DNA of 64,000 nucleotides from a virus (Duplodnaviria; Caudoviricetes): IMG/VR virus record IMGVR_UViG_3300033407_000009, positions 6,269 through 70,268 of that record; one strand, 5' to 3'. The number at the start of each line of letters is the position of its first letter. Position 1 is the first letter of the stretch. Made by a program: the position numbers and the translations under genes. The notes beneath the pieces are model-generated. The model was given only the letters and a program-made list of their open reading frames with translations. It was not told the origin of the DNA and did no database searches. Of the stretch, positions 1 through 64,000 are shown piece by piece.

Positions 1-19
1 CTACAAAGAAATCCAGGAC

Positions 20-1981
20 ATGATCGAGGGCTACGCCGGCATGCTGGCGCGCACGAATGGCATTGACGTCATTAGGGGAGTTGAGCTTCGACCAACCGCA
101 CTGCTTCCCCCTGGGACAAGCGAGGAAGTTGTCATACTTAATAGAGACGCCCTTGTGTCAGCTGGAGAGCTCAGGGCACACGAAGCAGCGATGGACGCTA
201 GGGCCGCCCAACACTCCAAAGACCTGCACGCTGACGCGCTGCAAAAGTGGGTGAAGAAGCACGCCAAACGCCCGCTGTTCACACGCAAGACAGTCGACGA
301 CTTCGCACAGTACCAGTCCAGCGCCCAGCGGCTGGCGGCCAGCATGTCGGCCATTCACGAGCACTTCGGCCGCAATCTGTCCGAGGGGGGCGTGCCGATC
401 TACCAGGCGTTCCAGGACGCCGGACTCAATGCGGATACGGCGCTCGAACATTTCGCCCGCCGGCACGGGATGAGCATCGAGCAGGCAGCCAGCGCCACGA
501 TACCGGAGGAGACGGCGAAGGGCGCCAAGGCAATGCTCGCTGCCCAACCGGGAACTGAGTACGGCAACCGCATCGGCCAGGCAATGGATCGCTGGATGCA
601 GCACTGGAAGCAGGCAGTTTATTTGCCGTTTCCGGCCTCTGTGGAAAGGAATCTGCACGCGGGACTTTTCATGAATGTCGCATCGGGCGAGATCCCGATA
701 CAGGAGATTCCGAATTTCACGAAGGCTTTGTACCACGTCCAGCGGATGGCGACCGGTAAAGTGGATGACGTTGAATTGCTGCGCGCCATGTACACCAACA
801 ACATCCTGGATCCACGATTCGGTTTTGAAGGAGTCGAGCGGTCGACATTGCGAAAGGCACCTGGCGATCTGGAAATCGCTATTGTTCCCGAGAGCCCCAC
901 GCGACTTCGACAGACATGGAGGCAGGCCCAAGAATCAATTGCCGACGATGGCGTGCGCAACCCACTTGGGTCCCGTGCTGCATACCGTACGTTGCTGGGT
1001 ACCGGCTCGAAAGCAAACCACTGGGTGGAATGGCTCGTTCGCGGATCCATGTTCAAGCATCTGCGTGACAAGGGGTGGGATGACGCTGCCGCCGCGGCGA
1101 AGGTTCGTGAATTGCACTTCGATTATTCTCGTGCGGGAGCAACACCATTCGAGCGCGGTGTAATGAAGCGAGCTGTCCCCTTTTACACGTTTGCAAGAGG
1201 CATCGCGGAATACACCATGCGCGAGCTCATGCGTCGACCGGGAGGCGCATTCGGCCGAAGTATCACGACGTCAGGCAGGGCTGGCGATCCTGGCGTTCTG
1301 GCACCAGAGCATATTGCCCAGGGAGCCGCTATTCCAATGGGAGAGGGCCCGGAAGGATCGCAGACGTTCATCAGCGGACTTGGTCTGCCCTTCGAGGATT
1401 CGTTGCAGTTCCTCAGTGCCGGCGCCGGGCCCGGGGCGGCGCTGCAACATGGACTCTCAGAGATTGCTTCTCGAACCAACCCACTGATCAAAGCTCCCAT
1501 TGAGCTCGCGACGGGGCGTAGCCTCTTTCAGGGACGCGCTCTGGAAGATTTGGATCCGACCTACGCACGCTTGATCAGCAATGTCCGCGATTTGGCGACA
1601 GGAGAAAGGACGCGATCCGTCCGTCCCCTGGCGGGCAGTCAGACATTGGAAGCGATCCTAGGCAACCTTCCGACTTCCAGGTTCGGTACCACCGCGAGAA
1701 CGCTCACCGATCCCCGTAAATGGGAGGATCCGACTTCCATGCTGACGAACCTGTTCACTGGGGTTCGCCGTACGCATGTCAGTCCTGAGCAGATGGAGCA
1801 CCGGGCGCAGCAGCTCGCCGAACAGCGGATGCAACGGGAACTCGGGGCCCGGGAGTTCACCCGACGCTGGATCCCCGAGGATCTCCAAGAACGATTCACT
1901 CCCGACCAGCGGATCCTGGCCGAACAGATGAACGCCCTGCTGGCAACACTGGCCAGAAGGCAGCGGGAGCGATCAAAATGA
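20..1981 (+). CDS. C-terminal part of a large virion/ejection (large polyvalent, LPD38-like) protein; 5'-partial
   Basis: Frame is open to the window edge (YKEIQD precedes the Met). HFDYS...FERGVMKRAVPFYTF and NPLIKAPIELATGRSLFQGR motifs resemble LPD38-type C-termini of phage internal proteins. Confidence 0.55.
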   Translation: MIEGYAGMLARTNGIDVIRGVELRPTALLPPGTSEEVVILNRDALVSAGELRAHEAAMDARAAQHSKDLHADALQKWVKKHAKRPLFTRKTVDDFAQYQSSAQRLAASMSAIHEHFGRNLSEGGVPIYQAFQDAGLNADTALEHFARRHGMSIEQAASATIPEETAKGAKAMLAAQPGTEYGNRIGQAMDRWMQHWKQAVYLPFPASVERNLHAGLFMNVASGEIPIQEIPNFTKALYHVQRMATGKVDDVELLRAMYTNNILDPRFGFEGVERSTLRKAPGDLEIAIVPESPTRLRQTWRQAQESIADDGVRNPLGSRAAYRTLLGTGSKANHWVEWLVRGSMFKHLRDKGWDDAAAAAKVRELHFDYSRAGATPFERGVMKRAVPFYTFARGIAEYTMRELMRRPGGAFGRSITTSGRAGDPGVLAPEHIAQGAAIPMGEGPEGSQTFISGLGLPFEDSLQFLSAGAGPGAALQHGLSEIASRTNPLIKAPIELATGRSLFQGRALEDLDPTYARLISNVRDLATGERTRSVRPLAGSQTLEAILGNLPTSRFGTTARTLTDPRKWEDPTSMLTNLFTGVRRTHVSPEQMEHRAQQLAEQRMQRELGAREFTRRWIPEDLQERFTPDQRILAEQMNALLATLARRQRERSK

Positions 1982-2202
1982 CTCGGCAAAGCTTCCGTGT
2001 GCACCTCGTCTGCGGCAAGACCGACTGGGATGCCATCGAGAAGCGTATCTCTCGGCTCCAGAGACACCAAGTCAAGGCGATCCTGGACGGGTTCGATACC
2101 TGCGAGCGGACTGGGCAAGAGTGCGCCAACTGTCTCTTTGAGTTTCAATCATTGCTCATCAGGGCAATCATTGAGAAGTCAGGGGTTCCGTCTTCTCCTT
2201 GA
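1978..2202 (+). CDS. hypothetical protein
   Basis: ATGA overlap with the upstream stop; 74 aa with CxxxxxxCxxC. Confidence 0.45.
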   Translation: MTRQSFRVHLVCGKTDWDAIEKRISRLQRHQVKAILDGFDTCERTGQECANCLFEFQSLLIRAIIEKSGVPSSP

Positions 2203-2422
2203 CTTCGCTGAGCCTCGTGTCCTCGTGCGAATGGCGAGACCATATGGCACTTGCGCGGCAGAGCATCCTGCCATGCATGTAATTCCCGGAATTGTTCGGC
2301 CCGGACAGATAATCTCCCGGAAGGCGTCCGCCACAAACAGGGCATACGTCGCCAGCAGCATCACGCAATGTTTTCAGTCTCACTTCCAATAGTGCTTTCT
2401 GAAATAACTCTGGCGTCACGCT

Positions 2423-3121
2423 TCACTCCTTCCCGCAAAGGGACTCCAGCCTCTTAAGGATTCTTCGCACCTTGGTCGCCGTCCACAGTTTCGTAGGATC
2501 GTACGCGCCGTTGGTGGGAATGCGTTCGTAATTAAGGGCATCGGCGATTTGCTGGAATCCGCACCCTCCATCGCGTTGTATCCTGATTGCGTCTATCACC
2601 TGCTGCTGCTCTTCGACAGGCACCAGCCTCTTTGAATCGGTCGGATCCAGCGTCCAGCCGTAAGGCACCTGGCCCACTCGTTCGCCTCGCTCGCGCTTCT
2701 CGTGCAGCGCTGCCTTGGTGCGCTCGCTGATCGTCTCTCTTTCCCATTGAGCCACGGTCATCAGCATGTTCAAGACGAGGCGCCCCGAAGCCGTCTTGGT
2801 CGAAACGCAGTCGTCAACCGCCAGCAGCGTCACCGTCTTGCTGAAGTAGCGGGTGATGAGCACCTGCCAATCGGCGAGACTCCGGGTGAGTCGGTCCAGC
2901 TTGGCGACGATAATTCCCTTGGACTTCCGGGAATCGAGTAACCGCATGGCATGCTGGAACCCCGGCCTCTTGAGCGAGCGGCCGCTCCCGCCGATGTCCT
3001 CGATCCAATGCTCGACTTCATGGCCGTACAGCTCGCAGAAGGACTGGATCTTCTTCCGCTGCACTTCCGGGGAGATTTCCTGGATCTCCTTCGATACGCG
3101 GATGTAGCCGATGAGCTTCAT
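2423..3121 (-). CDS. serine recombinase (resolvase/invertase catalytic domain plus short recombinase DNA-binding segment)
   Basis: N-terminal GYIRVS (catalytic Ser), IEDIGGSG, RPGF, AKLDRLTR, helix E ERETISERTKAAL, C-terminal PYGW...W...VRRIL. Confidence 0.9.
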   Translation of the reverse strand: MKLIGYIRVSKEIQEISPEVQRKKIQSFCELYGHEVEHWIEDIGGSGRSLKRPGFQHAMRLLDSRKSKGIIVAKLDRLTRSLADWQVLITRYFSKTVTLLAVDDCVSTKTASGRLVLNMLMTVAQWERETISERTKAALHEKRERGERVGQVPYGWTLDPTDSKRLVPVEEQQQVIDAIRIQRDGGCGFQQIADALNYERIPTNGAYDPTKLWTATKVRRILKRLESLCGKE

Positions 3122-3621
3122 GACAGTGCGGTTTTGTGGAATTTATTCTGGCAGTGGCGACAAATGATCACGGAATCGAGCGGTGCCTCGGATATTGTCG
3201 AATTTCTCGTGCGTCCGCCGCAGTGTGGACAACGTATCGATGCGCTTTGGTAGATCCAGAATCCCGCCAGCCAGAGGATCGGATTGAGGATCACGGCCAA
3301 GATAAATCCGTCGAAACTGCCGCCACTCCCGGCAGCCGAGCCCCACAGCCCCAGCAATGCAGTTATGATTCCCGCCGGCAACATCCAGCCCGAGCGCCCC
3401 CCCGTTGGGAATTGGCCCCCGTGCCCAGCCCAACCACCGCCTGTCCGGTTCCGGCTGGTTCCGGCTGGTTCCGGCTGGTTCTCTCGGACTACCTGGGGTT
3501 TCTCCTGCTCTACCGGATTGCGTGGCGGTTCTGTTGCTGCGAGCGGTTCGGCTGTCGTGTACGCGACAATACATCCGGTTGCGATCGCAGCGATGATGAA
3601 GCAGTAGGCCAGGATGATCAC
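3118..3621 (-). CDS. membrane protein with C-terminal zinc ribbon
   Basis: N-terminal hydrophobic helix, two further TM segments, CPHC...CRHC; overlaps neighbours by ATGA-type coupling. Confidence 0.6.
   Translation of the reverse strand: MIILAYCFIIAAIATGCIVAYTTAEPLAATEPPRNPVEQEKPQVVRENQPEPAGTSRNRTGGGWAGHGGQFPTGGRSGWMLPAGIITALLGLWGSAAGSGGSFDGFILAVILNPILWLAGFWIYQSASIRCPHCGGRTRNSTISEAPLDSVIICRHCQNKFHKTALS
3451..3480. repeat. tandem 10-bp repeat (CCGGCTGGTT)x3 inside the membrane-protein ORF
   Basis: Three exact units, preceded by a partial unit ccggtt at 3445-3450. Confidence 0.9.
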
Positions 3622-3842
3622 GTCACTCTCCTCACTACCTTTGGTTTCGGTTTCGCATTCTCCTTACGCTTGATCTCCAGTCCAAAGTATTTCACCAGCG
3701 TGTCGACCATCTTCTGCGAGAACGCTCGCTCCCCTTTGGCGCAGCGGTAGAGGGCCGTGTAATGAAGGCCGGTGCGGCGCGCCAATTCCCGGTAGGTGAA
3801 CCCGGATTCAGATATGAGCCGTCTCAATTCGTCGGTGAGCAT
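3618..3842 (-). CDS. XRE/Cro-CI family HTH repressor
   Basis: LRRLISESGFTYRELARRTGLHYTALYRCAKGER...VDTLVKYFGL is a typical HTH_3 pattern. Confidence 0.85.
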   Translation of the reverse strand: MLTDELRRLISESGFTYRELARRTGLHYTALYRCAKGERAFSQKMVDTLVKYFGLEIKRKENAKPKPKVVRRVT

Positions 3843-3848
3843 GCAGCG

Positions 3849-3879
3849 AGTTTAGTCGGGCGTTGCTGGCGTGTCAACA
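3849..3879 (-). promoter_or_regulatory. sigma70-like promoter of the XRE gene (leaderless) with overlapping operator-like sequence
   Basis: Minus strand reads TTGACA-17bp-TAAACT-6nt-ATG(3842). The -35 lies in an imperfect copy of the palindrome at 30051-30069. Confidence 0.6.
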
Positions 3880-4079
3880 CTCAGCGCATTCAGCGCAATC
3901 GTCTTCACCCCAGAGCTGCGGTCCCCGTAGATATCGACGATCTGGCGGAGCGCGGAACGCAGCCACTCGATCTCGTCACGGAAAAGCTGCACTCGCCACT
4001 CGGCTGTCGCTCGTCCTGAGCGCAGCCGCGCGTTCTCCTCTCGCAGCCACTGATTCTCTCTCCGCAGATCCTCGGTCAT
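3852..4079 (-). CDS. hypothetical coiled-coil protein
   Basis: ATG at 4079 preceded by GGGAGTGAG RBS; LRRENQWLREENARLR heptads. Confidence 0.55.
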   Translation of the reverse strand: MTEDLRRENQWLREENARLRSGRATAEWRVQLFRDEIEWLRSALRQIVDIYGDRSSGVKTIALNALSVDTPATPD

Positions 4080-4083
4080 GTGG

Positions 4084-4732
4084 CTCACTCCCACGGAATA
4101 AACTTCGGCGACTCCCGGCGGCATCACGCGATGTCGTCGGTCATTGAATCAGCCCCATTTTCTTGAGGTATTCGTCTCGTTCCTTGTTGCAGCAATTCCA
4201 GCCTCCCTCAACACGTCCTGTAGCCGCGTTCCAAACGGCTCTGGCTTGAACCACTTCGTCAGCAATTCCCGGCATTCCTTGCAGTGCCTTCGTCGGCTGG
4301 ACGACTTGTCTTTGCCGCAGCGTTTGCAGAAATGATGCTTTACCTGTGGCTGCCGCTGCATGTTTCGCAGGTGGTTGCACTTTGCGCAAGCATGGGCCTG
4401 ATTCATTCGGGCGTTTCCCCCGCCCTCTCCAATCGGATGTCTGTGTTCCAGCGTAGCGAAGGGAGACTCGACGACGATGTCTCCGACGCGGTGTAGCACC
4501 GAGAATGCCTTGATCTTCACCGCGTCAACCGCTCGCACGAGCACTGTCTGCACGCCGCAGAATTCGCACTTGCCGTCGCTGTCGGTCCACAGCTCGAGCA
4601 GTCGATTGCCGCGTCTGGACTGGCGGCGCGCTTTGATGCGCCTACGAGATTCGATGTTGGTCGCAGTGCTGAGTGGCCGATATCCCATCGCTCTCACTCC
4701 CGCGTAATAAACTTCGGCGACTCCCGGCGGCA
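4084..4732. repeat. ~40-bp direct repeat pair (4084-4123 and 4693-4732) flanking the HNH gene
   Basis: ctcactccc-N4-aataaacttcggcgactcccggcggca in both copies. Confidence 0.9.
4149..4688 (-). CDS. HNH endonuclease with extra Cys clusters
   Basis: CEFC...ATLEHRHPIGEGGGNARMNQAHACAKCNHLRN (HNH/McrA-like), then CKRC/CKEC; RBS GGGAGTGAG before the ATG at 4688. Confidence 0.85.
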   Translation of the reverse strand: MGYRPLSTATNIESRRRIKARRQSRRGNRLLELWTDSDGKCEFCGVQTVLVRAVDAVKIKAFSVLHRVGDIVVESPFATLEHRHPIGEGGGNARMNQAHACAKCNHLRNMQRQPQVKHHFCKRCGKDKSSSRRRHCKECRELLTKWFKPEPFGTRLQDVLREAGIAATRNETNTSRKWG

Positions 4733-4737
4733 AATTC

Positions 4738-5607
4738 TCACGCCACGTCCGGCGGCATCTGCCGATTCCTCGTCGAGATCGACCGATCGACGTAATACTT
4801 TCGCATGTCCGGCGTGCGATGTCCAAGGTAATCGCTCACTGCCTCTGGGTGCTCGATGTCCAGTTGCGTCGCCCCCGTCCGGCGAAGCTGCTGCATCGCC
4901 CCGTGCCTGACTCCCGCAATCGCAGTGACGTTGTCCCGCCACCAAACGTACCAGTTGGACTCGTTCGCAAACGGACACTTCAGCACCGGATCCCGCTCCA
5001 GACGCAGCACCAGAGCCAGCGTACGCGGCCGTAGCTGCGGATAGTGGCTGTGGCCGGTCTTGTGCTGCCGGAGCACGACGGCCCCCGTAGGCGTGATCTG
5101 GGAGCGTCTGATCCGCCAGATATCCGACCTTCTAAGTCCGCTGTCATAGACCGCGCAGACCAGCGATTCGCAGTACAGGGCCCGCGGCGTTCCGTCCGGG
5201 AAGTAGCCGACCAGCGCCCGGCAGCGTCGGAGCACGGCCCGCAGCTCGGGAATGGTCCAGGCGGTCGGGCAGGGATCCGGCTTGCGGACACGGCGGACGC
5301 GGCGCGGCCCCTCGACCAGCCCAGCACGGAAGCAGTCTCGCCAGACCATGAGCAAATTCGTCCGGTGGCTGAGGACGGTTCGCTGGGCGTACGTCAATTC
5401 GAGGTGCTGCAGCCAGCGGCTGACCTGGTCGTCTTCCAGATCCAAGAGCTTGGCCGGGCGTCCCAGCCATTCGCCAAAGAGCCGGACAGTGCGCCCCAGC
5501 TGGTATTCGGTAGTGGCTGCCAAGCTGCGATACAGGCTGTACCGCGCGATGTGCGGAAGGATTTCTGACACGGATTTTGCCCCGGTTGTGCCCCGCAAAC
5601 GGTGCAC
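4738..5607 (-). CDS. int: tyrosine recombinase/integrase
   Basis: DSGLRRSDI (Arg I), HKTG (Lys), QQLRRTGAT (HxxR variant), YLGH and YY (catalytic Tyr); upstream core-binding helices. Confidence 0.9.
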   Translation of the reverse strand: MHRLRGTTGAKSVSEILPHIARYSLYRSLAATTEYQLGRTVRLFGEWLGRPAKLLDLEDDQVSRWLQHLELTYAQRTVLSHRTNLLMVWRDCFRAGLVEGPRRVRRVRKPDPCPTAWTIPELRAVLRRCRALVGYFPDGTPRALYCESLVCAVYDSGLRRSDIWRIRRSQITPTGAVVLRQHKTGHSHYPQLRPRTLALVLRLERDPVLKCPFANESNWYVWWRDNVTAIAGVRHGAMQQLRRTGATQLDIEHPEAVSDYLGHRTPDMRKYYVDRSISTRNRQMPPDVA

Positions 5608-5770
5608 TTCCGAGGCTACCAGAGTGGCTATGTTCTTCCGTGTTTCCTCGCGCCTCCGCGGTCCAGTTCTCCAAAATCAGCGTGAATTGTAACGGTCAGC
5701 GAGACCCTGCAGGTGCTACGCCTGACAACCCTTCGGGACTGAGGTGTTCGGGAAAAATGAGCGGATTCTG

Positions 5771-5844
5771 CGGGGTGTGGCTCAGCCTGGTAGAGCGCCT
5801 GCTTCGGGAGCAGGAGGTCGCAAGTTCAAATCTTGTCACCCCGA
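5771..5844 (+). tRNA. trnP: tRNA-Pro(CGG), CCA not encoded
   Basis: Acceptor CGGGGTG/CACCCCG, D arm GCTC/GAGC, anticodon stem CCTGC/GCAGG with loop TTCGGGA, T arm GCAAG-TTCAAAT-CTTGT. Confidence 0.95.
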
Positions 5845-5851
5845 CTGTTTA

Positions 5852-5879
5852 TTGCAAGCCGCAAATCAGCATGTACAAT
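5852..5879 (+). promoter_or_regulatory. sigma70-like promoter of the xis-like gene (probably leaderless)
   Basis: TTGCAA-16bp-TACAAT, ATG 8 nt downstream. Confidence 0.55.
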
Positions 5880-5887
5880 AGCGAGGC

Positions 5888-6106
5888 ATGAGCGAGATGG
5901 CAACAGTTCCTGGCTACTACACGATGGACGAGGCCGCCGATGTCCTGAAGGTTTCGGTGAGCCAGATCTCCCGGTACATCTCGGCCGGACGGATGCCGGC
6001 CATCGACCTTGGCAGGCAGAAACTCATTGAGCAGCACGTGGTTCACACGTTTGAGAAGCCGCCAATCGGGAACCCGCAATTCCGCGAGCGGGCAAAAAAA
6101 TCCTGA
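5888..6106 (+). CDS. excisionase-like HTH (HTH_17/MerR-like) DNA-binding protein
   Basis: YYTMDEAADVLKVSVSQISRYISAGRMPAIDLG pattern; next to integrase and tRNA. Confidence 0.8.
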   Translation: MSEMATVPGYYTMDEAADVLKVSVSQISRYISAGRMPAIDLGRQKLIEQHVVHTFEKPPIGNPQFRERAKKS

Positions 6107-6123
6107 TTCTTTCCGAACTCCTC

Positions 6124-6151
6124 TTGCAAGACGCATTCTGAGTTGCATAAT
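6124..6151 (+). promoter_or_regulatory. early rightward promoter
   Basis: TTGCAA-16bp-CATAAT, same architecture as the promoter at 5852. Confidence 0.6.
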
Positions 6152-6181
6152 GTCCTGGTGTTGACGCACTGGGACTCAAAG

Positions 6182-6211
6182 GCCCGGTGCAAATGAGCAC
6201 CGGGCTTTTTT
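6182..6211 (+). terminator. intrinsic terminator/attenuator just downstream of the early promoter
   Basis: GCCCGGTGC-aaatga-GCACCGGGC followed by TTTTTT. Confidence 0.8.
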
Positions 6212-6301
6212 CGTTTGGTAGCCCGGTGCGACGAAATCGGAGTTCGTCACCGGCCCGGCCGGTGCGAAGGAGTTCACCGGCTGATGTTTCTCAAATGCGT
6301 G

Positions 6302-6450
6302 TCATGGAATCGCGTGGTTTCCTAGGGGTGCTCGCAGCCCCCATGGCGAGAAGTCGCACGGCCCAATGTGCCGCGCGAGCCTCTCGCCGAATCCCACAAA
6401 TGCCGGATGAATGGGCCGGCAAGTTCCGAACCCGCCACGCGATTCCATGA
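6302..6450 (+). ncRNA. putative tracrRNA-like scaffold for the Cas12f-like protein
   Basis: Closed by a perfect 16-bp inverted repeat (6302-6317/6435-6450). Contains GCTCGCAG (6330-6337), complementary to the repeat end CTGCGAG+C, and AGTTCCGAACCC (6422-6433), complementary to repeat GGGTTTGGAACT with one G:U. Confidence 0.65.
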
Positions 6451-6471
6451 TGTGCATTTTTGTTTTTCTTT

Positions 6472-6488
6472 GGTTTGGAACTGCGGAG
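6472..6488 (+). repeat. solo fragment of the CRISPR repeat abutting an RBS
   Basis: GGTTTGGAACTGCG (14 nt identical to the repeat) followed by gagAAAGGA and ATG at 6502. Confidence 0.8.
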
Positions 6489-6501
6489 AAAGGACGAACG
6501 C

Positions 6502-7002
6502 ATGACCACGAAAACCACCTCACAAAAGCACGCTCATCTGAAGTCTCTCGCCAAGAAGAATCGTCTCGATGTCTACGAGATGATCCGCCTGGCCAGCGAC
6601 ATTCTTGCCGACCACGAGTACGTCGATTCGCTGGGAGGCGAGGCGGCGGTGCTCGACATGCTGGCCGCTGATGAATTCGCGCACTTTCCCACGCGCCCAG
6701 CCGTCAAGACGATGGTCGACGCGTATCGCGCCAACCCCGATCGCAAGACCTGGAAAGAATACGCATACAGCACGGAGGCGATGGTCGAGCTGGCCAAGCC
6801 GGAGAAGTTGAAGCCCGAAGGAGATCGCACCGACTGGAAGGCATTGGCGAAGGAACGGGAAGCTCGCGTCGCCGAGTTGGAGGCAGTGGTGGCAGACCTT
6901 CGGGCGCGATGCAGCGAGTTGTCTACTCGCGTCGAGGAATTGCTCGGCGTGAATGGCGAACTGCGTGGACGGATCAAGGCGCGACACGAAATGATCGCGT
7001 GA
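6502..7002 (+). CDS. hypothetical protein with C-terminal coiled coil
   Basis: RBS AAAGGA; heptad-rich C-terminus; first gene of the operon. Confidence 0.65.
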   Translation: MTTKTTSQKHAHLKSLAKKNRLDVYEMIRLASDILADHEYVDSLGGEAAVLDMLAADEFAHFPTRPAVKTMVDAYRANPDRKTWKEYAYSTEAMVELAKPEKLKPEGDRTDWKALAKEREARVAELEAVVADLRARCSELSTRVEELLGVNGELRGRIKARHEMIA

Positions 7003-7017
7003 AAAGGAGGTGCCAAG

Positions 7018-8154
7018 GTGAGCGATGGAATTGCAGTGCTCAAACTGAAGGTTACATCGTCGTCAGTCGACCTAGAGCCGGTCGCCGAGATGTGCCGCAA
7101 GGCTCGCAATATGGCTGTCATTGATTGGCTGCTGCGTCAGAAAGGAATGCCACCATCAGAGAGGCAGTCAAAGCGGCATATCAAGCGCAAAGACAAGGCA
7201 GCTGACGCCCCGACGTCTGAATCGAACAAGATTTATCACGCCATCCGGGACGCCGTACCAGCCTTGTCGGCAGACGTGGCATCATCGCTTTCTCAGGCGG
7301 TGAATAGCTATCTCGGCGGCAAGATGGACTGGCGCGAAGGCAAGAGCGAGGACGGCAAGAGGCCGCGCAGGAGAGATGCCATTGCGGAATTCAGGATGAG
7401 GGCTCCGTTCGCGACGGCCTTGGAAATTCCACTTGCCAACAAGAATGTCACGCTGGCATTCACCGACACGATGACCGTCAGGGTGCGGCGAGTGCTGACC
7501 GGCGAGCCGGATATCGAGTTGGTGTTGTCGACCCGGAACATGCCTGCTGGTATCAAGCTGCTAATCCGAGACGTGATCGACGGTCGGAAGAAGCTGGCCG
7601 ATTCGAAGCTGATCCTTCGCCAGGAAAGCTGGTACGTCCATCTGCCTATCTCATGCCCCGCTGTCCCACTTGATCCCGAGCGCGTGGCAACTCTATCGCC
7701 GATCCAGGGAGATGGCCGCTACGACCGACCGTTCCGTCTGAAGCTGCCCAACCAAAATCGCGAGATCGGAGACGGCTGGTACTTGAAGAGCCAGGCGGAG
7801 CGATTCGTGGGATTGCGAAAGCAGATTGGGTGGCGCTACCGGCAGCGCCAGGGAGCCGGACACGGCCGCAAGAAAGCGGACGCGGCAGTGCGTAAGCGCA
7901 TCAAGCAGTTTGCCGACATTGTGTCGGAGGTCAGGCGGCGCATGATCCGGGACATCGTGTCGTGGTGCGAGCGGCGGCAGTGCGGACTGCTGGTCTATCA
8001 CGAGCCGACGTTGCCCCTCAGGACGAAGTGCTGGTTTGCGGCGAATGGCGTGGATTGGGATTGGACTCGGTTTGTCGGCGACTTGGAAAACTCCTGCAAG
8101 CGAAATGGCATTCGGCTCGACAAGCGGCAGCTGAAGCTAAAGGACGTCGCATGA
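7018..8154 (+). CDS. cas12f: Cas12f/TnpB-family protein, predicted nuclease-dead and C-terminally truncated
   Basis: Collinear with Cas12f1 as recalled: KIYHAIR..LSADVASSLSQAV (REC), SWYVHL..LDPERVATLSP (RuvC-I GIDLG, Asp lost), GAGHGRKK (conserved GHGR), GLLVYHEPT (RuvC-II), WDWTRFVGDLENSCKRNGI. Ends before the Zn finger/RuvC-III. GTG start with AAGGAGG; adjacent CRISPR array. Confidence 0.8.
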   Translation: MSDGIAVLKLKVTSSSVDLEPVAEMCRKARNMAVIDWLLRQKGMPPSERQSKRHIKRKDKAADAPTSESNKIYHAIRDAVPALSADVASSLSQAVNSYLGGKMDWREGKSEDGKRPRRRDAIAEFRMRAPFATALEIPLANKNVTLAFTDTMTVRVRRVLTGEPDIELVLSTRNMPAGIKLLIRDVIDGRKKLADSKLILRQESWYVHLPISCPAVPLDPERVATLSPIQGDGRYDRPFRLKLPNQNREIGDGWYLKSQAERFVGLRKQIGWRYRQRQGAGHGRKKADAAVRKRIKQFADIVSEVRRRMIRDIVSWCERRQCGLLVYHEPTLPLRTKCWFAANGVDWDWTRFVGDLENSCKRNGIRLDKRQLKLKDVA

Positions 8155-8441
8155 AAGCGTTGCCGTGCGCGTGTTGCGCAAGGGAAGTGCGTATCCGGGA
8201 TCGGTCACGATTCTTACGGATGGTGCGCGAGCGACGCCAACCGCTGTGCGAGCAGTGCCGTCGCTACGTAAGAGGGGGGGTCGCTCGCATCGCGCAAGTC
8301 CCTGGAGAGCATGATGATCCGAAGTTGTTCCTGGTCAGGGGTCGTGGAAAACACGCACGCAAGAGGAAGGCTCTCGCAAGTCAGCCTCTGGCGCGTGTCT
8401 GCGCAACGGCTTGCGAGGCCGGAGTCGCAGTGGATGAGTGA
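8151..8441 (+). CDS. small zinc-ribbon protein translationally coupled to the Cas12f-like gene
   Basis: ATGA overlap; CACC...CEQC; stop codon lies inside CRISPR repeat 1. Confidence 0.5.
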   Translation: MKALPCACCAREVRIRDRSRFLRMVRERRQPLCEQCRRYVRGGVARIAQVPGEHDDPKLFLVRGRGKHARKRKALASQPLARVCATACEAGVAVDE

Positions 8442-8647
8442 AGGGTTTGGAACTGCGAGCCGGTCCCACCAGCGATACCGCCAGCCGCGGAATCGTCGCA
8501 GTGGATGAGTGAAGGGTTTGGAACTGCGAGCAAAGGTTGACTGCGATGCGAGAAATCATCTAGTCGCAGTGGATGAGTGAAGGGTTTGGAACTGCGAGCG
8601 CCTCGCAGGATGGCGCAGTGGATGAGTGAAGGGTTTGGAACTGCGAG
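8424..8647 (+). CRISPR. mini CRISPR array: 4 x 36-bp repeats GTCGCAGTGGATGAGTGAAGGGTTTGGAACTGCGAG, spacers of 35, 32 and 13 nt
   Basis: Repeats at 8424-8459, 8495-8530, 8563-8598 and 8612-8647 (last has T2G). Terminal inverted TCGCAGT/ACTGCGA. No cas1/cas2 in the window. Confidence 0.95.
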
Positions 8648-8723
8648 TACGAACTGTGCCCCCAGGTGGGAGTACGTATCCCGCCGAAGCTGGTGGCACG
8701 AGCACAAAAGGAGGCGATTTAAA

Positions 8724-9095
8724 ATGTCCCATGATCATCACAAGGCCGCCGTCAAACACATCCTTCGGCGCGTCGTGGAGTCTGGCGATTTCCGCTGGTA
8801 CATGTTGCATACCGAGAGTTTTTCGTTGTGCCTGGCGGCATATGCAGAGGATCTCGGCATCACGAAGGAAGAGGCGGAGAGGCAACTCGACGTAGCCATG
8901 TCGCGGTACGACCCTAGACAACCCCTCGTCGAAGAGCAGCGGCTACAGATTGAGCGTGCCTCCGAGGTGATATACGAGATGCGAGAGGGTGGCAAGCTCG
9001 ACGAGGAGACATGGAGTGATATCTACAACGCACTTCACAGCGAGCCACCGCCGAAGCTGGTGGCACGAGCGATTGCGAACGAGAAAGGACTCTGA
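8724..9095 (+). CDS. hypothetical protein flanked by a 23-bp direct repeat
   Basis: RBS AAGGAGG; CCGCCGAAGCTGGTGGCACGAGC at 8681-8703 and 9048-9070. Confidence 0.7.
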   Translation: MSHDHHKAAVKHILRRVVESGDFRWYMLHTESFSLCLAAYAEDLGITKEEAERQLDVAMSRYDPRQPLVEEQRLQIERASEVIYEMREGGKLDEETWSDIYNALHSEPPPKLVARAIANEKGL

Positions 9096-9098
9096 CCA

Positions 9099-9293
9099 AT
9101 GCCTATCGAGCAACACACCGTCTACGTCGACCTGCGATTTACCAAATCGTCCATCAAGATCCTCGAAGACTTTGCCATCGTCATTCGACTGCTCGTCGAT
9201 TTGCGCGAGGACATGCCGTGGCGAGCCGACGAGATCGACGAGGCGGGGGAAGCGATGAAGCGATTGGTGGAGCAGTTGCGAGCGGATGGGTGA
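9099..9293 (+). CDS. hypothetical protein
   Basis: In-operon ORF. Confidence 0.55.
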   Translation: MPIEQHTVYVDLRFTKSSIKILEDFAIVIRLLVDLREDMPWRADEIDEAGEAMKRLVEQLRADG

Positions 9294-9320
9294 GAAATAG
9301 AAACCACTAAGGAGGTAATC

Positions 9321-9512
9321 ATGCTCGTGCTCAGCAGACGACAGTATGAAGGCGTAACCATAGGCGAAGGCGATAGTGCGGTCCACGTCGAGGTTGTCGA
9401 GATCATGAGATACAAGGTGCGACTTGGATTCACTGGACCGGATGGCGTCCCCATCCATCGCGATGAAGTTGTGGAATATAGGCGACGGAAGGAGGGCGAC
9501 GATGCAACTTGA
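9321..9512 (+). CDS. csrA: CsrA/RsmA carbon storage regulator homolog
   Basis: MLVLSRR..EGVTIG...VEVVEI...KVRLGFTGPDGVPIHRDEV matches the CsrA consensus; RBS AAGGAGG. Confidence 0.92.
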   Translation: MLVLSRRQYEGVTIGEGDSAVHVEVVEIMRYKVRLGFTGPDGVPIHRDEVVEYRRRKEGDDAT

Positions 9513-9843
9513 AGCCGGGAAATACTACCGAACCCGCGACGGCAGGAAGGCGTTTGTGGGGTATGTCCAGACGGACATCGACAATCGCTCGTTCTTTGGT
9601 CACATCGTCATAGATCAGCACAAATACCAACCGCACTGCTGGTTCGAGAATGGTGGCGGAAGATCGCACCCCGACAGGTCCGACCTCGTCGAAGAGTGGC
9701 GCGAGCCGGTGACGCGGGAAGTTTTCTTGCTCAGGAGCCAATACAGCGGCGACACGGTTGTTGCCGGCCACGAGGGACAGCGCGGCTGGGAAGTCATCGC
9801 CAAGTTCACCATCACCGAGGGAGAGGGGATGACGGATGACTGA
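9502..9843 (+). CDS. hypothetical phage protein (GKYYRTRDGRKA motif family)
   Basis: Recurrent phage N-terminal motif; RBS GGAGG. Confidence 0.6.
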   Translation: MQLEAGKYYRTRDGRKAFVGYVQTDIDNRSFFGHIVIDQHKYQPHCWFENGGGRSHPDRSDLVEEWREPVTREVFLLRSQYSGDTVVAGHEGQRGWEVIAKFTITEGEGMTDD

Positions 9844-10497
9844 CACCCAATACACCATCGCCATCAACCGCATGACCCGCCGCGCCGAATCCGCCGAGCG
9901 CCGAGCCGAGCGATTGGAACGCGAGTTGGCAGCGACGCGAGAGGTGGCCGCCGAGCTGTATCGACTCTGCCGCGGAGCGTGGGTGATTACGGAGGCACGA
10001 AACGACAGGTAAATGCAGATGACCGAATCAGAACGCGACATAGTCCTGAATCGACTGGATGAATATCCGGCTGGTGTGCCGCCTGAGTCCTGGGGGTACG
10101 GCCCAATGGAGGACGCAGATCCTGCCGAATGCTCGCGAGAGGAGCTGCTCGAATACGGATGACCAGCAGTGTACCTAGCCCTCGGTCGAGTGGACGTTGG
10201 TGACGATTGGGATACGGCGATCAGTGACATTGCTGAGGCATGTCGCTGGAGCGTACCGGAATATCTGAATTCGCTCTTCCGTGATCCGAAGCGCGTGGCG
10301 GAAAGGTTGCGAGTGAGGTAATGCGAGCCACCAAAGAGAACTGCGAGCGTGCCGTGGGATGGCTGAAGGTGATCCAGAATCGCCTAGCCAATGAGGATGC
10401 GTATGGCCATCAGATAATCGAGGAAGTAGCCGAATTCCTCACCGCCGCGCATCGACAACTGCCATCCGAGGCGACATTCGAGAGCGGAGAGGAGTGA

Positions 10498-10761
10498 ATG
10501 ATGGGACGACTTCAGAAAAAGCTTGTGGCGAAAACAGGCAGCAAACTCAGCCAGCACATTGGCGACCAGCTGTTGAAGGCCAGACGCAAGAGAGATGTAA
10601 CCATGCGGCAGGTTGCTGACGGCGCAGGGCTTTCGCCCACATTTGTTTGCGACTTGGAAAACGGCAGAATGTCGCCTGGTGCAGAGACGCTGTGGCGGCT
10701 GAGCCAGTATTTTGAAGTGCCGATTGGGTATTGGTTCAAGGGGTACACGGGGAGCGAATGA
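10498..10761 (+). CDS. XRE-family HTH protein
   Basis: LLKARRKRDVTMRQVADGAGLSPTFVCDLENGRMSP. Confidence 0.9.
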   Translation: MMGRLQKKLVAKTGSKLSQHIGDQLLKARRKRDVTMRQVADGAGLSPTFVCDLENGRMSPGAETLWRLSQYFEVPIGYWFKGYTGSE

Positions 10762-11195
10762 ATTCGTGCAGCCGAACGAATCGGCGTAGACAGGAGAAAC
10801 AAATGGGTAGCCACTCGGATTTCGACCATTCGTTGGAGTCGCGGCGACGCGACTTCCTGAAGGAATTGGGACTGCGTGCGGAGTTGATGGCCGACTTGGG
10901 GATGAACGCAGAGCAGCGTGGCAAGCCTCTCGCGTCATGGACTCACGACGGGATGCGGTGCCAGCTGCTGCAAGACGACCGGCAAGGGATTCTGCGAATC
11001 AGCATTGGCGGTGGAGACGACCTGCCTGTTCTCGGCGACTACTGCAATTTTCGTGGTGACGTCGGGAAGTGCATTCGGCTACTGGAAAGAACGATTGACG
11101 CACTGCGGCATTGCCCAGAGCAAGCGTGAACCAAGAAGGCCCGCAGCCGATTTGCAAAGATCGAGTGAATCAAACCAGCCCGAAAGACGAGGGAA

Positions 11196-11666
11196 ATGAT
11201 GGCAACAACTGAACAATCTTTTGTAGATCACATTCTGGTTGGCCACGACGGACCGTGCCTTGTCTGCAGTGGACCTCGCAGTTACCGGGCGTGGACTGAC
11301 GTCAACGGCCAGTGCTACTGTCTGGCGTGCGGCTGTACCTACCAGATTCTCGGCTGCCACTTCAGACAGGAATTCCTAGACAAGCACGGAATCATGAAGG
11401 AGCGAGTGGCCAGGGAATACTGCGACTGCTTCGAGGGATTGGAAGTGTTCCGAGCGTACTGGAGCGAAGTGGGCAAAATGATGCCTTTGGGTTCATTCAT
11501 CGGACGCTCGCCGTATTTGGGCGACCAGCGTCAATCGTGGGGGCGGTGGCTGGCTGAGAACCGAGAACGATTTCGAGACAACGAATATTTCAACTGGGAC
11601 AGCATCATCGCGTGGCATGAAAAACAACGCCCCCATGACGGCCCGCAGCCGAACGAATCGGCGTGA
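11196..11666 (+). CDS. hypothetical Cys-rich protein
   Basis: CLVC...CLACGC; RBS GAGG. Confidence 0.6.
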   Translation: MMATTEQSFVDHILVGHDGPCLVCSGPRSYRAWTDVNGQCYCLACGCTYQILGCHFRQEFLDKHGIMKERVAREYCDCFEGLEVFRAYWSEVGKMMPLGSFIGRSPYLGDQRQSWGRWLAENRERFRDNEYFNWDSIIAWHEKQRPHDGPQPNESA

Positions 11667-11768
11667 TCGCGGGGAAGGATAACTGCCCGGCCGGCAGGGA
11701 GGCCGGCGTGGGTGGGGGAGATCGTAGTTCAAAATCGCGTGGCATGAAAAACAACAAGGGAGACACAC

Positions 11769-12056
11769 ATGAATCCGAAAGTAGTGGTGACAACGAAGCA
11801 CCGCGGAGTCTTTTTCGGCGAGCTGATCGAGAGAAACCGCACTGAGCACGGCACCGAAGTCGTGCTGGCAGACGCTCGTGTCTGCATCTACTGGACGCAG
11901 GAGACTTGCGGCTTTGTCGGCCTGGCGGCGACGGGGCCGTTGGATGGGTGCCGCATCAGTCGTGCTGCTCCGCGACTGGAGGTGCTCGACGTGACGTCGA
12001 TTCTGACTTGCAGCGAAGAGGCCATCGCAGTATGGGAGGCCAGCAAATGGAATTGA
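11769..12056 (+). CDS. conserved phage protein (DUF6948-like)
   Basis: VVVTT..RGVFFGEL...LADARVCIYW...GFVGLAATGP...SRI pattern, typically upstream of Gly-rich repeat genes. Confidence 0.6.
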   Translation: MNPKVVVTTKHRGVFFGELIERNRTEHGTEVVLADARVCIYWTQETCGFVGLAATGPLDGCRISRAAPRLEVLDVTSILTCSEEAIAVWEASKWN

Positions 12057-12739
12057 CCCAACGCATGCTGCAGCGTGCCTGGACGGCCGGTGCATGTCGC
12101 GAGGCTATTGCACAGCTGAAAGTCGGGCAGCCGCTCCCAGGCGTGCTGGCTGATTATCTCGGCTGGTGTAAGCACGCGATTCCGCCGACCGAAGTAGACG
12201 CAATAGCTCGCTCGCTGTCAAACGATCGTGTCGTGGAGCTGGATGGGATCCATCCATATGTGCTCGGCTCTCACGGCTACGGCGACGGCTCCGGCTCCGG
12301 CTACGGCTACGGCAACGGCTCCGGCTACGGCTCCGGCTACGGCTACGGCTCCGGCTACGGCTCCGGCTCCGGCTCCGGCTCCGGCTACGGCTACGGCTCC
12401 GGCTACGGCTACGGCTACGGCTACGGCTACGGCTCCGGCTCCGGCTCCGGCGACGGCTACGGCGACGGCTACGGCTCCGGCGACGGCTCCGGCTACGGCG
12501 ACGGCTACGGCTCCGGCTCCGGCTACGGCGACGGCTACGGCTCCGGCTCCGGCTACGGCTACGGCTACGGCTACGGCGACGGCTACGGCTCCGGCGACGG
12601 CTCCGGCTCCGGCTACGGCTACGGCTCCGGCTCCGGCTACGGCTACGGCAACGGCTACGGCTCCGGCTCCGGCTCCGGCTCCGGCTACGGCTACGGCGAT
12701 GGCTACTGCGAATCGGTTTTGGAGAAGGTTCTTGGCTGA
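12047..12739 (+). CDS. Gly/Tyr/Ser/Asp-rich low-complexity repeat protein
   Basis: Short N-terminal domain (AGACREAI) then ~145 aa of G-Y/G-S/G-D dipeptides. Confidence 0.8.
   Translation: MELTQRMLQRAWTAGACREAIAQLKVGQPLPGVLADYLGWCKHAIPPTEVDAIARSLSNDRVVELDGIHPYVLGSHGYGDGSGSGYGYGNGSGYGSGYGYGSGYGSGSGSGSGYGYGSGYGYGYGYGYGSGSGSGDGYGDGYGSGDGSGYGDGYGSGSGYGDGYGSGSGYGYGYGYGDGYGSGDGSGSGYGYGSGSGYGYGNGYGSGSGSGSGYGYGDGYCESVLEKVLG
12275..12708. repeat. hexamer-unit microsatellite (GGCTAC/GGCTCC/GGCGAC/GGCAAC)n
   Basis: Visible directly. Confidence 0.95.
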
Positions 12740-12773
12740 GGGGACACGAGTTTTCATTCGCTGGAGGACAACG

Positions 12774-13082
12774 ATGCGAACGATTTGGAAGTATGAGATT
12801 CCATTTCCTGTCGACCATTTCGAGCGCATCATGCCGATGCCGGGACGAGTCGTTCGGGTTGGCATGCAGAACGGCAGGCCGCATATGTGGTGCGAGGTCG
12901 ACGACAACACCGAATTAGCGGATCGGATTTTCCTCGTTCGCGGCACAGGACATCCGATACCAGACGACGCTTGCTGGTTGGGTACATGGAAAGACGGAGG
13001 GTTTGTGTGGCATCTGTTCGATGCGGCCAGGCCTTTTTGCCCATCGCACGAGGAGCGAATCACGCTATCGCGGAGGCAATGA
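12774..13082 (+). CDS. conserved phage hypothetical protein (MRTIWKY...VGMQNGRPHMWCEVD...GTGH family)
   Basis: RBS GGAGG; recurrent phage motif. Confidence 0.65.
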   Translation: MRTIWKYEIPFPVDHFERIMPMPGRVVRVGMQNGRPHMWCEVDDNTELADRIFLVRGTGHPIPDDACWLGTWKDGGFVWHLFDAARPFCPSHEERITLSRRQ

Positions 13083-13170
13083 CATGATCCGCGGGCGGAG
13101 CCGGCTGCCGATGCCGGCGACTAGGCGGGATAGACGCCCGGGCCGGTGAGAGGCCGGTATTTTAAAGAAC

Positions 13171-13671
13171 ATGAGGACAGCGATGCACATACCTGACGTA
13201 CACGATTACGACGGCGAGCCGCACCAGGAGAAGGTGCAAGAGTTTCTTTCGCAAGGCAGTCGCAAGAAGATCCAGGACGCGATTAAGGAAATCGTGTCTG
13301 AGGAATTCGACCGGCTGGAGGATTATGCCGGCGATCACATCACGCAAGTCGCGGCACATCGAGCCGAGCGATTCTTGGAGCGTGTTTTAAAAGGCGACGA
13401 AAACGCGGCGATGGCATTGCTCGGCGACAAAGATGGTGGGAGTAGGTATCGAGGGACGGGATGGGACGCCGAGAAACCATGGGCGCATCTCATTCACGGA
13501 GAGCTATTCACGACTGAGACAGTGAAACTTCGGAAACAGATCGTCGAAGCACACCCGGAGCTACTGCGATCAGAGCGAATCAAGGACTTGGAGTCGCAAG
13601 TGGAAGGACTGTCGCAGCAGGTGCGGGAGCTTGAGGGAGAGTTGGAGTATACCAAGGAGCGGCTGAGGTGA
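13171..13671 (+). CDS. hypothetical protein with coiled-coil C-terminus
   Basis: In-operon ORF. Confidence 0.6.
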   Translation: MRTAMHIPDVHDYDGEPHQEKVQEFLSQGSRKKIQDAIKEIVSEEFDRLEDYAGDHITQVAAHRAERFLERVLKGDENAAMALLGDKDGGSRYRGTGWDAEKPWAHLIHGELFTTETVKLRKQIVEAHPELLRSERIKDLESQVEGLSQQVRELEGELEYTKERLR

Positions 13672-14058
13672 ATGAATTCGTGCTGCTCAGCGTGCTCGAA
13701 TTCGACGAGGGCACGTGGTCCGCCCAGCCGCTTCACCGGGGCGATGCTCAGTCGTGCGAGGACGTCGCGCAGATGATTGGCGCCCTGTCGTATTCGGGCG
13801 GCAAGGCGGTTTCCCGAGGCTACCTGAAGGCGATAGACGCTGACACTTTCGACGAGATGCGAGAAGAACAGGAGTCTCGACGATGAATGAATTCCCCGGC
13901 GATAGAGAGCCAATCCCATGCACAATCCACGACACCCTGGTCGTCGATCTAGGTGAACCAGGAAGCCCAAAAGTCATCCACGTCGATCTATCCAAAGCCA
14001 TCCCCGCTCTGTTGGGAATGGCATTTTGCGAATCACTCGAGAATGAAGGATTTGAACA

Positions 14059-14811
14059 ATGATCATCTGGGACATCGAAACGGGACCATTGTCAGACGAA
14101 GCACTGAAGCTCATGCACGAGCCGCCGGAGCCGCCGCTGCATCCAGGCGAGTTTGATTCTGGCAGTGTTCGCGTCGGCAACTTGAAGGACCGGGCGAAGA
14201 TCGACGCGAAGATTGCGGAGGCGAAAGCGGCTCACGAACAGTCGGTTGCGTCCTATCAATCTCTCTGCCAGCGGACGGTGGACGAGGCGTGGCAGCTGTT
14301 CAAGGGGAATGCCGCGCTGGACGCATCCACTGGCCGAGTGCTGGCGATTGGGTATCACAATCCAGACTTGCCGGCCACGGCGATCGACGCCGCAGATAAA
14401 ATCAATAAGGAGGGCATGATAGAGCGGTTCTGGCAGAAGGCGGAAGCGCTTCGCCACCAGAGTCGGCCAATGGTCGGTCTGAACATCCACGACTTCGATC
14501 TGCCATTCCTGGTGCGGCGTTCCTGGCTGCTCGGTATTGAGGTTCCCGATTGGGTGATCCGCCAGGAGCGTTACTTCGATTCCGTCTTCGTCGATCTGCG
14601 GAAGCGCTGGCTGTGCGGCCAGTATGCGGCGAACACACGCAGTAGTTTCGCTCACCTGGCGAAGGCGTTTCAGACTGACGGCAAGCCGGACGGAGTCGAT
14701 GGCAGCCAGTTCTATGAGCTGTGGGAGACGGACAGAGAAGCGGCAATTGCATACCTGAAGAACGATGTTGAGCAGCCCGCCAAGTGGGCGCGGGCAATGG
14801 GGATTGTTTAG
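14059..14811 (+). CDS. 3'-5' exonuclease (DEDD, PolB-related)
   Basis: ExoI WDIETGP, ExoII GLNIHDFDLPFL, ExoIII YLKNDV. Confidence 0.85.
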   Translation: MIIWDIETGPLSDEALKLMHEPPEPPLHPGEFDSGSVRVGNLKDRAKIDAKIAEAKAAHEQSVASYQSLCQRTVDEAWQLFKGNAALDASTGRVLAIGYHNPDLPATAIDAADKINKEGMIERFWQKAEALRHQSRPMVGLNIHDFDLPFLVRRSWLLGIEVPDWVIRQERYFDSVFVDLRKRWLCGQYAANTRSSFAHLAKAFQTDGKPDGVDGSQFYELWETDREAAIAYLKNDVEQPAKWARAMGIV

Positions 14812-14826
14812 AGAAAGGCAATCGAA

Positions 14827-15924
14827 ATGAGTAACAATCGAGCACTGTCTGTTTATGAGCATGTCAAAGATCCACTGGACTTTGCAATGCGGTTCGGAAC
14901 GGAGATTGCGAAGTCACGGATGTTCGGCTGCGACAACGAGGCACAAGGTCGAGTCTTCGCTCTCGCCTGCCTGTGTGAGGGCGAGAATCCGATCAGCATC
15001 GCCCGCAAGAACAACATCATCGACGGCAACCTGACAATGAAGGCGGATGCAATGCTAGCCGAGTTCATGCGAATCGGCGGTAAGCATGAGATCGTTTCTC
15101 GAACCGCCGAATTGGCCAAGGTGAAGCTGACCATCGGCGATGAAACACACACTGAGTCACTCAGCTGGAAAGAGGCCCAGGAAGAGCCGTTCGTCTGGAT
15201 GAGCAACGGTAAGGACCTCAAGAAGAACTGGCGGACGCCGCGAGCACGGAAGCAAACGCTGTGGGCGCGTGTCATCTCGGAAGCCGTCAGGACGCTTCGG
15301 CCGGGAATTAACTCTGGCACCTACACGCCCGAAGAGATCGACGATTTCTCTGACGAGAAGCGGCAGGCAAAGGTTGTCGCGAATCACCAGCCAGTCGACG
15401 TCGAGCAGTTCACCAAGCAGGTTCAGCAACAGCAGGAAGCGGCACAGCAACCGGCGGATGTAGTGGATGCCGAGTTTGAGACGGTCAATGAATCCACTGC
15501 CGAACAGCGGGCCCAGATCCGCTCGCTACTCGATAGCTTAAACGCCGATGAGAATGCGATCGCTGCAATTCTCGCCAAGCGAAACGTCCAGGCGATTCAC
15601 CAGCTCAGCCACGAGCAGGCCAGCGAACTCGTCGAGGCATTGACCAACGCCCTGGCCGGCCAGTCGCGAATGCCAAAGGACGCCCACAGCACGGACGTCA
15701 CAGGCCCAGCGGACGAATCGATGATCGACGAAATCAAGTCGCTCCTGCAAGACCCGTCGCTCGTCGCGTTGGTGAAAGAGCACCTTGTTAAACACGGCAA
15801 GCAGAAGATTGCCGACCTATCCCTGGCCGACGCGAGACTCTTGAAGAACTGCCTTGAGATGGGATCGATGGAATCGTTCTTTGACAAGTCGCTCGAAGGA
15901 TCGTATCCGGCGGACCCTACGTAA
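14827..15924 (+). CDS. putative ssDNA-annealing recombinase (RecT-like, divergent)
   Basis: Follows an exonuclease; IAKSRMFG..N..QG...IIDGNLTMKADAM...W...P...LWARVISEAVRTLRPG...YTPEEI pattern. Confidence 0.6.
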   Translation: MSNNRALSVYEHVKDPLDFAMRFGTEIAKSRMFGCDNEAQGRVFALACLCEGENPISIARKNNIIDGNLTMKADAMLAEFMRIGGKHEIVSRTAELAKVKLTIGDETHTESLSWKEAQEEPFVWMSNGKDLKKNWRTPRARKQTLWARVISEAVRTLRPGINSGTYTPEEIDDFSDEKRQAKVVANHQPVDVEQFTKQVQQQQEAAQQPADVVDAEFETVNESTAEQRAQIRSLLDSLNADENAIAAILAKRNVQAIHQLSHEQASELVEALTNALAGQSRMPKDAHSTDVTGPADESMIDEIKSLLQDPSLVALVKEHLVKHGKQKIADLSLADARLLKNCLEMGSMESFFDKSLEGSYPADPT

Positions 15925-16089
15925 CACTGCTGTCGGAATCGCCGATTCTGGCAGCACTCGTCGAACACTACGGAGCAGAAAAGGTGTGGCACACAGGACT
16001 GGACGTGCTCGGATTTCCGCCGGCCTGGCAGCCGAGCGCGTCGGACGCTTTGAAGATCCAGGCCGAATTAGAGAAAGGTTGAGTGAAGC

Positions 16090-16704
16090 ATGGCATTTGA
16101 ATGGGACGCACCAGAAGACGCGGAGACGGGATCCGGCAACTGGCTGAAGGAACCGGGCACGTATCATTTCATCGTGACTGGAGTAGAGGAGGAGCCCAAG
16201 GACAGCAACAAGAATCCGCTTGGTGGATTTCGCGTTAACTGCCAAGCCCTGGCCGGTACGACGAAGGACCAGGAGAGCAGGACGTTCGATATCATGTTCT
16301 TCAATGCGAAGCTGACGGAAAAGAATGAAGGATTGTTCAAGCGAAAGCAGCAGGCTCGATTCTTTATCGCAACGAACATCCTCAAGGATGTCCACGGCCA
16401 GAAAGGATTAAAGATTGACTTACAACAAGCAACAGCACAGCAGGCAATCTGCACGCTTGAGAAAGGCATGAAGGACGGCAAGGAAACCGGATACCTGCAG
16501 CTGGCGTTCGCCAACATCTGGCACGTTGACGACCCTGATGCGGCGAGCTTCCCGAAGTGCGAGAAGTCGCTGAAGCTCATCCCGGCCAGTGGAAGGCGAA
16601 AACCGGAGTCGTTCAAGAAGAAGAATGGCGACGAGGACAGCGGAACGGCTGGTAGTGGAGCGAAGCCAAGTCCGACATCGCCTGTCGATCTGTCGAGCAT
16701 CTAA
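16090..16704 (+). CDS. SSB-like (DUF669-like) protein
   Basis: N-terminal acidic GNWLKEPGTYHFIV followed by OB-like beta pattern; position in the recombination module. Confidence 0.5.
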   Translation: MAFEWDAPEDAETGSGNWLKEPGTYHFIVTGVEEEPKDSNKNPLGGFRVNCQALAGTTKDQESRTFDIMFFNAKLTEKNEGLFKRKQQARFFIATNILKDVHGQKGLKIDLQQATAQQAICTLEKGMKDGKETGYLQLAFANIWHVDDPDAASFPKCEKSLKLIPASGRRKPESFKKKNGDEDSGTAGSGAKPSPTSPVDLSSI

Positions 16705-16737
16705 AGCGGACCCTTTCTCGGCCTGCCCGTCGTCGGC

Positions 16738-19167
16738 ATGTGTTGTTTCAACGCACAGCATATGGCGGAACCGGCGGCGGGCGGGCTTATTCAAATCATG
16801 ACCAACATCGAAGTCACCGCCGTCTACCTTGGCGAGAAGTTCCGATTCAACAACTCGGACGGCGCGACCATCATTTCCGAAGTCGACATCGTCGGCGATC
16901 TGCCGAACGGCACGCCCAAGAGACTGAGCATTAAGGGACCCGGGAACGGATTCCAGATCCATCACACGTACCGCCTCTTCGGCCGCTGGACGAAGTATCG
17001 CAACAAGCGAACCGGCGAGGACGAGCAGCAATTCACCTACACCTCGTCCGTCGAGGCCCAGCCGGCCAGCCGAGCAGGAGTCATCCGCTACATCGCAGAC
17101 GCAGGTAAGGGGAATGGGATCGGCACCGGCCTGGCCGCGAAGATCTGGGAGAAGTTCGGCCAGGATGGAGTGCGACTGCTGCGCGAGGAGCCGGAGGCGA
17201 TCTCCGGGGCCATCAAGGGAATCAGCGTCGACAAAGCGAAGCTGACTGGCCTGGAGCTGACCAAAAAGGCCCACATCGAAGCGTGTTCGATTGAACTGCT
17301 CGAGTTGCTCGACCGCCGCGGGTTCCCGAAGGCCGTCCATCGGAGAGCGATTCAGAAGTGGGGGAATGCTGCGGCGGCGTTTATCCGACGCTCCCCTTAC
17401 GTTTTGATGGAATTCCGGGGCGTCGGCTTCAAAGGCACGGACGCCATGTATCTGGACCTCGACCACAATCCGGCCAGGATCAAGCGGCAGGCCCTCTGTG
17501 CGTGGTACAGCCTAGCGTCTGACACCAATGGAAATACCTGGCTCCCCGCAGAGCACGCCATCCAGGGGATCCGCGACAGCGTGGCCGGCGCCCAACTGAA
17601 ACCCGTCGAAGCTCTCACTTTGGCCAAACGGGCCAGGATCATCGAGACGCTGCGGACGCATCCCACTGGCGGCCAGATCGTCGACCAGGGCGGCAACCTC
17701 TGGGTGGCTGAGGGAAAGAAGGCCCGGGGCGAGCGATTCGTCGCGCGGCAGGTGGTCGACTCACTCGACGAACCAACCCACTGGCCGACGATCGAGAAGA
17801 TCCGCGAGGCCCAGCCGAAGCTGACAGATCACCAATACGAACGGCTGGCGGATTCATTGAAGTCGTCGATCTGTCTGTTCGGTGGGAGTCCCGGAACCGG
17901 CAAGACGTTTGCTGCCGCGGCCCTCATTAAGGCCATCGTCCAGGAGTATGGCGATTTGGTGGTAGCTATCGCAGCCCCCACCGGGAAAGCTGCCGTTAGG
18001 GTTACCGAGGCCCTGCAAGAGTATGGCATCGACCTGCGAGCCAAGACGATCCATTCAACTCTACAGATCGACCAAGTCGGAAACGGTAGCGGAGGATGGA
18101 CCTTCAAATACCGGGAAGGGAATCCCCTGCCGTTCAAATTCATCGTCGTCGATGAATCGAGCATGATTCCGACCGACCTAATGGCTTCACTACTGGCGGC
18201 CAGGGCGAAAGGTACGCACGTATTCTTCGTCGGCGACGTACACCAACTGCCCCCAGTCGGCCACGGCGCTCCGCTACGGGACTTCATCGCCGCCGGCATC
18301 CCATACGGCGAGCTGCGGGAGATCCAACGCAACGCTGGCCGCATCGTCAAAGCATGCGCCCAGATCCGTGACGGCGAGAAGTTTGAAGTGTCGCCAGGAA
18401 TGGATCTGGATGCTGGCGAGAATCTGTATCTGCTCGGCGGAGACAGTAGCGAAGAGATGCTGACGACGCTGGATGGAATCTTCGAGGCGATCAAGATATT
18501 GGGGTTCGATCCAGTCTGGGAAACGCAAGTCGTTGTTCCAGTGAATCGCAAGTCCGACATGAGCCGCGTCGCGCTGAATCGGAAGTTGCAAGAGTTGCTG
18601 AACGATAACCCTGGCCAGAAGGGTGTTGTGTTCCGCAAGGCCGACAAAATCGTGAACACCAAGAACGGCTGGTATACCGCCGTCGACCTGGACGTATCGA
18701 GCCCTGACCTGCAAACGAACGACCAGGGCGAAGTCTACGTGGCGAACGGCGAACTGGCCGAGATCGTCGAAGTCCACGATAAGCTTGTCGTGGCCAAACT
18801 GAATAACCCCAGTCGAGTTATAAAGATCCCACGTGGCAGCCAGGAGAAGGAGAGTACGGAAGATTCAGAAGCTCCTTCGACTGGCTGCTCATGGGATTTG
18901 GGGTACGCAATCAGCGTTCATAAGAGTCAAGGAAGCGAGTGGGGTGTGGTGATTGTCGTGCTGGACGAATACCCCGGCGCCAGGATGGTTGCCGATAGGG
19001 GGTGGGTGTACACAGCGATCAGCCGCGCGAAAAAACTCTGCCTGCTACTCGGCAAGCTGGAGACGGCACACCGATTCTGCCGACAGACGAAGATTCATCA
19101 ACGGAAGACGTTCCTGGCGGAACTGATTAAGTGGGAAGTGGCGAAGAAGATGGTTCATGACATTTGA
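16738..19167 (+). CDS. recD2: RecD2/TraA-like SF1B helicase
   Basis: HhH GIGTGLA, NPY-like SPYVL..FRGVGFK, Walker A GSPGTGKT, IVVDESSMI, VGDVHQLPPVG, GYAISVHKSQGSEW, YTAISRAK. True start may be 16798. Confidence 0.92.
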   Translation: MCCFNAQHMAEPAAGGLIQIMTNIEVTAVYLGEKFRFNNSDGATIISEVDIVGDLPNGTPKRLSIKGPGNGFQIHHTYRLFGRWTKYRNKRTGEDEQQFTYTSSVEAQPASRAGVIRYIADAGKGNGIGTGLAAKIWEKFGQDGVRLLREEPEAISGAIKGISVDKAKLTGLELTKKAHIEACSIELLELLDRRGFPKAVHRRAIQKWGNAAAAFIRRSPYVLMEFRGVGFKGTDAMYLDLDHNPARIKRQALCAWYSLASDTNGNTWLPAEHAIQGIRDSVAGAQLKPVEALTLAKRARIIETLRTHPTGGQIVDQGGNLWVAEGKKARGERFVARQVVDSLDEPTHWPTIEKIREAQPKLTDHQYERLADSLKSSICLFGGSPGTGKTFAAAALIKAIVQEYGDLVVAIAAPTGKAAVRVTEALQEYGIDLRAKTIHSTLQIDQVGNGSGGWTFKYREGNPLPFKFIVVDESSMIPTDLMASLLAARAKGTHVFFVGDVHQLPPVGHGAPLRDFIAAGIPYGELREIQRNAGRIVKACAQIRDGEKFEVSPGMDLDAGENLYLLGGDSSEEMLTTLDGIFEAIKILGFDPVWETQVVVPVNRKSDMSRVALNRKLQELLNDNPGQKGVVFRKADKIVNTKNGWYTAVDLDVSSPDLQTNDQGEVYVANGELAEIVEVHDKLVVAKLNNPSRVIKIPRGSQEKESTEDSEAPSTGCSWDLGYAISVHKSQGSEWGVVIVVLDEYPGARMVADRGWVYTAISRAKKLCLLLGKLETAHRFCRQTKIHQRKTFLAELIKWEVAKKMVHDI

Positions 19168-19179
19168 AAGGAGTTCGTT

Positions 19180-19509
19180 ATGGGGAAGAAGAAGTCATCA
19201 TCCGCGACCGCGACCGTGAAGAAGTCTCGAAAGAAGGTAGACCCCAAACAGCAGTACATCGAAGGAACGGAGCCTGTTCGCGTGGCCGAGATCGACGACC
19301 AGGCCGAACACTACCGCGAGGCCAGAGACTCTCGCATGGAATCGACCGAGGAAGAGGTTGCTCAGAAGGGTATCTTGCTGGAACTGATGCAGAAGCACGG
19401 GCTCGACTACTATCCCATTCCTGACACCGATTACGAAGTCATCGTCGTCAGCGGCGAGACGGACGTGAAGGTAAGAAAGCGAAAGAAGGAGAAGGAGAAC
19501 CAAGAATGA
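19180..19509 (+). CDS. hypothetical basic/acidic protein
   Basis: RBS AAGGAG. Confidence 0.65.
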   Translation: MGKKKSSSATATVKKSRKKVDPKQQYIEGTEPVRVAEIDDQAEHYREARDSRMESTEEEVAQKGILLELMQKHGLDYYPIPDTDYEVIVVSGETDVKVRKRKKEKENQE

Positions 19510-19736
19510 ACGGAAAAGTCCCATGCCCCCGATGCGGTGGGAAAGCGAGCCCCAACGCTCGGGGGTATCAGTGGGTTCACTGTCGTCGGTGCGGCGGACT
19601 GGTTCCGATCAACTACCGCGACGACGACGGGCCGTACAGCGACGACCCAGTACAGTCGGCCATGGCAAACGAACGAGGGATGGCGGACGCTGGCCGCGTG
19701 CTACGCGGAAGCGGCGAACTACGGGGAGGGTTGTAG
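19506..19736 (+). CDS. zinc-ribbon protein
   Basis: CPRC...CRRC. Confidence 0.55.
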   Translation: MNGKVPCPRCGGKASPNARGYQWVHCRRCGGLVPINYRDDDGPYSDDPVQSAMANERGMADAGRVLRGSGELRGGL

Positions 19737-20536
19737 TGGTTCTCGACAGCAAAATCGACATCGTCCGGGACGCTTTCAACATTCATCGTCTGGACGACTG
19801 GACGCGAGTTGAGACGGACGACATTGTCGCGCTGCACGGCGTGGGGGACGTGACGCTCCAGCACATCCGTCTCTATCTGGCAGGCCAAGGCCGAACACTG
19901 CACAACGACCGCACGCCCGGCTACTGGCTGGACCATCTCGGCACGGCCAAGGTGGGGCAACAGATCAGCGATGAGGACAAGTCGATCATCTTCCCGTGCG
20001 CCGTCCTGATCGACACCGCTGAGACGCAGCCGTTCACCTTCCATGGCCTGCGATGCGATGCCGACCAGCAGCATCGGCCGCTCATCGTCAAGACGGAATG
20101 GCGAGCACTTGGCCGGCATCCCGACTCGTTGGGCGACTATTCCCTGGACGGCTACGTCGGCCGCTGCCATGTCGAGCGGAAGTCCGTGAAAGACTTCCAG
20201 GGGACATTGATGGAGTTCGGCCAAGACGGGCGCCGCGAGCGTTTCGAGAGCGAGCTGTCGAACCTGGAGAAGCTCGAAGCAGCGGCCGTCGTCGTCGAGG
20301 GGACACTGCTGCGAGCGATCACCGTCCAGCACGAATACGGCAAGAAGCCTAGCCAGGAAGCGGCCAAACTGCTCATGCGATCAGTGCTCGCCTACCAGCA
20401 GGATTACGACGTACCCTGGCTGTTCTGCGACGATCGACGCATGGCCGAGGTTGCCACGTTCCGGTTTCTGGAGCGATTCTGGAGGAAGGATCAGGAGAAG
20501 AGGAAAGAAGCAGAGAGGATGTTGGCGGGGATTTAG
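19736..20536 (+). CDS. ERCC4/XPF-family nuclease (probable junction resolvase)
   Basis: VLIDTAETQP, GDYS, VERKS, VVVEG motifs; N-terminal HhH-like LHGVGDVTL; GTG start with GGGGAGG. Confidence 0.85.
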   Translation: MVLDSKIDIVRDAFNIHRLDDWTRVETDDIVALHGVGDVTLQHIRLYLAGQGRTLHNDRTPGYWLDHLGTAKVGQQISDEDKSIIFPCAVLIDTAETQPFTFHGLRCDADQQHRPLIVKTEWRALGRHPDSLGDYSLDGYVGRCHVERKSVKDFQGTLMEFGQDGRRERFESELSNLEKLEAAAVVVEGTLLRAITVQHEYGKKPSQEAAKLLMRSVLAYQQDYDVPWLFCDDRRMAEVATFRFLERFWRKDQEKRKEAERMLAGI

Positions 20537-20564
20537 TGCAGCGGATGAGGTTTGGAACTGCGAG
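20536..20564 (+). repeat. solo degenerate CRISPR repeat upstream of the primase
   Basis: GTGCAGCGGATGA-GGTTTGGAACTGCGAG equals the array repeat with an internal ~6-nt deletion; the last 16 nt are identical. Confidence 0.9.
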
Positions 20565-20614
20565 AACTGAGCCACGGATTCGCCACAGGGAGTGGCAAGG
20601 ATTGGCGGGGATAA

Positions 20615-23095
20615 ATGGCACGCAAACGCGACGAAGAGATTGAAAAACTGAAGGCTGTCTGTAGCGGACGATGGCCGGAAATCATATCTGCCTTGTGCAA
20701 CGTCGATGCCGGCTACTTCGATGGCCGGCACAAGGAATGCCCGAGATGCGGCGGGAAGGATCGCTACAGGTGTTTCGACGACGATAGCGGAGGAGCGATC
20801 TGCGGCCAGTGTTTTGACCGTAAGAACGGCGACGGCTTCTCGACGATCGGGTGGCTAACTGGGCGCACGTCGGACAAAGACTTCCCCAAGATCGCCCAGG
20901 AAGTCGCGAAGTTTGTCGGCTACACGCTGAACGGCAAGTACAAGAAGAAGCAAAAGGACCCCGCTGAGAACCTCAAATTCGAGGACTGGCACGAAGGATT
21001 GGTTGCCTACTGGTGCGCGAACCATGAGCCCATTCAACCCGCGGCGGTGGCGGCATTCGGTGGCCGACTCGCCACCTACCGCGGCCAGCATAAGGTGATC
21101 GCCTTCCCGGTACGCGGGCCCGACCTGGACGCCAGCCAGCCAGTGGGATGGGTGATCTCGGCTCTCAATGGGAAGCTCCCCGTTTGGCACAGCGCCGACA
21201 AGACGCCCAGCGATTACGTGAAGGTGAAGACGACCAGTGGCAGCAAGTCTGGTGTCATTTGCGCCGATCCGCCGGAAGGCTTCGACACGCTCTGGAAGTC
21301 TGAGGGGCTGACGGACTCATTGGCGCTTCAGCAGATGACGCCGGGGAAACACTGGGTTGCGACCAACTCGGCCGGGGCCGGCGAGAAGCCGTTCCCTTGG
21401 CTGTGCCAGATGGCCAAAGGCAGGCGGGCCCTCGTCCTGCACGACTGCGACGAGCCCGGGCAGCGCGGCGCCACCTACTCAGACAGCGGCGACGGGAAGA
21501 AGCGGCCAGGGTGGTGCCCGGAATTCGTCCGCGCGGAAGCCGCCGAAGTCCGCAACATCGTCCTGCCATACCCCATCACCCCCACAAAGGGTAAGGATTT
21601 CCGCGACTGGCTGCTGGCTGGCCACGGGATCGAGGATCTGACCGAGATCGTCGAGAAGGCCCCCAAGTTCCAGCGCGACGAGGAATCAGAGACGGAGGTT
21701 GACGAAGCCGTTGACGATCCACACCGTCTAGCCCGCGTCAACCTGCATCGCTATGCCGTCCGCAATAGCGGCGCGACGATCAAATTCTGGCGAGGGGAAT
21801 GGTTCGCTTGGAAAAGGACGCGATACCGGAAGATCAGTGACGGAGAGTTGCGAGCCAAGATGTCAGCCAGCGTCAAGGAACAATTCAACGACGACTGGAA
21901 GTCCACCAAAGACAGTCAGGACGAGCTGAAGCCTGTTCGTAAGGTGACACAGAACTTAATCAACAACGTCATTCGAGCTACTGAATCCCTTTGCATCATC
22001 CCTGAGCATGTCGAGATGGGAACTTGGATCGACGGCCGGCTGCGGGAGAAGCGGAACTATATCTCATTCCAGAATGGCATTCTGGACATCGAGGCGACCT
22101 TGGATCAGAAGAAGGAGATTCTGACCGAGCATTCCCTAAACTGGTTCAGCACGCTCTGCCTGCCATACGACTTTAATCCAGATGCAGAGTGCCCGAAATG
22201 GTTGGCATTCCTACGGCGGAACCTGGAAAACGACATCGAGCGTATCTACCTGCTTCAGGAGTGGGCTGGCTACCTTCTCCTACCGGACACCGGATTTCAG
22301 AAGTTCCTCGTCCTTGAAGGTGAGGGCGCGAACGGCAAGTCCGTCTATTGTGCCGGCATCGAGGCCATGCTGGGACGCGACAATTGCAGTCATGTTTCCC
22401 TGGAAGTCTTCGGGGATCGATTCAGCCGCACCCAAACGTTGGGGAAGTTGGTGAACATCGCGGCCGACGTCGGCGAGATGGACAAGGTAGCTGAGGGATT
22501 CGTCAAATCGTTCACCAGCGGCGAGACGATGTTCTTCGATCGGAAGGGGATCAGCGGCGTCGATACCTATCCCACAGCCAGGCTGATGCTGGCCTGCAAC
22601 AACCGTCCGCGGTTCTCGGATCGGTCTTCGGGAATAACAAGGCGGATGATGATTTGCCCTTGGCGCGTCCAGATCGATCCGGAAGAGCGGATCTCCAACA
22701 TGGACAAGGCTTGGTGGTGGGAACAGGCGGGAGAACTCCCGGGAATGTTTCGATGGGCATTCTATGGGTTAATCAGGTTGCGAAATCAGCAGAGCTTTAC
22801 AGAGCCATCCATTTGCCGTGAGGCACTGGCCGAATACCAGGACGAAATGAACCCGGCTCGCGTATTCCTTCTCGAGGTAACGGCAAGCAGAGGTGGCGCA
22901 AGCGCTTCATCAGCTGAACTGTATGAGCGGTACAAGCAGTGGTGCAAAGACAACGGATACCGACCGCTGGCAAGCAGTTCGCTCGGGAAAGAGATTCGCA
23001 GGATCTACCCACACATCAAACGTGAGAAGATGACTGTCGGCGGGGTGCGTGAATGGAGGTATTCGGGAATGGAGACGAAAGGAGCTGACTGGTGA
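20615..23095 (+). CDS. P4-alpha-like primase-helicase (Zn finger + TOPRIM + D5/SF3 helicase)
   Basis: HKECPRCGGKDRYRC Zn finger, SEGLTD and DCD TOPRIM motifs, GEGANGKS Walker A, SGE...RK...NNRPRFSD...RRM. Confidence 0.93.
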   Translation: MARKRDEEIEKLKAVCSGRWPEIISALCNVDAGYFDGRHKECPRCGGKDRYRCFDDDSGGAICGQCFDRKNGDGFSTIGWLTGRTSDKDFPKIAQEVAKFVGYTLNGKYKKKQKDPAENLKFEDWHEGLVAYWCANHEPIQPAAVAAFGGRLATYRGQHKVIAFPVRGPDLDASQPVGWVISALNGKLPVWHSADKTPSDYVKVKTTSGSKSGVICADPPEGFDTLWKSEGLTDSLALQQMTPGKHWVATNSAGAGEKPFPWLCQMAKGRRALVLHDCDEPGQRGATYSDSGDGKKRPGWCPEFVRAEAAEVRNIVLPYPITPTKGKDFRDWLLAGHGIEDLTEIVEKAPKFQRDEESETEVDEAVDDPHRLARVNLHRYAVRNSGATIKFWRGEWFAWKRTRYRKISDGELRAKMSASVKEQFNDDWKSTKDSQDELKPVRKVTQNLINNVIRATESLCIIPEHVEMGTWIDGRLREKRNYISFQNGILDIEATLDQKKEILTEHSLNWFSTLCLPYDFNPDAECPKWLAFLRRNLENDIERIYLLQEWAGYLLLPDTGFQKFLVLEGEGANGKSVYCAGIEAMLGRDNCSHVSLEVFGDRFSRTQTLGKLVNIAADVGEMDKVAEGFVKSFTSGETMFFDRKGISGVDTYPTARLMLACNNRPRFSDRSSGITRRMMICPWRVQIDPEERISNMDKAWWWEQAGELPGMFRWAFYGLIRLRNQQSFTEPSICREALAEYQDEMNPARVFLLEVTASRGGASASSAELYERYKQWCKDNGYRPLASSSLGKEIRRIYPHIKREKMTVGGVREWRYSGMETKGADW

Positions 23096-23322
23096 AGTGC
23101 CAGGTATGTAAAGCGGAGATTGAAAAACGTGTCGGAACGAAGTTTTGCTCCGGCAAGTGTCGCCAGAAGGCGTACCGCCAAAAAAGCAAAGGAAGCGTTC
23201 TCAAAATGAACATGGAAACCAACCTTTGTCCAGGGTGCGGAATGGAAATTTTCAAGCCAGGATACTGCTCCAATGCCTGCAAGCAGAAATCTTACAGAAG
23301 TTGTGCACGTTACCTTGCGTAA
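23092..23322 (+). CDS. small Cys-rich protein
   Basis: CQVC..FCSGKCRQKAYR, CPGC..YCSNACKQ. Confidence 0.55.
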   Translation: MKCQVCKAEIEKRVGTKFCSGKCRQKAYRQKSKGSVLKMNMETNLCPGCGMEIFKPGYCSNACKQKSYRSCARYLA

Positions 23323-23730
23323 CGATTCGCGTAACGGTTGTTACGCAAAACCGTTACGCTGTTACCCAAAACCGTTACGCGAAGGCTGTTCGCGTAACGA
23401 TTCGCGTAACGGTGTTACGCAAAACCGTTACGCTGTTACTCGAAATCGTTACGCGAAATCCAAGATTGCAAAAGTGCGTCAAAAATGAGTCGGCAGCTTG
23501 AGATTAAAAAGCGTTACGCGAAGTCTCGATTGCCCCAGATTTTACCCAGTTTCGCCCTGACGGCGACCCAGCTTAAGTCGTTTCATATCAACGACTGCCC
23601 TAGGTGCCCCAGTTTTTCTTACTCCTTACTACTCTAAAGAGATAGTTTCACAATCAAATACATAAAACACATTAGAGAAAAGTATGGGGGGGTATATAGA
23701 GAACTGGGCTTCTGGGACTACTGGGACACT
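23308..23730. other. putative replication origin (iterons plus AT-rich core)
   Basis: About 14 GTAAC/GTTAC pentamers at 23309-23517 including a ~49-bp duplication. Then CCCAG repeats (23531-23612) and inverted CTGGG repeats (23704-23725) flank an AT-rich stretch. Directly after the primase. Confidence 0.7.
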
Positions 23731-25360
23731 TTACCTACTTTAACATTGGTGATTTAGATGGGATTGTTCGAAGAGATGGATCTTGGGGTCCAGAGAAGGG
23801 ACGATCCGTCACCATCCCTCCCCCCCGCTGCCCCCTGCCTCGTCTGCGATTCCCCGCTGGCCTGGCTGTCGGTGTACGGCCAGACGTCCTGCTGGCGCTG
23901 TGATCCGCCGCCGGCGACTGGATTGATCAAGATCCGCCTGGCCGCGGCTTACATGGCCGGCCAGTTCGTCTGGCGCGCCCATCCATCCGATCGCTGGGAG
24001 CCGGGCGGCGGCCGCGATGTTGGCCCCGCCCTGGCCGCTTTGGGTGTGGGTGGCGATGTTGGCGGCGTCGGCGGCGAGGCGGACGGCGGCAGGGCAGCTG
24101 GCGTCGAGTTCGTGCCGCCTGGATTCCTGGCCGCTTGGTTCGATCGACTTCGTGAGTGGGCGGTAAATTGACATGGACCCCCGCCTGATCCTCGCTCGCG
24201 AAACGGACACGAAAAACATGCTCGCCGACCAGCGTTCAGAGCACATCCAAGAGACGCTGGTGATTTGCAAGCGGTGTCGAGCGCGTCCGGTGTTTTACGT
24301 GTTCGCCGGCAAGGGTGCCGAGGACGGTATTTGCTTGACGTGCTGGGAGGTGACTAGGCGATGAGCGTGATCGAATGCACGGAGCAGGACACGCTGCGAA
24401 TCACGATTGACAAAACCGTCGTGCTGACGGTCCCGGTGGACGAGGTGGTACGGTTGGTGCTTGAGGATAGCAAGAAGGTGGACGGATGGCGAAGGGACTC
24501 AGCGCAACCCAGCGGACGCTAAGGATCCATGTATAGAGACGGCGTGCTGCAAAAGGACATTGCTGTTGAATTTATGATTGCTGAGTCGACCGTATCAAAC
24601 ATCATATCCGGTCGTCGTTGGCCGCGGATTGAGGAAGTGACCAGGGGGGATTTCTAGATGTCTGGGTGTGTCGACTGCGGGCGGCCATACGGTGACCAAT
24701 ACGGATTCCCGGATTTGATAATCCCAGACGAAGCGTGGCTGGCTATCAGTCCCACGGGACACGGCGGCGGCCTGCTGTGTCCGAGCTGCATTTGCCAGCG
24801 GCTTCATGTTCGCGGCATCACGTGCGAAGGGCGATTTACTTCGGGGCCATTGTGCGAGCGGGAGGGGTGAAGTGGCAAAAGTACCGACTTCAATTGAGTG
24901 TGAGGGTGCCATGAAACCCATCTCCCCGAAACGCCAGCGCCGCAACCGCGAAGCATCCGCGGTCCGCAAGGCATTCGCGGAGGATCTTCCGTTCTGCATG
25001 TTGTGCAGGGTTGGGCCTGGATCGTTGAATCCAATCGACACACTTGGCGGCCGGAGAGGCGTGACCGGGACCCGAAAGGTTACCCATTTTGACATGGGCG
25101 CCAGACGCACCAGATTGGCTTCTGCTGCGAGTTCTCGGATTCGGGGACAATGTGCCGCTCTGGGAGGCGTTCACGCGGGAGGCGGCGGATGACAGCGTGC
25201 AGCGGTGGCGAATTGTCGAGCAGCTAGCGCTGAAGGCTCTCTGCGACGTGAAGCATTACGACCGAGTGAAAGTGAACCAGTTACGCGGCCGTCAACCAGA
25301 CGCCATAACCGAGAGCGAGGTGTGGGCGGCGTTACCTGAGGTGCTGAGGAGGATTGGACG

Positions 25361-25762
25361 GTGAGCGAAAACGTCGCAGGAAAATGGTCAGTATCGACCA
25401 ACGAAGAAAATTACCATGGCACCTTCGACACGGTGGAGGAGGCCATCGAGGAAGGGAGGCAGATGACCGAAGTCGGTCAAGTCTACTGGGTCGCACAATG
25501 CCTCGCGCCGACGCCACCGGAAGACATCTGGGACGCCGAGGATTGGCTGGAGAACGTGTGGTGCCACGAGGATTACAGCGGCGATTGGGCGGAAGGCCAG
25601 GTGTCGCCGAACAAAGAGCAGTGCCGAGAGTTGGAGGAGGAAGTCCGCAAGGTGATGGCCGCATGGCTGGACAGGCACGGATTGCGGCCGACGCATTGGA
25701 ACATTGACCCGGCATCGGTTCGCAAGATTGAGGACGCGATGCGATTTGAAAACGGAGGCTGA
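25361..25762 (+). CDS. hypothetical acidic phage protein
   Basis: GKWS...EENYHGTFDTVEEAIEEG motif. Confidence 0.65.
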   Translation: MSENVAGKWSVSTNEENYHGTFDTVEEAIEEGRQMTEVGQVYWVAQCLAPTPPEDIWDAEDWLENVWCHEDYSGDWAEGQVSPNKEQCRELEEEVRKVMAAWLDRHGLRPTHWNIDPASVRKIEDAMRFENGG

Positions 25763-26409
25763 CGTGAGCGACATCGGCGTGGCTGGAGACGGGGAGCCTG
25801 GAGGTGGAAGGGTGAAGTCGTTCAAACTCGAGTGGGACCGAGAATACGGACCGAGCAAGCGGAGTGGCTGGAGTGTTTGCATTGACGGGAGCTACGTCGT
25901 GGAATTGGAGCGTTCGTTGCTTGTGGCGTTGTTGAAGTGGTGGAGGCGTGAATGTCAGAGCTGAAAGACGAAGTCTGTCGCGAATGCGACAAGCGAATCA
26001 AAGTCGCTCCCTATTCGCCTTGGGACGGCGACGAACCAACCGGGTGTTCCGCGTCGCGATGGGAATCCGAAGCGTGCAGTGAGTACCACGTCGGATGGAT
26101 TTGTCTGGACTGTGCCTTCGTGGCGGCGATGCGAACAAAAGACGAGCCGGGAGTTCGCGGGATGCTCGGCGGTCCTGGTCCTGATTGGGACTTTTCGTAC
26201 GTGTGAACCTGGGGGTGCCCGAGTGAGTGAGACACCGCGAGTACCGGCCGTCGAATTCCAGTGCGATCGCTCTCGTATGACAGAGGAAGAGCAGGAAGAC
26301 CTTGTAGACGTGATCGACATGGTGTTGGCGTGGGGGGGCCAGGTGGTTCGCCTGGACGAGCCAAAGGAATTGATGCCCTGGGAGTTGGGTATAGAGTGAG
26401 ACGATTGAA

Positions 26410-26688
26410 ATGAAGTGGCCAACTGAAGTGCCGGTACTGACGGCGAGGGATATCTGCCGTGGGAAATTCGCCAACACTAAGGGCCGGCGATGCCTGTCTG
26501 GTTGGTGCAGAGAAGTGTTCTCCGGGTCCACACTCTACCATGCTGCAGAGACATCTTTGCGCGCGGAAACTAATAAACCCATCACTTGGTACAACGACGA
26601 CGCGCGAAATTCCAAGGCAGCAATTGCTCGCGCCTGGAACCGAGCGATGGCGCGGCTCGGGTACGTGATCGACAACCCGGAGGCTTGA
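26410..26688 (+). CDS. hypothetical protein (RCLxGW...ITWYND family)
   Basis: Last gene of the rightward early operon. Confidence 0.6.
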   Translation: MKWPTEVPVLTARDICRGKFANTKGRRCLSGWCREVFSGSTLYHAAETSLRAETNKPITWYNDDARNSKAAIARAWNRAMARLGYVIDNPEA

Positions 26689-26976
26689 TTCAATGGTGTG
26701 GGGGCAGGCGTCCCAGTCGCACGTGTCCGGGTCGCGATGGGCGTCGGCCAAGCAGGCGGGGTCGGACCGGAGCAGCTCGAGCGCCTGCCGCGTCAATGGG
26801 TCGATGGTCATGTGTACCTTCCCGCGGGTCACCCGCCCGCGGAGAAAATGCCGGCGGGTATCCGCGGCCGGCTCGCGGGGGTGATCGTCATCTCGGGTGT
26901 ATCGGTCGTGGCGGATCCGGTGGTCCGGGCACTGGCGTCTCATGCTGGACCCGTTCATGTTTCCTCCTTCTCAATA

Positions 26977-27180
26977 TCAGTCGTCGCGGCCGGAGTGTGG
27001 GCGGCTCATCCACGACCATTCGTAGTCGTCGTCGTCGCCCCAGTCTGCTAGGCGTTTTGCCTCGGCCTCAGCCTCAGCCGCCGTCATGTTTCCGCCGCCG
27101 GCTGGCTGGCGGTGGAATCCCTGCTCATCCTCACTCGCCACGTACCAGCCGTTGGCACCCTGGAATGCTCGATAGGTCAT
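26977..27180 (-). CDS. hypothetical protein
   Basis: RBS GAGGAG directly after hairpin motif A. Confidence 0.65.
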   Translation of the reverse strand: MTYRAFQGANGWYVASEDEQGFHRQPAGGGNMTAAEAEAEAKRLADWGDDDDYEWSWMSRPHSGRDD

Positions 27181-27235
27181 CGTCTCATCTCCTCATTCAA
27201 GTTAGCCCCGCGGGTCACCCGCCCGCGGTGGCGTG

Positions 27236-27799
27236 TCATTCGACCTCTGCCTCTGCCACAGCCATCCGGCCGCGGACGTAATCGGCAACTGCCTCACAAC
27301 CGCCGATCAGCCTCACCTTGGCGTCCTCGCACTCGGAGATGAGTGCCGACACCAACGCGTCAACGTCACCAGCGTGCGATTCGAGCTCCGCAGGGATATC
27401 CAGGTCCTGCAACCAGTCGTCGGCCTCGCAGTACTCGGAATCTGGCAGCCGCCCGAGCCTCTGCTCCAGTGCGTCGAGCGCCTCTGCCGCCTCGTCCGTC
27501 AGTCGGCCGACGTGGTTGTTGCCGTCCCAGTCGACGGTATGACCGTCGCAGATCGCCTCCAGCAATCGCTGAGCGTCACCCTCCAGGTAGTCCGTCAGTT
27601 GCCCCTCGTCCACGTAGGGGCTCAGGCAGCACGTCAGCTCCCGTCCGTGCCAGATTGCCATGCTGACACCGTTGCCGCTCTCGGGGTTGTATTCGGCGTA
27701 GGCCGTTTGCTCTTGCGGGTCGATCACCAGCCTGGCTGGCTGCGGCTCAGTCTGTCCTGGATAACGGTGACAGAGTTCGGTGATTGTGATTTTGGTCAT
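27236..27799 (-). CDS. hypothetical acidic protein
   Basis: RBS AAGGAG; acidic early-gene composition. Confidence 0.7.
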   Translation of the reverse strand: MTKITITELCHRYPGQTEPQPARLVIDPQEQTAYAEYNPESGNGVSMAIWHGRELTCCLSPYVDEGQLTDYLEGDAQRLLEAICDGHTVDWDGNNHVGRLTDEAAEALDALEQRLGRLPDSEYCEADDWLQDLDIPAELESHAGDVDALVSALISECEDAKVRLIGGCEAVADYVRGRMAVAEAEVE

Positions 27800-27924
27800 C
27801 GTCTAGATCTCCTTGTCCCGTCAGTCACTCGGATCACCCGTCCGAGCGTCCAGCCGCACCAGCGTGGAGGTGGGACGTGCGGCCATGCCGGCGGGTATCC
27901 GCGGCCGGCCCGCGGGGGTGAACG

Positions 27925-28272
27925 TCAGATCTCCACGGCCCGCGATACGATGTCGCTCACCTCGTCCTCGTCGTCCTCCTCGCCACTCATCACGAGAGCC
28001 TCGCTGATCTCCCGTGCGAGAGCAGCGCAGGCATGATGGCGATAGTCAGCCACCTGTTGGCCCGTCGGGATCCAGCCGTCCTCGCCGTACGACCAGACCT
28101 GCCCGGCAGCCTGCGACCAGTCTGCGGCGACGGCGTAGATTTCCCCCTTCAACCACGGCTCGACAGCCAGGCCGGAGGTGCCGTCTGGTGCCTGCAGCGA
28201 TTTCAGCGATGCCGGCCGGCGGAAGCTGGCGAGCATCTTCTCCGTGTAATTTTCGTCGTCGTAGTTTGTCAT
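27925..28272 (-). CDS. hypothetical acidic protein
   Basis: RBS GGGAG after hairpin motif A. Confidence 0.6.
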   Translation of the reverse strand: MTNYDDENYTEKMLASFRRPASLKSLQAPDGTSGLAVEPWLKGEIYAVAADWSQAAGQVWSYGEDGWIPTGQQVADYRHHACAALAREISEALVMSGEEDDEDEVSDIVSRAVEI

Positions 28273-28662
28273 CGTCGTATCTCCCATTCGTGTTAGCCCC
28301 GCGGGTCACCCGCCCGCGGTGGCCTCATGCAATCGAATCGCTTCCTTGCACATCTCCTGCCACTCTGTCCAGTAGCGGCCGATCAGTTCATCATTTCCGG
28401 CGGTGTCCACCTGCCCCTGGTCGTAGAGGTCGATGGCTCCATTGATGGCCAGGTGGTACTTGTGGCCGGCGTAGGCCGCCTTGATGGCGGCGTCGTAGGC
28501 GGCCTGGTTCATCAATGTCAATTCCTCCTCAACAGGGTTGACCGCGCTCCCGGTCGCGACAACGACGCGGGAGCCTTTTTCGTGGGGATCGAACGTCAGA
28601 CTAGCCGCTCGTTGCGGCCTCGTCAACAAAACAAATGTCACTCCGCCGCAAAATTGGGCAAG

Positions 28663-29391
28663 TCAGCAGAGGTCGCATTTGCGCCTCATCGGCATGAGCA
28701 GGTAGTGGCTGCCGTTGTCGGCATTTCCGCGAACAGGCCGTCCGTCGTCGTAGAACTCGATGGTCAGCTTGCTCTTGGCAGGCAGCGACTCGAGCCAGTT
28801 CCGCAGCGCTTCGACGTCCAGCCTCATGGACGCCTCGCCGGCAATGGTTATGCAGCCACTGTTCTTGGGAGGTTTGATGTCCTGCACGATACTGGCGGTC
28901 TTGTTCCGCAGGTCGAACAGGTAGCCGTTGTTACCAGGCGTGGGAAGCGAGCCCAGCACGTCTTCGCGGACGCCGTGAATCACGCCTTCCGGCTGGCCGG
29001 TTACTGTGTCGTGGTGGTAGCATTCCTTCCAGTTCGGGAATCTGCCTTCCACCAGCGGCACCTCACAAGTCACCACGCGCGGTTTCGCCTTCCTGGTGAC
29101 TTGGAACGTGATGGCCTTGTCCCCCTTGGGGGACCACGCAACCTGGCCGAACGCTGTCTTGGTGATCCGCCGGCAGAGATCCCTGACGCCACGAACATCC
29201 AAGAGATACTGGCCGTCAGGCAGGAAGGATTCCGGCATCTCGCGGTAGGCCATGTGGCGGCCGTCGGTCGCACACGCGGTGATCTTGCCGTTGCATTCCA
29301 GCTGAATCGATTGGGTTGTGAACCGAAATGAGCCGGTATCCGCCGCAAAGGACACTGAATCCAACAATGATCGCAACTGTTGAGCGAGCAT
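28663..29391 (-). CDS. DNA polymerase III beta-clamp-like protein (shortened, about two domains)
   Basis: LLDSVSFAA...ACATDGRHMA...EGRFPNWKEC resembles DnaN domain 2 (ATDGHRL, GxFPdY). Confidence 0.65.
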   Translation of the reverse strand: MLAQQLRSLLDSVSFAADTGSFRFTTQSIQLECNGKITACATDGRHMAYREMPESFLPDGQYLLDVRGVRDLCRRITKTAFGQVAWSPKGDKAITFQVTRKAKPRVVTCEVPLVEGRFPNWKECYHHDTVTGQPEGVIHGVREDVLGSLPTPGNNGYLFDLRNKTASIVQDIKPPKNSGCITIAGEASMRLDVEALRNWLESLPAKSKLTIEFYDDGRPVRGNADNGSHYLLMPMRRKCDLC

Positions 29392-29704
29392 GGCAAACCC
29401 CTCGAGTGTGAGAACAAAAGGGCGAAAACGATTTCCGCCGCCGCATGAAGTACCCGTTGTCGCCGCGAAAATTTTCATCCGCTGGCGGCAATCAAGAGAT
29501 CCGCTGGCGGCAATCGCTGGCGGCAATCCCTAACCAGGTGTGGGCTAGGTGGCATCCCTGGTGAGATTTGGGTGAAAAATCCCGCAAGTCTAGTACCCGT
29601 TTGGGTTTGCGAGATTTTCTGAAAATCAGAGGATCGGCAACGGGTACTGACTGCAAGAGCGGACCACGTCGGGACCGCTCAAAGACTCACATGGGGAGAT
29701 TCAG

Positions 29705-30004
29705 ATGAACGCATCCGCATTGTTTTCCAAGGTGCTGGCCGGGGACATGACGCAAGCTCAATTCGAGGCCGCGCTGGCCAGTGCAGCGCCCGCTCGCAAG
29801 CGCGGGCCGCAAATCAAGGTGACGGAAAAGGGAGGCATATACGCGTACCATCCAGACGCGCCAAAGCAGTTGTCTTCTGAGGGAAAGGAATACACCCCCG
29901 CGCTGAATATCCCTGCCTACGCTGTTGGGACACTGGCCTTGATCCTTGCAGACAAGGAGCTTGCCAAACAATTCTTCAGCGCGGTAGCTGCTGCTGCGAA
30001 GTAG
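29705..30004 (+). CDS. hypothetical protein
   Basis: RBS GGGGAG; followed by a terminator. Confidence 0.65.
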   Translation: MNASALFSKVLAGDMTQAQFEAALASAAPARKRGPQIKVTEKGGIYAYHPDAPKQLSSEGKEYTPALNIPAYAVGTLALILADKELAKQFFSAVAAAAK

Positions 30005-30025
30005 GTTACGACGATTCCAAGGATA

Positions 30026-30051
30026 GCCCGGGAGAAATCTCGGGCTTTTTT
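30026..30051 (+). terminator. intrinsic terminator
   Basis: GCCCGGGA-gaaa-TCTCGGGC then TTTTTT. Confidence 0.8.
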
Positions 30052-30080
30052 GTTGACAGCATGTCAACAGAGTCTATGAT
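30051..30080 (+). promoter_or_regulatory. promoter with perfect palindromic operator over the -35
   Basis: TGTTGACA-GCA-TGTCAACA (30051-30069); TTGACA-16bp-TATGAT. Confidence 0.75.
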
Positions 30081-30196
30081 ACCAACGTGAACACGACCGA
30101 ACCACAACGAACCACGCGCGGCCCTAGTACGCTCTGCGCTACTCGCGCTGGTCGTGTTCACCCTAGGGCCGCGCATTTTTCCATTGGAGGTGAACC

Positions 30197-30715
30197 ATGG
30201 AAACCACGACGCGAGAAGAGTTTGCAAGTCTCTACCCCCTCATCCGCCACATTGCCCGCCGGCGGATCACGCGCAGTCTGGCACTGGCCGGAATCTCCAA
30301 TCCAACCGAGCTCCAGGATCGACTGGACAACGCGATAGCTCACTCGTGGGTGCTCTACTGCCGCCATCGGCCGACAATGGAGTCGGCCCGGGAATGTGCG
30401 GTCAAGGCCGCCAGTCTGGCTGCGCGCAAGACTCACCTAGTCGGTGGCACCCGCCGGCCCGGCTACGTCGACGCGATGGATCGGAGGGATTTCCGCAAGG
30501 TGGATCTGTCCACCGTCCCAGTCGACACCGAGCTCCGCCAGCGGGACGATTCAGACGCCCAGTCTCGGCTACTCGACTCACTCCCGGCTGTCCTTCGGCC
30601 GATCGCTGTACTGCTGATGGCAGGCCTATCACGTGTCGAGATTGCCAGACGGCGGCACTGCTCGCCAGCCACGATTACCCGCCGCTGCGATTCGATCGCC
30701 GAGTTGATCGGGTAG
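30197..30715 (+). CDS. ECF/sigma70-like factor (region 4 HTH)
   Basis: LLDSLPAVLRPIAVLLMAGLSRVEIARRRHCSPATITRR (sigma r4) with a region-2-like N-terminus; RBS GGAGG. Confidence 0.7.
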   Translation: METTTREEFASLYPLIRHIARRRITRSLALAGISNPTELQDRLDNAIAHSWVLYCRHRPTMESARECAVKAASLAARKTHLVGGTRRPGYVDAMDRRDFRKVDLSTVPVDTELRQRDDSDAQSRLLDSLPAVLRPIAVLLMAGLSRVEIARRRHCSPATITRRCDSIAELIG

Positions 30716-30739
30716 ACTGGGGACGTCGGCTGTTCCTCT

Positions 30740-30775
30740 AACCCCGTACTGGCTAACGTTGGTGCGGGGTTTTTC
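30740..30775 (+). terminator. intrinsic terminator
   Basis: AACCCCGTAC...GTGCGGGGTT then TTTT. Confidence 0.7.
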
Positions 30776-30868
30776 TATGCGCGGACGCATGGTAGGCTCG
30801 GGGACATGATCGATTCCGAGCACGGGACACTGTACACCCCTCATAGGGCAGGAGGCAGAAAGGCCACC

Positions 30869-31072
30869 ATGCCCGACAACGCCCGTCGGACGGTCAGACT
30901 TCCGGTCGAGCTAAACGGATGGCTGTCTGATTGGTCCCGAAGGGCAGGGCTCACGGCTTCAGATTGCCTCCGCCTCTGCCTCGAGTATGCCCGTCGGACA
31001 GATCCACCCCTCCCGGGCATATCGGCCCACATAGGCCAATCTGACGCGTCTAGCAAGGGAAAAGAAGCCTAG
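30869..31072 (+). CDS. ribbon-helix-helix-like DNA-binding protein
   Basis: RRTVRLPVELNGWLSDWSRRAGLTASDCLRLCL pattern. Confidence 0.5.
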   Translation: MPDNARRTVRLPVELNGWLSDWSRRAGLTASDCLRLCLEYARRTDPPLPGISAHIGQSDASSKGKEA

Positions 31073-32630
31073 CCTGCACTGGGAAATGGGCAGTTGGCAG
31101 GATGCATGCAACCCGCGCCAGGTCTGTAGTCGAGCGTCCACCCCTGTAGTCAACAGCTGCTCTCACTCATGCCGGCATGCATGTCGCACCGAACGGTGAG
31201 TACGTCGTAAGTCCAGGCCCCCACTAGACTAGCAGCACACACGCACACACGCACACGCGTGATTGTGGGGTGTGGCTGGGGTGGCTGGGGGTGTCGCTCG
31301 CAGGCGCGCGAGGGGGGGGCTGGACCAACGCGGCGGCCAAAACCCTGTAGGTACGCTCCCGAGACTCTTTTCCCGAAACCCTTACTGCCAGTCGGTTTAT
31401 ACGGTATTGGTGGCTGTCGAGAAAGCGCGTAGAGACGGCCATTCGACCGTAGGGGTGTCGCTCGTCCCGCAGTGCGTCTTAGGCCGTTTCATCACCACCG
31501 GGGGAAGGCCTGAGATTGGAGTCATCAGGCGACGAGTCTATCGGCGGGTTAGTTTGCCGGTTTGAGGGCTGTAAGCTGTTCCGCCGCGTCCAGCGAGTTT
31601 GAGTGTACCTTGGGTGCTGGGATGTTGGAAAGAGTTCTTCTCGGGGAGGCCGCACTAGAGTGGCCCTTGCTGTGCTCGGCAGCGGATCTGGTGGATGGTG
31701 TTGTCGTATGGTGCTCCGCGGAAGGAGCCGTCTGTCTGGATACCGTCTTGGATTCGCTGGTTTGCGGATTTGGGATCGGCGGCGTAGTGTTCGATGGCCT
31801 GGTTGAGGTGCCACCAGTCGATGGATTCCATGATGGGGTGGTCGCGTCTCCAGAGGATTTCTTTCGCGAGATCTCTGGTTACCGAGCCGATGGTCTCATT
31901 TTTGAGTAGCTCCTCGAGCATTTTGATTGGGAAGATTCCGCCCATGTCATAACGCCTTCCTTTCCATTTCGATTTCCTTGATGGACTTGCCGCAGACTCT
32001 GCACCGTTGGTTGTCGTGGTCCATAGCGTGGCCTACGCAGAAAGACTCGGCCTGTTTTCTTTGAGCTTCGATCTGGTGGACAGAGGCGGGTGTGGCTCGC
32101 TGTGGGCCGGATTCGGGTGGATTTTCCTGCCATTCACCGCACCAGAAGTCTCTGGGTACTTCGGGGAGTTGTGGCTCTGGATTCCCGTAGGAGCCGACGG
32201 CGACGATGGTGGGTGGGAATCGGACACAGGTGAGTCGCGAGGTGTCGCCGATGGGTTTGGCGAAGCGGCAGTTTTGGCAGGATTGGTTCACTTGTCCCAC
32301 CTTTCCCACTGGCCGCACCAGTCAAATTTGTGCGTTATTGGCCAGCATGTCGTGAAGTCGTCAAGGGGAACCAAAGTCGTTTGGCAGCGGTGATTGGGCG
32401 TGAATATGGTGGACGGAGGGTTCAGACGGCAGTACCCTTTCTCTTCAAATTCCTGCGAGTAGAACCTGCAGGTGCAGCAGATCTGGGGGGTGGCCTCGCG
32501 CTGCGACTCGGGATGGTTTCGGATGGCGTGGTAGGGGTCGATGTTGAAGTCGCTCATCCGGCCTCCTTCGACAGGTTCCTCTTCCCGAGAGTGTAGTGGA
32601 TTGTTGTAATGTGGGGAAAGGAGAAAGCTG

Positions 32631-32930
32631 ATGCAACGCAGATCATTCTTGAGTAGCGTGTTTGAGTTGTTGGGTGGGCTGTGCTGGTGGAGGAAGGCGG
32701 AGGCTGATACGACGAGCGTTCACTGGGTTGCCAAGAGGCGAATCGAGCCAATTGCCGATGTCGAGAAGCGTTTTGGCGTAAAGTTGAACGAGCTCGGCTA
32801 TTGGGCAGACATTCCGTGTTGTGATTGCCAGGATGGGCACGACATGACGATGAAGGTGTGGATCTGGAATCCAGGCCAGCAGGTCGGTGTGTCTCCACTA
32901 CAGTCCATGCTTGGCAAGGAGCCTCATTGA
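32631..32930 (+). CDS. protein with twin-arginine-like leader
   Basis: MQRRSFLS...AEA; RBS AAGGAG. Confidence 0.55.
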   Translation: MQRRSFLSSVFELLGGLCWWRKAEADTTSVHWVAKRRIEPIADVEKRFGVKLNELGYWADIPCCDCQDGHDMTMKVWIWNPGQQVGVSPLQSMLGKEPH

Positions 32931-33102
32931 TCCGCCACCTAGACACCGAAAACGCGCGCAAGATCACCTCGGCCCTGGCCGCGTTGGAAGACTTGTTGCG
33001 CAAGGCGGTGAGCGAGGGGGATATCAACGCGGTGAGTGTGCGGGTGCCGGTGAATCACCGGAAACTCGGGAAGGTTCGAGTGGTTGTGGAGCGGGAATTG
33101 AC

Positions 33103-33248
33103 TTGACTAAAGTCCAGAAACTTCCCACCATTTCCAGTAGGTGATTTGGAACTGCGAGCAGTAGCGGGTGGTAAGGCCACCCGAACTCACCAGCGTTAGC
33201 GGACACGAAAACCCGCGGCTGCCTTTCATGGCGGCTGGCGGGTTTTTT
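33103..33248 (+). ncRNA. putative stand-alone crRNA-like small RNA (promoter + solo repeat fragment + hairpin + terminator)
   Basis: TTGACT-17bp-CACCAT; TTTGGAACTGCGAGC at 33145-33159; hairpin CGGGTGG/CCACCCG; terminator AACCCGCGGCTGCC...GGCGGCTGGCGGGTTTTTT ending at 33248. Confidence 0.6.
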
Positions 33249-33632
33249 CGTTCTTGGAGGGCACCCGTGGCTCTCATGCTGTCATGGCTGTTGGGGTTTG
33301 TTGCACGGGACGTCTATGTGCGAGTGGACTTCATTGAGCGAAACCATGCCCGCAATATCGATCAGTATGTGTTCTGGGACATCCACCGAGACGGGATGTA
33401 CCACGTCGTGGCCTGGCGGCTGGCCGAGAAGTGCGGATCGATCACGAGGACAGGAACCGGCTGGGATCTCCGCTGGCGCGAAGGCGGGATGAGGTACTCG
33501 GCAAGGGGGACGTGCTACCGGGAAACCTGGACGCGCCAGGATGTGGAGTTGGCCGATAGGGAGTTCTTTCCGGAGCACGAGCGCCGGGGATTGCGATAGT
33601 TGGGGCCATGACTTTACAAGGAGATCAATTGC

Positions 33633-33995
33633 ATGTCGGAAGTAACTTCCCACAAGGTGAATGGATTGAACGAATTGCTTCGCATTGAAGTGCTGGACGA
33701 TCCTGGTCCCGGAAACGCCTGCCACCAATATTCTATCACCCCCACCATTGGCAACGCCTCTGGTGTCAGGATTGATTTTCAGAAAGGACCTCTCAAGGAA
33801 AGCCCTCCCAACGGATTGAGCAACGAGTCGCTCCTTGCCATCGTCGAGCATCGCTTGCAGGGATTCCAGTCCGGCATTTATGCCTGCCGTGAGAACGCGC
33901 TGGCGTTGACGAAGATTCAAGAGGCGATGCACTGGCTTCACCACCGAACTCGCGAGCGAGTCGCCCGTGGAGTCGAGGGCACATCACAGAAGTAA
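33633..33995 (+). CDS. tad1: Tad1-family anti-defence sponge protein
   Basis: GPGNACHQY...FQKGP.KE...NG...LLAIVEHRLQGFQSG.YACRENALALTKIQEAMHWL..RT.ER..RGVEGT is collinear with Tad1 as recalled. Confidence 0.85.
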   Translation: MSEVTSHKVNGLNELLRIEVLDDPGPGNACHQYSITPTIGNASGVRIDFQKGPLKESPPNGLSNESLLAIVEHRLQGFQSGIYACRENALALTKIQEAMHWLHHRTRERVARGVEGTSQK

Positions 33996-34215
33996 CCTGG
34001 CCACCCGGACGGCTACACAATGGATCTCGACGAATTGGTTCGCAAGTCGATCGACGAGTTGACGGAGATGCAACCGGGCATAGATCCGGCGTCTTCGCAT
34101 GGGCGGGCGGACGCGATCCTGCTGTCCGTCCTGGAGGCCGATCACCTGGAGGGCGTGGCGGCTGCCTGGCGCAGCGCCCAGTCGAGGGTGGGATTTCTTT
34201 ACGAGTGAGGCTGTC

Positions 34216-35067
34216 ATGCTGCAAGAGAAGCTCTGGTATCTGTCGAAGCTGAACTGGGTGGGGATGCTCACGTTTGTCTCGGGGCTGCTGGCCTGGCTGA
34301 TCGGGCAGGACCTGATTGCCGATCACCCGCAATTGGTGTCCGCGCTGACGATGCTGCTGGGGTTCATCGTATTCGTCTTGAGGACGATCACGAAACAGCC
34401 TGTCACGTTCCAGGCGGCCAAGGGCAAGTGGTGCCTGATTCCGCTGGCTGCGTTGTTGATGATTCCCGGCACTTCGTACGCGCAGGATCGTCAGTACCTG
34501 AACATCACAGGCCTTCCGGCGGGGGACTATCATCTGCGGATCAATTCTGATGGGAGTACGGCGACGGTCCCTTTCCGGCTGATCGAGATCGGGAGTACCC
34601 CGCCGCCCATCGATCCGGGCGATCCGACTCCGACTCTGTCACGCGTCGGCCAGACCGTCTTCGCCTTGTGCCGCCAGTACAACCTCGACAAGGCTACCGT
34701 CGCGGAATTATCCGCTATCTACGAAGCCGCCTCTTCGCGCACCGATGCGTCCCTGACCGCGGTGTTCGAGACCGTGCGCGGTATGACGGACGCCTTGCTG
34801 GCCATCCGCGGTAAGTCGCAGGAGTTCGCCGCGTTCCGGGAAGACTTGACCAACCAGGTGAATACTCCGGAGATCACCTCTGGCCGGTACACGCACGCCA
34901 CCTTCGCCGAAGTAGCCGAGGGAATGAGCGCGCACGCCGACGAGCAGGCGATCAGCGCGGACAAGATCATTCGGGTATTCATGATGGTGCTGGACACGCT
35001 CATCAGTGGAGAGCGTCTGACGATTCAGAAGATCATCGAGATTATGGTGGCATTACTGGGGCCGTGA
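34216..35067 (+). CDS. holin-like/membrane protein with soluble C-terminal domain
   Basis: KLWYLSKLNW followed by 2-3 TM helices. Confidence 0.5.
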   Translation: MLQEKLWYLSKLNWVGMLTFVSGLLAWLIGQDLIADHPQLVSALTMLLGFIVFVLRTITKQPVTFQAAKGKWCLIPLAALLMIPGTSYAQDRQYLNITGLPAGDYHLRINSDGSTATVPFRLIEIGSTPPPIDPGDPTPTLSRVGQTVFALCRQYNLDKATVAELSAIYEAASSRTDASLTAVFETVRGMTDALLAIRGKSQEFAAFREDLTNQVNTPEITSGRYTHATFAEVAEGMSAHADEQAISADKIIRVFMMVLDTLISGERLTIQKIIEIMVALLGP

Positions 35068-35068
35068 T

Positions 35069-35311
35069 ATGCAGGGCAAGCGAGTCTATCCGTCCGACAA
35101 AGGTCTGCCGCTCGATCCGGGCGAGTTCGACCAGAAGAACGGGACGTGGTATGCACGGACGCCGAACGGGCACTGGGGCAACCTCAGCAACCACGACGTG
35201 ACCGAGCACGACGACGGAACCATCACCGTGTCTCCGTCGATTCTGGTGTCAGACGATAGTGGCGAATTGTGGCACGGCTACCTCCGGGCTGGTGTGTGGG
35301 AGGAATGCTAA
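35069..35311 (+). CDS. DUF6527-like small protein
   Basis: EHDDGTITVSPSILV...WHGYLRAGVW. Confidence 0.6.
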   Translation: MQGKRVYPSDKGLPLDPGEFDQKNGTWYARTPNGHWGNLSNHDVTEHDDGTITVSPSILVSDDSGELWHGYLRAGVWEEC

Positions 35312-36331
35312 GTGACCATCGACCAACGCAAGCTGATTCCGTTCCTGCACCGCACGGGCCACTTCTGGCGCCCCGGCCACCCGAACGGGTACAACGTCAC
35401 TGCGGACGATCTGAAGAACCTGGACATCCGCCACCGCATGGTGAAGGACGCCATCGCTTCCTGGCAGAGTCAGGACGCCAACTTCGAGTTCGCATCACTC
35501 GACAAACACCACCGCTCCATTCTGCCTGACGGGGACATCGGTCCTGTTACCGAGCTGATGCTGGATCTTCCTCGTTGTCCCCTTCCAGACTGGGCGCCAC
35601 CGGACAATGCCGCGTTGCCGATCTTCAGCGAAGATCCGCACGTCCAGCGGCAGATGGAAGGCGTGGTCGAGTCGATGCGGCAGTTTGCCACCGGATCTGG
35701 ATCATGGCCGGTGCCTGGCTGTGACACCTCGCGCCCGAATCGGGACAGAGAACATTCGACGCGGGTGAACATCGACACCAGCAACGCTTCCAGTCACCAG
35801 AAGGCAATCCTGAGGGAAGCCACTCGACTGGTGGAGCAGTGTGAAGCGGAGATGGGACAGGCGGTGCGGCACATCTTCGACGGGGATCCCAACGAGGCGG
35901 AGCATGCCATTGCCTTCGAGGGCATGCGGGGCGGAATCCTTGGCTACAACTACTTCCCCGAGGCCGGGAAGTGCAACCAGGTCGTCGCTGGCAGGATCAA
36001 CAATTCCTACAACGTGCCAGCCGAGGACTTTGCCGTCCTGCTGCTGCACGAATACAAGGGGCACGGCGACGGCGCCCAGCACACGCGCGGCGGGATCATG
36101 AACCCGTCGATTCTGCGTATTCGTCCCTTGTCGTGGAAGGGTGATCCGCACGAACCCACTAAGAGAAGGTGGTTCGGAGGAGATCCTGTTGTCGACGTGC
36201 CAACCGATCCAATTCCTCCGGATCAGCCTGGAGAAATCCCCTACGGCACCGTGCAACTCCAAGTCGGAACGACGACGTGGAAGCTGCACATGATCGAAGA
36301 CAGTGTGTTCAAGAAACTCGTTGGAAGCTGA
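35312..36331 (+). CDS. matrixin (M10/MMP)-like zinc metallopeptidase, candidate lysis enzyme
   Basis: Cysteine-switch-like PRCPLPD, HEYKGHGDGAQH zinc motif, Met-turn GIMNP. Confidence 0.75.
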   Translation: MTIDQRKLIPFLHRTGHFWRPGHPNGYNVTADDLKNLDIRHRMVKDAIASWQSQDANFEFASLDKHHRSILPDGDIGPVTELMLDLPRCPLPDWAPPDNAALPIFSEDPHVQRQMEGVVESMRQFATGSGSWPVPGCDTSRPNRDREHSTRVNIDTSNASSHQKAILREATRLVEQCEAEMGQAVRHIFDGDPNEAEHAIAFEGMRGGILGYNYFPEAGKCNQVVAGRINNSYNVPAEDFAVLLLHEYKGHGDGAQHTRGGIMNPSILRIRPLSWKGDPHEPTKRRWFGGDPVVDVPTDPIPPDQPGEIPYGTVQLQVGTTTWKLHMIEDSVFKKLVGS

Positions 36332-36425
36332 TTCACGCGGGGCTCGGTGGGCTGATGACCTGATACGTCAGACGCCGCCACGTTCGACTCGTGGCCCCCG
36401 TTCTTTTACCTGAAAGGAATTTCCC

Positions 36426-36632
36426 ATGCGTCCATTGATTTTCGCCGTCTGCCTGATTGCTCTTGTGCTCTGCATCCCCGCCGACGCCGAGGCCGCCTGC
36501 CGCGGACCGGTGCGAGGTGCCGTATCCGTCGCCGCTCGCGTCGTACGTGGCGTTGCCAGCGTGCGGCCCGTGCGTCGTGCGTTGCGCGGCGCCGCAAGGC
36601 TCGTGGCGCCGGCGAGGGCAAGGGGCTGCTGA
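36426..36632 (+). CDS. small secreted/membrane protein
   Basis: Signal peptide MRPLIFAVCLIALVLCIPADAEA, basic tail. Confidence 0.55.
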   Translation: MRPLIFAVCLIALVLCIPADAEAACRGPVRGAVSVAARVVRGVASVRPVRRALRGAARLVAPARARGC

Positions 36633-36843
36633 GATGATCAGTCGTAGACCTGCCGAATACGACTTGTCACAGGTGGACGGGCTATCGAGCGAGATGGCCA
36701 AGCGCGCATCCCGCCCTCACCTGTACACCAAGGAAGAGTGTTCCGAATCGCATGCCGAGCTATTGGCTGTGCGAGATCGGCTGAGGGAGTGGAAGCTGAT
36801 GCTCAAGAGGCAGGGGAAGTTGAGGGTGCAGTTCTAGTCATGC

Positions 36844-37101
36844 TCATTGCCCATTCGGTTGTGCATTGAGGTGCTCAAGGAACCTGCGATACGCCTCGAC
36901 ACTCGTGGCCATCCTGCCGCCTTCATAGCGGCACCACATCAGATAGACGGTTCTTCCGTCAACGCCTTGGCCATACGTTATGAGCTGCTTCAACCGAGAG
37001 TAGCTCTTGCCGACTCTTGCCGGTCCATCTGAAAGAAGAAACACCTGCTCGCTCAAAATCGCTGGATCTGGCGGGTTACGACGGACAACATTCATTCTCA
37101 T
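36844..37101 (-). CDS. DUF1580-like HTH DNA-binding protein
   Basis: GRTVYL...GGRMATSVEAYRRFLEHLN matches the DUF1580 pattern common in planctomycetes. Confidence 0.6.
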   Translation of the reverse strand: MRMNVVRRNPPDPAILSEQVFLLSDGPARVGKSYSRLKQLITYGQGVDGRTVYLMWCRYEGGRMATSVEAYRRFLEHLNAQPNGQ

Positions 37102-37222
37102 TAGGCAACTTTAGGCAAGATGTGACAGGCTGTGAGCAAAGCATATTTCCAGTTCCGCAATTCTCTGAGATTACTCGGAAGATCCCAAAGCTGGGAACCC
37201 CGAACCGTTTCAGAGGATTGTC

Positions 37223-38398
37223 ATGCCAGATACCAATGGCACCCCGCAGGCTGCTTCTCAGCCGCCCCCGTCGACTACGGAATCTCCTCCCGCGAACCTG
37301 AGTACCGCGTTCAGCGACGCGCTTCAGCAGCAACCTCAGCAGCAACCAGCTCCTTCCGCTCCCGCACAGCAACCTGCAACGCCATCGGCAGGTCCGCCGG
37401 CGTCCACCCCGCAGAACCCGGTCATCGACTACGCTCGTTCCGCGGGTCTGGACGTCGGCGACCACACATCGGACACCGACTTCGCCAAGCATCTTGTCGG
37501 CCAGTACCAGCAGCAGTCGCAGTTGGCTACCTGGGCGAAGCAACTTCTGCCGCACGCCAGCGAAATCACCGAGGCTCTGCGCAGCCGGCAGCAGCCGCAA
37601 CAGCAGCCGCCCGCCGAGCCTGAGGAATGGAATGTCGAATCGCATTTCTCCAAGGCGTGGGATCTTCCCAAGTACAACCCGTCGTGGGATTCGATGCTCC
37701 AGTCGGGAGTGATCCAGAAGGACGCCACTGGCCGCTATGTCCCCGCTGAAGGCCACGAATGGATGGGGATGAGCCCCGAGCTTCGTGAGTTGAACGAGTT
37801 CGAGGCGCACCGATCCAAGAGCGTGCAGGATCTGTTCTACGGCGGGAATTTCTACAAGAACGTCTGGGACAAGTTCCAGGAACCCATCGAGCGGATGATC
37901 CAGGAGAAGGCCCAGGCCCTTCTCGAGGAACGCTTCAGCCAAAACACGGCCCACGACGCGATTGGTAAGTTCGAGAGCCAGAACGAGAGTTGGCTGTACG
38001 ACGGCCAAAACATGGAGCTCGTCGACGGCCAGCCGATGCGGAAGCTCACCGATGGCGGGAAGAAGTTCTTTGACGCGGTGAGCACGCTGCGCCAGCACGG
38101 GGTAACGGACGCTGGGGCGCTGTTGCAACTCGCTTCGCAGTTAGCGCCGCCGCCGGCACAAGCGGGCGCAGTCACGCCTCAGCCGGGCGCCGGTGCTCCG
38201 CCGGCGAGCGGCGTCACCCCCGAACAGATCAGCGCCCAGCAGACGCAGTCTTTCCTCGAAAACGCGATGGCGCGTGCACAGCACAGCCCGTCTTCTGGCG
38301 GGGCGTCTGCTCCAGGCGGCAACGAGCCGGTGAACGCCACCGAAGTTGAAATCCACAACATGTTTCGAAACGCCCTGCGGGCGCACCAAGCGGCATAG
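37223..38398 (+). CDS. capsid scaffolding protein (putative)
   Basis: P/Q-rich termini, helical middle, directly upstream of the MCP. Confidence 0.65.
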   Translation: MPDTNGTPQAASQPPPSTTESPPANLSTAFSDALQQQPQQQPAPSAPAQQPATPSAGPPASTPQNPVIDYARSAGLDVGDHTSDTDFAKHLVGQYQQQSQLATWAKQLLPHASEITEALRSRQQPQQQPPAEPEEWNVESHFSKAWDLPKYNPSWDSMLQSGVIQKDATGRYVPAEGHEWMGMSPELRELNEFEAHRSKSVQDLFYGGNFYKNVWDKFQEPIERMIQEKAQALLEERFSQNTAHDAIGKFESQNESWLYDGQNMELVDGQPMRKLTDGGKKFFDAVSTLRQHGVTDAGALLQLASQLAPPPAQAGAVTPQPGAGAPPASGVTPEQISAQQTQSFLENAMARAQHSPSSGGASAPGGNEPVNATEVEIHNMFRNALRAHQAA

Positions 38399-38415
38399 CA
38401 TAAGGGTCTAGGTCA

Positions 38416-39564
38416 ATGTCCGACGTCTTCGCAGCTGTCGTCAGTGCGGTGCGCCCGAAGTACATGAAGGGCTTTGAGGACATGACGATCCGCCGTCGTC
38501 TTCTCCTGGCCATGTTGCGGCGCCGGGGCCGGATCGAGAAGAACGCCTCCGGCGATCAATGCGTCTACCAGCTGAAGTTTTCCAAGCCAAATTCGTCCCA
38601 GTATGCGGACGGATCGGCCGTGGATTACTCCAACCACAACCCGTTCCGGAGATTGAAGCTGGACTGGCGGGCGCACATCAACACCGACACGATCACGATG
38701 ATGCAGAAGGCGATCAACACTGGCGACAACCAGTTGATCAATCTGTACCAGGACAAGATCAACAACATCATGTCCGGCCTCACCGAGGACTTCTCCGGCG
38801 AGTTGTACAAGGACGGGCATGCCGCCGGGCGCGAGAACGCCGTCCACGGTTTGGAGACGTACCTGGGCGACGACGGGAATACCGTTGTGGGCGACATCAT
38901 CGCCAAGCCATCCGACACGGTTGGTATCGACGCGCTGTCCACGGTTCCCGGAAACGAGGGCGGAAGCTGGACGTCGGCTCTGGGAACTTCACCCAACGCG
39001 ACTCTCGCCAACGACTGGCCGAACGGTTCCGGGGACAGGGAGTACGACTACAACTCCCCCAAGCTCTTGAACTGGTCAAGCAATGCGTGGGGAACCAGCG
39101 CGGTCACCTGGGAAGCCAACTGCTGGCGCGTGATCAGCCAAGCCCTAACCTGGTTGCACATCACCTCTGGCGTGAACGCGGGGCTCTGCATCCTGCCGAG
39201 TCACCTATACCAGGGCTACAAGAACCACCACGAGACCCTGCGCCGGATCAACATCCCCCACCAGGAAGCACAGGATCTGGGATTCGGCAACACGCTGAAC
39301 CAGGACGGCTGCGCGATTCAGATGGACTTCGACGTACCGGTCAACACCGGCTACGTGCTGAACGTCGAGGATCTGACTCTCACAAGCCTGATGAACAACC
39401 TGTTCTGGTCTCTGGACAGCATGACGGACGGCTCCAGCGCGATGGGCATCGTTAAGGGCATCGACATGCGGACTCTCAGCAACCTGATGGCCGCGGGCTT
39501 TTTCGGGAACCTAAAAGCGAAAGCCCGGAATTTGGGGAAAATGCTCAACTACGCTGCTGCGTAG
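38416..39564 (+). CDS. major capsid protein (HK97 fold)
   Basis: 382 aa after the scaffold; LLAMLRRRGRI..SG...LYKDG...GLE pattern of HK97-fold MCPs. Confidence 0.85.
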   Translation: MSDVFAAVVSAVRPKYMKGFEDMTIRRRLLLAMLRRRGRIEKNASGDQCVYQLKFSKPNSSQYADGSAVDYSNHNPFRRLKLDWRAHINTDTITMMQKAINTGDNQLINLYQDKINNIMSGLTEDFSGELYKDGHAAGRENAVHGLETYLGDDGNTVVGDIIAKPSDTVGIDALSTVPGNEGGSWTSALGTSPNATLANDWPNGSGDREYDYNSPKLLNWSSNAWGTSAVTWEANCWRVISQALTWLHITSGVNAGLCILPSHLYQGYKNHHETLRRINIPHQEAQDLGFGNTLNQDGCAIQMDFDVPVNTGYVLNVEDLTLTSLMNNLFWSLDSMTDGSSAMGIVKGIDMRTLSNLMAAGFFGNLKAKARNLGKMLNYAAA

Positions 39565-39656
39565 AACTTACGTCAATGGACAGCAAGTCCGACGCAGCGT
39601 CCGGCCGAGTGGTGCCGGAAGCGAAATCGGAAGTGTCATAGCCAAGGAATGAAGCA

Positions 39657-40304
39657 ATGGACAGCGTTGGTGGGCTCCCCCGCAGGGGAACGACGTTTTT
39701 CGCTGGCTCCACGCCTCCGACGACATTCGGCGGCACGGTCGGTATCGAAGGCCATCTTCAGCGCTTCCGTGATCTGGATCCCACCACGGGTGTGGATTCC
39801 AGCTACCAGGCGCGCACTGGCCGGTTCAACATCTGCCGATTTGTGCGGAACGTGTCTGGGATGTCGGATCCACTGCTCCCCAAGCGGGTCGTGAAGTACG
39901 CCTCCGCTCACCGCTACAAGCGAGTGGATGGGTACTGCAACGTCGACTACGAGGAAGTGGCCGGCGTCGTGGACGACTTCCTAGCCTCGGGGATTCCGAA
40001 CAACGATCTGGGCTGGATCGTGGTGGCGGGGCCAGCTCTGGTGACGATGCCTGCCTCCCAGATAGGCGACATCGCCATTGGCCAGCGACTGGTTGCCTTG
40101 ACTGCCGCGGCCTCGACGCATTCGACGACCGCTGGCCGTCCGCGGGTGTTCAACGCTGCCGGGACGTTCACGGCGGCTCAGACGACCGACGGCACGGCCT
40201 TCAAGGTTCTCCAGTACAGCTTTGGCTCGGCGCTTTCCGCGGTGAGCAGCTCGTCCACCAACAGCGACATGCTGGTGAACGTGGACCTCGTGAAGGCGGC
40301 GTAA
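39657..40304 (+). CDS. capsid decoration/cement protein (putative)
   Basis: Follows the MCP; VAGVVD...GWIVVAGPA beta-rich motif. Confidence 0.6.
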   Translation: MDSVGGLPRRGTTFFAGSTPPTTFGGTVGIEGHLQRFRDLDPTTGVDSSYQARTGRFNICRFVRNVSGMSDPLLPKRVVKYASAHRYKRVDGYCNVDYEEVAGVVDDFLASGIPNNDLGWIVVAGPALVTMPASQIGDIAIGQRLVALTAAASTHSTTAGRPRVFNAAGTFTAAQTTDGTAFKVLQYSFGSALSAVSSSSTNSDMLVNVDLVKAA

Positions 40305-40356
40305 CGAATCAAGAGCGACGACAGGTTCGGGAGCTGCACTTGCAGCTACGCGGCGG

Positions 40357-40388
40357 CCAGGTTGGGCAATCCAGCCTGGCCGTTTTTA
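40357..40388 (+). terminator. intrinsic terminator after the capsid genes
   Basis: GGCCAGGTTGG-gcaat-CCAGCCTGGCC then GTTTTT. Confidence 0.75.
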
Positions 40389-40548
40389 TTGGCGGGTGAG
40401 CTTTCCAGTTTCGCCGGATGCGTGGTAAGAAGTCTGGGGTTAGGAATCCTGTGCCTGGATGGGGGCCCGGGTTCTTCTCCCCGGCCCCCACTCTTTTGCG
40501 CGTTGGCCTGTGGGCCGTGTTTCAAACGATGATTCTGTGGAGAGCGAC

Positions 40549-42117
40549 GTGAAGAAAGCAAAACTGGACATCTACGTGGCGATGTTTGCATATTCTGGGA
40601 ATGGAGGAATAGCCTCTACCCTCCCAGAGATTGCCACTTGGTGGGCCGAGACGCGTGTGAAGATGGAGGCGGATGATCGCATCGGGCGGGTGGCAGTCGA
40701 AATTCTGTGCGACACACCAATATTCCTCTCGAGAAATGCAGCCGTCCAGCATGCCGGTCAGTCGGGGTTCGACGTTCTCATGATGATCGACTCGGACAAC
40801 GAGCCGGACATCGAACTGAAGCGCGGCATGTCCTGGGCCAAACCATTCTGGGATACGAGCTTCGACTTCCTGTATGAGAGGTCGATCCGCGGCATCCCCA
40901 CGGTTGTTGGCGCGCCGTACTGCGGACCTCCGCCGCATCCAGTCCATGGGGGCGAGGAGAATCCTTACATCTTCCGTTGGCACAGCCTAGAGTCGTCAGT
41001 CGAACCGTACTTCTCGCTCGTGCAGTACACGCGAGAAGAGGCGGCGCTAATGAGGGGGACTGGAATCCGAGAGGCGGCGGCTCTACCTACTGGGCTGATC
41101 CTCTACAGCATGGACGCGTTTGGGCTGATCAACCATCCCTACTTTGACTACGAGTACCGGGACGACACAAAGTCGGAGAAGGTGTCCACCGAGGACGTGG
41201 TAAACACGCGGGACATCTCCCTGGCTGGATGGACGAAGTTGAAGCAGGCCGTCGTCCACTGTAACCATGATTCATGGGCGGCTCATCACAAGGCCAAGGC
41301 CGTCGGTGCGCCCATTCTCATCACAGCCGACGCCGTTTCCGAGCGATACCGCAAGGCCATCGAGCGGGGGATCGGAGAGAACGATCGGATGATCGACGTG
41401 AACTTTGAACGTGCCGTACCACTTTCCTTCGCTCCCACCGAAGAAATGCCACGGGAGCCGGAACTGGTCTACGCCGAAGAGAACGGCTGGAAGGCACTCT
41501 CGGATGCAAAGATCCCGATCATCAAACGTCGCATTGCAGGACGAGTCGCCGTTTCCATTGGCGACGGCGTACCTGACGTCGATTTGCAGGCGCTCACGGC
41601 ACTGGCAGAGATGCAGTCTGGCAAGCGAGGTTCTGTCCGGATCATAGAGGTTGGAGGTTGGGTGGGAGAGTGTGCGATCGCTCTGGCGTCCGGCATGAAG
41701 GACGGGATGGTGTACTGCATCGACGACTTTTCCGGCGCGACGCATGGCAAGGAGGACATCGTCTCGCTGATTGGCGGGCCAGGGAAACTTCAGCAGCAGT
41801 TTGCCGAGAACGTGGCGGATCTGCTGAACAGCAAGATCAAGATCATCTCCGAGGATCCGGCGGAGGCTGTCATCACCATGCAGTCGCAGGACGCGGACGT
41901 GATTCTGGTTCACCGCCAGGAGGATCTTGCATCATGGGCGGCGCACCTTCACCCCGAAGGATTCATCTGTGGATTGAATGCCGACGACTGGGATTTGACG
42001 CTGTTCAACGAGGTCGAATGCCGGATCATGCGGTTCGAGAATACGAGCCTCTGGACGGTAGCGGCCAAGGAGTACAGGCAGTGCCTGAAACGGAAGCAGC
42101 CAGCGAACTCCGCGTGA
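40549..42117 (+). CDS. GT-A glycosyltransferase fused to class I SAM methyltransferase
   Basis: SRNAAV...LMMIDSD (DxD), TGLIL, EDV...H; C-terminal IIEVGGWVGECAI..CIDDF. Confidence 0.7.
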   Translation: MKKAKLDIYVAMFAYSGNGGIASTLPEIATWWAETRVKMEADDRIGRVAVEILCDTPIFLSRNAAVQHAGQSGFDVLMMIDSDNEPDIELKRGMSWAKPFWDTSFDFLYERSIRGIPTVVGAPYCGPPPHPVHGGEENPYIFRWHSLESSVEPYFSLVQYTREEAALMRGTGIREAAALPTGLILYSMDAFGLINHPYFDYEYRDDTKSEKVSTEDVVNTRDISLAGWTKLKQAVVHCNHDSWAAHHKAKAVGAPILITADAVSERYRKAIERGIGENDRMIDVNFERAVPLSFAPTEEMPREPELVYAEENGWKALSDAKIPIIKRRIAGRVAVSIGDGVPDVDLQALTALAEMQSGKRGSVRIIEVGGWVGECAIALASGMKDGMVYCIDDFSGATHGKEDIVSLIGGPGKLQQQFAENVADLLNSKIKIISEDPAEAVITMQSQDADVILVHRQEDLASWAAHLHPEGFICGLNADDWDLTLFNEVECRIMRFENTSLWTVAAKEYRQCLKRKQPANSA

Positions 42118-42788
42118 TGGTGGGGAACGAGGAGCGCTTGCTCTACTATCACAATGATCGGTGCTCACAGGGTGTCATTGACGACATCTTCCACTGGAAC
42201 GAGTACCCGATCATCGGAAATCGGCAGCCGAAGACGATCGTGGACATCGGGGCCAACGTCGGGGTGGCCGCGCTCTGGTTCGCTATGCACTACTTGGAAG
42301 CGGAGATCCACGCCTACGAACCATCCGTCGAGTCCTACGAACTGCTGCTGCGAAACACTGAGGGACTGAATGTTGTCTGTCATCAATCCGCCGTGTCGGA
42401 CTTCTGCGGCGCGGCAAACCTGCGGCGCGGCATGGTGAGCGTATGCAGTTCTCTTTTCAAGACGGGCCACGACGAGCGTGGAAAAGAAACCGTGAACGTC
42501 GAGCATGCGGGTGACGTTGTTCTCTCATTGGGCCCGGACATTCTCAAGATCGACGCCGAGGGCGCGGAGATTTCGATCCTCGAATCGATCGGAAAGCAGT
42601 TGGCCGGTATCGGCATCGTCTACGTGGAATACCACCGGGGGCGATACCGCCACCAGATTGAAGAGATGTTCCGCGCGACGCACCATCTGGCGCGGGGAAA
42701 GATCCGCCATCAGAACCAGGGAGTCTTTACGTACGTCAGGGAGGACTGGCTGGGGGAAGACTCGGACGCGTGGAGTGTGGGGCCATGA
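42117..42788 (+). CDS. FkbM-family methyltransferase
   Basis: IVDIGANVG, YEPS, ILKIDAEGAE, VEYH. Confidence 0.9.
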   Translation: MVGNEERLLYYHNDRCSQGVIDDIFHWNEYPIIGNRQPKTIVDIGANVGVAALWFAMHYLEAEIHAYEPSVESYELLLRNTEGLNVVCHQSAVSDFCGAANLRRGMVSVCSSLFKTGHDERGKETVNVEHAGDVVLSLGPDILKIDAEGAEISILESIGKQLAGIGIVYVEYHRGRYRHQIEEMFRATHHLARGKIRHQNQGVFTYVREDWLGEDSDAWSVGP

Positions 42789-43780
42789 TTGATCAGGAAA
42801 GGTGGGACTATCTGGCGGAGAAGTTCGGGGTTTACCCGGGCAGGCCGATCCGGCACTCGCCGAATCCGGGGGAGCATGCCACCGAGAAGATGCTGGTCTA
42901 CGAGTTCTTCTGGAAGTGCTACCAACTGGACGAGATCGAGAAGACGGTCCTGGACATGATGGGTGGCGGCGCGACTCACGAGGATATCCTGGCCTGGCTG
43001 AAGTCGATGGAGGGCGTCAAGAAAATCTACGGCAGTACGAAGTACGAAGACGTGATGCGTACGCTGTTCGCCAAGGCGCCGTTCAACGAGGATGAGCCGC
43101 AGTACCTGGCCGCATTGGCAGAGTGGCTCCATACGGGAAAGCGGCCTGACACCGGCCAGAGAAGCGAAATTTGGAAGTGTCCTGAACCTCCACAGGGCTG
43201 CGGGCGGCCAATGGGCGGGGAGTTTTTCCCCCTGTTGGTGCTCAATGATCCCAGGTGCTCGGACTGCATCTACCGCGACGGCCACAGGGTAAAGACTCGT
43301 CTTCATGCCGATGGGGTACGCAAGGCGCTCAAGGAAATCTACGACGTCATCCACTACCAGACGATCGACGTCCCGAAAGTGAATGAACTATTGGAATCGG
43401 TTGTCCGCAGGTGGGGTGGCGCGGACGCGGTAGGGGAGTTCTGGTACCAGCAGATTGACTTGATGGCCCAGCAGAAGCCGGGATCGAAGGAACTCTTGGG
43501 ACATATGCGGGACTTCTCTCGGTTCTGGCTGGCTGTCCAGGAGAACCAGCGCGGGCACACCCCATTGGACGAAATGTCCGATGAGGAGATGGCCGATCGC
43601 ATCACCGGGCTGGCCGTGGAGCGACTGGGGAAGTATGGCAAGGAGCATCTCTTGAAAGTGCTGGTTCCTGACGAGAACGAACCGGTAATTGATCGGGAGA
43701 ATGTCGAGGCGCTGAACCCGCTGAAGATTACGCACAAGAAGACGCCTCGGAAGAGGCCACCAAGGAAGAAGAAGGCATGA
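42785..43780 (+). CDS. hypothetical protein upstream of terL (terminase small subunit candidate)
   Basis: Position, CxxC motifs, C-terminal LDEMSDEEM and basic tail. Confidence 0.4.
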   Translation: MIDQERWDYLAEKFGVYPGRPIRHSPNPGEHATEKMLVYEFFWKCYQLDEIEKTVLDMMGGGATHEDILAWLKSMEGVKKIYGSTKYEDVMRTLFAKAPFNEDEPQYLAALAEWLHTGKRPDTGQRSEIWKCPEPPQGCGRPMGGEFFPLLVLNDPRCSDCIYRDGHRVKTRLHADGVRKALKEIYDVIHYQTIDVPKVNELLESVVRRWGGADAVGEFWYQQIDLMAQQKPGSKELLGHMRDFSRFWLAVQENQRGHTPLDEMSDEEMADRITGLAVERLGKYGKEHLLKVLVPDENEPVIDRENVEALNPLKITHKKTPRKRPPRKKKA

Positions 43781-44012
43781 GCGATCTGTCGCAACAACTA
43801 CGAAATGCCAGCGGACAAAACGGCCAGGGTGAGCTTTTGCTGAAGGCTGCGGACGAAATGGACCGACTGGAGAAACTCCTCGAAATATACCAAGAGGAGC
43901 TCACTAACATTTCAGATCGCGTTGACGATGCCATGCACATTCTGAGTGAGGCCGAAGAAGGACTCGTCGATTAACCAAAAGGCGTGATTCCCCGAACCTG
44001 TCCAGGGGAAGC

Positions 44013-45800
44013 ATGGCACGCCACAACGCACGTCCAGCGGCCGAGAACCAGGGTGAACTGGAGCGGGCCTTCTCCGCACTCGAGGCGCGCGAACGGGAAG
44101 TGTTAAAGATTTACCGACCGTTCACCAAAACTCAGCAGCGAATACACGAAAGTCCGTGCCTGGAGCTAATTTGTAAAGGTGGAAAGAGAGCCGGCAAAAC
44201 AATTCCCGGCCTTGTCGAGTTCGCCAGACGCATCCTCGGCCAGCCAATCACAGGCATCAATGGCGAGGAGCTTCCATCCCTCTGGCCATGCTCGACACCG
44301 GAAGATCCGAAGCGCTACTGGGTGATCGGCTGGGACTGGAAGCATATCGGCCAAACCCTGTACCCCAAGATGTTCGAGCCGGGACTGCTTCGCTGCATCC
44401 GCGACAAGAAGACGAAGAAGTGGCGTCTGTTCAATGAGGCGGATCCCGAGGACATGGCTCGGTACAAGGAGTCGGTTCCGAGTGAGCCGTTGTTTCCTCC
44501 GCGGCTGATCATTGAAGATTCGTGGGACTGGTACACGACTGGTTCTCGTGAAGTGAAGTCGCTCAGACTCAAGAACGGCGCCATGATCTGTTTCTATCCA
44601 TCGTCCTCACAGAGCCCCAAGCAGGGGGACGACGTTCATGGGGTGTGGATCGACGAAGACATCCAGCACGCTCACCACCTGGACGAGTTCCAGGATCGCG
44701 GAACGAAGGTGAACGGCTGGTTCCTCTGGACGGTGTGGCCGCACGTTCACAACTACGCACTCATGGGGCTCTTGGATCGGGCCGCGGAGCAGGAGGAGGA
44801 GGATTCGGACAAGAGGGACATCGAGGCGATTACGCTACTGATGTCTGAGAACCCAACTATCACCAAACAGGCCAAGGACCGCGCCTTTCGGAAGATGGGC
44901 AGCGAGGAGGCGATCGCACGCCGAGACAGGGGGGACTTGCTGCTCGATGACATTGCCATGTACGACTATGCGCGAGAAATCCACCGTATTCAGACGCTTC
45001 CCGCCAGAGAATTGGCCGAACTTCCAAAAACCAGACTGGCGATTCTCAGCAAGATATTCACCGAGTTGAAGCGGTTTCCCTACGAGTGGACGCGATACCT
45101 GTCGATCGATCCGTCCCACTACCAAACGGCGGTTATCTTTGGTGTGGTCCCTCCACCGGAGATCGACGGGGTGAGTTTTGAGGGGGTGATCATCGTCGAG
45201 GACGAGCTGATCGCCAGGAAGGCTACTTCGGAAGTTCTGGCCAAGGCGGTGAAGCAGAAGATCGGTTCGAGGATGTACGAAGCGTTCATCATGGACAAGC
45301 GGATGGGCCGCGCAACCCGCGTAGGGGCCGGGGATACCGTGTTCCACGCCTACACGAAGGCTTTCCAGGCAGAGCGAATCGTCAGTAGAATTACCAAGAG
45401 CGGTTTCATTCCTGGACTGGACAAGCCGGCCAGGCGGTACTTGATGGTTCGGCAGCTGATGGGGGTCGACGACAGTGGCGATACGCGGTTCTTCATTTGC
45501 GAGCACTGCACAGCCACGATCAAGGAATTCACAACGTACCGGAAGAAGCAGCAGCGATTGCTCAATGGAGAGATGGTTGTCTTGGATGAGCCGGCAAATC
45601 CGAGAATTCATGACGCAATGGCAGGGGTGGAGTACCTCGTCGCGTACGTCACCCCCCTTCACGAGATGGGGATAGCCTACATTCAAGCGGAAGAGTACAG
45701 GAGCCAGGGCAGTCCGGCGTACCACGCCGCGCAGCGTTTGCTCAAGTTCCAGAATTCGTCATCGCCGTACGTCCATTTAGGGCCGGGAGCAGTAGCGTAA
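44013..45800 (+). CDS. terL: terminase large subunit
   Basis: Walker A GGKRAGKT, QG..VHGVWIDED (Walker B), nuclease SIDPSH, HDAMAGVEY. Confidence 0.92.
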   Translation: MARHNARPAAENQGELERAFSALEAREREVLKIYRPFTKTQQRIHESPCLELICKGGKRAGKTIPGLVEFARRILGQPITGINGEELPSLWPCSTPEDPKRYWVIGWDWKHIGQTLYPKMFEPGLLRCIRDKKTKKWRLFNEADPEDMARYKESVPSEPLFPPRLIIEDSWDWYTTGSREVKSLRLKNGAMICFYPSSSQSPKQGDDVHGVWIDEDIQHAHHLDEFQDRGTKVNGWFLWTVWPHVHNYALMGLLDRAAEQEEEDSDKRDIEAITLLMSENPTITKQAKDRAFRKMGSEEAIARRDRGDLLLDDIAMYDYAREIHRIQTLPARELAELPKTRLAILSKIFTELKRFPYEWTRYLSIDPSHYQTAVIFGVVPPPEIDGVSFEGVIIVEDELIARKATSEVLAKAVKQKIGSRMYEAFIMDKRMGRATRVGAGDTVFHAYTKAFQAERIVSRITKSGFIPGLDKPARRYLMVRQLMGVDDSGDTRFFICEHCTATIKEFTTYRKKQQRLLNGEMVVLDEPANPRIHDAMAGVEYLVAYVTPLHEMGIAYIQAEEYRSQGSPAYHAAQRLLKFQNSSSPYVHLGPGAVA

Positions 45801-45810
45801 AGGAGAGATC

Positions 45811-46260
45811 ATGGCCAAAACACCAGGAAAGACCTACACTACCCACGAAGGCATCGAGGAAGTTCTTCTTCCGACGCCACCCGTTGGCGCAAGCGTCCAA
45901 TGGTTTGCACGCAACGACGACAATGCAGTTCACGCGGCGATCGTCACGGCCGTTGAATCCCCTGGCCGCGTGAAGCTCGACGTATTCCCTCCCGGCCGAG
46001 AGATGATCCGTCATCAGGGGGTGTGGCACCGTTCGTCCCCGACGCACGACAGGCCGAACAACCCCGTTACGGAACGCTCGGGCGCGTGGGATTACCTGCC
46101 GTTCCAGAACATCCCGCAGCATCATTACGAGATGCACCGCATTGAGCGGGAGAAGGCGGACGAGGCGCGGATGTTCGCTCAAGAGCGCAAGTTGCAGATG
46201 GAACGCGACTACCAGGAGAACATGAAGAAGATCCAGGAGCAGGAACCACAAGAAGTCTAA
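45811..46260 (+). CDS. hypothetical protein
   Basis: RBS AAGGAG; between terL and portal. Confidence 0.65.
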   Translation: MAKTPGKTYTTHEGIEEVLLPTPPVGASVQWFARNDDNAVHAAIVTAVESPGRVKLDVFPPGREMIRHQGVWHRSSPTHDRPNNPVTERSGAWDYLPFQNIPQHHYEMHRIEREKADEARMFAQERKLQMERDYQENMKKIQEQEPQEV

Positions 46261-46304
46261 TCCTCTGACCACCAGCAGCTCCCGAACCTGCATGGAGCAA
46301 GCTG

Positions 46305-48560
46305 GTGATCGACCTCCCTCCGGGAATCCCGACTGAGTTCTTCCGTCCACTCGTTTCCGGGTGGGTGGGAAAGCTTGAGTCCGCGGACAAGTCTCGCGCT
46401 CGTTGGCGTGAAGTCGCGGACGAGTGCGGGATGTTCGTGAATCGCTCTGCTGCGGCCATGTGGGATCCGCAGTACCAGAAGAAGTTCTGGCGTGGCGTCG
46501 AGGCACCCAAGTTCCGGATCACGCTGAACCTGGCCTACGAATACGTGGCCGTGTTCGGACCGAATCTCTTCTGGGAATGCCCCCACCGGCAGGTCACCCC
46601 CAAGCGCCCCATCCCGATCACCCCGGACATTTTCCAGGGACTGGCTCAGGCCGAATGGATCGGGATGATTCAGCAACAGTTTGAACAGCAGCAGGCTCAG
46701 TCCTACGCGCAGGATCGAGTCGTCGCCTTTCTCATGGAAGACTGGCTGAACTATTCTGCCGGGGAGACGAACCTCGAAGACGGCAGTGAGCTGGCCGTAG
46801 TCGACGCGCTGATCAAGGGCAGGGGCTGTCTTGTCTCGCGCCCCTACACCTTCCCTGGCTCGGGAAGGGTGATGACCAAGAGTGCGCACCTCCCTCCAGA
46901 AGAACTGCTGATTGATCCGGATTTTCGTTCTCTGGAGAACGCCCAGTGGATCGCTATCAAGCACATCGAGCCCCACTGGAAGGCTGAGAGACGCTTTCAA
47001 CTGCCTGAAGGCTCGCTGAAGGACAAGGCATCCCTGGAGTCCACCTGGGCGTACGGAGAGAGCCAGGGGGCCTTCATGGCAGGGGAACGAGCCGCCGGCC
47101 AGACGAACGATCTGGTGGTCTGGTGGGAGATTTGGTCCAAGACAGGAGTGGGTGGCCGACTGACGGGGATGGACGAGTCGATCAAGCGCCACCTCCAGGG
47201 CGTTGTAGGGGACTATGCATACCTGGCGATCAGCCCGAACGTTCCGTATCCGCTGAACTGTCCGGCGTCGGTGCTGAGGCAGGGAGCGTCCGAGGACGAA
47301 GTTCGCCAGCGGTTCAGTTGGCCGATTCCGGTGTGGACGGATAACGCGTGGCCCATCCAGGTACTTGACTTCTACCCCAACACGGACATCAGCGATCCCA
47401 GCGCCGCGTGGCCGATACCACCCCTGTCGCCGGCGCTGGGTGAAATCAAGTTTCTGAACTTCATTATCCCCTGGCTCACCAACCGTATCTGGAGTTCCTC
47501 TCGCGACTTCTGGGCGGTGGCCGGGGCCCACTACGACGAGCTCCTCAAGAACCTCCAGGAGGGCGGGGACCAGACGGTGATTCCCGTTCCCCATGGCGCT
47601 GAGGACGTGCGCAAGGTGGTGCAGATGATCCAGCAGCCCGAGACTCGCGCGGACGTGTGGCGGATCGTGGAACTGGTCACCGATCTTTTCCGGCGCAGAA
47701 CGGGACTTGTCGACTTCGCCTACGGGAAGAACGAGGGGGGGACGCAGAACCGAACGGCAGAGGAGACGATCGCCAAGGCTCGCGCGGTAGGGACGCGCCC
47801 CGAGCACATGCAGAAGAAAGTCGTCCAGTGGCAGAGCAAGTTGGCCGCCACGGAAGCCTTTGTCACTCGGTTGTTCGTCAAAGGCACGGACGTTGAAGAT
47901 CGCTATGGGCCGGTAGGGAGATGGCTCTGGGAGACGTTCATCATGAGCACGAACGTCGAACTGGTAGTTCGTCAGATGCAGTATTCGATCGCCGCCAGTT
48001 CCATCCGCCGCCCGAATCGTGATCGGGACATCGCCAACCTGATGCAGGTATTCCAGCACTGGATGAGTCTTGTTCAGCAGTACGGCACGCAGACCGGCGA
48101 TTACACTCCGGCCAATGGAATGATGGAGCTGTGGGGCGATTTGCACGACATGGACGTGGATAAGATCTACATCCCGCCGCCTCAGGAGGACGACGAAGCC
48201 AAGCAGATGCAGCAGGCTCAGATGCAACTGGAGATGCAGAAGCTCCAGGCGGACATCGAGAAGTCCAAGATGGACCTGCAAGGGAAGATGATCGACGCCG
48301 AGGCCAAGAAGATCGACGCACAAGTGAAACAGGCCACGGGCGGGATCGACATCATGGGCAAGCAGCTCGACTTGGAATTCGATCAGGCTCGATCGACCCA
48401 GGATCTCCAACGGGACAGAGTCCAGCACATTCTCGACTTACTTCAAAATCAGCAGCAGTTTGAACAGAAACTCGGCCAGCAGGAGCGTCTTGGCCAATTG
48501 AAGATCCAGCAGGCCAGGGTTGCAGCTAAGGCTAAACCACAAACTAACGGGAGCAAGTGA
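46305..48560 (+). CDS. portal protein (P22-like, Q-rich barrel tail)
   Basis: 751 aa after terL; DALIKGRG, RTAEE motif, C-terminal QQAQMQ coiled coil. Confidence 0.85.
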   Translation: MIDLPPGIPTEFFRPLVSGWVGKLESADKSRARWREVADECGMFVNRSAAAMWDPQYQKKFWRGVEAPKFRITLNLAYEYVAVFGPNLFWECPHRQVTPKRPIPITPDIFQGLAQAEWIGMIQQQFEQQQAQSYAQDRVVAFLMEDWLNYSAGETNLEDGSELAVVDALIKGRGCLVSRPYTFPGSGRVMTKSAHLPPEELLIDPDFRSLENAQWIAIKHIEPHWKAERRFQLPEGSLKDKASLESTWAYGESQGAFMAGERAAGQTNDLVVWWEIWSKTGVGGRLTGMDESIKRHLQGVVGDYAYLAISPNVPYPLNCPASVLRQGASEDEVRQRFSWPIPVWTDNAWPIQVLDFYPNTDISDPSAAWPIPPLSPALGEIKFLNFIIPWLTNRIWSSSRDFWAVAGAHYDELLKNLQEGGDQTVIPVPHGAEDVRKVVQMIQQPETRADVWRIVELVTDLFRRRTGLVDFAYGKNEGGTQNRTAEETIAKARAVGTRPEHMQKKVVQWQSKLAATEAFVTRLFVKGTDVEDRYGPVGRWLWETFIMSTNVELVVRQMQYSIAASSIRRPNRDRDIANLMQVFQHWMSLVQQYGTQTGDYTPANGMMELWGDLHDMDVDKIYIPPPQEDDEAKQMQQAQMQLEMQKLQADIEKSKMDLQGKMIDAEAKKIDAQVKQATGGIDIMGKQLDLEFDQARSTQDLQRDRVQHILDLLQNQQQFEQKLGQQERLGQLKIQQARVAAKAKPQTNGSK

Positions 48561-49267
48561 TGGCCAATTTGAGTGACGCCGCCCAACGCGCGATTGCCGC
48601 GGCCATGGGCGACATGACCTTGGCGTGGGAGATCATCACGACGCTCAACGCCGTGGACCTGCTGTCCGGCGCCGAGGCCGAATACATCAATGGCGTAACG
48701 GCCGGAACGTCCGCCGCCGGAAAGGCGGTTGTGCTGGACAGTAGCTCCCAGATCGACGCGCTGGACGTCATTGCACCCTCTGTTAATGGAACGGCGGTGA
48801 CATCCACCGGAGCCGAGCTGAATCTTCTGGATCTGTCGGTCGTCGGCGCCTTGGCCAAGGTGAAAAAGATTTCTATCACGAGCACCCCAACCGGGGCCGA
48901 GCAGGATACGACGTGGGATCTTCCGGCCAAATGCGCGGTGCTGGGAGTGTTTGTGGACGTCACCACCGCGGAGGCGACGGGCACCACGAAGACGCTTGAC
49001 GTGGGGACGTTGTCCAGTGACAGCGGAACGGCCGACGGATTCCTTAACGGGATCAGCGTTGCGACCACGGGATTGAAGAAAGGCACCCTCGCTTCGGCGG
49101 GGCAGACTCTTGGTTCGCTTCTTTACGTGGACGAGGGCGGAACCGGCGAATTGGTTCCTGAAATGTCCATTGCACCTGGAAGCGTGAGCGTCACGTACAC
49201 CGCCGGCGACAGTGACTGGGCTGAATTCCGGGGCGATATCTACATCATCTACATCGAGATTGGATAA
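48557..49267 (+). CDS. virion structural protein
   Basis: GVTAGTSAAGKAVVLD...STGAELNLLD motif common in phage structural proteins. Confidence 0.6.
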   Translation: MMANLSDAAQRAIAAAMGDMTLAWEIITTLNAVDLLSGAEAEYINGVTAGTSAAGKAVVLDSSSQIDALDVIAPSVNGTAVTSTGAELNLLDLSVVGALAKVKKISITSTPTGAEQDTTWDLPAKCAVLGVFVDVTTAEATGTTKTLDVGTLSSDSGTADGFLNGISVATTGLKKGTLASAGQTLGSLLYVDEGGTGELVPEMSIAPGSVSVTYTAGDSDWAEFRGDIYIIYIEIG

Positions 49268-49930
49268 ATGAACATGGATGCGTTTTTCGAGTCCCATTCG
49301 GATCTACGAAGGTATGCGGATCTGGTTGTGGCCCCTCCCACCAGGAGCGAGCTCGTGAGCAGTTTCCCCGAGGTGGAGGGTGATGGCGAGTTCGACAAGG
49401 ATGCCTACACCACCAGTCCGCCTCTGACGAAATTTGCTCTCTATGCCATTTCACGCAAGAATGGGAACAGCCACCCATTCGCGGCGATGGTGGCATGTCA
49501 GCGTGCGGCGCGAGTGGTCACCGATGACGTGTTCTGGGCTGGCCGGCCGCATTTCGCTCAACTGTACGGAGAGAATTACTACCAGGACGTGAAGACGGCC
49601 CTGGCCAGCCAGGGGGTCAGTCTCGGGGCCCACGACGAATATTGCCCTGAATTGGCACGGTACAAGGGCGATCCGGAGGCGGTGATCAGTCGGGCTCGTG
49701 GTCGCAGCTACATCAAAAGCCTCTGCGAGAAACGGGGCTGGGCGTGTGAAGGGATGGTGAGCGTCAATGGCCGGCAACCGGACAGGGATCCCATGGAAAA
49801 TAGCGTCCCGCTGGCCGAGGATCTCATTGCCGAAAACACGCAACGCATGATACAAAAGAACCCGGAGTTGACTCGCAAGTCGCGTCGTGAACTTCGGGAA
49901 ATGGTGATCGGCAAACACGGGAGTTCCTAG
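49268..49930 (+). CDS. hypothetical protein
   Basis: In-operon ORF. Confidence 0.6.
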   Translation: MNMDAFFESHSDLRRYADLVVAPPTRSELVSSFPEVEGDGEFDKDAYTTSPPLTKFALYAISRKNGNSHPFAAMVACQRAARVVTDDVFWAGRPHFAQLYGENYYQDVKTALASQGVSLGAHDEYCPELARYKGDPEAVISRARGRSYIKSLCEKRGWACEGMVSVNGRQPDRDPMENSVPLAEDLIAENTQRMIQKNPELTRKSRRELREMVIGKHGSS

Positions 49931-50272
49931 CCATGGCAGTTACTGGACTCACAAGGCGGGTGGTCGCGTCGGCGCTCAAATCCCACACGTACGCGGATCA
50001 ACTCTGTGATGCGATCGACTCTGCCGCGGCATTGAACGTCGGAGTCGAGTACGCTGTGCAGGTGGCCTTCGGCAGTCCGTGGTCTGAGGCCGCCGGCGGT
50101 TTCATCGACGCTGTGGAAAATGACACCGCATTGACGGCGTACGAACTGGACGGTCTTGCCAAGGCCCTCGGGGACAGGGTGGCCGCCCTGGACATCAACG
50201 AAGAACTCGGATAAACGGGCCTAGCCCGACATCTCGCGCTCCCGGACCTGTCGCAACACAGGGAGTAACGAG

Positions 50273-50632
50273 ATGGGACACCTTTCTCAGCCTACGTACC
50301 CGTGCGATCAGCGCGTGGGGACACTCCGTGCCGCCATCGCCGAATCCGGTACGGTGAGCACGCCAATCGACATCAGCCCCTTTCGTTCGGGCGGGATGTA
50401 CCTCACCACCGAGTTCGACACGGACGTGATCACGTTCCAGGGCTCGAATGCCAGTGACGGTACGTTCGCGGTGATCCACGGCGCCGCGGGGGCGGTCGTG
50501 ACGTTCACGGCGACCACGGGCGCCCGCTGGTACAGCTTGCCTCCAGAATTGTTCGACTTCGCTTTCCTCAAGGTGGTTACAGGCACCGGCGCTGCGGCAG
50601 CCGCCACGATTGTCTTCTCGCTGAAGACGTAA
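50273..50632 (+). CDS. small beta-rich structural protein
   Basis: ITFQGSNASDGTF motif. Confidence 0.55.
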   Translation: MGHLSQPTYPCDQRVGTLRAAIAESGTVSTPIDISPFRSGGMYLTTEFDTDVITFQGSNASDGTFAVIHGAAGAVVTFTATTGARWYSLPPELFDFAFLKVVTGTGAAAAATIVFSLKT

Positions 50633-50642
50633 AAGGATTCTG

Positions 50643-50912
50643 ATGCGACGCTCTCGCCTACTGATGTGCGGCTTCGGCCTACTGCTGGTGTTGATCAGCT
50701 ACTCACCGGTGTTTCTGTTGGCCATGCGAATTGACAAAGACGAATGGAAAAAATTCGGGGCTGGATTCGGAATTGCAGTCGTTGTATCTAGTGGTGTGCT
50801 GGCGAGGGAAGTCTGGAGATACGCCGCTGGCAGCCAAAGTAATTACGGCACCCGCAGCGTCACGAAGACCTGCGGCCTGCCAGTTGTGGATGACACGCAT
50901 GGGTACGACTGA
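50643..50912 (+). CDS. small membrane protein (holin-like)
   Basis: Two hydrophobic segments. Confidence 0.4.
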   Translation: MRRSRLLMCGFGLLLVLISYSPVFLLAMRIDKDEWKKFGAGFGIAVVVSSGVLAREVWRYAAGSQSNYGTRSVTKTCGLPVVDDTHGYD

Positions 50913-51283
50913 TGACGGAGTGGATTTCAGGAGCACTGCTGGTTGCGGCTGGTGCCGCGATTGCCACTGTGATCCAGGCTATCGCCAAGTGGCAGCTGTC
51001 GATTCGGGAGCATGAAAACAACGTCGATCAGCGAGTCCAGAAAGATGCAATCAGCGCCTACGCCGAAATCAACAACCGAGTACTGGAGGCCAACCAGCAG
51101 CTGCACGATCAGCTGACGCGGCTGCTTGCAACGAACGATCAACTGCAAGAGAAAATTGACAAGTTGCAGGTCACGAACCAGCAACTGTCGAAGGAAATTG
51201 CCGAACTCAAGGAGGAGCTGCGGCAGCTGCGGGTTTACTTGGCGTCGGTGGAGGAAAAGACAAAAAATCCAAAAGGAACGTGA
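50912..51283 (+). CDS. membrane-anchored coiled-coil protein (lysis accessory candidate)
   Basis: N-terminal TM plus long heptad repeat. Confidence 0.55.
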   Translation: MTEWISGALLVAAGAAIATVIQAIAKWQLSIREHENNVDQRVQKDAISAYAEINNRVLEANQQLHDQLTRLLATNDQLQEKIDKLQVTNQQLSKEIAELKEELRQLRVYLASVEEKTKNPKGT

Positions 51284-51324
51284 GCACGGGTGGCGCTCAA
51301 ATGCCGGTGTTGTAAAGGTGGCCG

Positions 51325-54219
51325 ATGACAGTCGAAAACACACTCATGCGATGGATGGCACGCGCCTACCTCTGGATAGTGCTCACCGTCGCCTCGTGCG
51401 AGCCGGCCGCGGGGCAGGTCGACTACCCAATCGTGCTGTTGCAGGGTCCGCACGGTCGTACGCGCAATGCAACGATCGCGGAACTCGGCCAGTACGACAT
51501 GCCGATCTGTGCTCTCATCGAACGACTGCCTGACGGTTCAACTCGCGTGCTGGATGCGGCCGGTGCAATGGATCCTGTCGTGTCGTTCGACGGGATCCGG
51601 ATCGCCTACGGACGCATGGCAGGCCAGGGAGTCGATCTCCGCGAGGTCAACGCTGACACGCTGCAGTTCAAGACGCTGGTCAACTGGCAGCAGATTTGGA
51701 ATCCGCCACGCAGCACGTTCAAATATTCGCCTACGCCGCTGCCGCCTGATTCCGCCACCGCTGAATTCTGGAATGAGCAAGGCATGCTCTGGTTTGACCG
51801 CGGCGTGTGGATCACGGCACCAGCCTACACGCCGACCGGCATCGTGTTCGCGACGAATGCGAGTTACTACACGACTCCCGAAGCAAGTGGGTCCGCTCCC
51901 ATCTTCGAGTTGTGGCGCTGCGATCATGATGGCCGCAACATTGAGCGAGTCGGATTCCACACGATCAATTCGTCTGATCACCCGCACATTTTGACCAGCG
52001 GCAAGGTGATGTGGTGGCAGCAGGAGGATGTCGGAATCAGGGCCGGCATGTCCGGCATCTGGCAAATGAATCCAGACGGCACCAACAGCTCCGATCCGAT
52101 TGTCTCGGCTCTTGGCAGCGAGCAGACCGGCGGATTCTTCGCACTGCCACCGCACTTTGAAACCCAACTCTCGGACGGGTCGATTGCGTTCATCCATTAC
52201 TACCAGACGAGGAATGAGGGACGACTGCTGCAAATCCCCGTCTGGTCGCCAGGCATGGGTGGGGGAACGCGATATTCCAAGCCGAATCCGCTCGACAACC
52301 CGGGCGTCCGCAACGGATACACGCCGGGCGCTGTGATCGCCAATGGTCAGATCACGCAAGGCGACGCGATCTATTCCAAGTGGGGATTTCAGCCACGTGG
52401 ACTGAAATCGCTGACGCCCGCAATGACTGCCGAGGATGCTCCGCCGGCAACGATCGATGGCCAGCCGGCCGGTACTGTCACACATCCAGCCGGCGCTCCC
52501 GGAAACAAAGTGCTCGTTACCTGGAACAAGGCTGGCGAAGCCGGATCGAGCACGCACGGGATTTACCTGATCGACCCAGCGCAAGTGCAGGACCACACCG
52601 TCGCCTATCTTCAGCAGGTGATCGACACGCCGCAGGCCGAGTACATGGCGAAGCCGCGCGTGCCGTACTCTCAAATCTACGGGATCGACACGCCGCCGAA
52701 TATCGAGCAGCAAGAGCCGGCGGAACATCTGCGGCCGGGCGAACCGTACGGGATCGTAGGATCCGGCTCCATGCTGCTGCGTGAAGCGGAGGTATTCCAG
52801 GGGCTCCAGTACCAGGGTGGTGATATCGATCCCGGCGTCACGACGAATCCCAACAGCATCGAGTACATCGCAATCTATCACGCGAATCCCACGCCGCTGA
52901 ATCCTCGTCAGGATTTTCTTGAGCAGGCATGGAGCAAGCTCGGCAGCGGCAAGCGACATTTGTCTGGCTGGCACAATGGCATCGGCATGCTGACTCCGCT
53001 CTATGTCGACGGTGTCATTCCACTACGAAAATGGCGACTGGCGGACGGCTCGATTCAGGAAGGTGGAACGCAACCGGCAGGTGCAACAGCAATCCTTGAT
53101 CCAGCCGGCATGCCGGATACGTCGTTCCTCGTCAAACTGCCTGCCGACCAACCGTTCTGGATCGCGCTCTTGGATGCAGCGAAGCGAATCGTATCGGTGT
53201 CTCAGACGCTTCACCAGGTCCGGCCGGGCGAGCATCTGACGCAGTGCAACCAGTGTCACACGCACTGGAATCCACAGCCGTGGAACGTGTACGACGCCTT
53301 CGCTGGGACCGAGGAATACACGATCCGCAAGCTACGGACAGTGAAGCCGGTGACGGAGTTCTACGCTGACGTGCGCCCGATCCTGTTGGCTCTCGGCATG
53401 TCGACCGAATTCAACGAAATCGCACTTAGCGAAGGCGATTGGCAGCGAGGATTTGAGAGCGACCAGGTGAAGCCGCTCCGCTCCCGTCATTCGCAGCTGT
53501 ATTACTCGGCACGTGACCAATTCGGCGCAACGCCAGGGCAACTGGAGGTGTTGGCCAACTGGATCGACACCGGAGCGACCAGAGATACCTACTGGCAGGG
53601 ACAGCCGACAGGACTCCCCCAGGCCGACACGCTCCCGCCAACCGTCCATGTCTACTCACCGCGACGGCGCGAGAACCTTGGGCCGATCGACAAGTTCGTC
53701 ATCGGTATGGCAGATCCGGATTCAGGGCTCGGCGAGTGGTCAGTCACGCTCGACGCCGAGGTGGTCGTTGCTGGCAACGCACATCCACCGGGCAGCGACC
53801 TCTCGGCGTTGTTCATCGAAGACGACGAGGTGTGGACGCTCACACTAGACGAACCGATCACGCAGGAGGACGGCTGGCACACGCTCAGCGTGCGAGCGAG
53901 GGACACGTATCTTGGTCGATTCGGCGAGGTGACCGGAAACCTTACCAAGATCGATCGGTACTTTGCGGCGGGCTCTGGCGAGCCGCCCCCACCGATTGAA
54001 CCACCGACATGCGAAGAGCTGCTGGCTCAGTGCGAAGCGGAGCAGCAAGTCCTACAGCAGCAGATAGCGGACCTGCAAGCACAAAGCACCGCGGACGCAG
54101 CGACGATCGCCATGCTGCAGGCTCAGGTGGCGCAACTCGAAACCGAGAAGGCAGCGCTCAAGGCTCAGATTGCAGCCGCATTGGTCGAGGCACAGCAAAC
54201 CGTGGAGGCTCTGCAATGA
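51325..54219 (+). CDS. hydrazine-synthase-alpha-like (TolB propeller + HzsA middle domain + CxxCH) protein with coiled-coil tail
   Basis: DPVVSFDG.RIAY, FELWRCDHDG..IER, P.ILTSGKV, W.MNPDGT, DTSFLVKLPADQPFWIALLD..HQVRPGEHLTQCNQCH, LANWIDTGA. Confidence 0.7.
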   Translation: MTVENTLMRWMARAYLWIVLTVASCEPAAGQVDYPIVLLQGPHGRTRNATIAELGQYDMPICALIERLPDGSTRVLDAAGAMDPVVSFDGIRIAYGRMAGQGVDLREVNADTLQFKTLVNWQQIWNPPRSTFKYSPTPLPPDSATAEFWNEQGMLWFDRGVWITAPAYTPTGIVFATNASYYTTPEASGSAPIFELWRCDHDGRNIERVGFHTINSSDHPHILTSGKVMWWQQEDVGIRAGMSGIWQMNPDGTNSSDPIVSALGSEQTGGFFALPPHFETQLSDGSIAFIHYYQTRNEGRLLQIPVWSPGMGGGTRYSKPNPLDNPGVRNGYTPGAVIANGQITQGDAIYSKWGFQPRGLKSLTPAMTAEDAPPATIDGQPAGTVTHPAGAPGNKVLVTWNKAGEAGSSTHGIYLIDPAQVQDHTVAYLQQVIDTPQAEYMAKPRVPYSQIYGIDTPPNIEQQEPAEHLRPGEPYGIVGSGSMLLREAEVFQGLQYQGGDIDPGVTTNPNSIEYIAIYHANPTPLNPRQDFLEQAWSKLGSGKRHLSGWHNGIGMLTPLYVDGVIPLRKWRLADGSIQEGGTQPAGATAILDPAGMPDTSFLVKLPADQPFWIALLDAAKRIVSVSQTLHQVRPGEHLTQCNQCHTHWNPQPWNVYDAFAGTEEYTIRKLRTVKPVTEFYADVRPILLALGMSTEFNEIALSEGDWQRGFESDQVKPLRSRHSQLYYSARDQFGATPGQLEVLANWIDTGATRDTYWQGQPTGLPQADTLPPTVHVYSPRRRENLGPIDKFVIGMADPDSGLGEWSVTLDAEVVVAGNAHPPGSDLSALFIEDDEVWTLTLDEPITQEDGWHTLSVRARDTYLGRFGEVTGNLTKIDRYFAAGSGEPPPPIEPPTCEELLAQCEAEQQVLQQQIADLQAQSTADAATIAMLQAQVAQLETEKAALKAQIAAALVEAQQTVEALQ

Positions 54220-54631
54220 GCAAGCGAAGCGACGGCAAGGCGTGTGACCGTTCACACGACACTCCGGCTCGGCGACGCGGTAAATGCCCGCGATGCGGAT
54301 CGCGCGACCCGCTGTTGACTGCGGCGAACACAATGCACAACACCGCTTTCTGCCAGCAGTGTCGGTGGCAAGGCTGCCAATGCGAGACGCTCGGTCGATA
54401 CGTTCCCGATGTGCCAAACGAGACTGGATGGATCTTGCGGGAGGTATACGGCTACAAGGGGCACGTCGACTACGTCTGCATCAGAGACGCAAACGACGCC
54501 GGCAAGTCGAACATGGAATGGTATCACGAGGATGAACCGCCATCACTTGACTTGATTCTGGAGATCGCTGCGGGAAAACCGATTCCCAGTGGGCGGTTCA
54601 GGGGCAGGCGATATGCGGAGGTGCATGGCTA

Positions 54632-55561
54632 ATGGCCGACCAGCAGCTAGAAGCCCTCACCGAAATCACTTCTCTGGCCGCCGGCGACGAATTCCTCGTC
54701 AACGACGTCAGCGATACCACCGATGACGCCAACGGCTCGCCGAAGAAAGTTCTGGCATCCAGCCTCGGCGTGCTCATCAACGGTGGCGCGCAAGCGGCCG
54801 CCTTCACGGCAGACCCCAACCACCACTACCTGCTCGACAACGAGAGCGGCGTCACCGACCGCAATCGCCTGATGACGCTGCCGACGACGGGCCTGGTTGT
54901 CGGCGACGAAATCAGCTGGGAAATGTCGGTGCAGAACGCGACGAACGACGGCACCGCTCATTTCCCTGTTGCACCGCATTGGTGTTGGGAGATCGAGGAC
55001 GCCGGGAATCTCATCAACGGCGCAGCCTACACGCCGATTACCGGCACCGCTGGTTTCGGCGGCAACAAGTGGTCGTACTGGATCAACGGTGAATGCGGTC
55101 GTGTGCGCTGGAACGGCACGACGTGGATCATGGTGAATCCTGGGGGCAGAGCTGCACAGAGAATCGGTCACAGCGGAGCTGCTCCCACGACCGACAATAC
55201 GACGGTGGCAATGGATTTGTCGGCGCTGACACAACGGATCGACAACGCTGGGCGCAGAGACACCACCAACGATCGGTATTACACGAAGCGTGCTGGCGAC
55301 TACCGCATGATAGCCACGGTGAGGAAGGTTGATTTGGACGGCACCGCTACACCGCGTATGCTCGTGGCTTGGCGGATTAACGAGTCTACTCAATCGCCTG
55401 TTGCGTCCGCGTCCATCGAAATTGCCGGCGAAGAGGTGACACCGTCGCTACCAATGTTTCGGGCGTTAGTCGCGGGAGAGTACAGTTACGCGGTGAATAA
55501 TTCTGGCCCAGGCACCGTGGACACGGCCGACTGCGAAATAATCAGTGAGGAAACGTTGTAG
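54632..55561 (+). CDS. tail fibre/spike-like structural protein
   Basis: LEALTEITSLAAGDEFLVNDVSD...KKV N-terminal motif; beta-rich C-terminus. Confidence 0.55.
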   Translation: MADQQLEALTEITSLAAGDEFLVNDVSDTTDDANGSPKKVLASSLGVLINGGAQAAAFTADPNHHYLLDNESGVTDRNRLMTLPTTGLVVGDEISWEMSVQNATNDGTAHFPVAPHWCWEIEDAGNLINGAAYTPITGTAGFGGNKWSYWINGECGRVRWNGTTWIMVNPGGRAAQRIGHSGAAPTTDNTTVAMDLSALTQRIDNAGRRDTTNDRYYTKRAGDYRMIATVRKVDLDGTATPRMLVAWRINESTQSPVASASIEIAGEEVTPSLPMFRALVAGEYSYAVNNSGPGTVDTADCEIISEETL

Positions 55562-56059
55562 ATGGCACTCCCACTCACGACAGCAACTGTTTTGCGTGCC
55601 GCATTCCCAGAGGCCTTGCTCTCTGATTTTGAGTGTATGCGCAGATCTGATGGGCAAGTGGAAATCGAATCGTGGAATCCGTCCTTGGGCGCGGAACCGA
55701 CCGAGCAGCAGATCACCGACTGGGCAACCGACGTCATTCCGCTCCCGTCGGGACAACTATTCAGCGCATGGCTGGCGGAACACGGCGGCGATTCAGCCGC
55801 AACTGCACGTCGACGAGCGAGAGACGTGCTGTCCAAGGCCAACGATCATTCCAACATGGTCGACAAGGCAATCGTGCTGGAACTGGTGGATCTGCTCAAC
55901 ACGCAAGCGAGCCAGATGGAAGCACTGCTGACGTGGCTGGGCGGAACGAACCTGCCGAATCGCAATCAGCTGCCGGGATTCGCGTTTCCCACGCCGACAT
56001 ACCAGCAGGCACGTACAGCGATTGTTGACCGGATTACCAACGGCGAGACGGATGCGTAG
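55562..56059 (+). CDS. XkdW-like/tail fibre accessory protein
   Basis: DFECMRRSDGQVEIESWNPSLGAEPTEQQI resembles XkdW-like assembly proteins. Confidence 0.45.
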   Translation: MALPLTTATVLRAAFPEALLSDFECMRRSDGQVEIESWNPSLGAEPTEQQITDWATDVIPLPSGQLFSAWLAEHGGDSAATARRRARDVLSKANDHSNMVDKAIVLELVDLLNTQASQMEALLTWLGGTNLPNRNQLPGFAFPTPTYQQARTAIVDRITNGETDA

Positions 56060-56348
56060 ATGACAGATTTCCTCGAACTCCGCAGCGGAGACTACCTGAT
56101 TCTTCGCGGCACGGATCGATTGATCCTGCGAGAGGCCGCGCCGGCGGCGGGGACACCGCTCAGAATGTCGCTACTCGGCGCGGGAATATCATGGTTCGGC
56201 CTGATGGTCGGGGCAGCTAAATTACTCGCGAGTACGACGGTCTAAAGAAAGGGCGGGTAGCAACATTAGTGACAATACCACGCTCGACGCAGGCGCCGGC
56301 GGAAATGTTCTCCGTACCCTGGAAGACGGCTCCAGCATTCATTATCCG

Positions 56349-57899
56349 GTGGGGTGTGTGGCCCTCGTAACGACATTGGGCACGCCGGACGTAATCAGCA
56401 TCCAGGTCGCGGTTGCACTTGCCGATAGCCTTAGTAATCCGACCGTCAACTTACAGGGTGCCTGCGTGCTCTGCTGGAACGGATCGACTTGGGATCGTGT
56501 GTCTGGCGACACGACTGGTCTATACGTGCACGGTCCCGCCGCTGAGAACGCAGCCGTCGGCGGGAATCCGCTTCTGGCTGGCGGCCGCTATGACGCAACG
56601 CCTCGTACGCTAGACGATGGAGACGTGGGAGCTGTCGCCCTGGACGCCGACGCAGCTGTCCATGTCTCGGACGGCGGAAACTCACTCACCGTTGATGGAA
56701 CGGTCACGGCTAATCTGTCTGCAACCGACAATGCTGTGCTGGATGCGATTCAAGCCGCCGTCGAAGGCACGCTCACCGTCGGCAGCCATGCCGTCCAGGA
56801 AGACGGTGCCGCATTGACCGCTCTGCAACTGATCGATGATGCGGTCTACACGGATGGCACAGGGACGCCCAGCAAGGGGCTGGCCGTCATGGGTACCGAC
56901 GGCACGAATCCGCAGCTGGTGTCGGTTACGACAGGCGGACACGTCCACATCCACGACGGCGGAAATGCGATTACCGTGGACGGCACGGTGGCAGTAAGCG
57001 GTACAGTAACCGTCGGCTCTCACGCTGTAACGAACGCTGGCACTTTTGCTGTCCAAGAAGACGGTGCCGCGCTCACTGCACTGCAGCTGATCGATGATGC
57101 TGTCTACACCGACGGGACCGGCACGCCGTCCAAGGGCATCCTCATCATGGGTTCGGACGGCACGAATCCGCAGTCGATTCTGACGAATACCCAAGGATGT
57201 ATTCGCGTCATCAACGCCAGCGGTGGTGCGCTGCTGGTCGGCACCCATACCGACGACACGGCGTTCAGCGGCTCGACAAACATCGTGGCCGTCGGAGGTG
57301 TGTATAACGCCATCCTGGATCCTGTAGACGACGGCGATGGCGGTGCGTGCCACATCACCGAGTACCGGGGACTGCACGTCAATTTGCGGCAGGCCGACGG
57401 TACAGAGATCACCAGCGGCGGAGGTGTCGAGGCGGAAGCGCTACGCGTCACAATCGCCAGCGACTCGACTGGCGTTCTGAGCGTCGATGACAACGGCGGC
57501 GCTCTTACCGTTGATGGCACCGTCAACCTGGCACCGACGACAAGCGGTGGATTGACACCGTTCTATTCGGTCGATCTGGATGAGAGTGAAGAGCAGATCA
57601 AGGCCACTGCAGGACAAGTGTACGGCTGGCAGATCACCAACGTGGCCACGACACCTCGCTACGTGAAGTTCTACAACGCGACTGCGGCGACGGTTGTAGT
57701 GGGGACGACTGCGCCGGCGTTCACTTTGGAAATTCCATCGCAGGGCGACGCAAACGCGGCTGGTGTAGTGATGCCGATAGCTGCGATGGGTATCGAGTTC
57801 ACGACGGCAATCACCGTCGCTGCAACAACCGGAGCCGCTGACAATGACACAGGTGCACCGGGAGCCGGCGAAGTAAAAATTGCCGTGTTTTACAAATGA
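56349..57899 (+). CDS. virion structural (fibre-like) protein with internal duplication; start probably further upstream (~56265)
   Basis: G/T/D-rich; duplicated ~45-aa unit QEDGAALTALQLIDDAVYTDGTGTPSKG...DGTNPQ. Confidence 0.7.
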   Translation: MGCVALVTTLGTPDVISIQVAVALADSLSNPTVNLQGACVLCWNGSTWDRVSGDTTGLYVHGPAAENAAVGGNPLLAGGRYDATPRTLDDGDVGAVALDADAAVHVSDGGNSLTVDGTVTANLSATDNAVLDAIQAAVEGTLTVGSHAVQEDGAALTALQLIDDAVYTDGTGTPSKGLAVMGTDGTNPQLVSVTTGGHVHIHDGGNAITVDGTVAVSGTVTVGSHAVTNAGTFAVQEDGAALTALQLIDDAVYTDGTGTPSKGILIMGSDGTNPQSILTNTQGCIRVINASGGALLVGTHTDDTAFSGSTNIVAVGGVYNAILDPVDDGDGGACHITEYRGLHVNLRQADGTEITSGGGVEAEALRVTIASDSTGVLSVDDNGGALTVDGTVNLAPTTSGGLTPFYSVDLDESEEQIKATAGQVYGWQITNVATTPRYVKFYNATAATVVVGTTAPAFTLEIPSQGDANAAGVVMPIAAMGIEFTTAITVAATTGAADNDTGAPGAGEVKIAVFYK

Positions 57900-58059
57900 G
57901 CGTCGGATTCTGGGTGGCATACATGGGGATCTACGGCGGCGGGCCGGTGGCCGACTTTCCTACGACAACGATGGGTGACGCCGAGAGGCATCCATACGCA
58001 CAAATCGAGGAAGTCAGGCACTTGCAGTCTCAGATCGAGGGAGTCAGGCATACTCAGTA

Positions 58060-59256
58060 ATGGCCATTGAACTCACAATCTGGACGTACGAAGACGCCGT
58101 CGAGCGGCTCTTGGACTCGTTCGAATACACCAAGAGCGGCAAGCAGCATCGCCTTGCGCGGGAAGCGGTGTTGAACTGCTACCGGGACCTCCCAACCAAG
58201 CACCAGTGGAAGTATTACAAGCGGCGCCACGTCCTCCAGACGAGCGCCCAGTACACGACAGGAACCGTAGCTTTCGACTATACGGGCGGCACGAACGAGC
58301 GAGAACTGACGCTGTCAGGCGGCACTTGGCCAACGGACGCTGCCTACGGTGTCATCCAGATCGGCAACGACAATTGGCCGGTCGCCTCGCGCGTCAGCAG
58401 CACCGTTCTCATCCTGGACATTGACAGAAACCCTGGAGCGGACATTGCCTCGGGAACTGCGTATACGTGGTATCGGGAATCGTACCCCCTGCCTGTGCTT
58501 ACCAGAAGGATCGGGGAGATTGTCGATCCGGACGACTACAACGCATTGAAGTACGTCCACGAGGAACTGGCGCTCACGCTTCAAAGGGGGTATTACGGAG
58601 CAACCACGGATCGTCCGGAATGGTACACGATCAGAAACGACGATCGCTTCATCAACTCGCTGTCTGTCGTCTTTGGCCCGCCACCAAACACGCAGCGAAC
58701 GTACGAACTGGTGGAAGCATCCAGTGGCCGCCCGCTAGTCACCGAAGTGTATTCCACGGGGACGGCTGGCGTATCGGCGGACTCGGCGGTGGTTACCCTC
58801 ACCGGCGCCAGTCTCGTCGGTGCCAAGCACCTAGGAGGAATTCTGCGACTGACGGACAGCACGACGGTGCTTCCAACCTCCCTCAGGGGTGGATTGTCAG
58901 CTGACAACCCGTACCTTTATCAGCGCGTCATCATGAGCGTGGATAGTTCCACTCAGGTGACGGTGGATCAGGTGGTTCCGGAAACGCTCTCCGGCGTCAA
59001 ATTCACCATTTCGTCACCCATTGACATCGAAACCGGCGCCATGACAACTCTGTTCTGGCGGATGTGCGAGAGAGAGTTTGCCGAGCTGCTCAACGCTGAC
59101 AACAAAGAGCTTGCGAAGCGGCTCGCTGCCGAAGAGAGAGCTCTGGGCTGGGGGAAGGACGCCGATCGCAGGAGCACTCAGATCCAGACGGCCGTCTCGC
59201 CACCATGGGGTGCCGGCGCCGCCTTCCTGGTAGGAGACGTATCACCTCTTGGTTGA
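58060..59256 (+). CDS. head-tail adaptor/tail tubular-like protein
   Basis: REAVLNCYRDL...WKYY...YTTGTV...Y.LP pattern. Confidence 0.55.
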   Translation: MAIELTIWTYEDAVERLLDSFEYTKSGKQHRLAREAVLNCYRDLPTKHQWKYYKRRHVLQTSAQYTTGTVAFDYTGGTNERELTLSGGTWPTDAAYGVIQIGNDNWPVASRVSSTVLILDIDRNPGADIASGTAYTWYRESYPLPVLTRRIGEIVDPDDYNALKYVHEELALTLQRGYYGATTDRPEWYTIRNDDRFINSLSVVFGPPPNTQRTYELVEASSGRPLVTEVYSTGTAGVSADSAVVTLTGASLVGAKHLGGILRLTDSTTVLPTSLRGGLSADNPYLYQRVIMSVDSSTQVTVDQVVPETLSGVKFTISSPIDIETGAMTTLFWRMCEREFAELLNADNKELAKRLAAEERALGWGKDADRRSTQIQTAVSPPWGAGAAFLVGDVSPLG

Positions 59257-59713
59257 TTTCCTGTACAAGCAGTCCTTGGACACCATTGCGGCCGACATCC
59301 TGGCCAACGTGTCCGCTCTGAGCGACCTGCCAACTGGCAGCACACTTCCCGTGCGCTACCTGGACTGGGAGGATGTGGTGAAACACGGCGGGGTTACGAT
59401 GCGATGGGTGGAGGAATACCCGGTTGCAAGAGGCGGAACGAACGAGCGAGATCTAAACGTGTACCCGTGCATCCTCTGTGTTGTCATTCAGGAGCGTCTT
59501 CAACTGACAAACGAGGCCACTGGCGTGGGTGACTTCCTGCAGGCCGTAAGGCGCCGCTACAGCCACCAGAGAAGACTCTCGGCAGTAAGCGATTCCGGTA
59601 CGAACGAGATCGTCTGCACGGTGGAACGAGGCCCCCGGGCACCGAGAGACTATCGGGACAAGAACATTCAGACCATGGCTATAATGGCCTGGTTCATCGA
59701 GTCACGAGGATAA
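59249..59713 (+). CDS. tail terminator/completion-like protein
   Basis: Size, position before the tube gene, GGTNERDLNVYP motif. Confidence 0.45.
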   Translation: MVDFLYKQSLDTIAADILANVSALSDLPTGSTLPVRYLDWEDVVKHGGVTMRWVEEYPVARGGTNERDLNVYPCILCVVIQERLQLTNEATGVGDFLQAVRRRYSHQRRLSAVSDSGTNEIVCTVERGPRAPRDYRDKNIQTMAIMAWFIESRG

Positions 59714-59747
59714 CCACAGCTCCCGAACCTGTCCGGGGAGTAAGTGG

Positions 59748-60710
59748 ATGTCCGGTGGCACTCATAGCCAGGGGGTGTTTTCCAAGCTCTTGATCGAGCC
59801 GGGAACCAGCCCCCACACGTTCGACGCGAACTCGGAACGCTACGAGTTCCTGCGCGAAAACCTGCGCATGCACGAACGCATCGTAGGCGGCGGGGAGATG
59901 ACCGGCTCCCGCTCCCGGCGCCATGAGCGCACCCGCCTCGGCGTCCCCTACATCTACGGATCCATCCTTAAGTGGATCTCACCCGCGGAACTGGACACGC
60001 TGTTGATCCACATGCTGGGGAACAATCAATCCCCCACGGATCAATTCAATCTCACCGAATCCCTCCCGTACTGCGGGATTCTCTTGGATCGTGACGAGGG
60101 CGTCTTCCAGTACAACGACAACAAGGTAACTCGGTGGATTCTCAGGGGGACGGCGCCGGAACTGAACGATCAGTCTGCTCCCGAACTTGTCACTCTGGAG
60201 CTCTTTGTCATCGGCAGCCAGGAGGTAGGGCCCAACGATTCTGGCGCCCCCTCCTGGCCGGGCTCCGAGCCTTCGTTAGGAACCAGCGCCGCATACGCTC
60301 CCTACGTTCTTTCAGACACGGACAGCGCTGTCACGATCAAGGGATCAGCACGCGCCATCACCGAGTTCGTTCTCGTCTGCGATCACCGCTGCTACGCACG
60401 GTACGTGAACAGTCTCGTTCCACATTCGATCATCGAGCGGGACCGGATCATCCGGGCGCGGTTCCGACTGCCCTGGAATTCGACGTACTCGAGCCTCTAC
60501 GCCACCGATCTGGCCGGCGCGGCAGCGTCTGTTGTGCTGACCAACGGAGCATTCAGCACCACCTGGACGTTCGACCGACTGCAGATCGCCAGGAACACGC
60601 CAGCAGCGGACAGGGGGAGAGAAGAGATTGGATTGATCCTGGACGGCCAGGTGACAGACAGAAGCCTGGACTCAAACGAACTGTTGGTACTTAACGATGC
60701 AACAGCCTGA
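59748..60710 (+). CDS. tail tube protein (putative)
   Basis: EFLRENL...GEMTGSRSR...RTRLG..G.I...ELDTLL pattern of phage tube proteins. Confidence 0.6.
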   Translation: MSGGTHSQGVFSKLLIEPGTSPHTFDANSERYEFLRENLRMHERIVGGGEMTGSRSRRHERTRLGVPYIYGSILKWISPAELDTLLIHMLGNNQSPTDQFNLTESLPYCGILLDRDEGVFQYNDNKVTRWILRGTAPELNDQSAPELVTLELFVIGSQEVGPNDSGAPSWPGSEPSLGTSAAYAPYVLSDTDSAVTIKGSARAITEFVLVCDHRCYARYVNSLVPHSIIERDRIIRARFRLPWNSTYSSLYATDLAGAAASVVLTNGAFSTTWTFDRLQIARNTPAADRGREEIGLILDGQVTDRSLDSNELLVLNDATA

Positions 60711-61116
60711 TGACTTCAACGAACTGGCCCAGCAGCTCGGCCGTGCCATGCTCAATGCATTCAAGCAGATGCAGCAGGTGCCGCCCAGCGAAAGCGTGCC
60801 ACCCTTGGATCTTCCGGATACAGCACGCCCGGAAAGGGACATGCTCCGCCGCTTCAGCGAAGACGATCCTTCCGGCCTCCACGCCTACCAGGTGGAGCAT
60901 GAGGCGAGGAACCGCGTTCCGCACGAGTCGTCCACTCGGCTCCTGGATCAGCTGGGCGAGAAGGGGGAAGTCGAGAGCCGCTTTCGCAATCGGGAAATGG
61001 ATTTGATCGAGGACATGATGCGGGACATTGGGAACGACCACATGCGGCTGGAGTCCATAACCAACGCATACGAGATCGGGCGTGAATCACTCTGTGGTGG
61101 AAATGAAATGTACTGA
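60697..61116 (+). CDS. hypothetical tail-region protein
   Basis: Helical 139-aa ORF after the tube gene. Confidence 0.5.
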   Translation: MQQPDDFNELAQQLGRAMLNAFKQMQQVPPSESVPPLDLPDTARPERDMLRRFSEDDPSGLHAYQVEHEARNRVPHESSTRLLDQLGEKGEVESRFRNREMDLIEDMMRDIGNDHMRLESITNAYEIGRESLCGGNEMY

Positions 61117-61886
61117 TGACGTACTTCAAGATCGGAAACTACCAACACCCGAACGGCGAAGTCTTTCTCACCCGTCACGAGGCGTACAACAACTACTCGG
61201 CCCGTGACGAGCGAGTGAGCCGCACCCATCGTCTGCACATTTCCGGCCAGATCATCGCCGATACCGCTGCGGAGTTTCTGTCCCGCGCGAACGAACTGAA
61301 TATCGCCTATGCCAACGATTACGAAACAGTCGGACTCTACAACGATGATGGAACGCCGACCACGCATGTTCTGGATACCACGGCAACAGACAATCTGTCA
61401 GGCAACAAGATCGAGTATCTGTCCTGGAACACGGAGGATCCCGCGGAACTGGCGACACACCGCTCCTTCTCGGCAGTCATTCGGGCCACGTTCGATTTCG
61501 CGTCCAGCGAGATTATGCACTTCGCGGAGACGATCACGCGGATCGGTGCCACGACTGGCCGGTATGTGTGGGTGATCACTCCTGTGCCTACTCACCTGGT
61601 TGGAGTCCCGCCGTTTCAAACCGTGGTGTCTCCAATCCGGCAGCTCGTGAGTCAGTTCACCCCCCAAACGATCATCCAGTATGGGCACATTGTCGGCTGG
61701 AGCACCTATCCATTTGGGAACGTTCCACCCCCGGTGTTCCCACAGTACGAGCAGCCGCTGAGGCGACAGATCGTAACCCACCGCCCGAAGTGGCACGGCA
61801 ATCAGCACCGTGAGTACGGCGTGTCCTGGCGCTACGTGATGCAGCTGTACCCACCCGCATTCCCTCTACCGACAGTCCTTTCGTAG
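61116..61886 (+). CDS. tail/baseplate-region protein
   Basis: In-operon ORF. Confidence 0.55.
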   Translation: MTYFKIGNYQHPNGEVFLTRHEAYNNYSARDERVSRTHRLHISGQIIADTAAEFLSRANELNIAYANDYETVGLYNDDGTPTTHVLDTTATDNLSGNKIEYLSWNTEDPAELATHRSFSAVIRATFDFASSEIMHFAETITRIGATTGRYVWVITPVPTHLVGVPPFQTVVSPIRQLVSQFTPQTIIQYGHIVGWSTYPFGNVPPPVFPQYEQPLRRQIVTHRPKWHGNQHREYGVSWRYVMQLYPPAFPLPTVLS

Positions 61887-61896
61887 GAGCAGACAG

Positions 61897-62490
61897 ATGA
61901 CTATTACCGCTGGCGCAACAGTCACCATCCAGCAGATCCGGCGCGCGGATCTCAGCCAGGATGAAGTGAAGCTGTACCCGATTCCTTTCACCAGCCTGAG
62001 GGTGTTCGACGCGATCACGACGCTCCTTCCCAATGCGGGCGGCACAGATGATTTGGGGCTGATTGGTGGGACACACGGCAGCGCCACCCCCAGCCTTCAG
62101 TCCAGCGATTTCGGCGGAAGCACGATCGGACAAAAGGCGCGTTTCCTCTGGCAGCTCCCCCCGGAGTACGACGCTGGACAAACGATCCAGATCATGGCAC
62201 ATGGCGGGATGCTGACGACGGTCGCCGATACCACGGCTACGATCGATTTTTCTGTTTTCAAATCGGACAACGAAGCTGGGGTAGATGGATCGGATCTCGT
62301 GGAAACCGTAGCCCAGTCGATCAACAGCCTCACTCTGGCGGACAAAATCTTCACGCTCACCGGATCCGGACTGCAGCCTGGCGACTGGCTGGACGTGCTG
62401 ATGACGTTCGACGGCGTCGACAGTGGGGATGCCGGGGTAATGAAGGGGATCATTTCCATGCTGGCCTTCCGTCTGGATATTCGAGGCTGA
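61897..62490 (+). CDS. virion structural protein
   Basis: RBS GGAG; beta-rich. Confidence 0.55.
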   Translation: MTITAGATVTIQQIRRADLSQDEVKLYPIPFTSLRVFDAITTLLPNAGGTDDLGLIGGTHGSATPSLQSSDFGGSTIGQKARFLWQLPPEYDAGQTIQIMAHGGMLTTVADTTATIDFSVFKSDNEAGVDGSDLVETVAQSINSLTLADKIFTLTGSGLQPGDWLDVLMTFDGVDSGDAGVMKGIISMLAFRLDIRG

Positions 62491-62491
62491 T

Positions 62492-64000
62492 GTGGGACTG
62501 GGCGCCGTTACATTTTCGGACCTCACTGCGCTCGCAGGGGGAGAGATGACGCTCAGCCGCGGCGTGCGGCCGAGCACGTGTCTGTTGCGCAGCATCCCCT
62601 CCGAAGAGAACCTGGATCGCAAGATCGGCACACTCACGTTCCATTGGGACGAGCCGCTGACGGAGATCTCGTTCCCGGATTCAGCCGTCGCGGAAGTCAT
62701 CCAGCGCAATCTCATTGGCCGCGAAGGGTGGATGTTCGACATCAAGGTTGTCGATCGGAGGTGGAAGTGGCGTTATCACCGGATCGACGGCACGTACAAC
62801 ATGCGTGCGCCGGACGGAACGGTTCACGACACTTATAAAAAGAACTCAGCGCAATTAGCTGGATTGCTGCTGGACGCAATGGGCGAGACTGGATACAGCG
62901 TGGGCCTTATGCCGACCACGGTATTCCCGCCTGTGATGTGGAACCGCGCCCGTGCAGCGCTGGAACTTGAGTGGCTGTGCGATCTCCTGGGGTTTGTTGT
63001 CGTCCTGCAGCTGGACAACACGGTGGCCATTAAGCGGCTCAATGACGATGCCGGCGCAAACCTTCCGGACGGAGCGATCGTCACACCAGCACACTTCCCC
63101 TGGAAGCCGGCGGCCATGCCGGCCACCTTGAGAGTTCAGGCCGACCCCACCGTCATTCAGGACGAAATGACACTCGAACCCGTGGGATTGGATTCCGATG
63201 GCAGCATCCAGCCAATAGACGACTTGAGCTACAAGCCGGCCGGAGGATGGGGCGATCAGTGGCCAGGAGCCTTCCCCTCTGTGGCCATTGAGGATCGGCA
63301 CCTGGCGTTTCAAACGGTGTGGCGATGGTGGCGGCCGGTGACGACTTCATTCCCTGACGGGGATACGGAAACGATCACATCCCTGGAGCAGGTGGAGCTT
63401 CTGGATCACTTGGTTGAAGTGGGTGCGGATCCAGATGGAGTACTGAAGCCGCTTCCACCAGTCGTGCGCGGCACTTTCTGGCCGCTGCAGGATCTGGAAG
63501 ACGACACAGGAACGGACGTCGTCTATTCGGGAAACTTCCGCATCCTGGCCGACAAGCAGGTTGTCGAGTTCGAGTATCCCGTGTACTCAGTTTCTTCCGG
63601 ACAGATATCCGAGCCGACGCTGAAATTGATCACAGCCTACCGTGTTCGCAAATCCGACGGATCCGGATACGGCGTGTTCACGTCGGACCAGAACCTTTCC
63701 GCCACGGGTGGTAGCGGGATCCGTGTGCTGCAACACCCCGAACTGACCAAGAAGATTGTCACGACGCCAGTCTACGGGTCCGTGAGTTCCAACGCATTTT
63801 CGATCGGCGCGGAAGCCACAACGTACCTGCTAAATGTCAACCGCACGTACAACTTCGCGCAGGCTCAGGACGTGACCTACAACGGGATCGTGAAGCAGGA
63901 CCTGGATGGCGCCATTGCCCAGATCAGTTGGCGCGTCGGAAAGGGCGTGCCGGCCTTCACGAGAATCGGGCGGTACACGAACCTTCCATTTACACCTTAC
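62492..64000 (+). CDS. tail hub/baseplate-like protein, 3'-partial (absent from the ORF track)
   Basis: GTG at 62492 opens a frame (VGLGAVTF...DRRWKWRY...LLLDAMGETG...ELEWLCDLLG) with no stop found by eye before the window end. Confidence 0.55.
   Translation, partial: MGLGAVTFSDLTALAGGEMTLSRGVRPSTCLLRSIPSEENLDRKIGTLTFHWDEPLTEISFPDSAVAEVIQRNLIGREGWMFDIKVVDRRWKWRYHRIDGTYNMRAPDGTVHDTYKKNSAQLAGLLLDAMGETGYSVGLMPTTVFPPVMWNRARAALELEWLCDLLGFVVVLQLDNTVAIKRLNDDAGANLPDGAIVTPAHFPWKPAAMPATLRVQADPTVIQDEMTLEPVGLDSDGSIQPIDDLSYKPAGGWGDQWPGAFPSVAIEDRHLAFQTVWRWWRPVTTSFPDGDTETITSLEQVELLDHLVEVGADPDGVLKPLPPVVRGTFWPLQDLEDDTGTDVVYSGNFRILADKQVVEFEYPVYSVSSGQISEPTLKLITAYRVRKSDGSGYGVFTSDQNLSATGGSGIRVLQHPELTKKIVTTPVYGSVSSNAFSIGAEATTYLLNVNRTYNFAQAQDVTYNGIVKQDLDGAIAQISWRVGKGVPAFTRIGRYTNLPFTPY

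Follow-up and report, generated by a model that had tools for sequence, protein, structure and literature searches.

A short piece of phage DNA upstream of a tad1 homologue carries what is best, if tentatively, read as an orphan crRNA-like unit: a lone 3' part of a CRISPR repeat (33145-33159) that would partner the phage's own tracrRNA-like RNA and its predicted nuclease-dead Cas12f-like protein and direct DNA binding without cutting. We infer the transcription, loading, and target of this unit, and the reading is given a probability just short of even. It is directly supported, at the level of sequence, by the identity between the unit and the array repeats, the predicted pairing with the tracrRNA-like RNA, the cognate protein of the same phage, and the recurrence of such units in other phages. 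The source is an IMG/VR virus record of 70,268 nt, rated 70% complete; the window, which is the whole stretch of 64,000 nt analyzed here, makes up most of that record. Features of the window are collected in Table 1.

Table 1. Features of the window in positional order, with the details or methods that identify them.
Feature	Position	Strand	Details
tracrRNA-like structured RNA	6296-6462	+	hairpin loop GCTCGCAG (~6329-6336) and anti-repeat (~6419-6433), both complementary to the handle
Third, partial copy (12-mer + GG)	6472-6488	+	directly follows the tracrRNA-like RNA; 14 nt upstream of the first ATG in the operon
Partner ORF, ~166 aa	6502-7002	+	coiled-coil-like; first gene of the operon
Truncated Cas12f-like protein, 378 aa	7018-8154	+	lacks the RuvC-I aspartate; PADLOC, PDB profile, family alignment
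Zn-ribbon ORF	8151-8441	+	CxxC...CxxC; ATGA-coupled
Mini-array	8423-8648	+	4 repeats; spacers of 33, 30, and 11 nt
Second solo unit	20536-20565	+	near-complete repeat, 6-nt internal deletion; ERCC4-gene stop codon to 50 nt before the primase-helicase ATG
Upstream ORF	end 33106		stop codon overlapped by the possible promoter
Possible promoter (candidate)	33103-33131	+	TTGACT (33103-33108), 17-nt spacer, CACCAT (33126-33131); read from sequence
Decayed remnant of the repeat 5' part	33134-33144	+	CCAGTAGGTGA; scattered identities to repeat positions 9-22 (alignment)
Solo crRNA handle	33145-33159	+	last 15 nt of the array repeat; exact copy
Guide-like segment	33160-33183	+	hairpin 33165-33183, loop TAAGG/AAG
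Intrinsic terminator	~33208-33250	+	G+C-rich stem and T run; pattern scan and folding
Next ORF, 110 aa (ORF110)	33267-33599	+	GGAGGG, then GTG
tad1 (Thoeris anti-defence 1) homologue	33633-33995	+	PDB, PHROG, Pfam

A solo repeat handle upstream of tad1

From 5' to 3', the unit consists of the TTGACT boxes, CACCAT, the remnant CCAGTAGGTGA, the handle TTTGGAACTGCGAGC, a hairpin, a terminator, GGAGGG, and a GTG at 33267. As the original prediction had claimed, the handle TTTGGAACTGCGAGC on the + strand matches the 3' end of array repeats 1-3 at 15 of 15 positions, including the C that follows those repeats. TTGACT is present twice (33098-33103 and 33103-33108), and the second copy stands 17 nt 5' of CACCAT. 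The boxes and spacing of the predicted promoter, TTGACT-17 bp-CACCAT, are therefore in place, but it was not called by a promoter scan because the -10 box agrees with the consensus at only 3 of 6 positions. The stand-alone status of the unit rests on this weak promoter, and the unit may be the 3' UTR of the upstream operon.

The predicted 7-bp hairpin was confirmed by folding, and the strong intrinsic terminator by folding and pattern scan. The hairpin (19 nt) consists of seven Watson-Crick pairs and one G-U pair, and the RNA fold of 33136-33252 (z -3.85) is more stable than all 200 shuffles. A transcript of ~110 nt is predicted from the unit; hairpin and terminator would give this RNA a defined 3' end, which, together with a tad1 gene 383 nt downstream, supports its reading as an orphan guide. 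In Rfam only a tRNA-Pro exceeded the gathering threshold, and the region 32900-33400 gave chance-level matches alone. A megablast search of 32000-35000 against phage records returned no match, so no close relative of the region was found.

The genes that follow the terminator include a confirmed tad1. Its product matches PDB entries for Tad1 (Thoeris anti-defense 1; E 1.9e-20), PHROG 2428 (E 1.4e-30), and the Pfam Acb2_Tad1 hairpin (E 4e-5). The ORF between terminator and tad1 (33267-33599) is without a match in Pfam, PHROG, NCBIfam, and PADLOC. The distances first estimated, 24 kb to the array and ~390 bp to tad1, held up: the handle lies 24.5 kb from the array, and 383 nt separate the end of the terminator from the tad1 start codon (33633). 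The placement of the unit at the start of the late region is only approximate, since recognizable head genes begin at ~38.4 kb; the next genes are ORF110 and tad1, and the first recognizable head and packaging genes lie ~5 kb past them. The unit heads the ORF110-tad1 anti-defence block, and this position suggests a part in anti-defence or in silencing of the host.

The same layout recalls the late leader of phage lambda (PR'/6S-tR'), where a short terminated RNA is made until a phage antiterminator lets RNA polymerase into the late genes. On this explanation a constitutive promoter would produce a short leader of the same kind, and the repeat fragment would be there by coincidence. The boxes resembling a promoter, the ~110-nt leader, the strong terminator, and the long co-directional block reaching the head genes are all what such a leader would show. 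However, the 15-nt identity and the other solo handles are left unexplained, the genes directly downstream are of tad1 type rather than structural, and no Q-like gene was identified, all of which makes a lambda-type leader most improbable.

Beyond the array, a 12-mer of the handle occurs three extra times (6474, 20551, and 33145), in every case on the + strand and intergenic or at a gene junction, exactly as first reported. The exact 14-mer occurs six times forward and never in reverse in the 70-kb record, and a reversed-pattern control gave no match. When up to three mismatches are allowed, nine matches are found where 1.9 are expected, and none of 100 shuffles reaches nine. Because of this forward-only count of the exact 14-mer and a mismatch count above that of all shuffles, chance is excluded as the source of the 15-nt identity. 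A fourth copy at 29598-29614 (29601), GTTTGGGTTTGCGAG, was rejected as a cognate handle, its pairing with the anti-repeat being no better than that of shuffles. The family handle consensus fits this + strand sequence, which is intergenic and lies within a 9-bp inverted repeat. The two solo units of the window (at 33145 and 20536) are each followed by a hairpin with a purine-rich pentaloop, TAAGG (33165-33183) and AGGGA (20582-20596); such hairpins are reminiscent of nut/boxB sites, and nothing comparable is present at the solo units of a related phage, G004.

The copies have decayed unevenly. In the alignment of the 33145 unit, the 5' 22 nt of the repeat are nearly unrecognizable and the 3' part is kept at 15 of 15 positions; the unit at 20536-20565 retains 14 of the 15 handle positions, and the fragment at 6472-6488 keeps 12 handle nucleotides. 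A non-functional relic, left by array recombination or by a past mobile copy, might look decayed in just this way, with the hairpin and terminator merely ending the upstream operon. The array itself appears decayed (irregular spacers and a handle-like piece in spacer 2), as does the 5' half of the 33145 unit, and neither a target (as an exact 20-mer in IMG/VR) nor a close relative was found that would show conservation. Against a relic, decay affects only the part that is not needed for tracrRNA pairing, and does so in two independent units (15/15 and 14/15); moreover, the pattern recurs in three other phages with different handles, always on the coding strand. A relic is accordingly held to be improbable, and the one-sided decay, which spares the segments predicted to pair with the tracrRNA-like RNA, supports the reading of the unit as an orphan guide.

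The Cas12f-like protein and its tracrRNA-like RNA

PADLOC identifies the product of the ORF at 7018-8154 as Cas12f (E 2.8e-7), and the profile of its family matches only Cas12f structures in the PDB, among them 9nzq (E 2.3e-8), AsCas12f (~1e-7), and the "nuclease-deactivated Cas12f" 9n9c (E 4e-5). The family includes ~70 protein clusters with 37-51% identity to the window protein; their lengths range from 374 to 453 aa, save for one truncated at 247 aa. The RuvC-I aspartate of 9nzq aligns to a serine in the window protein, and this column holds no conserved aspartate among 33 aligned family members, all of which end before the zinc finger. By homology, loss of the RuvC-I aspartate, and C-terminal truncation, the window protein is predicted to be a nuclease-dead Cas12f. 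Phage genes surround every family locus examined, and the family is known only from metagenomic phage contigs. An exact-peptide search of IMG/VR with the Cas12f-like protein gave no match, a profile search yielded six loci, and a search across 185,579 species genomes turned up no relative of it.

The Cas12f-like gene is the second of three in its operon. An ORF of similar size (164-176 aa) precedes the Cas12f-like gene in L001, L003, L017, L018, and L019, a likeness of size and position only, and a small overlapping ORF comparable to the Zn-ribbon ORF is found in L001, L005, L017, and L018. The Zn-ribbon ORF at 8151-8441 has no database match. The three-gene layout (~166-aa ORF, Cas12f-like gene, and Zn-ribbon ORF) has same-sized counterparts in several relatives, and neither small protein has a family match in the searched libraries. 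A link between the dead Cas12f and a sigma factor was considered for the ORF at 30154-30741 and dropped, as this ORF has no Pfam or PHROG match at E 0.001. No adaptation genes were found in the window.

The array of the window is irregular: a handle-like CTGCGATGCGAG lies within spacer 2, and the last repeat differs at both ends. Given the irregular spacers, the Cas12f-like system of this phage may be decaying. Repeats of the relatives are homologous to the window repeat, and their number varies from 13 regular repeats (L003) to a single one (L001). Four loci (L003, L004, L007, and L008, at ~11400-12380) share the same 13 spacers in the same order on contigs from three samples, and the static array is in keeping with the missing adaptation genes.

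The RNA that would accompany this protein is encoded at 6296-6462, directly upstream of the operon. Its fold has a z-score of -5.8, and homologous RNAs are present in seven phages, with 29 invariant columns and six base pairs that show compensatory changes. Within ~5 kb, the handle of each of the seven phages finds its strongest duplex partner at the same place in the tracrRNA-like RNA (z -3.7 to -5.5). Pairing of 6-8 bp is likewise possible, again in seven of seven, between a conserved hairpin loop (CTCRCAG) and the 3' end of the handle of the respective phage. Changes on both sides of this pairing (loop/handle) are seen in L003 (CTCACAG/TTGTGAG) and L017 (AGTCAC/GTGACT), and in L011 a change in the loop gives back a Watson-Crick pair in place of the G-U wobble of L001.

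The handle at 33145-33159 is predicted to make both contacts. Its predicted duplex with the anti-repeat has an energy of -20.3 kcal/mol, equaled by 0.4% of shuffles in segment-wise folding, and has two G-C pairs fewer than that of the array repeats (array repeat 1: -26.1 kcal/mol). Its predicted duplex with the hairpin loop (8 bp, -14.9 kcal/mol) equals that of array repeat 1. These values come from segment-wise tests, which were used because the handle folded against the whole 170-nt RNA did not separate from shuffles. The two predicted contacts together span the last 15-17 nt of the repeat, exactly the part kept at 33145-33159. As a prediction, this defines a handle of 15-17 nt as what the miniature effector needs from a guide.

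In the mechanism proposed for the unit, transcription would run through 33134-33250, starting at the weak TTGACT/CACCAT promoter or reading through from the upstream operon, and would end at the terminator. The handle would pair with the tracrRNA-like RNA twice, through TTTGGAACT(GC) with the 3' anti-repeat and through CTGCGAGC with the conserved hairpin loop, a pairing predicted from sequence with support from co-variation. The truncated Cas12f-like protein, whose first RuvC aspartate is missing, would then take up this duplex, and the sequence starting at 33160 would guide it to bind DNA but not to cut it. Its target would most likely belong to the host or to a rival element rather than to the phage.

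Target searches for the guides, and handles in related phages

The guide that starts at 33160 has no seed match of 10-12 nt or longer elsewhere in the 70-kb phage. Nor does any seed of at least 10 nt starting at guide positions 1-3 recur elsewhere in the window. In these searches of the phage, no PAM-flanked protospacer came up, nor a PAM-proximal partial match (at least 9 nt) to the promoter of a cas or toxin gene. Exact 20-mers of this guide and of spacer 1 are absent from IMG/VR, and the window guides have no self-targets in the phage. Among the loci compared, the handle-flanking "guides" of L017 and the array spacers of L003, L005, L006, and L011 match themselves alone. In L011, spacer 7 of the complete G005 (9717-9746) shows a 16-nt perfect match on the opposite strand to 2106-2121, 7.6 kb upstream (blastn-short E 0.001), which may be a partial self-target or chance.

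Several observations stand against the unit being an orphan guide. No guide of the phage has a protospacer in the phage or as a 20-mer in IMG/VR; guide bases 6-24 form a stable hairpin, an unusual trait in a functional guide; the promoter is weak; two G-C pairs are lost; and the array is irregular. In addition, regular arrays without any solo handle are found in three family members (G001, G002, and the complete G005). The original proposal of a dedicated guide for the dead Cas12f is the best fit to the two-site tracrRNA pairing, the cognate protein in the genome, and the co-varying handles; a target for it is what the searches of the phage and IMG/VR did not supply.

Solo handles that match the local repeat are present in three other family members, on the coding strand and at gene junctions. 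The 73.7-kb G004, with a protein 45% identical, carries its own handle twice at remote sites, ~42 and ~50 kb away from its arrays; one copy lies over a start codon and the other in a 5' UTR behind a terminator-like hairpin. Its handle pattern has 17 matches on the cas strand, none on the other strand, and none in controls. In L001, a handle copy lies 8 nt before the cas12f ATG. L017, a 136-kb contig, has 18 handle matches against 0.19 expected, all on the + strand, which is the coding strand. The "array" after its Zn-ribbon ORF (ena:ERZ27249683:k141_749410, 500-12500) consists of bare 17-nt handles with spacers of 18-27 nt, two of them identical. At least 13 more handles occupy intergenic gaps of L017, five times as tandem pairs, and they fill nearly every intergenic gap of an 8-kb stretch. 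An SD-like AAGGTG lies within the L017 handle, whose 3' end is 0-2 nt short of a start codon in three copies. That solo handles follow each phage's own repeat argues for a function and for use by the phage's own system.

Such use need not involve DNA. Handles in phage transcripts might act as docking sites in cis, through which the tracrRNA and dead Cas12f would bind phage mRNAs, the "guide" being an ordinary leader; this is the main rival reading, unlikely though far from negligible. At 33145, docking could govern how the upstream message is processed or whether transcription passes the terminator into ORF110-tad1 and the genes after it; elsewhere it could affect translation or stability of the downstream gene. 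In its favor, solo handles stand at gene junctions and in 5' UTRs on the coding strand in four phages, including the often tandem L017 copies and those just before the first gene of the system's operon (6472-6488) and the L001 cas12f gene. The lack of an external target for any guide in the phage and among exact IMG/VR 20-mers points the same way, as do the purine-rich pentaloop hairpin after both window solo units and the position of the 33145 unit directly 5' of a strong terminator.

Other observations weigh against docking in cis. To our knowledge, regulation at the RNA level by a Cas12f-tracrRNA complex has no precedent. Translational occlusion cannot apply at 33145, because the terminator stands between the handle and the next ribosome-binding site. 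Intergenic, same-strand placement is also expected of any insert that must be tolerated and transcribed, and the three family members named above do without solo handles. A broader proposal, in which the tracrRNA and dead Cas12f would form a CRISPR-derived regulon acting on the phage's own transcripts, is doubtful. In such a regulon, handles would dock mRNAs for control of processing, read-through, or translation, or leaders would act as guides that clamp their source gene; the 33145 unit would control whether transcription passes the terminator and enters the tad1 block and late genes.

The unit might also act on a host enzyme as an RNA anti-CRISPR, either as a Racr-type decoy of a host Cas12f or its tracrRNA or as a Cracr-type RNA that reprograms a host Cas12f to silence its own locus. 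Such a role would fit a viral repeat unit that stands alone behind a possible promoter, like the solitary repeat units of PMC10651486, and an adjoining anti-defence gene, tad1, as Racr candidates co-localize with acr genes (PMC10651486). For types V-A and I, hijacking of host Cas proteins by viral crRNA-like RNAs has been documented (10.1101/2024.10.29.618823). However, a type V-F case is absent from both of these reports, the handle is identical to the phage's own array, and solo handles track the own repeat across divergent phages. A decoy against host Cas, which had been the other original suggestion, is not needed, because the phage carries the matching protein and tracrRNA; the carrier envisaged for such a decoy is without cas genes, and this phage has its own Cas12f-like gene along with an array and a tracrRNA.

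Searches for a matching host system gave no support to an RNA anti-CRISPR either, and this role is given little probability. No array with the window repeat was found in the metagenome collection by a 20-mer scan, in which exact and close matches are detectable; one single-copy match was found on an unrelated contig. Likewise, no protein relative was found in the 185,579 species genomes. A 16-mer scan of IMG/VR gave six single matches, about the chance level; the flanks of one (L021) were examined and showed no similarity. A near-full window repeat is present as a single copy (28 nt with three differences) just after an integrase-like ORF at L020:2270-2297 (Ga0181529_10000185), a 91-kb metagenome contig that has nothing further in common with the window. 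In the window, a tyrosine-integrase-like ORF on the - strand adjoins a complete tRNA-Pro(CGG) (4738-5845). The 40-nt 3' part of this tRNA has no exact match in the 185,579 species genomes.

Comparison with known systems

Until now, solitary repeats carried by phages have been interpreted as RNAs that decoy or hijack host Cas proteins. The lone handle of the window is part of a complete Cas12f system, predicted to be non-cutting, that the phage encodes together with its tracrRNA. This arrangement is seen again in the family of ~70 protein clusters. If the solo units are extra guides, these phages would hard-wire and disperse guides without adaptation machinery, probably silencing host or rival genes. 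If they are docking sites on mRNA, CRISPR parts would be newly used for gene control. In either case, a minimal handle of 15-17 nt with two mapped tracrRNA contacts is directly testable with a protein of ~380 aa.

The guide RNAs of Cas12f have a two-site architecture, as seen in the structures of 2021. The window system resembles canonical type V-F (Cas12f1/Cas14) in its 36-37-nt repeat starting with GTYGCAG, in the predicted pairing of the tracrRNA with the 3' part of the repeat at two places, and in a guide located 3' of the repeat. In contrast to the canonical type, the window protein ends before the zinc finger and lacks the RuvC-I aspartate, a Zn-ribbon is encoded by a separate ORF, the window holds no adaptation genes, and guide units are scattered outside the array.

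Racrs and solitary repeat units mimic a host repeat and act on host Cas proteins, and their carrier is without a cas gene (Camara-Wilpert et al. 2023, PMC10651486). The window unit is likewise a single repeat-like unit in a phage, away from arrays, near an anti-defence gene, and perhaps behind a promoter; within the 250 bp upstream in which a Racr promoter is sought, TTGACT-17-CACCAT is present, weak and uncalled by the scan. Unlike Racrs, the unit corresponds to the array, tracrRNA, and Cas12f-like protein of its own phage, and of the repeat it retains just the 3' handle.

CreA and CreR are crRNA-like regulatory RNAs (Shmakov et al. 2023, 10.1101/2023.03.03.530964) whose viral copies are known as Cracr (10.1101/2024.10.29.618823); they belong to types I and V-A and have a defined partial match to a cas or toxin promoter. 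The window unit resembles them as a stand-alone degenerate repeat with a short guide-like segment, and in a predicted Cas loading that would lead to binding or repression rather than cleavage. It differs in that no promoter match was found in the phage, a tracrRNA would be needed, and the effector is phage-encoded and itself predicted to be nuclease-dead.

Nuclease-dead Cas12f homologues include dCas12f-sigmaE and a CRISPR-linked dCas12f cluster (Hoffmann et al., Nature 2026, PMC13472631), alongside the TnpB-derived TldR repressors (10.1101/2023.11.30.569447). The window protein shares with dCas12f and TldR the RuvC mutations and C-terminal truncation, and the best PDB matches of its family profile include dCas12f entries; RNA-guided DNA binding for control of transcription is a feature of dCas12f and TldR. 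In contrast to dCas12f-sigmaE, no sigma-factor gene lies beside the window Cas12f-like gene, whose partner is the ~166-aa ORF without a recognized family. Phage-borne members and dispersed handles are undescribed in PMC13472631.

Viral solitary repeat units and Racrs, crRNA-like regulators with their viral copies, and nuclease-dead Cas12f homologues are thus already described. New here are a solo handle cognate to a phage-encoded, predicted nuclease-dead Cas12f with its own tracrRNA, a minimal handle with two predicted contacts, and the dispersal of such handles at gene junctions across a phage family.
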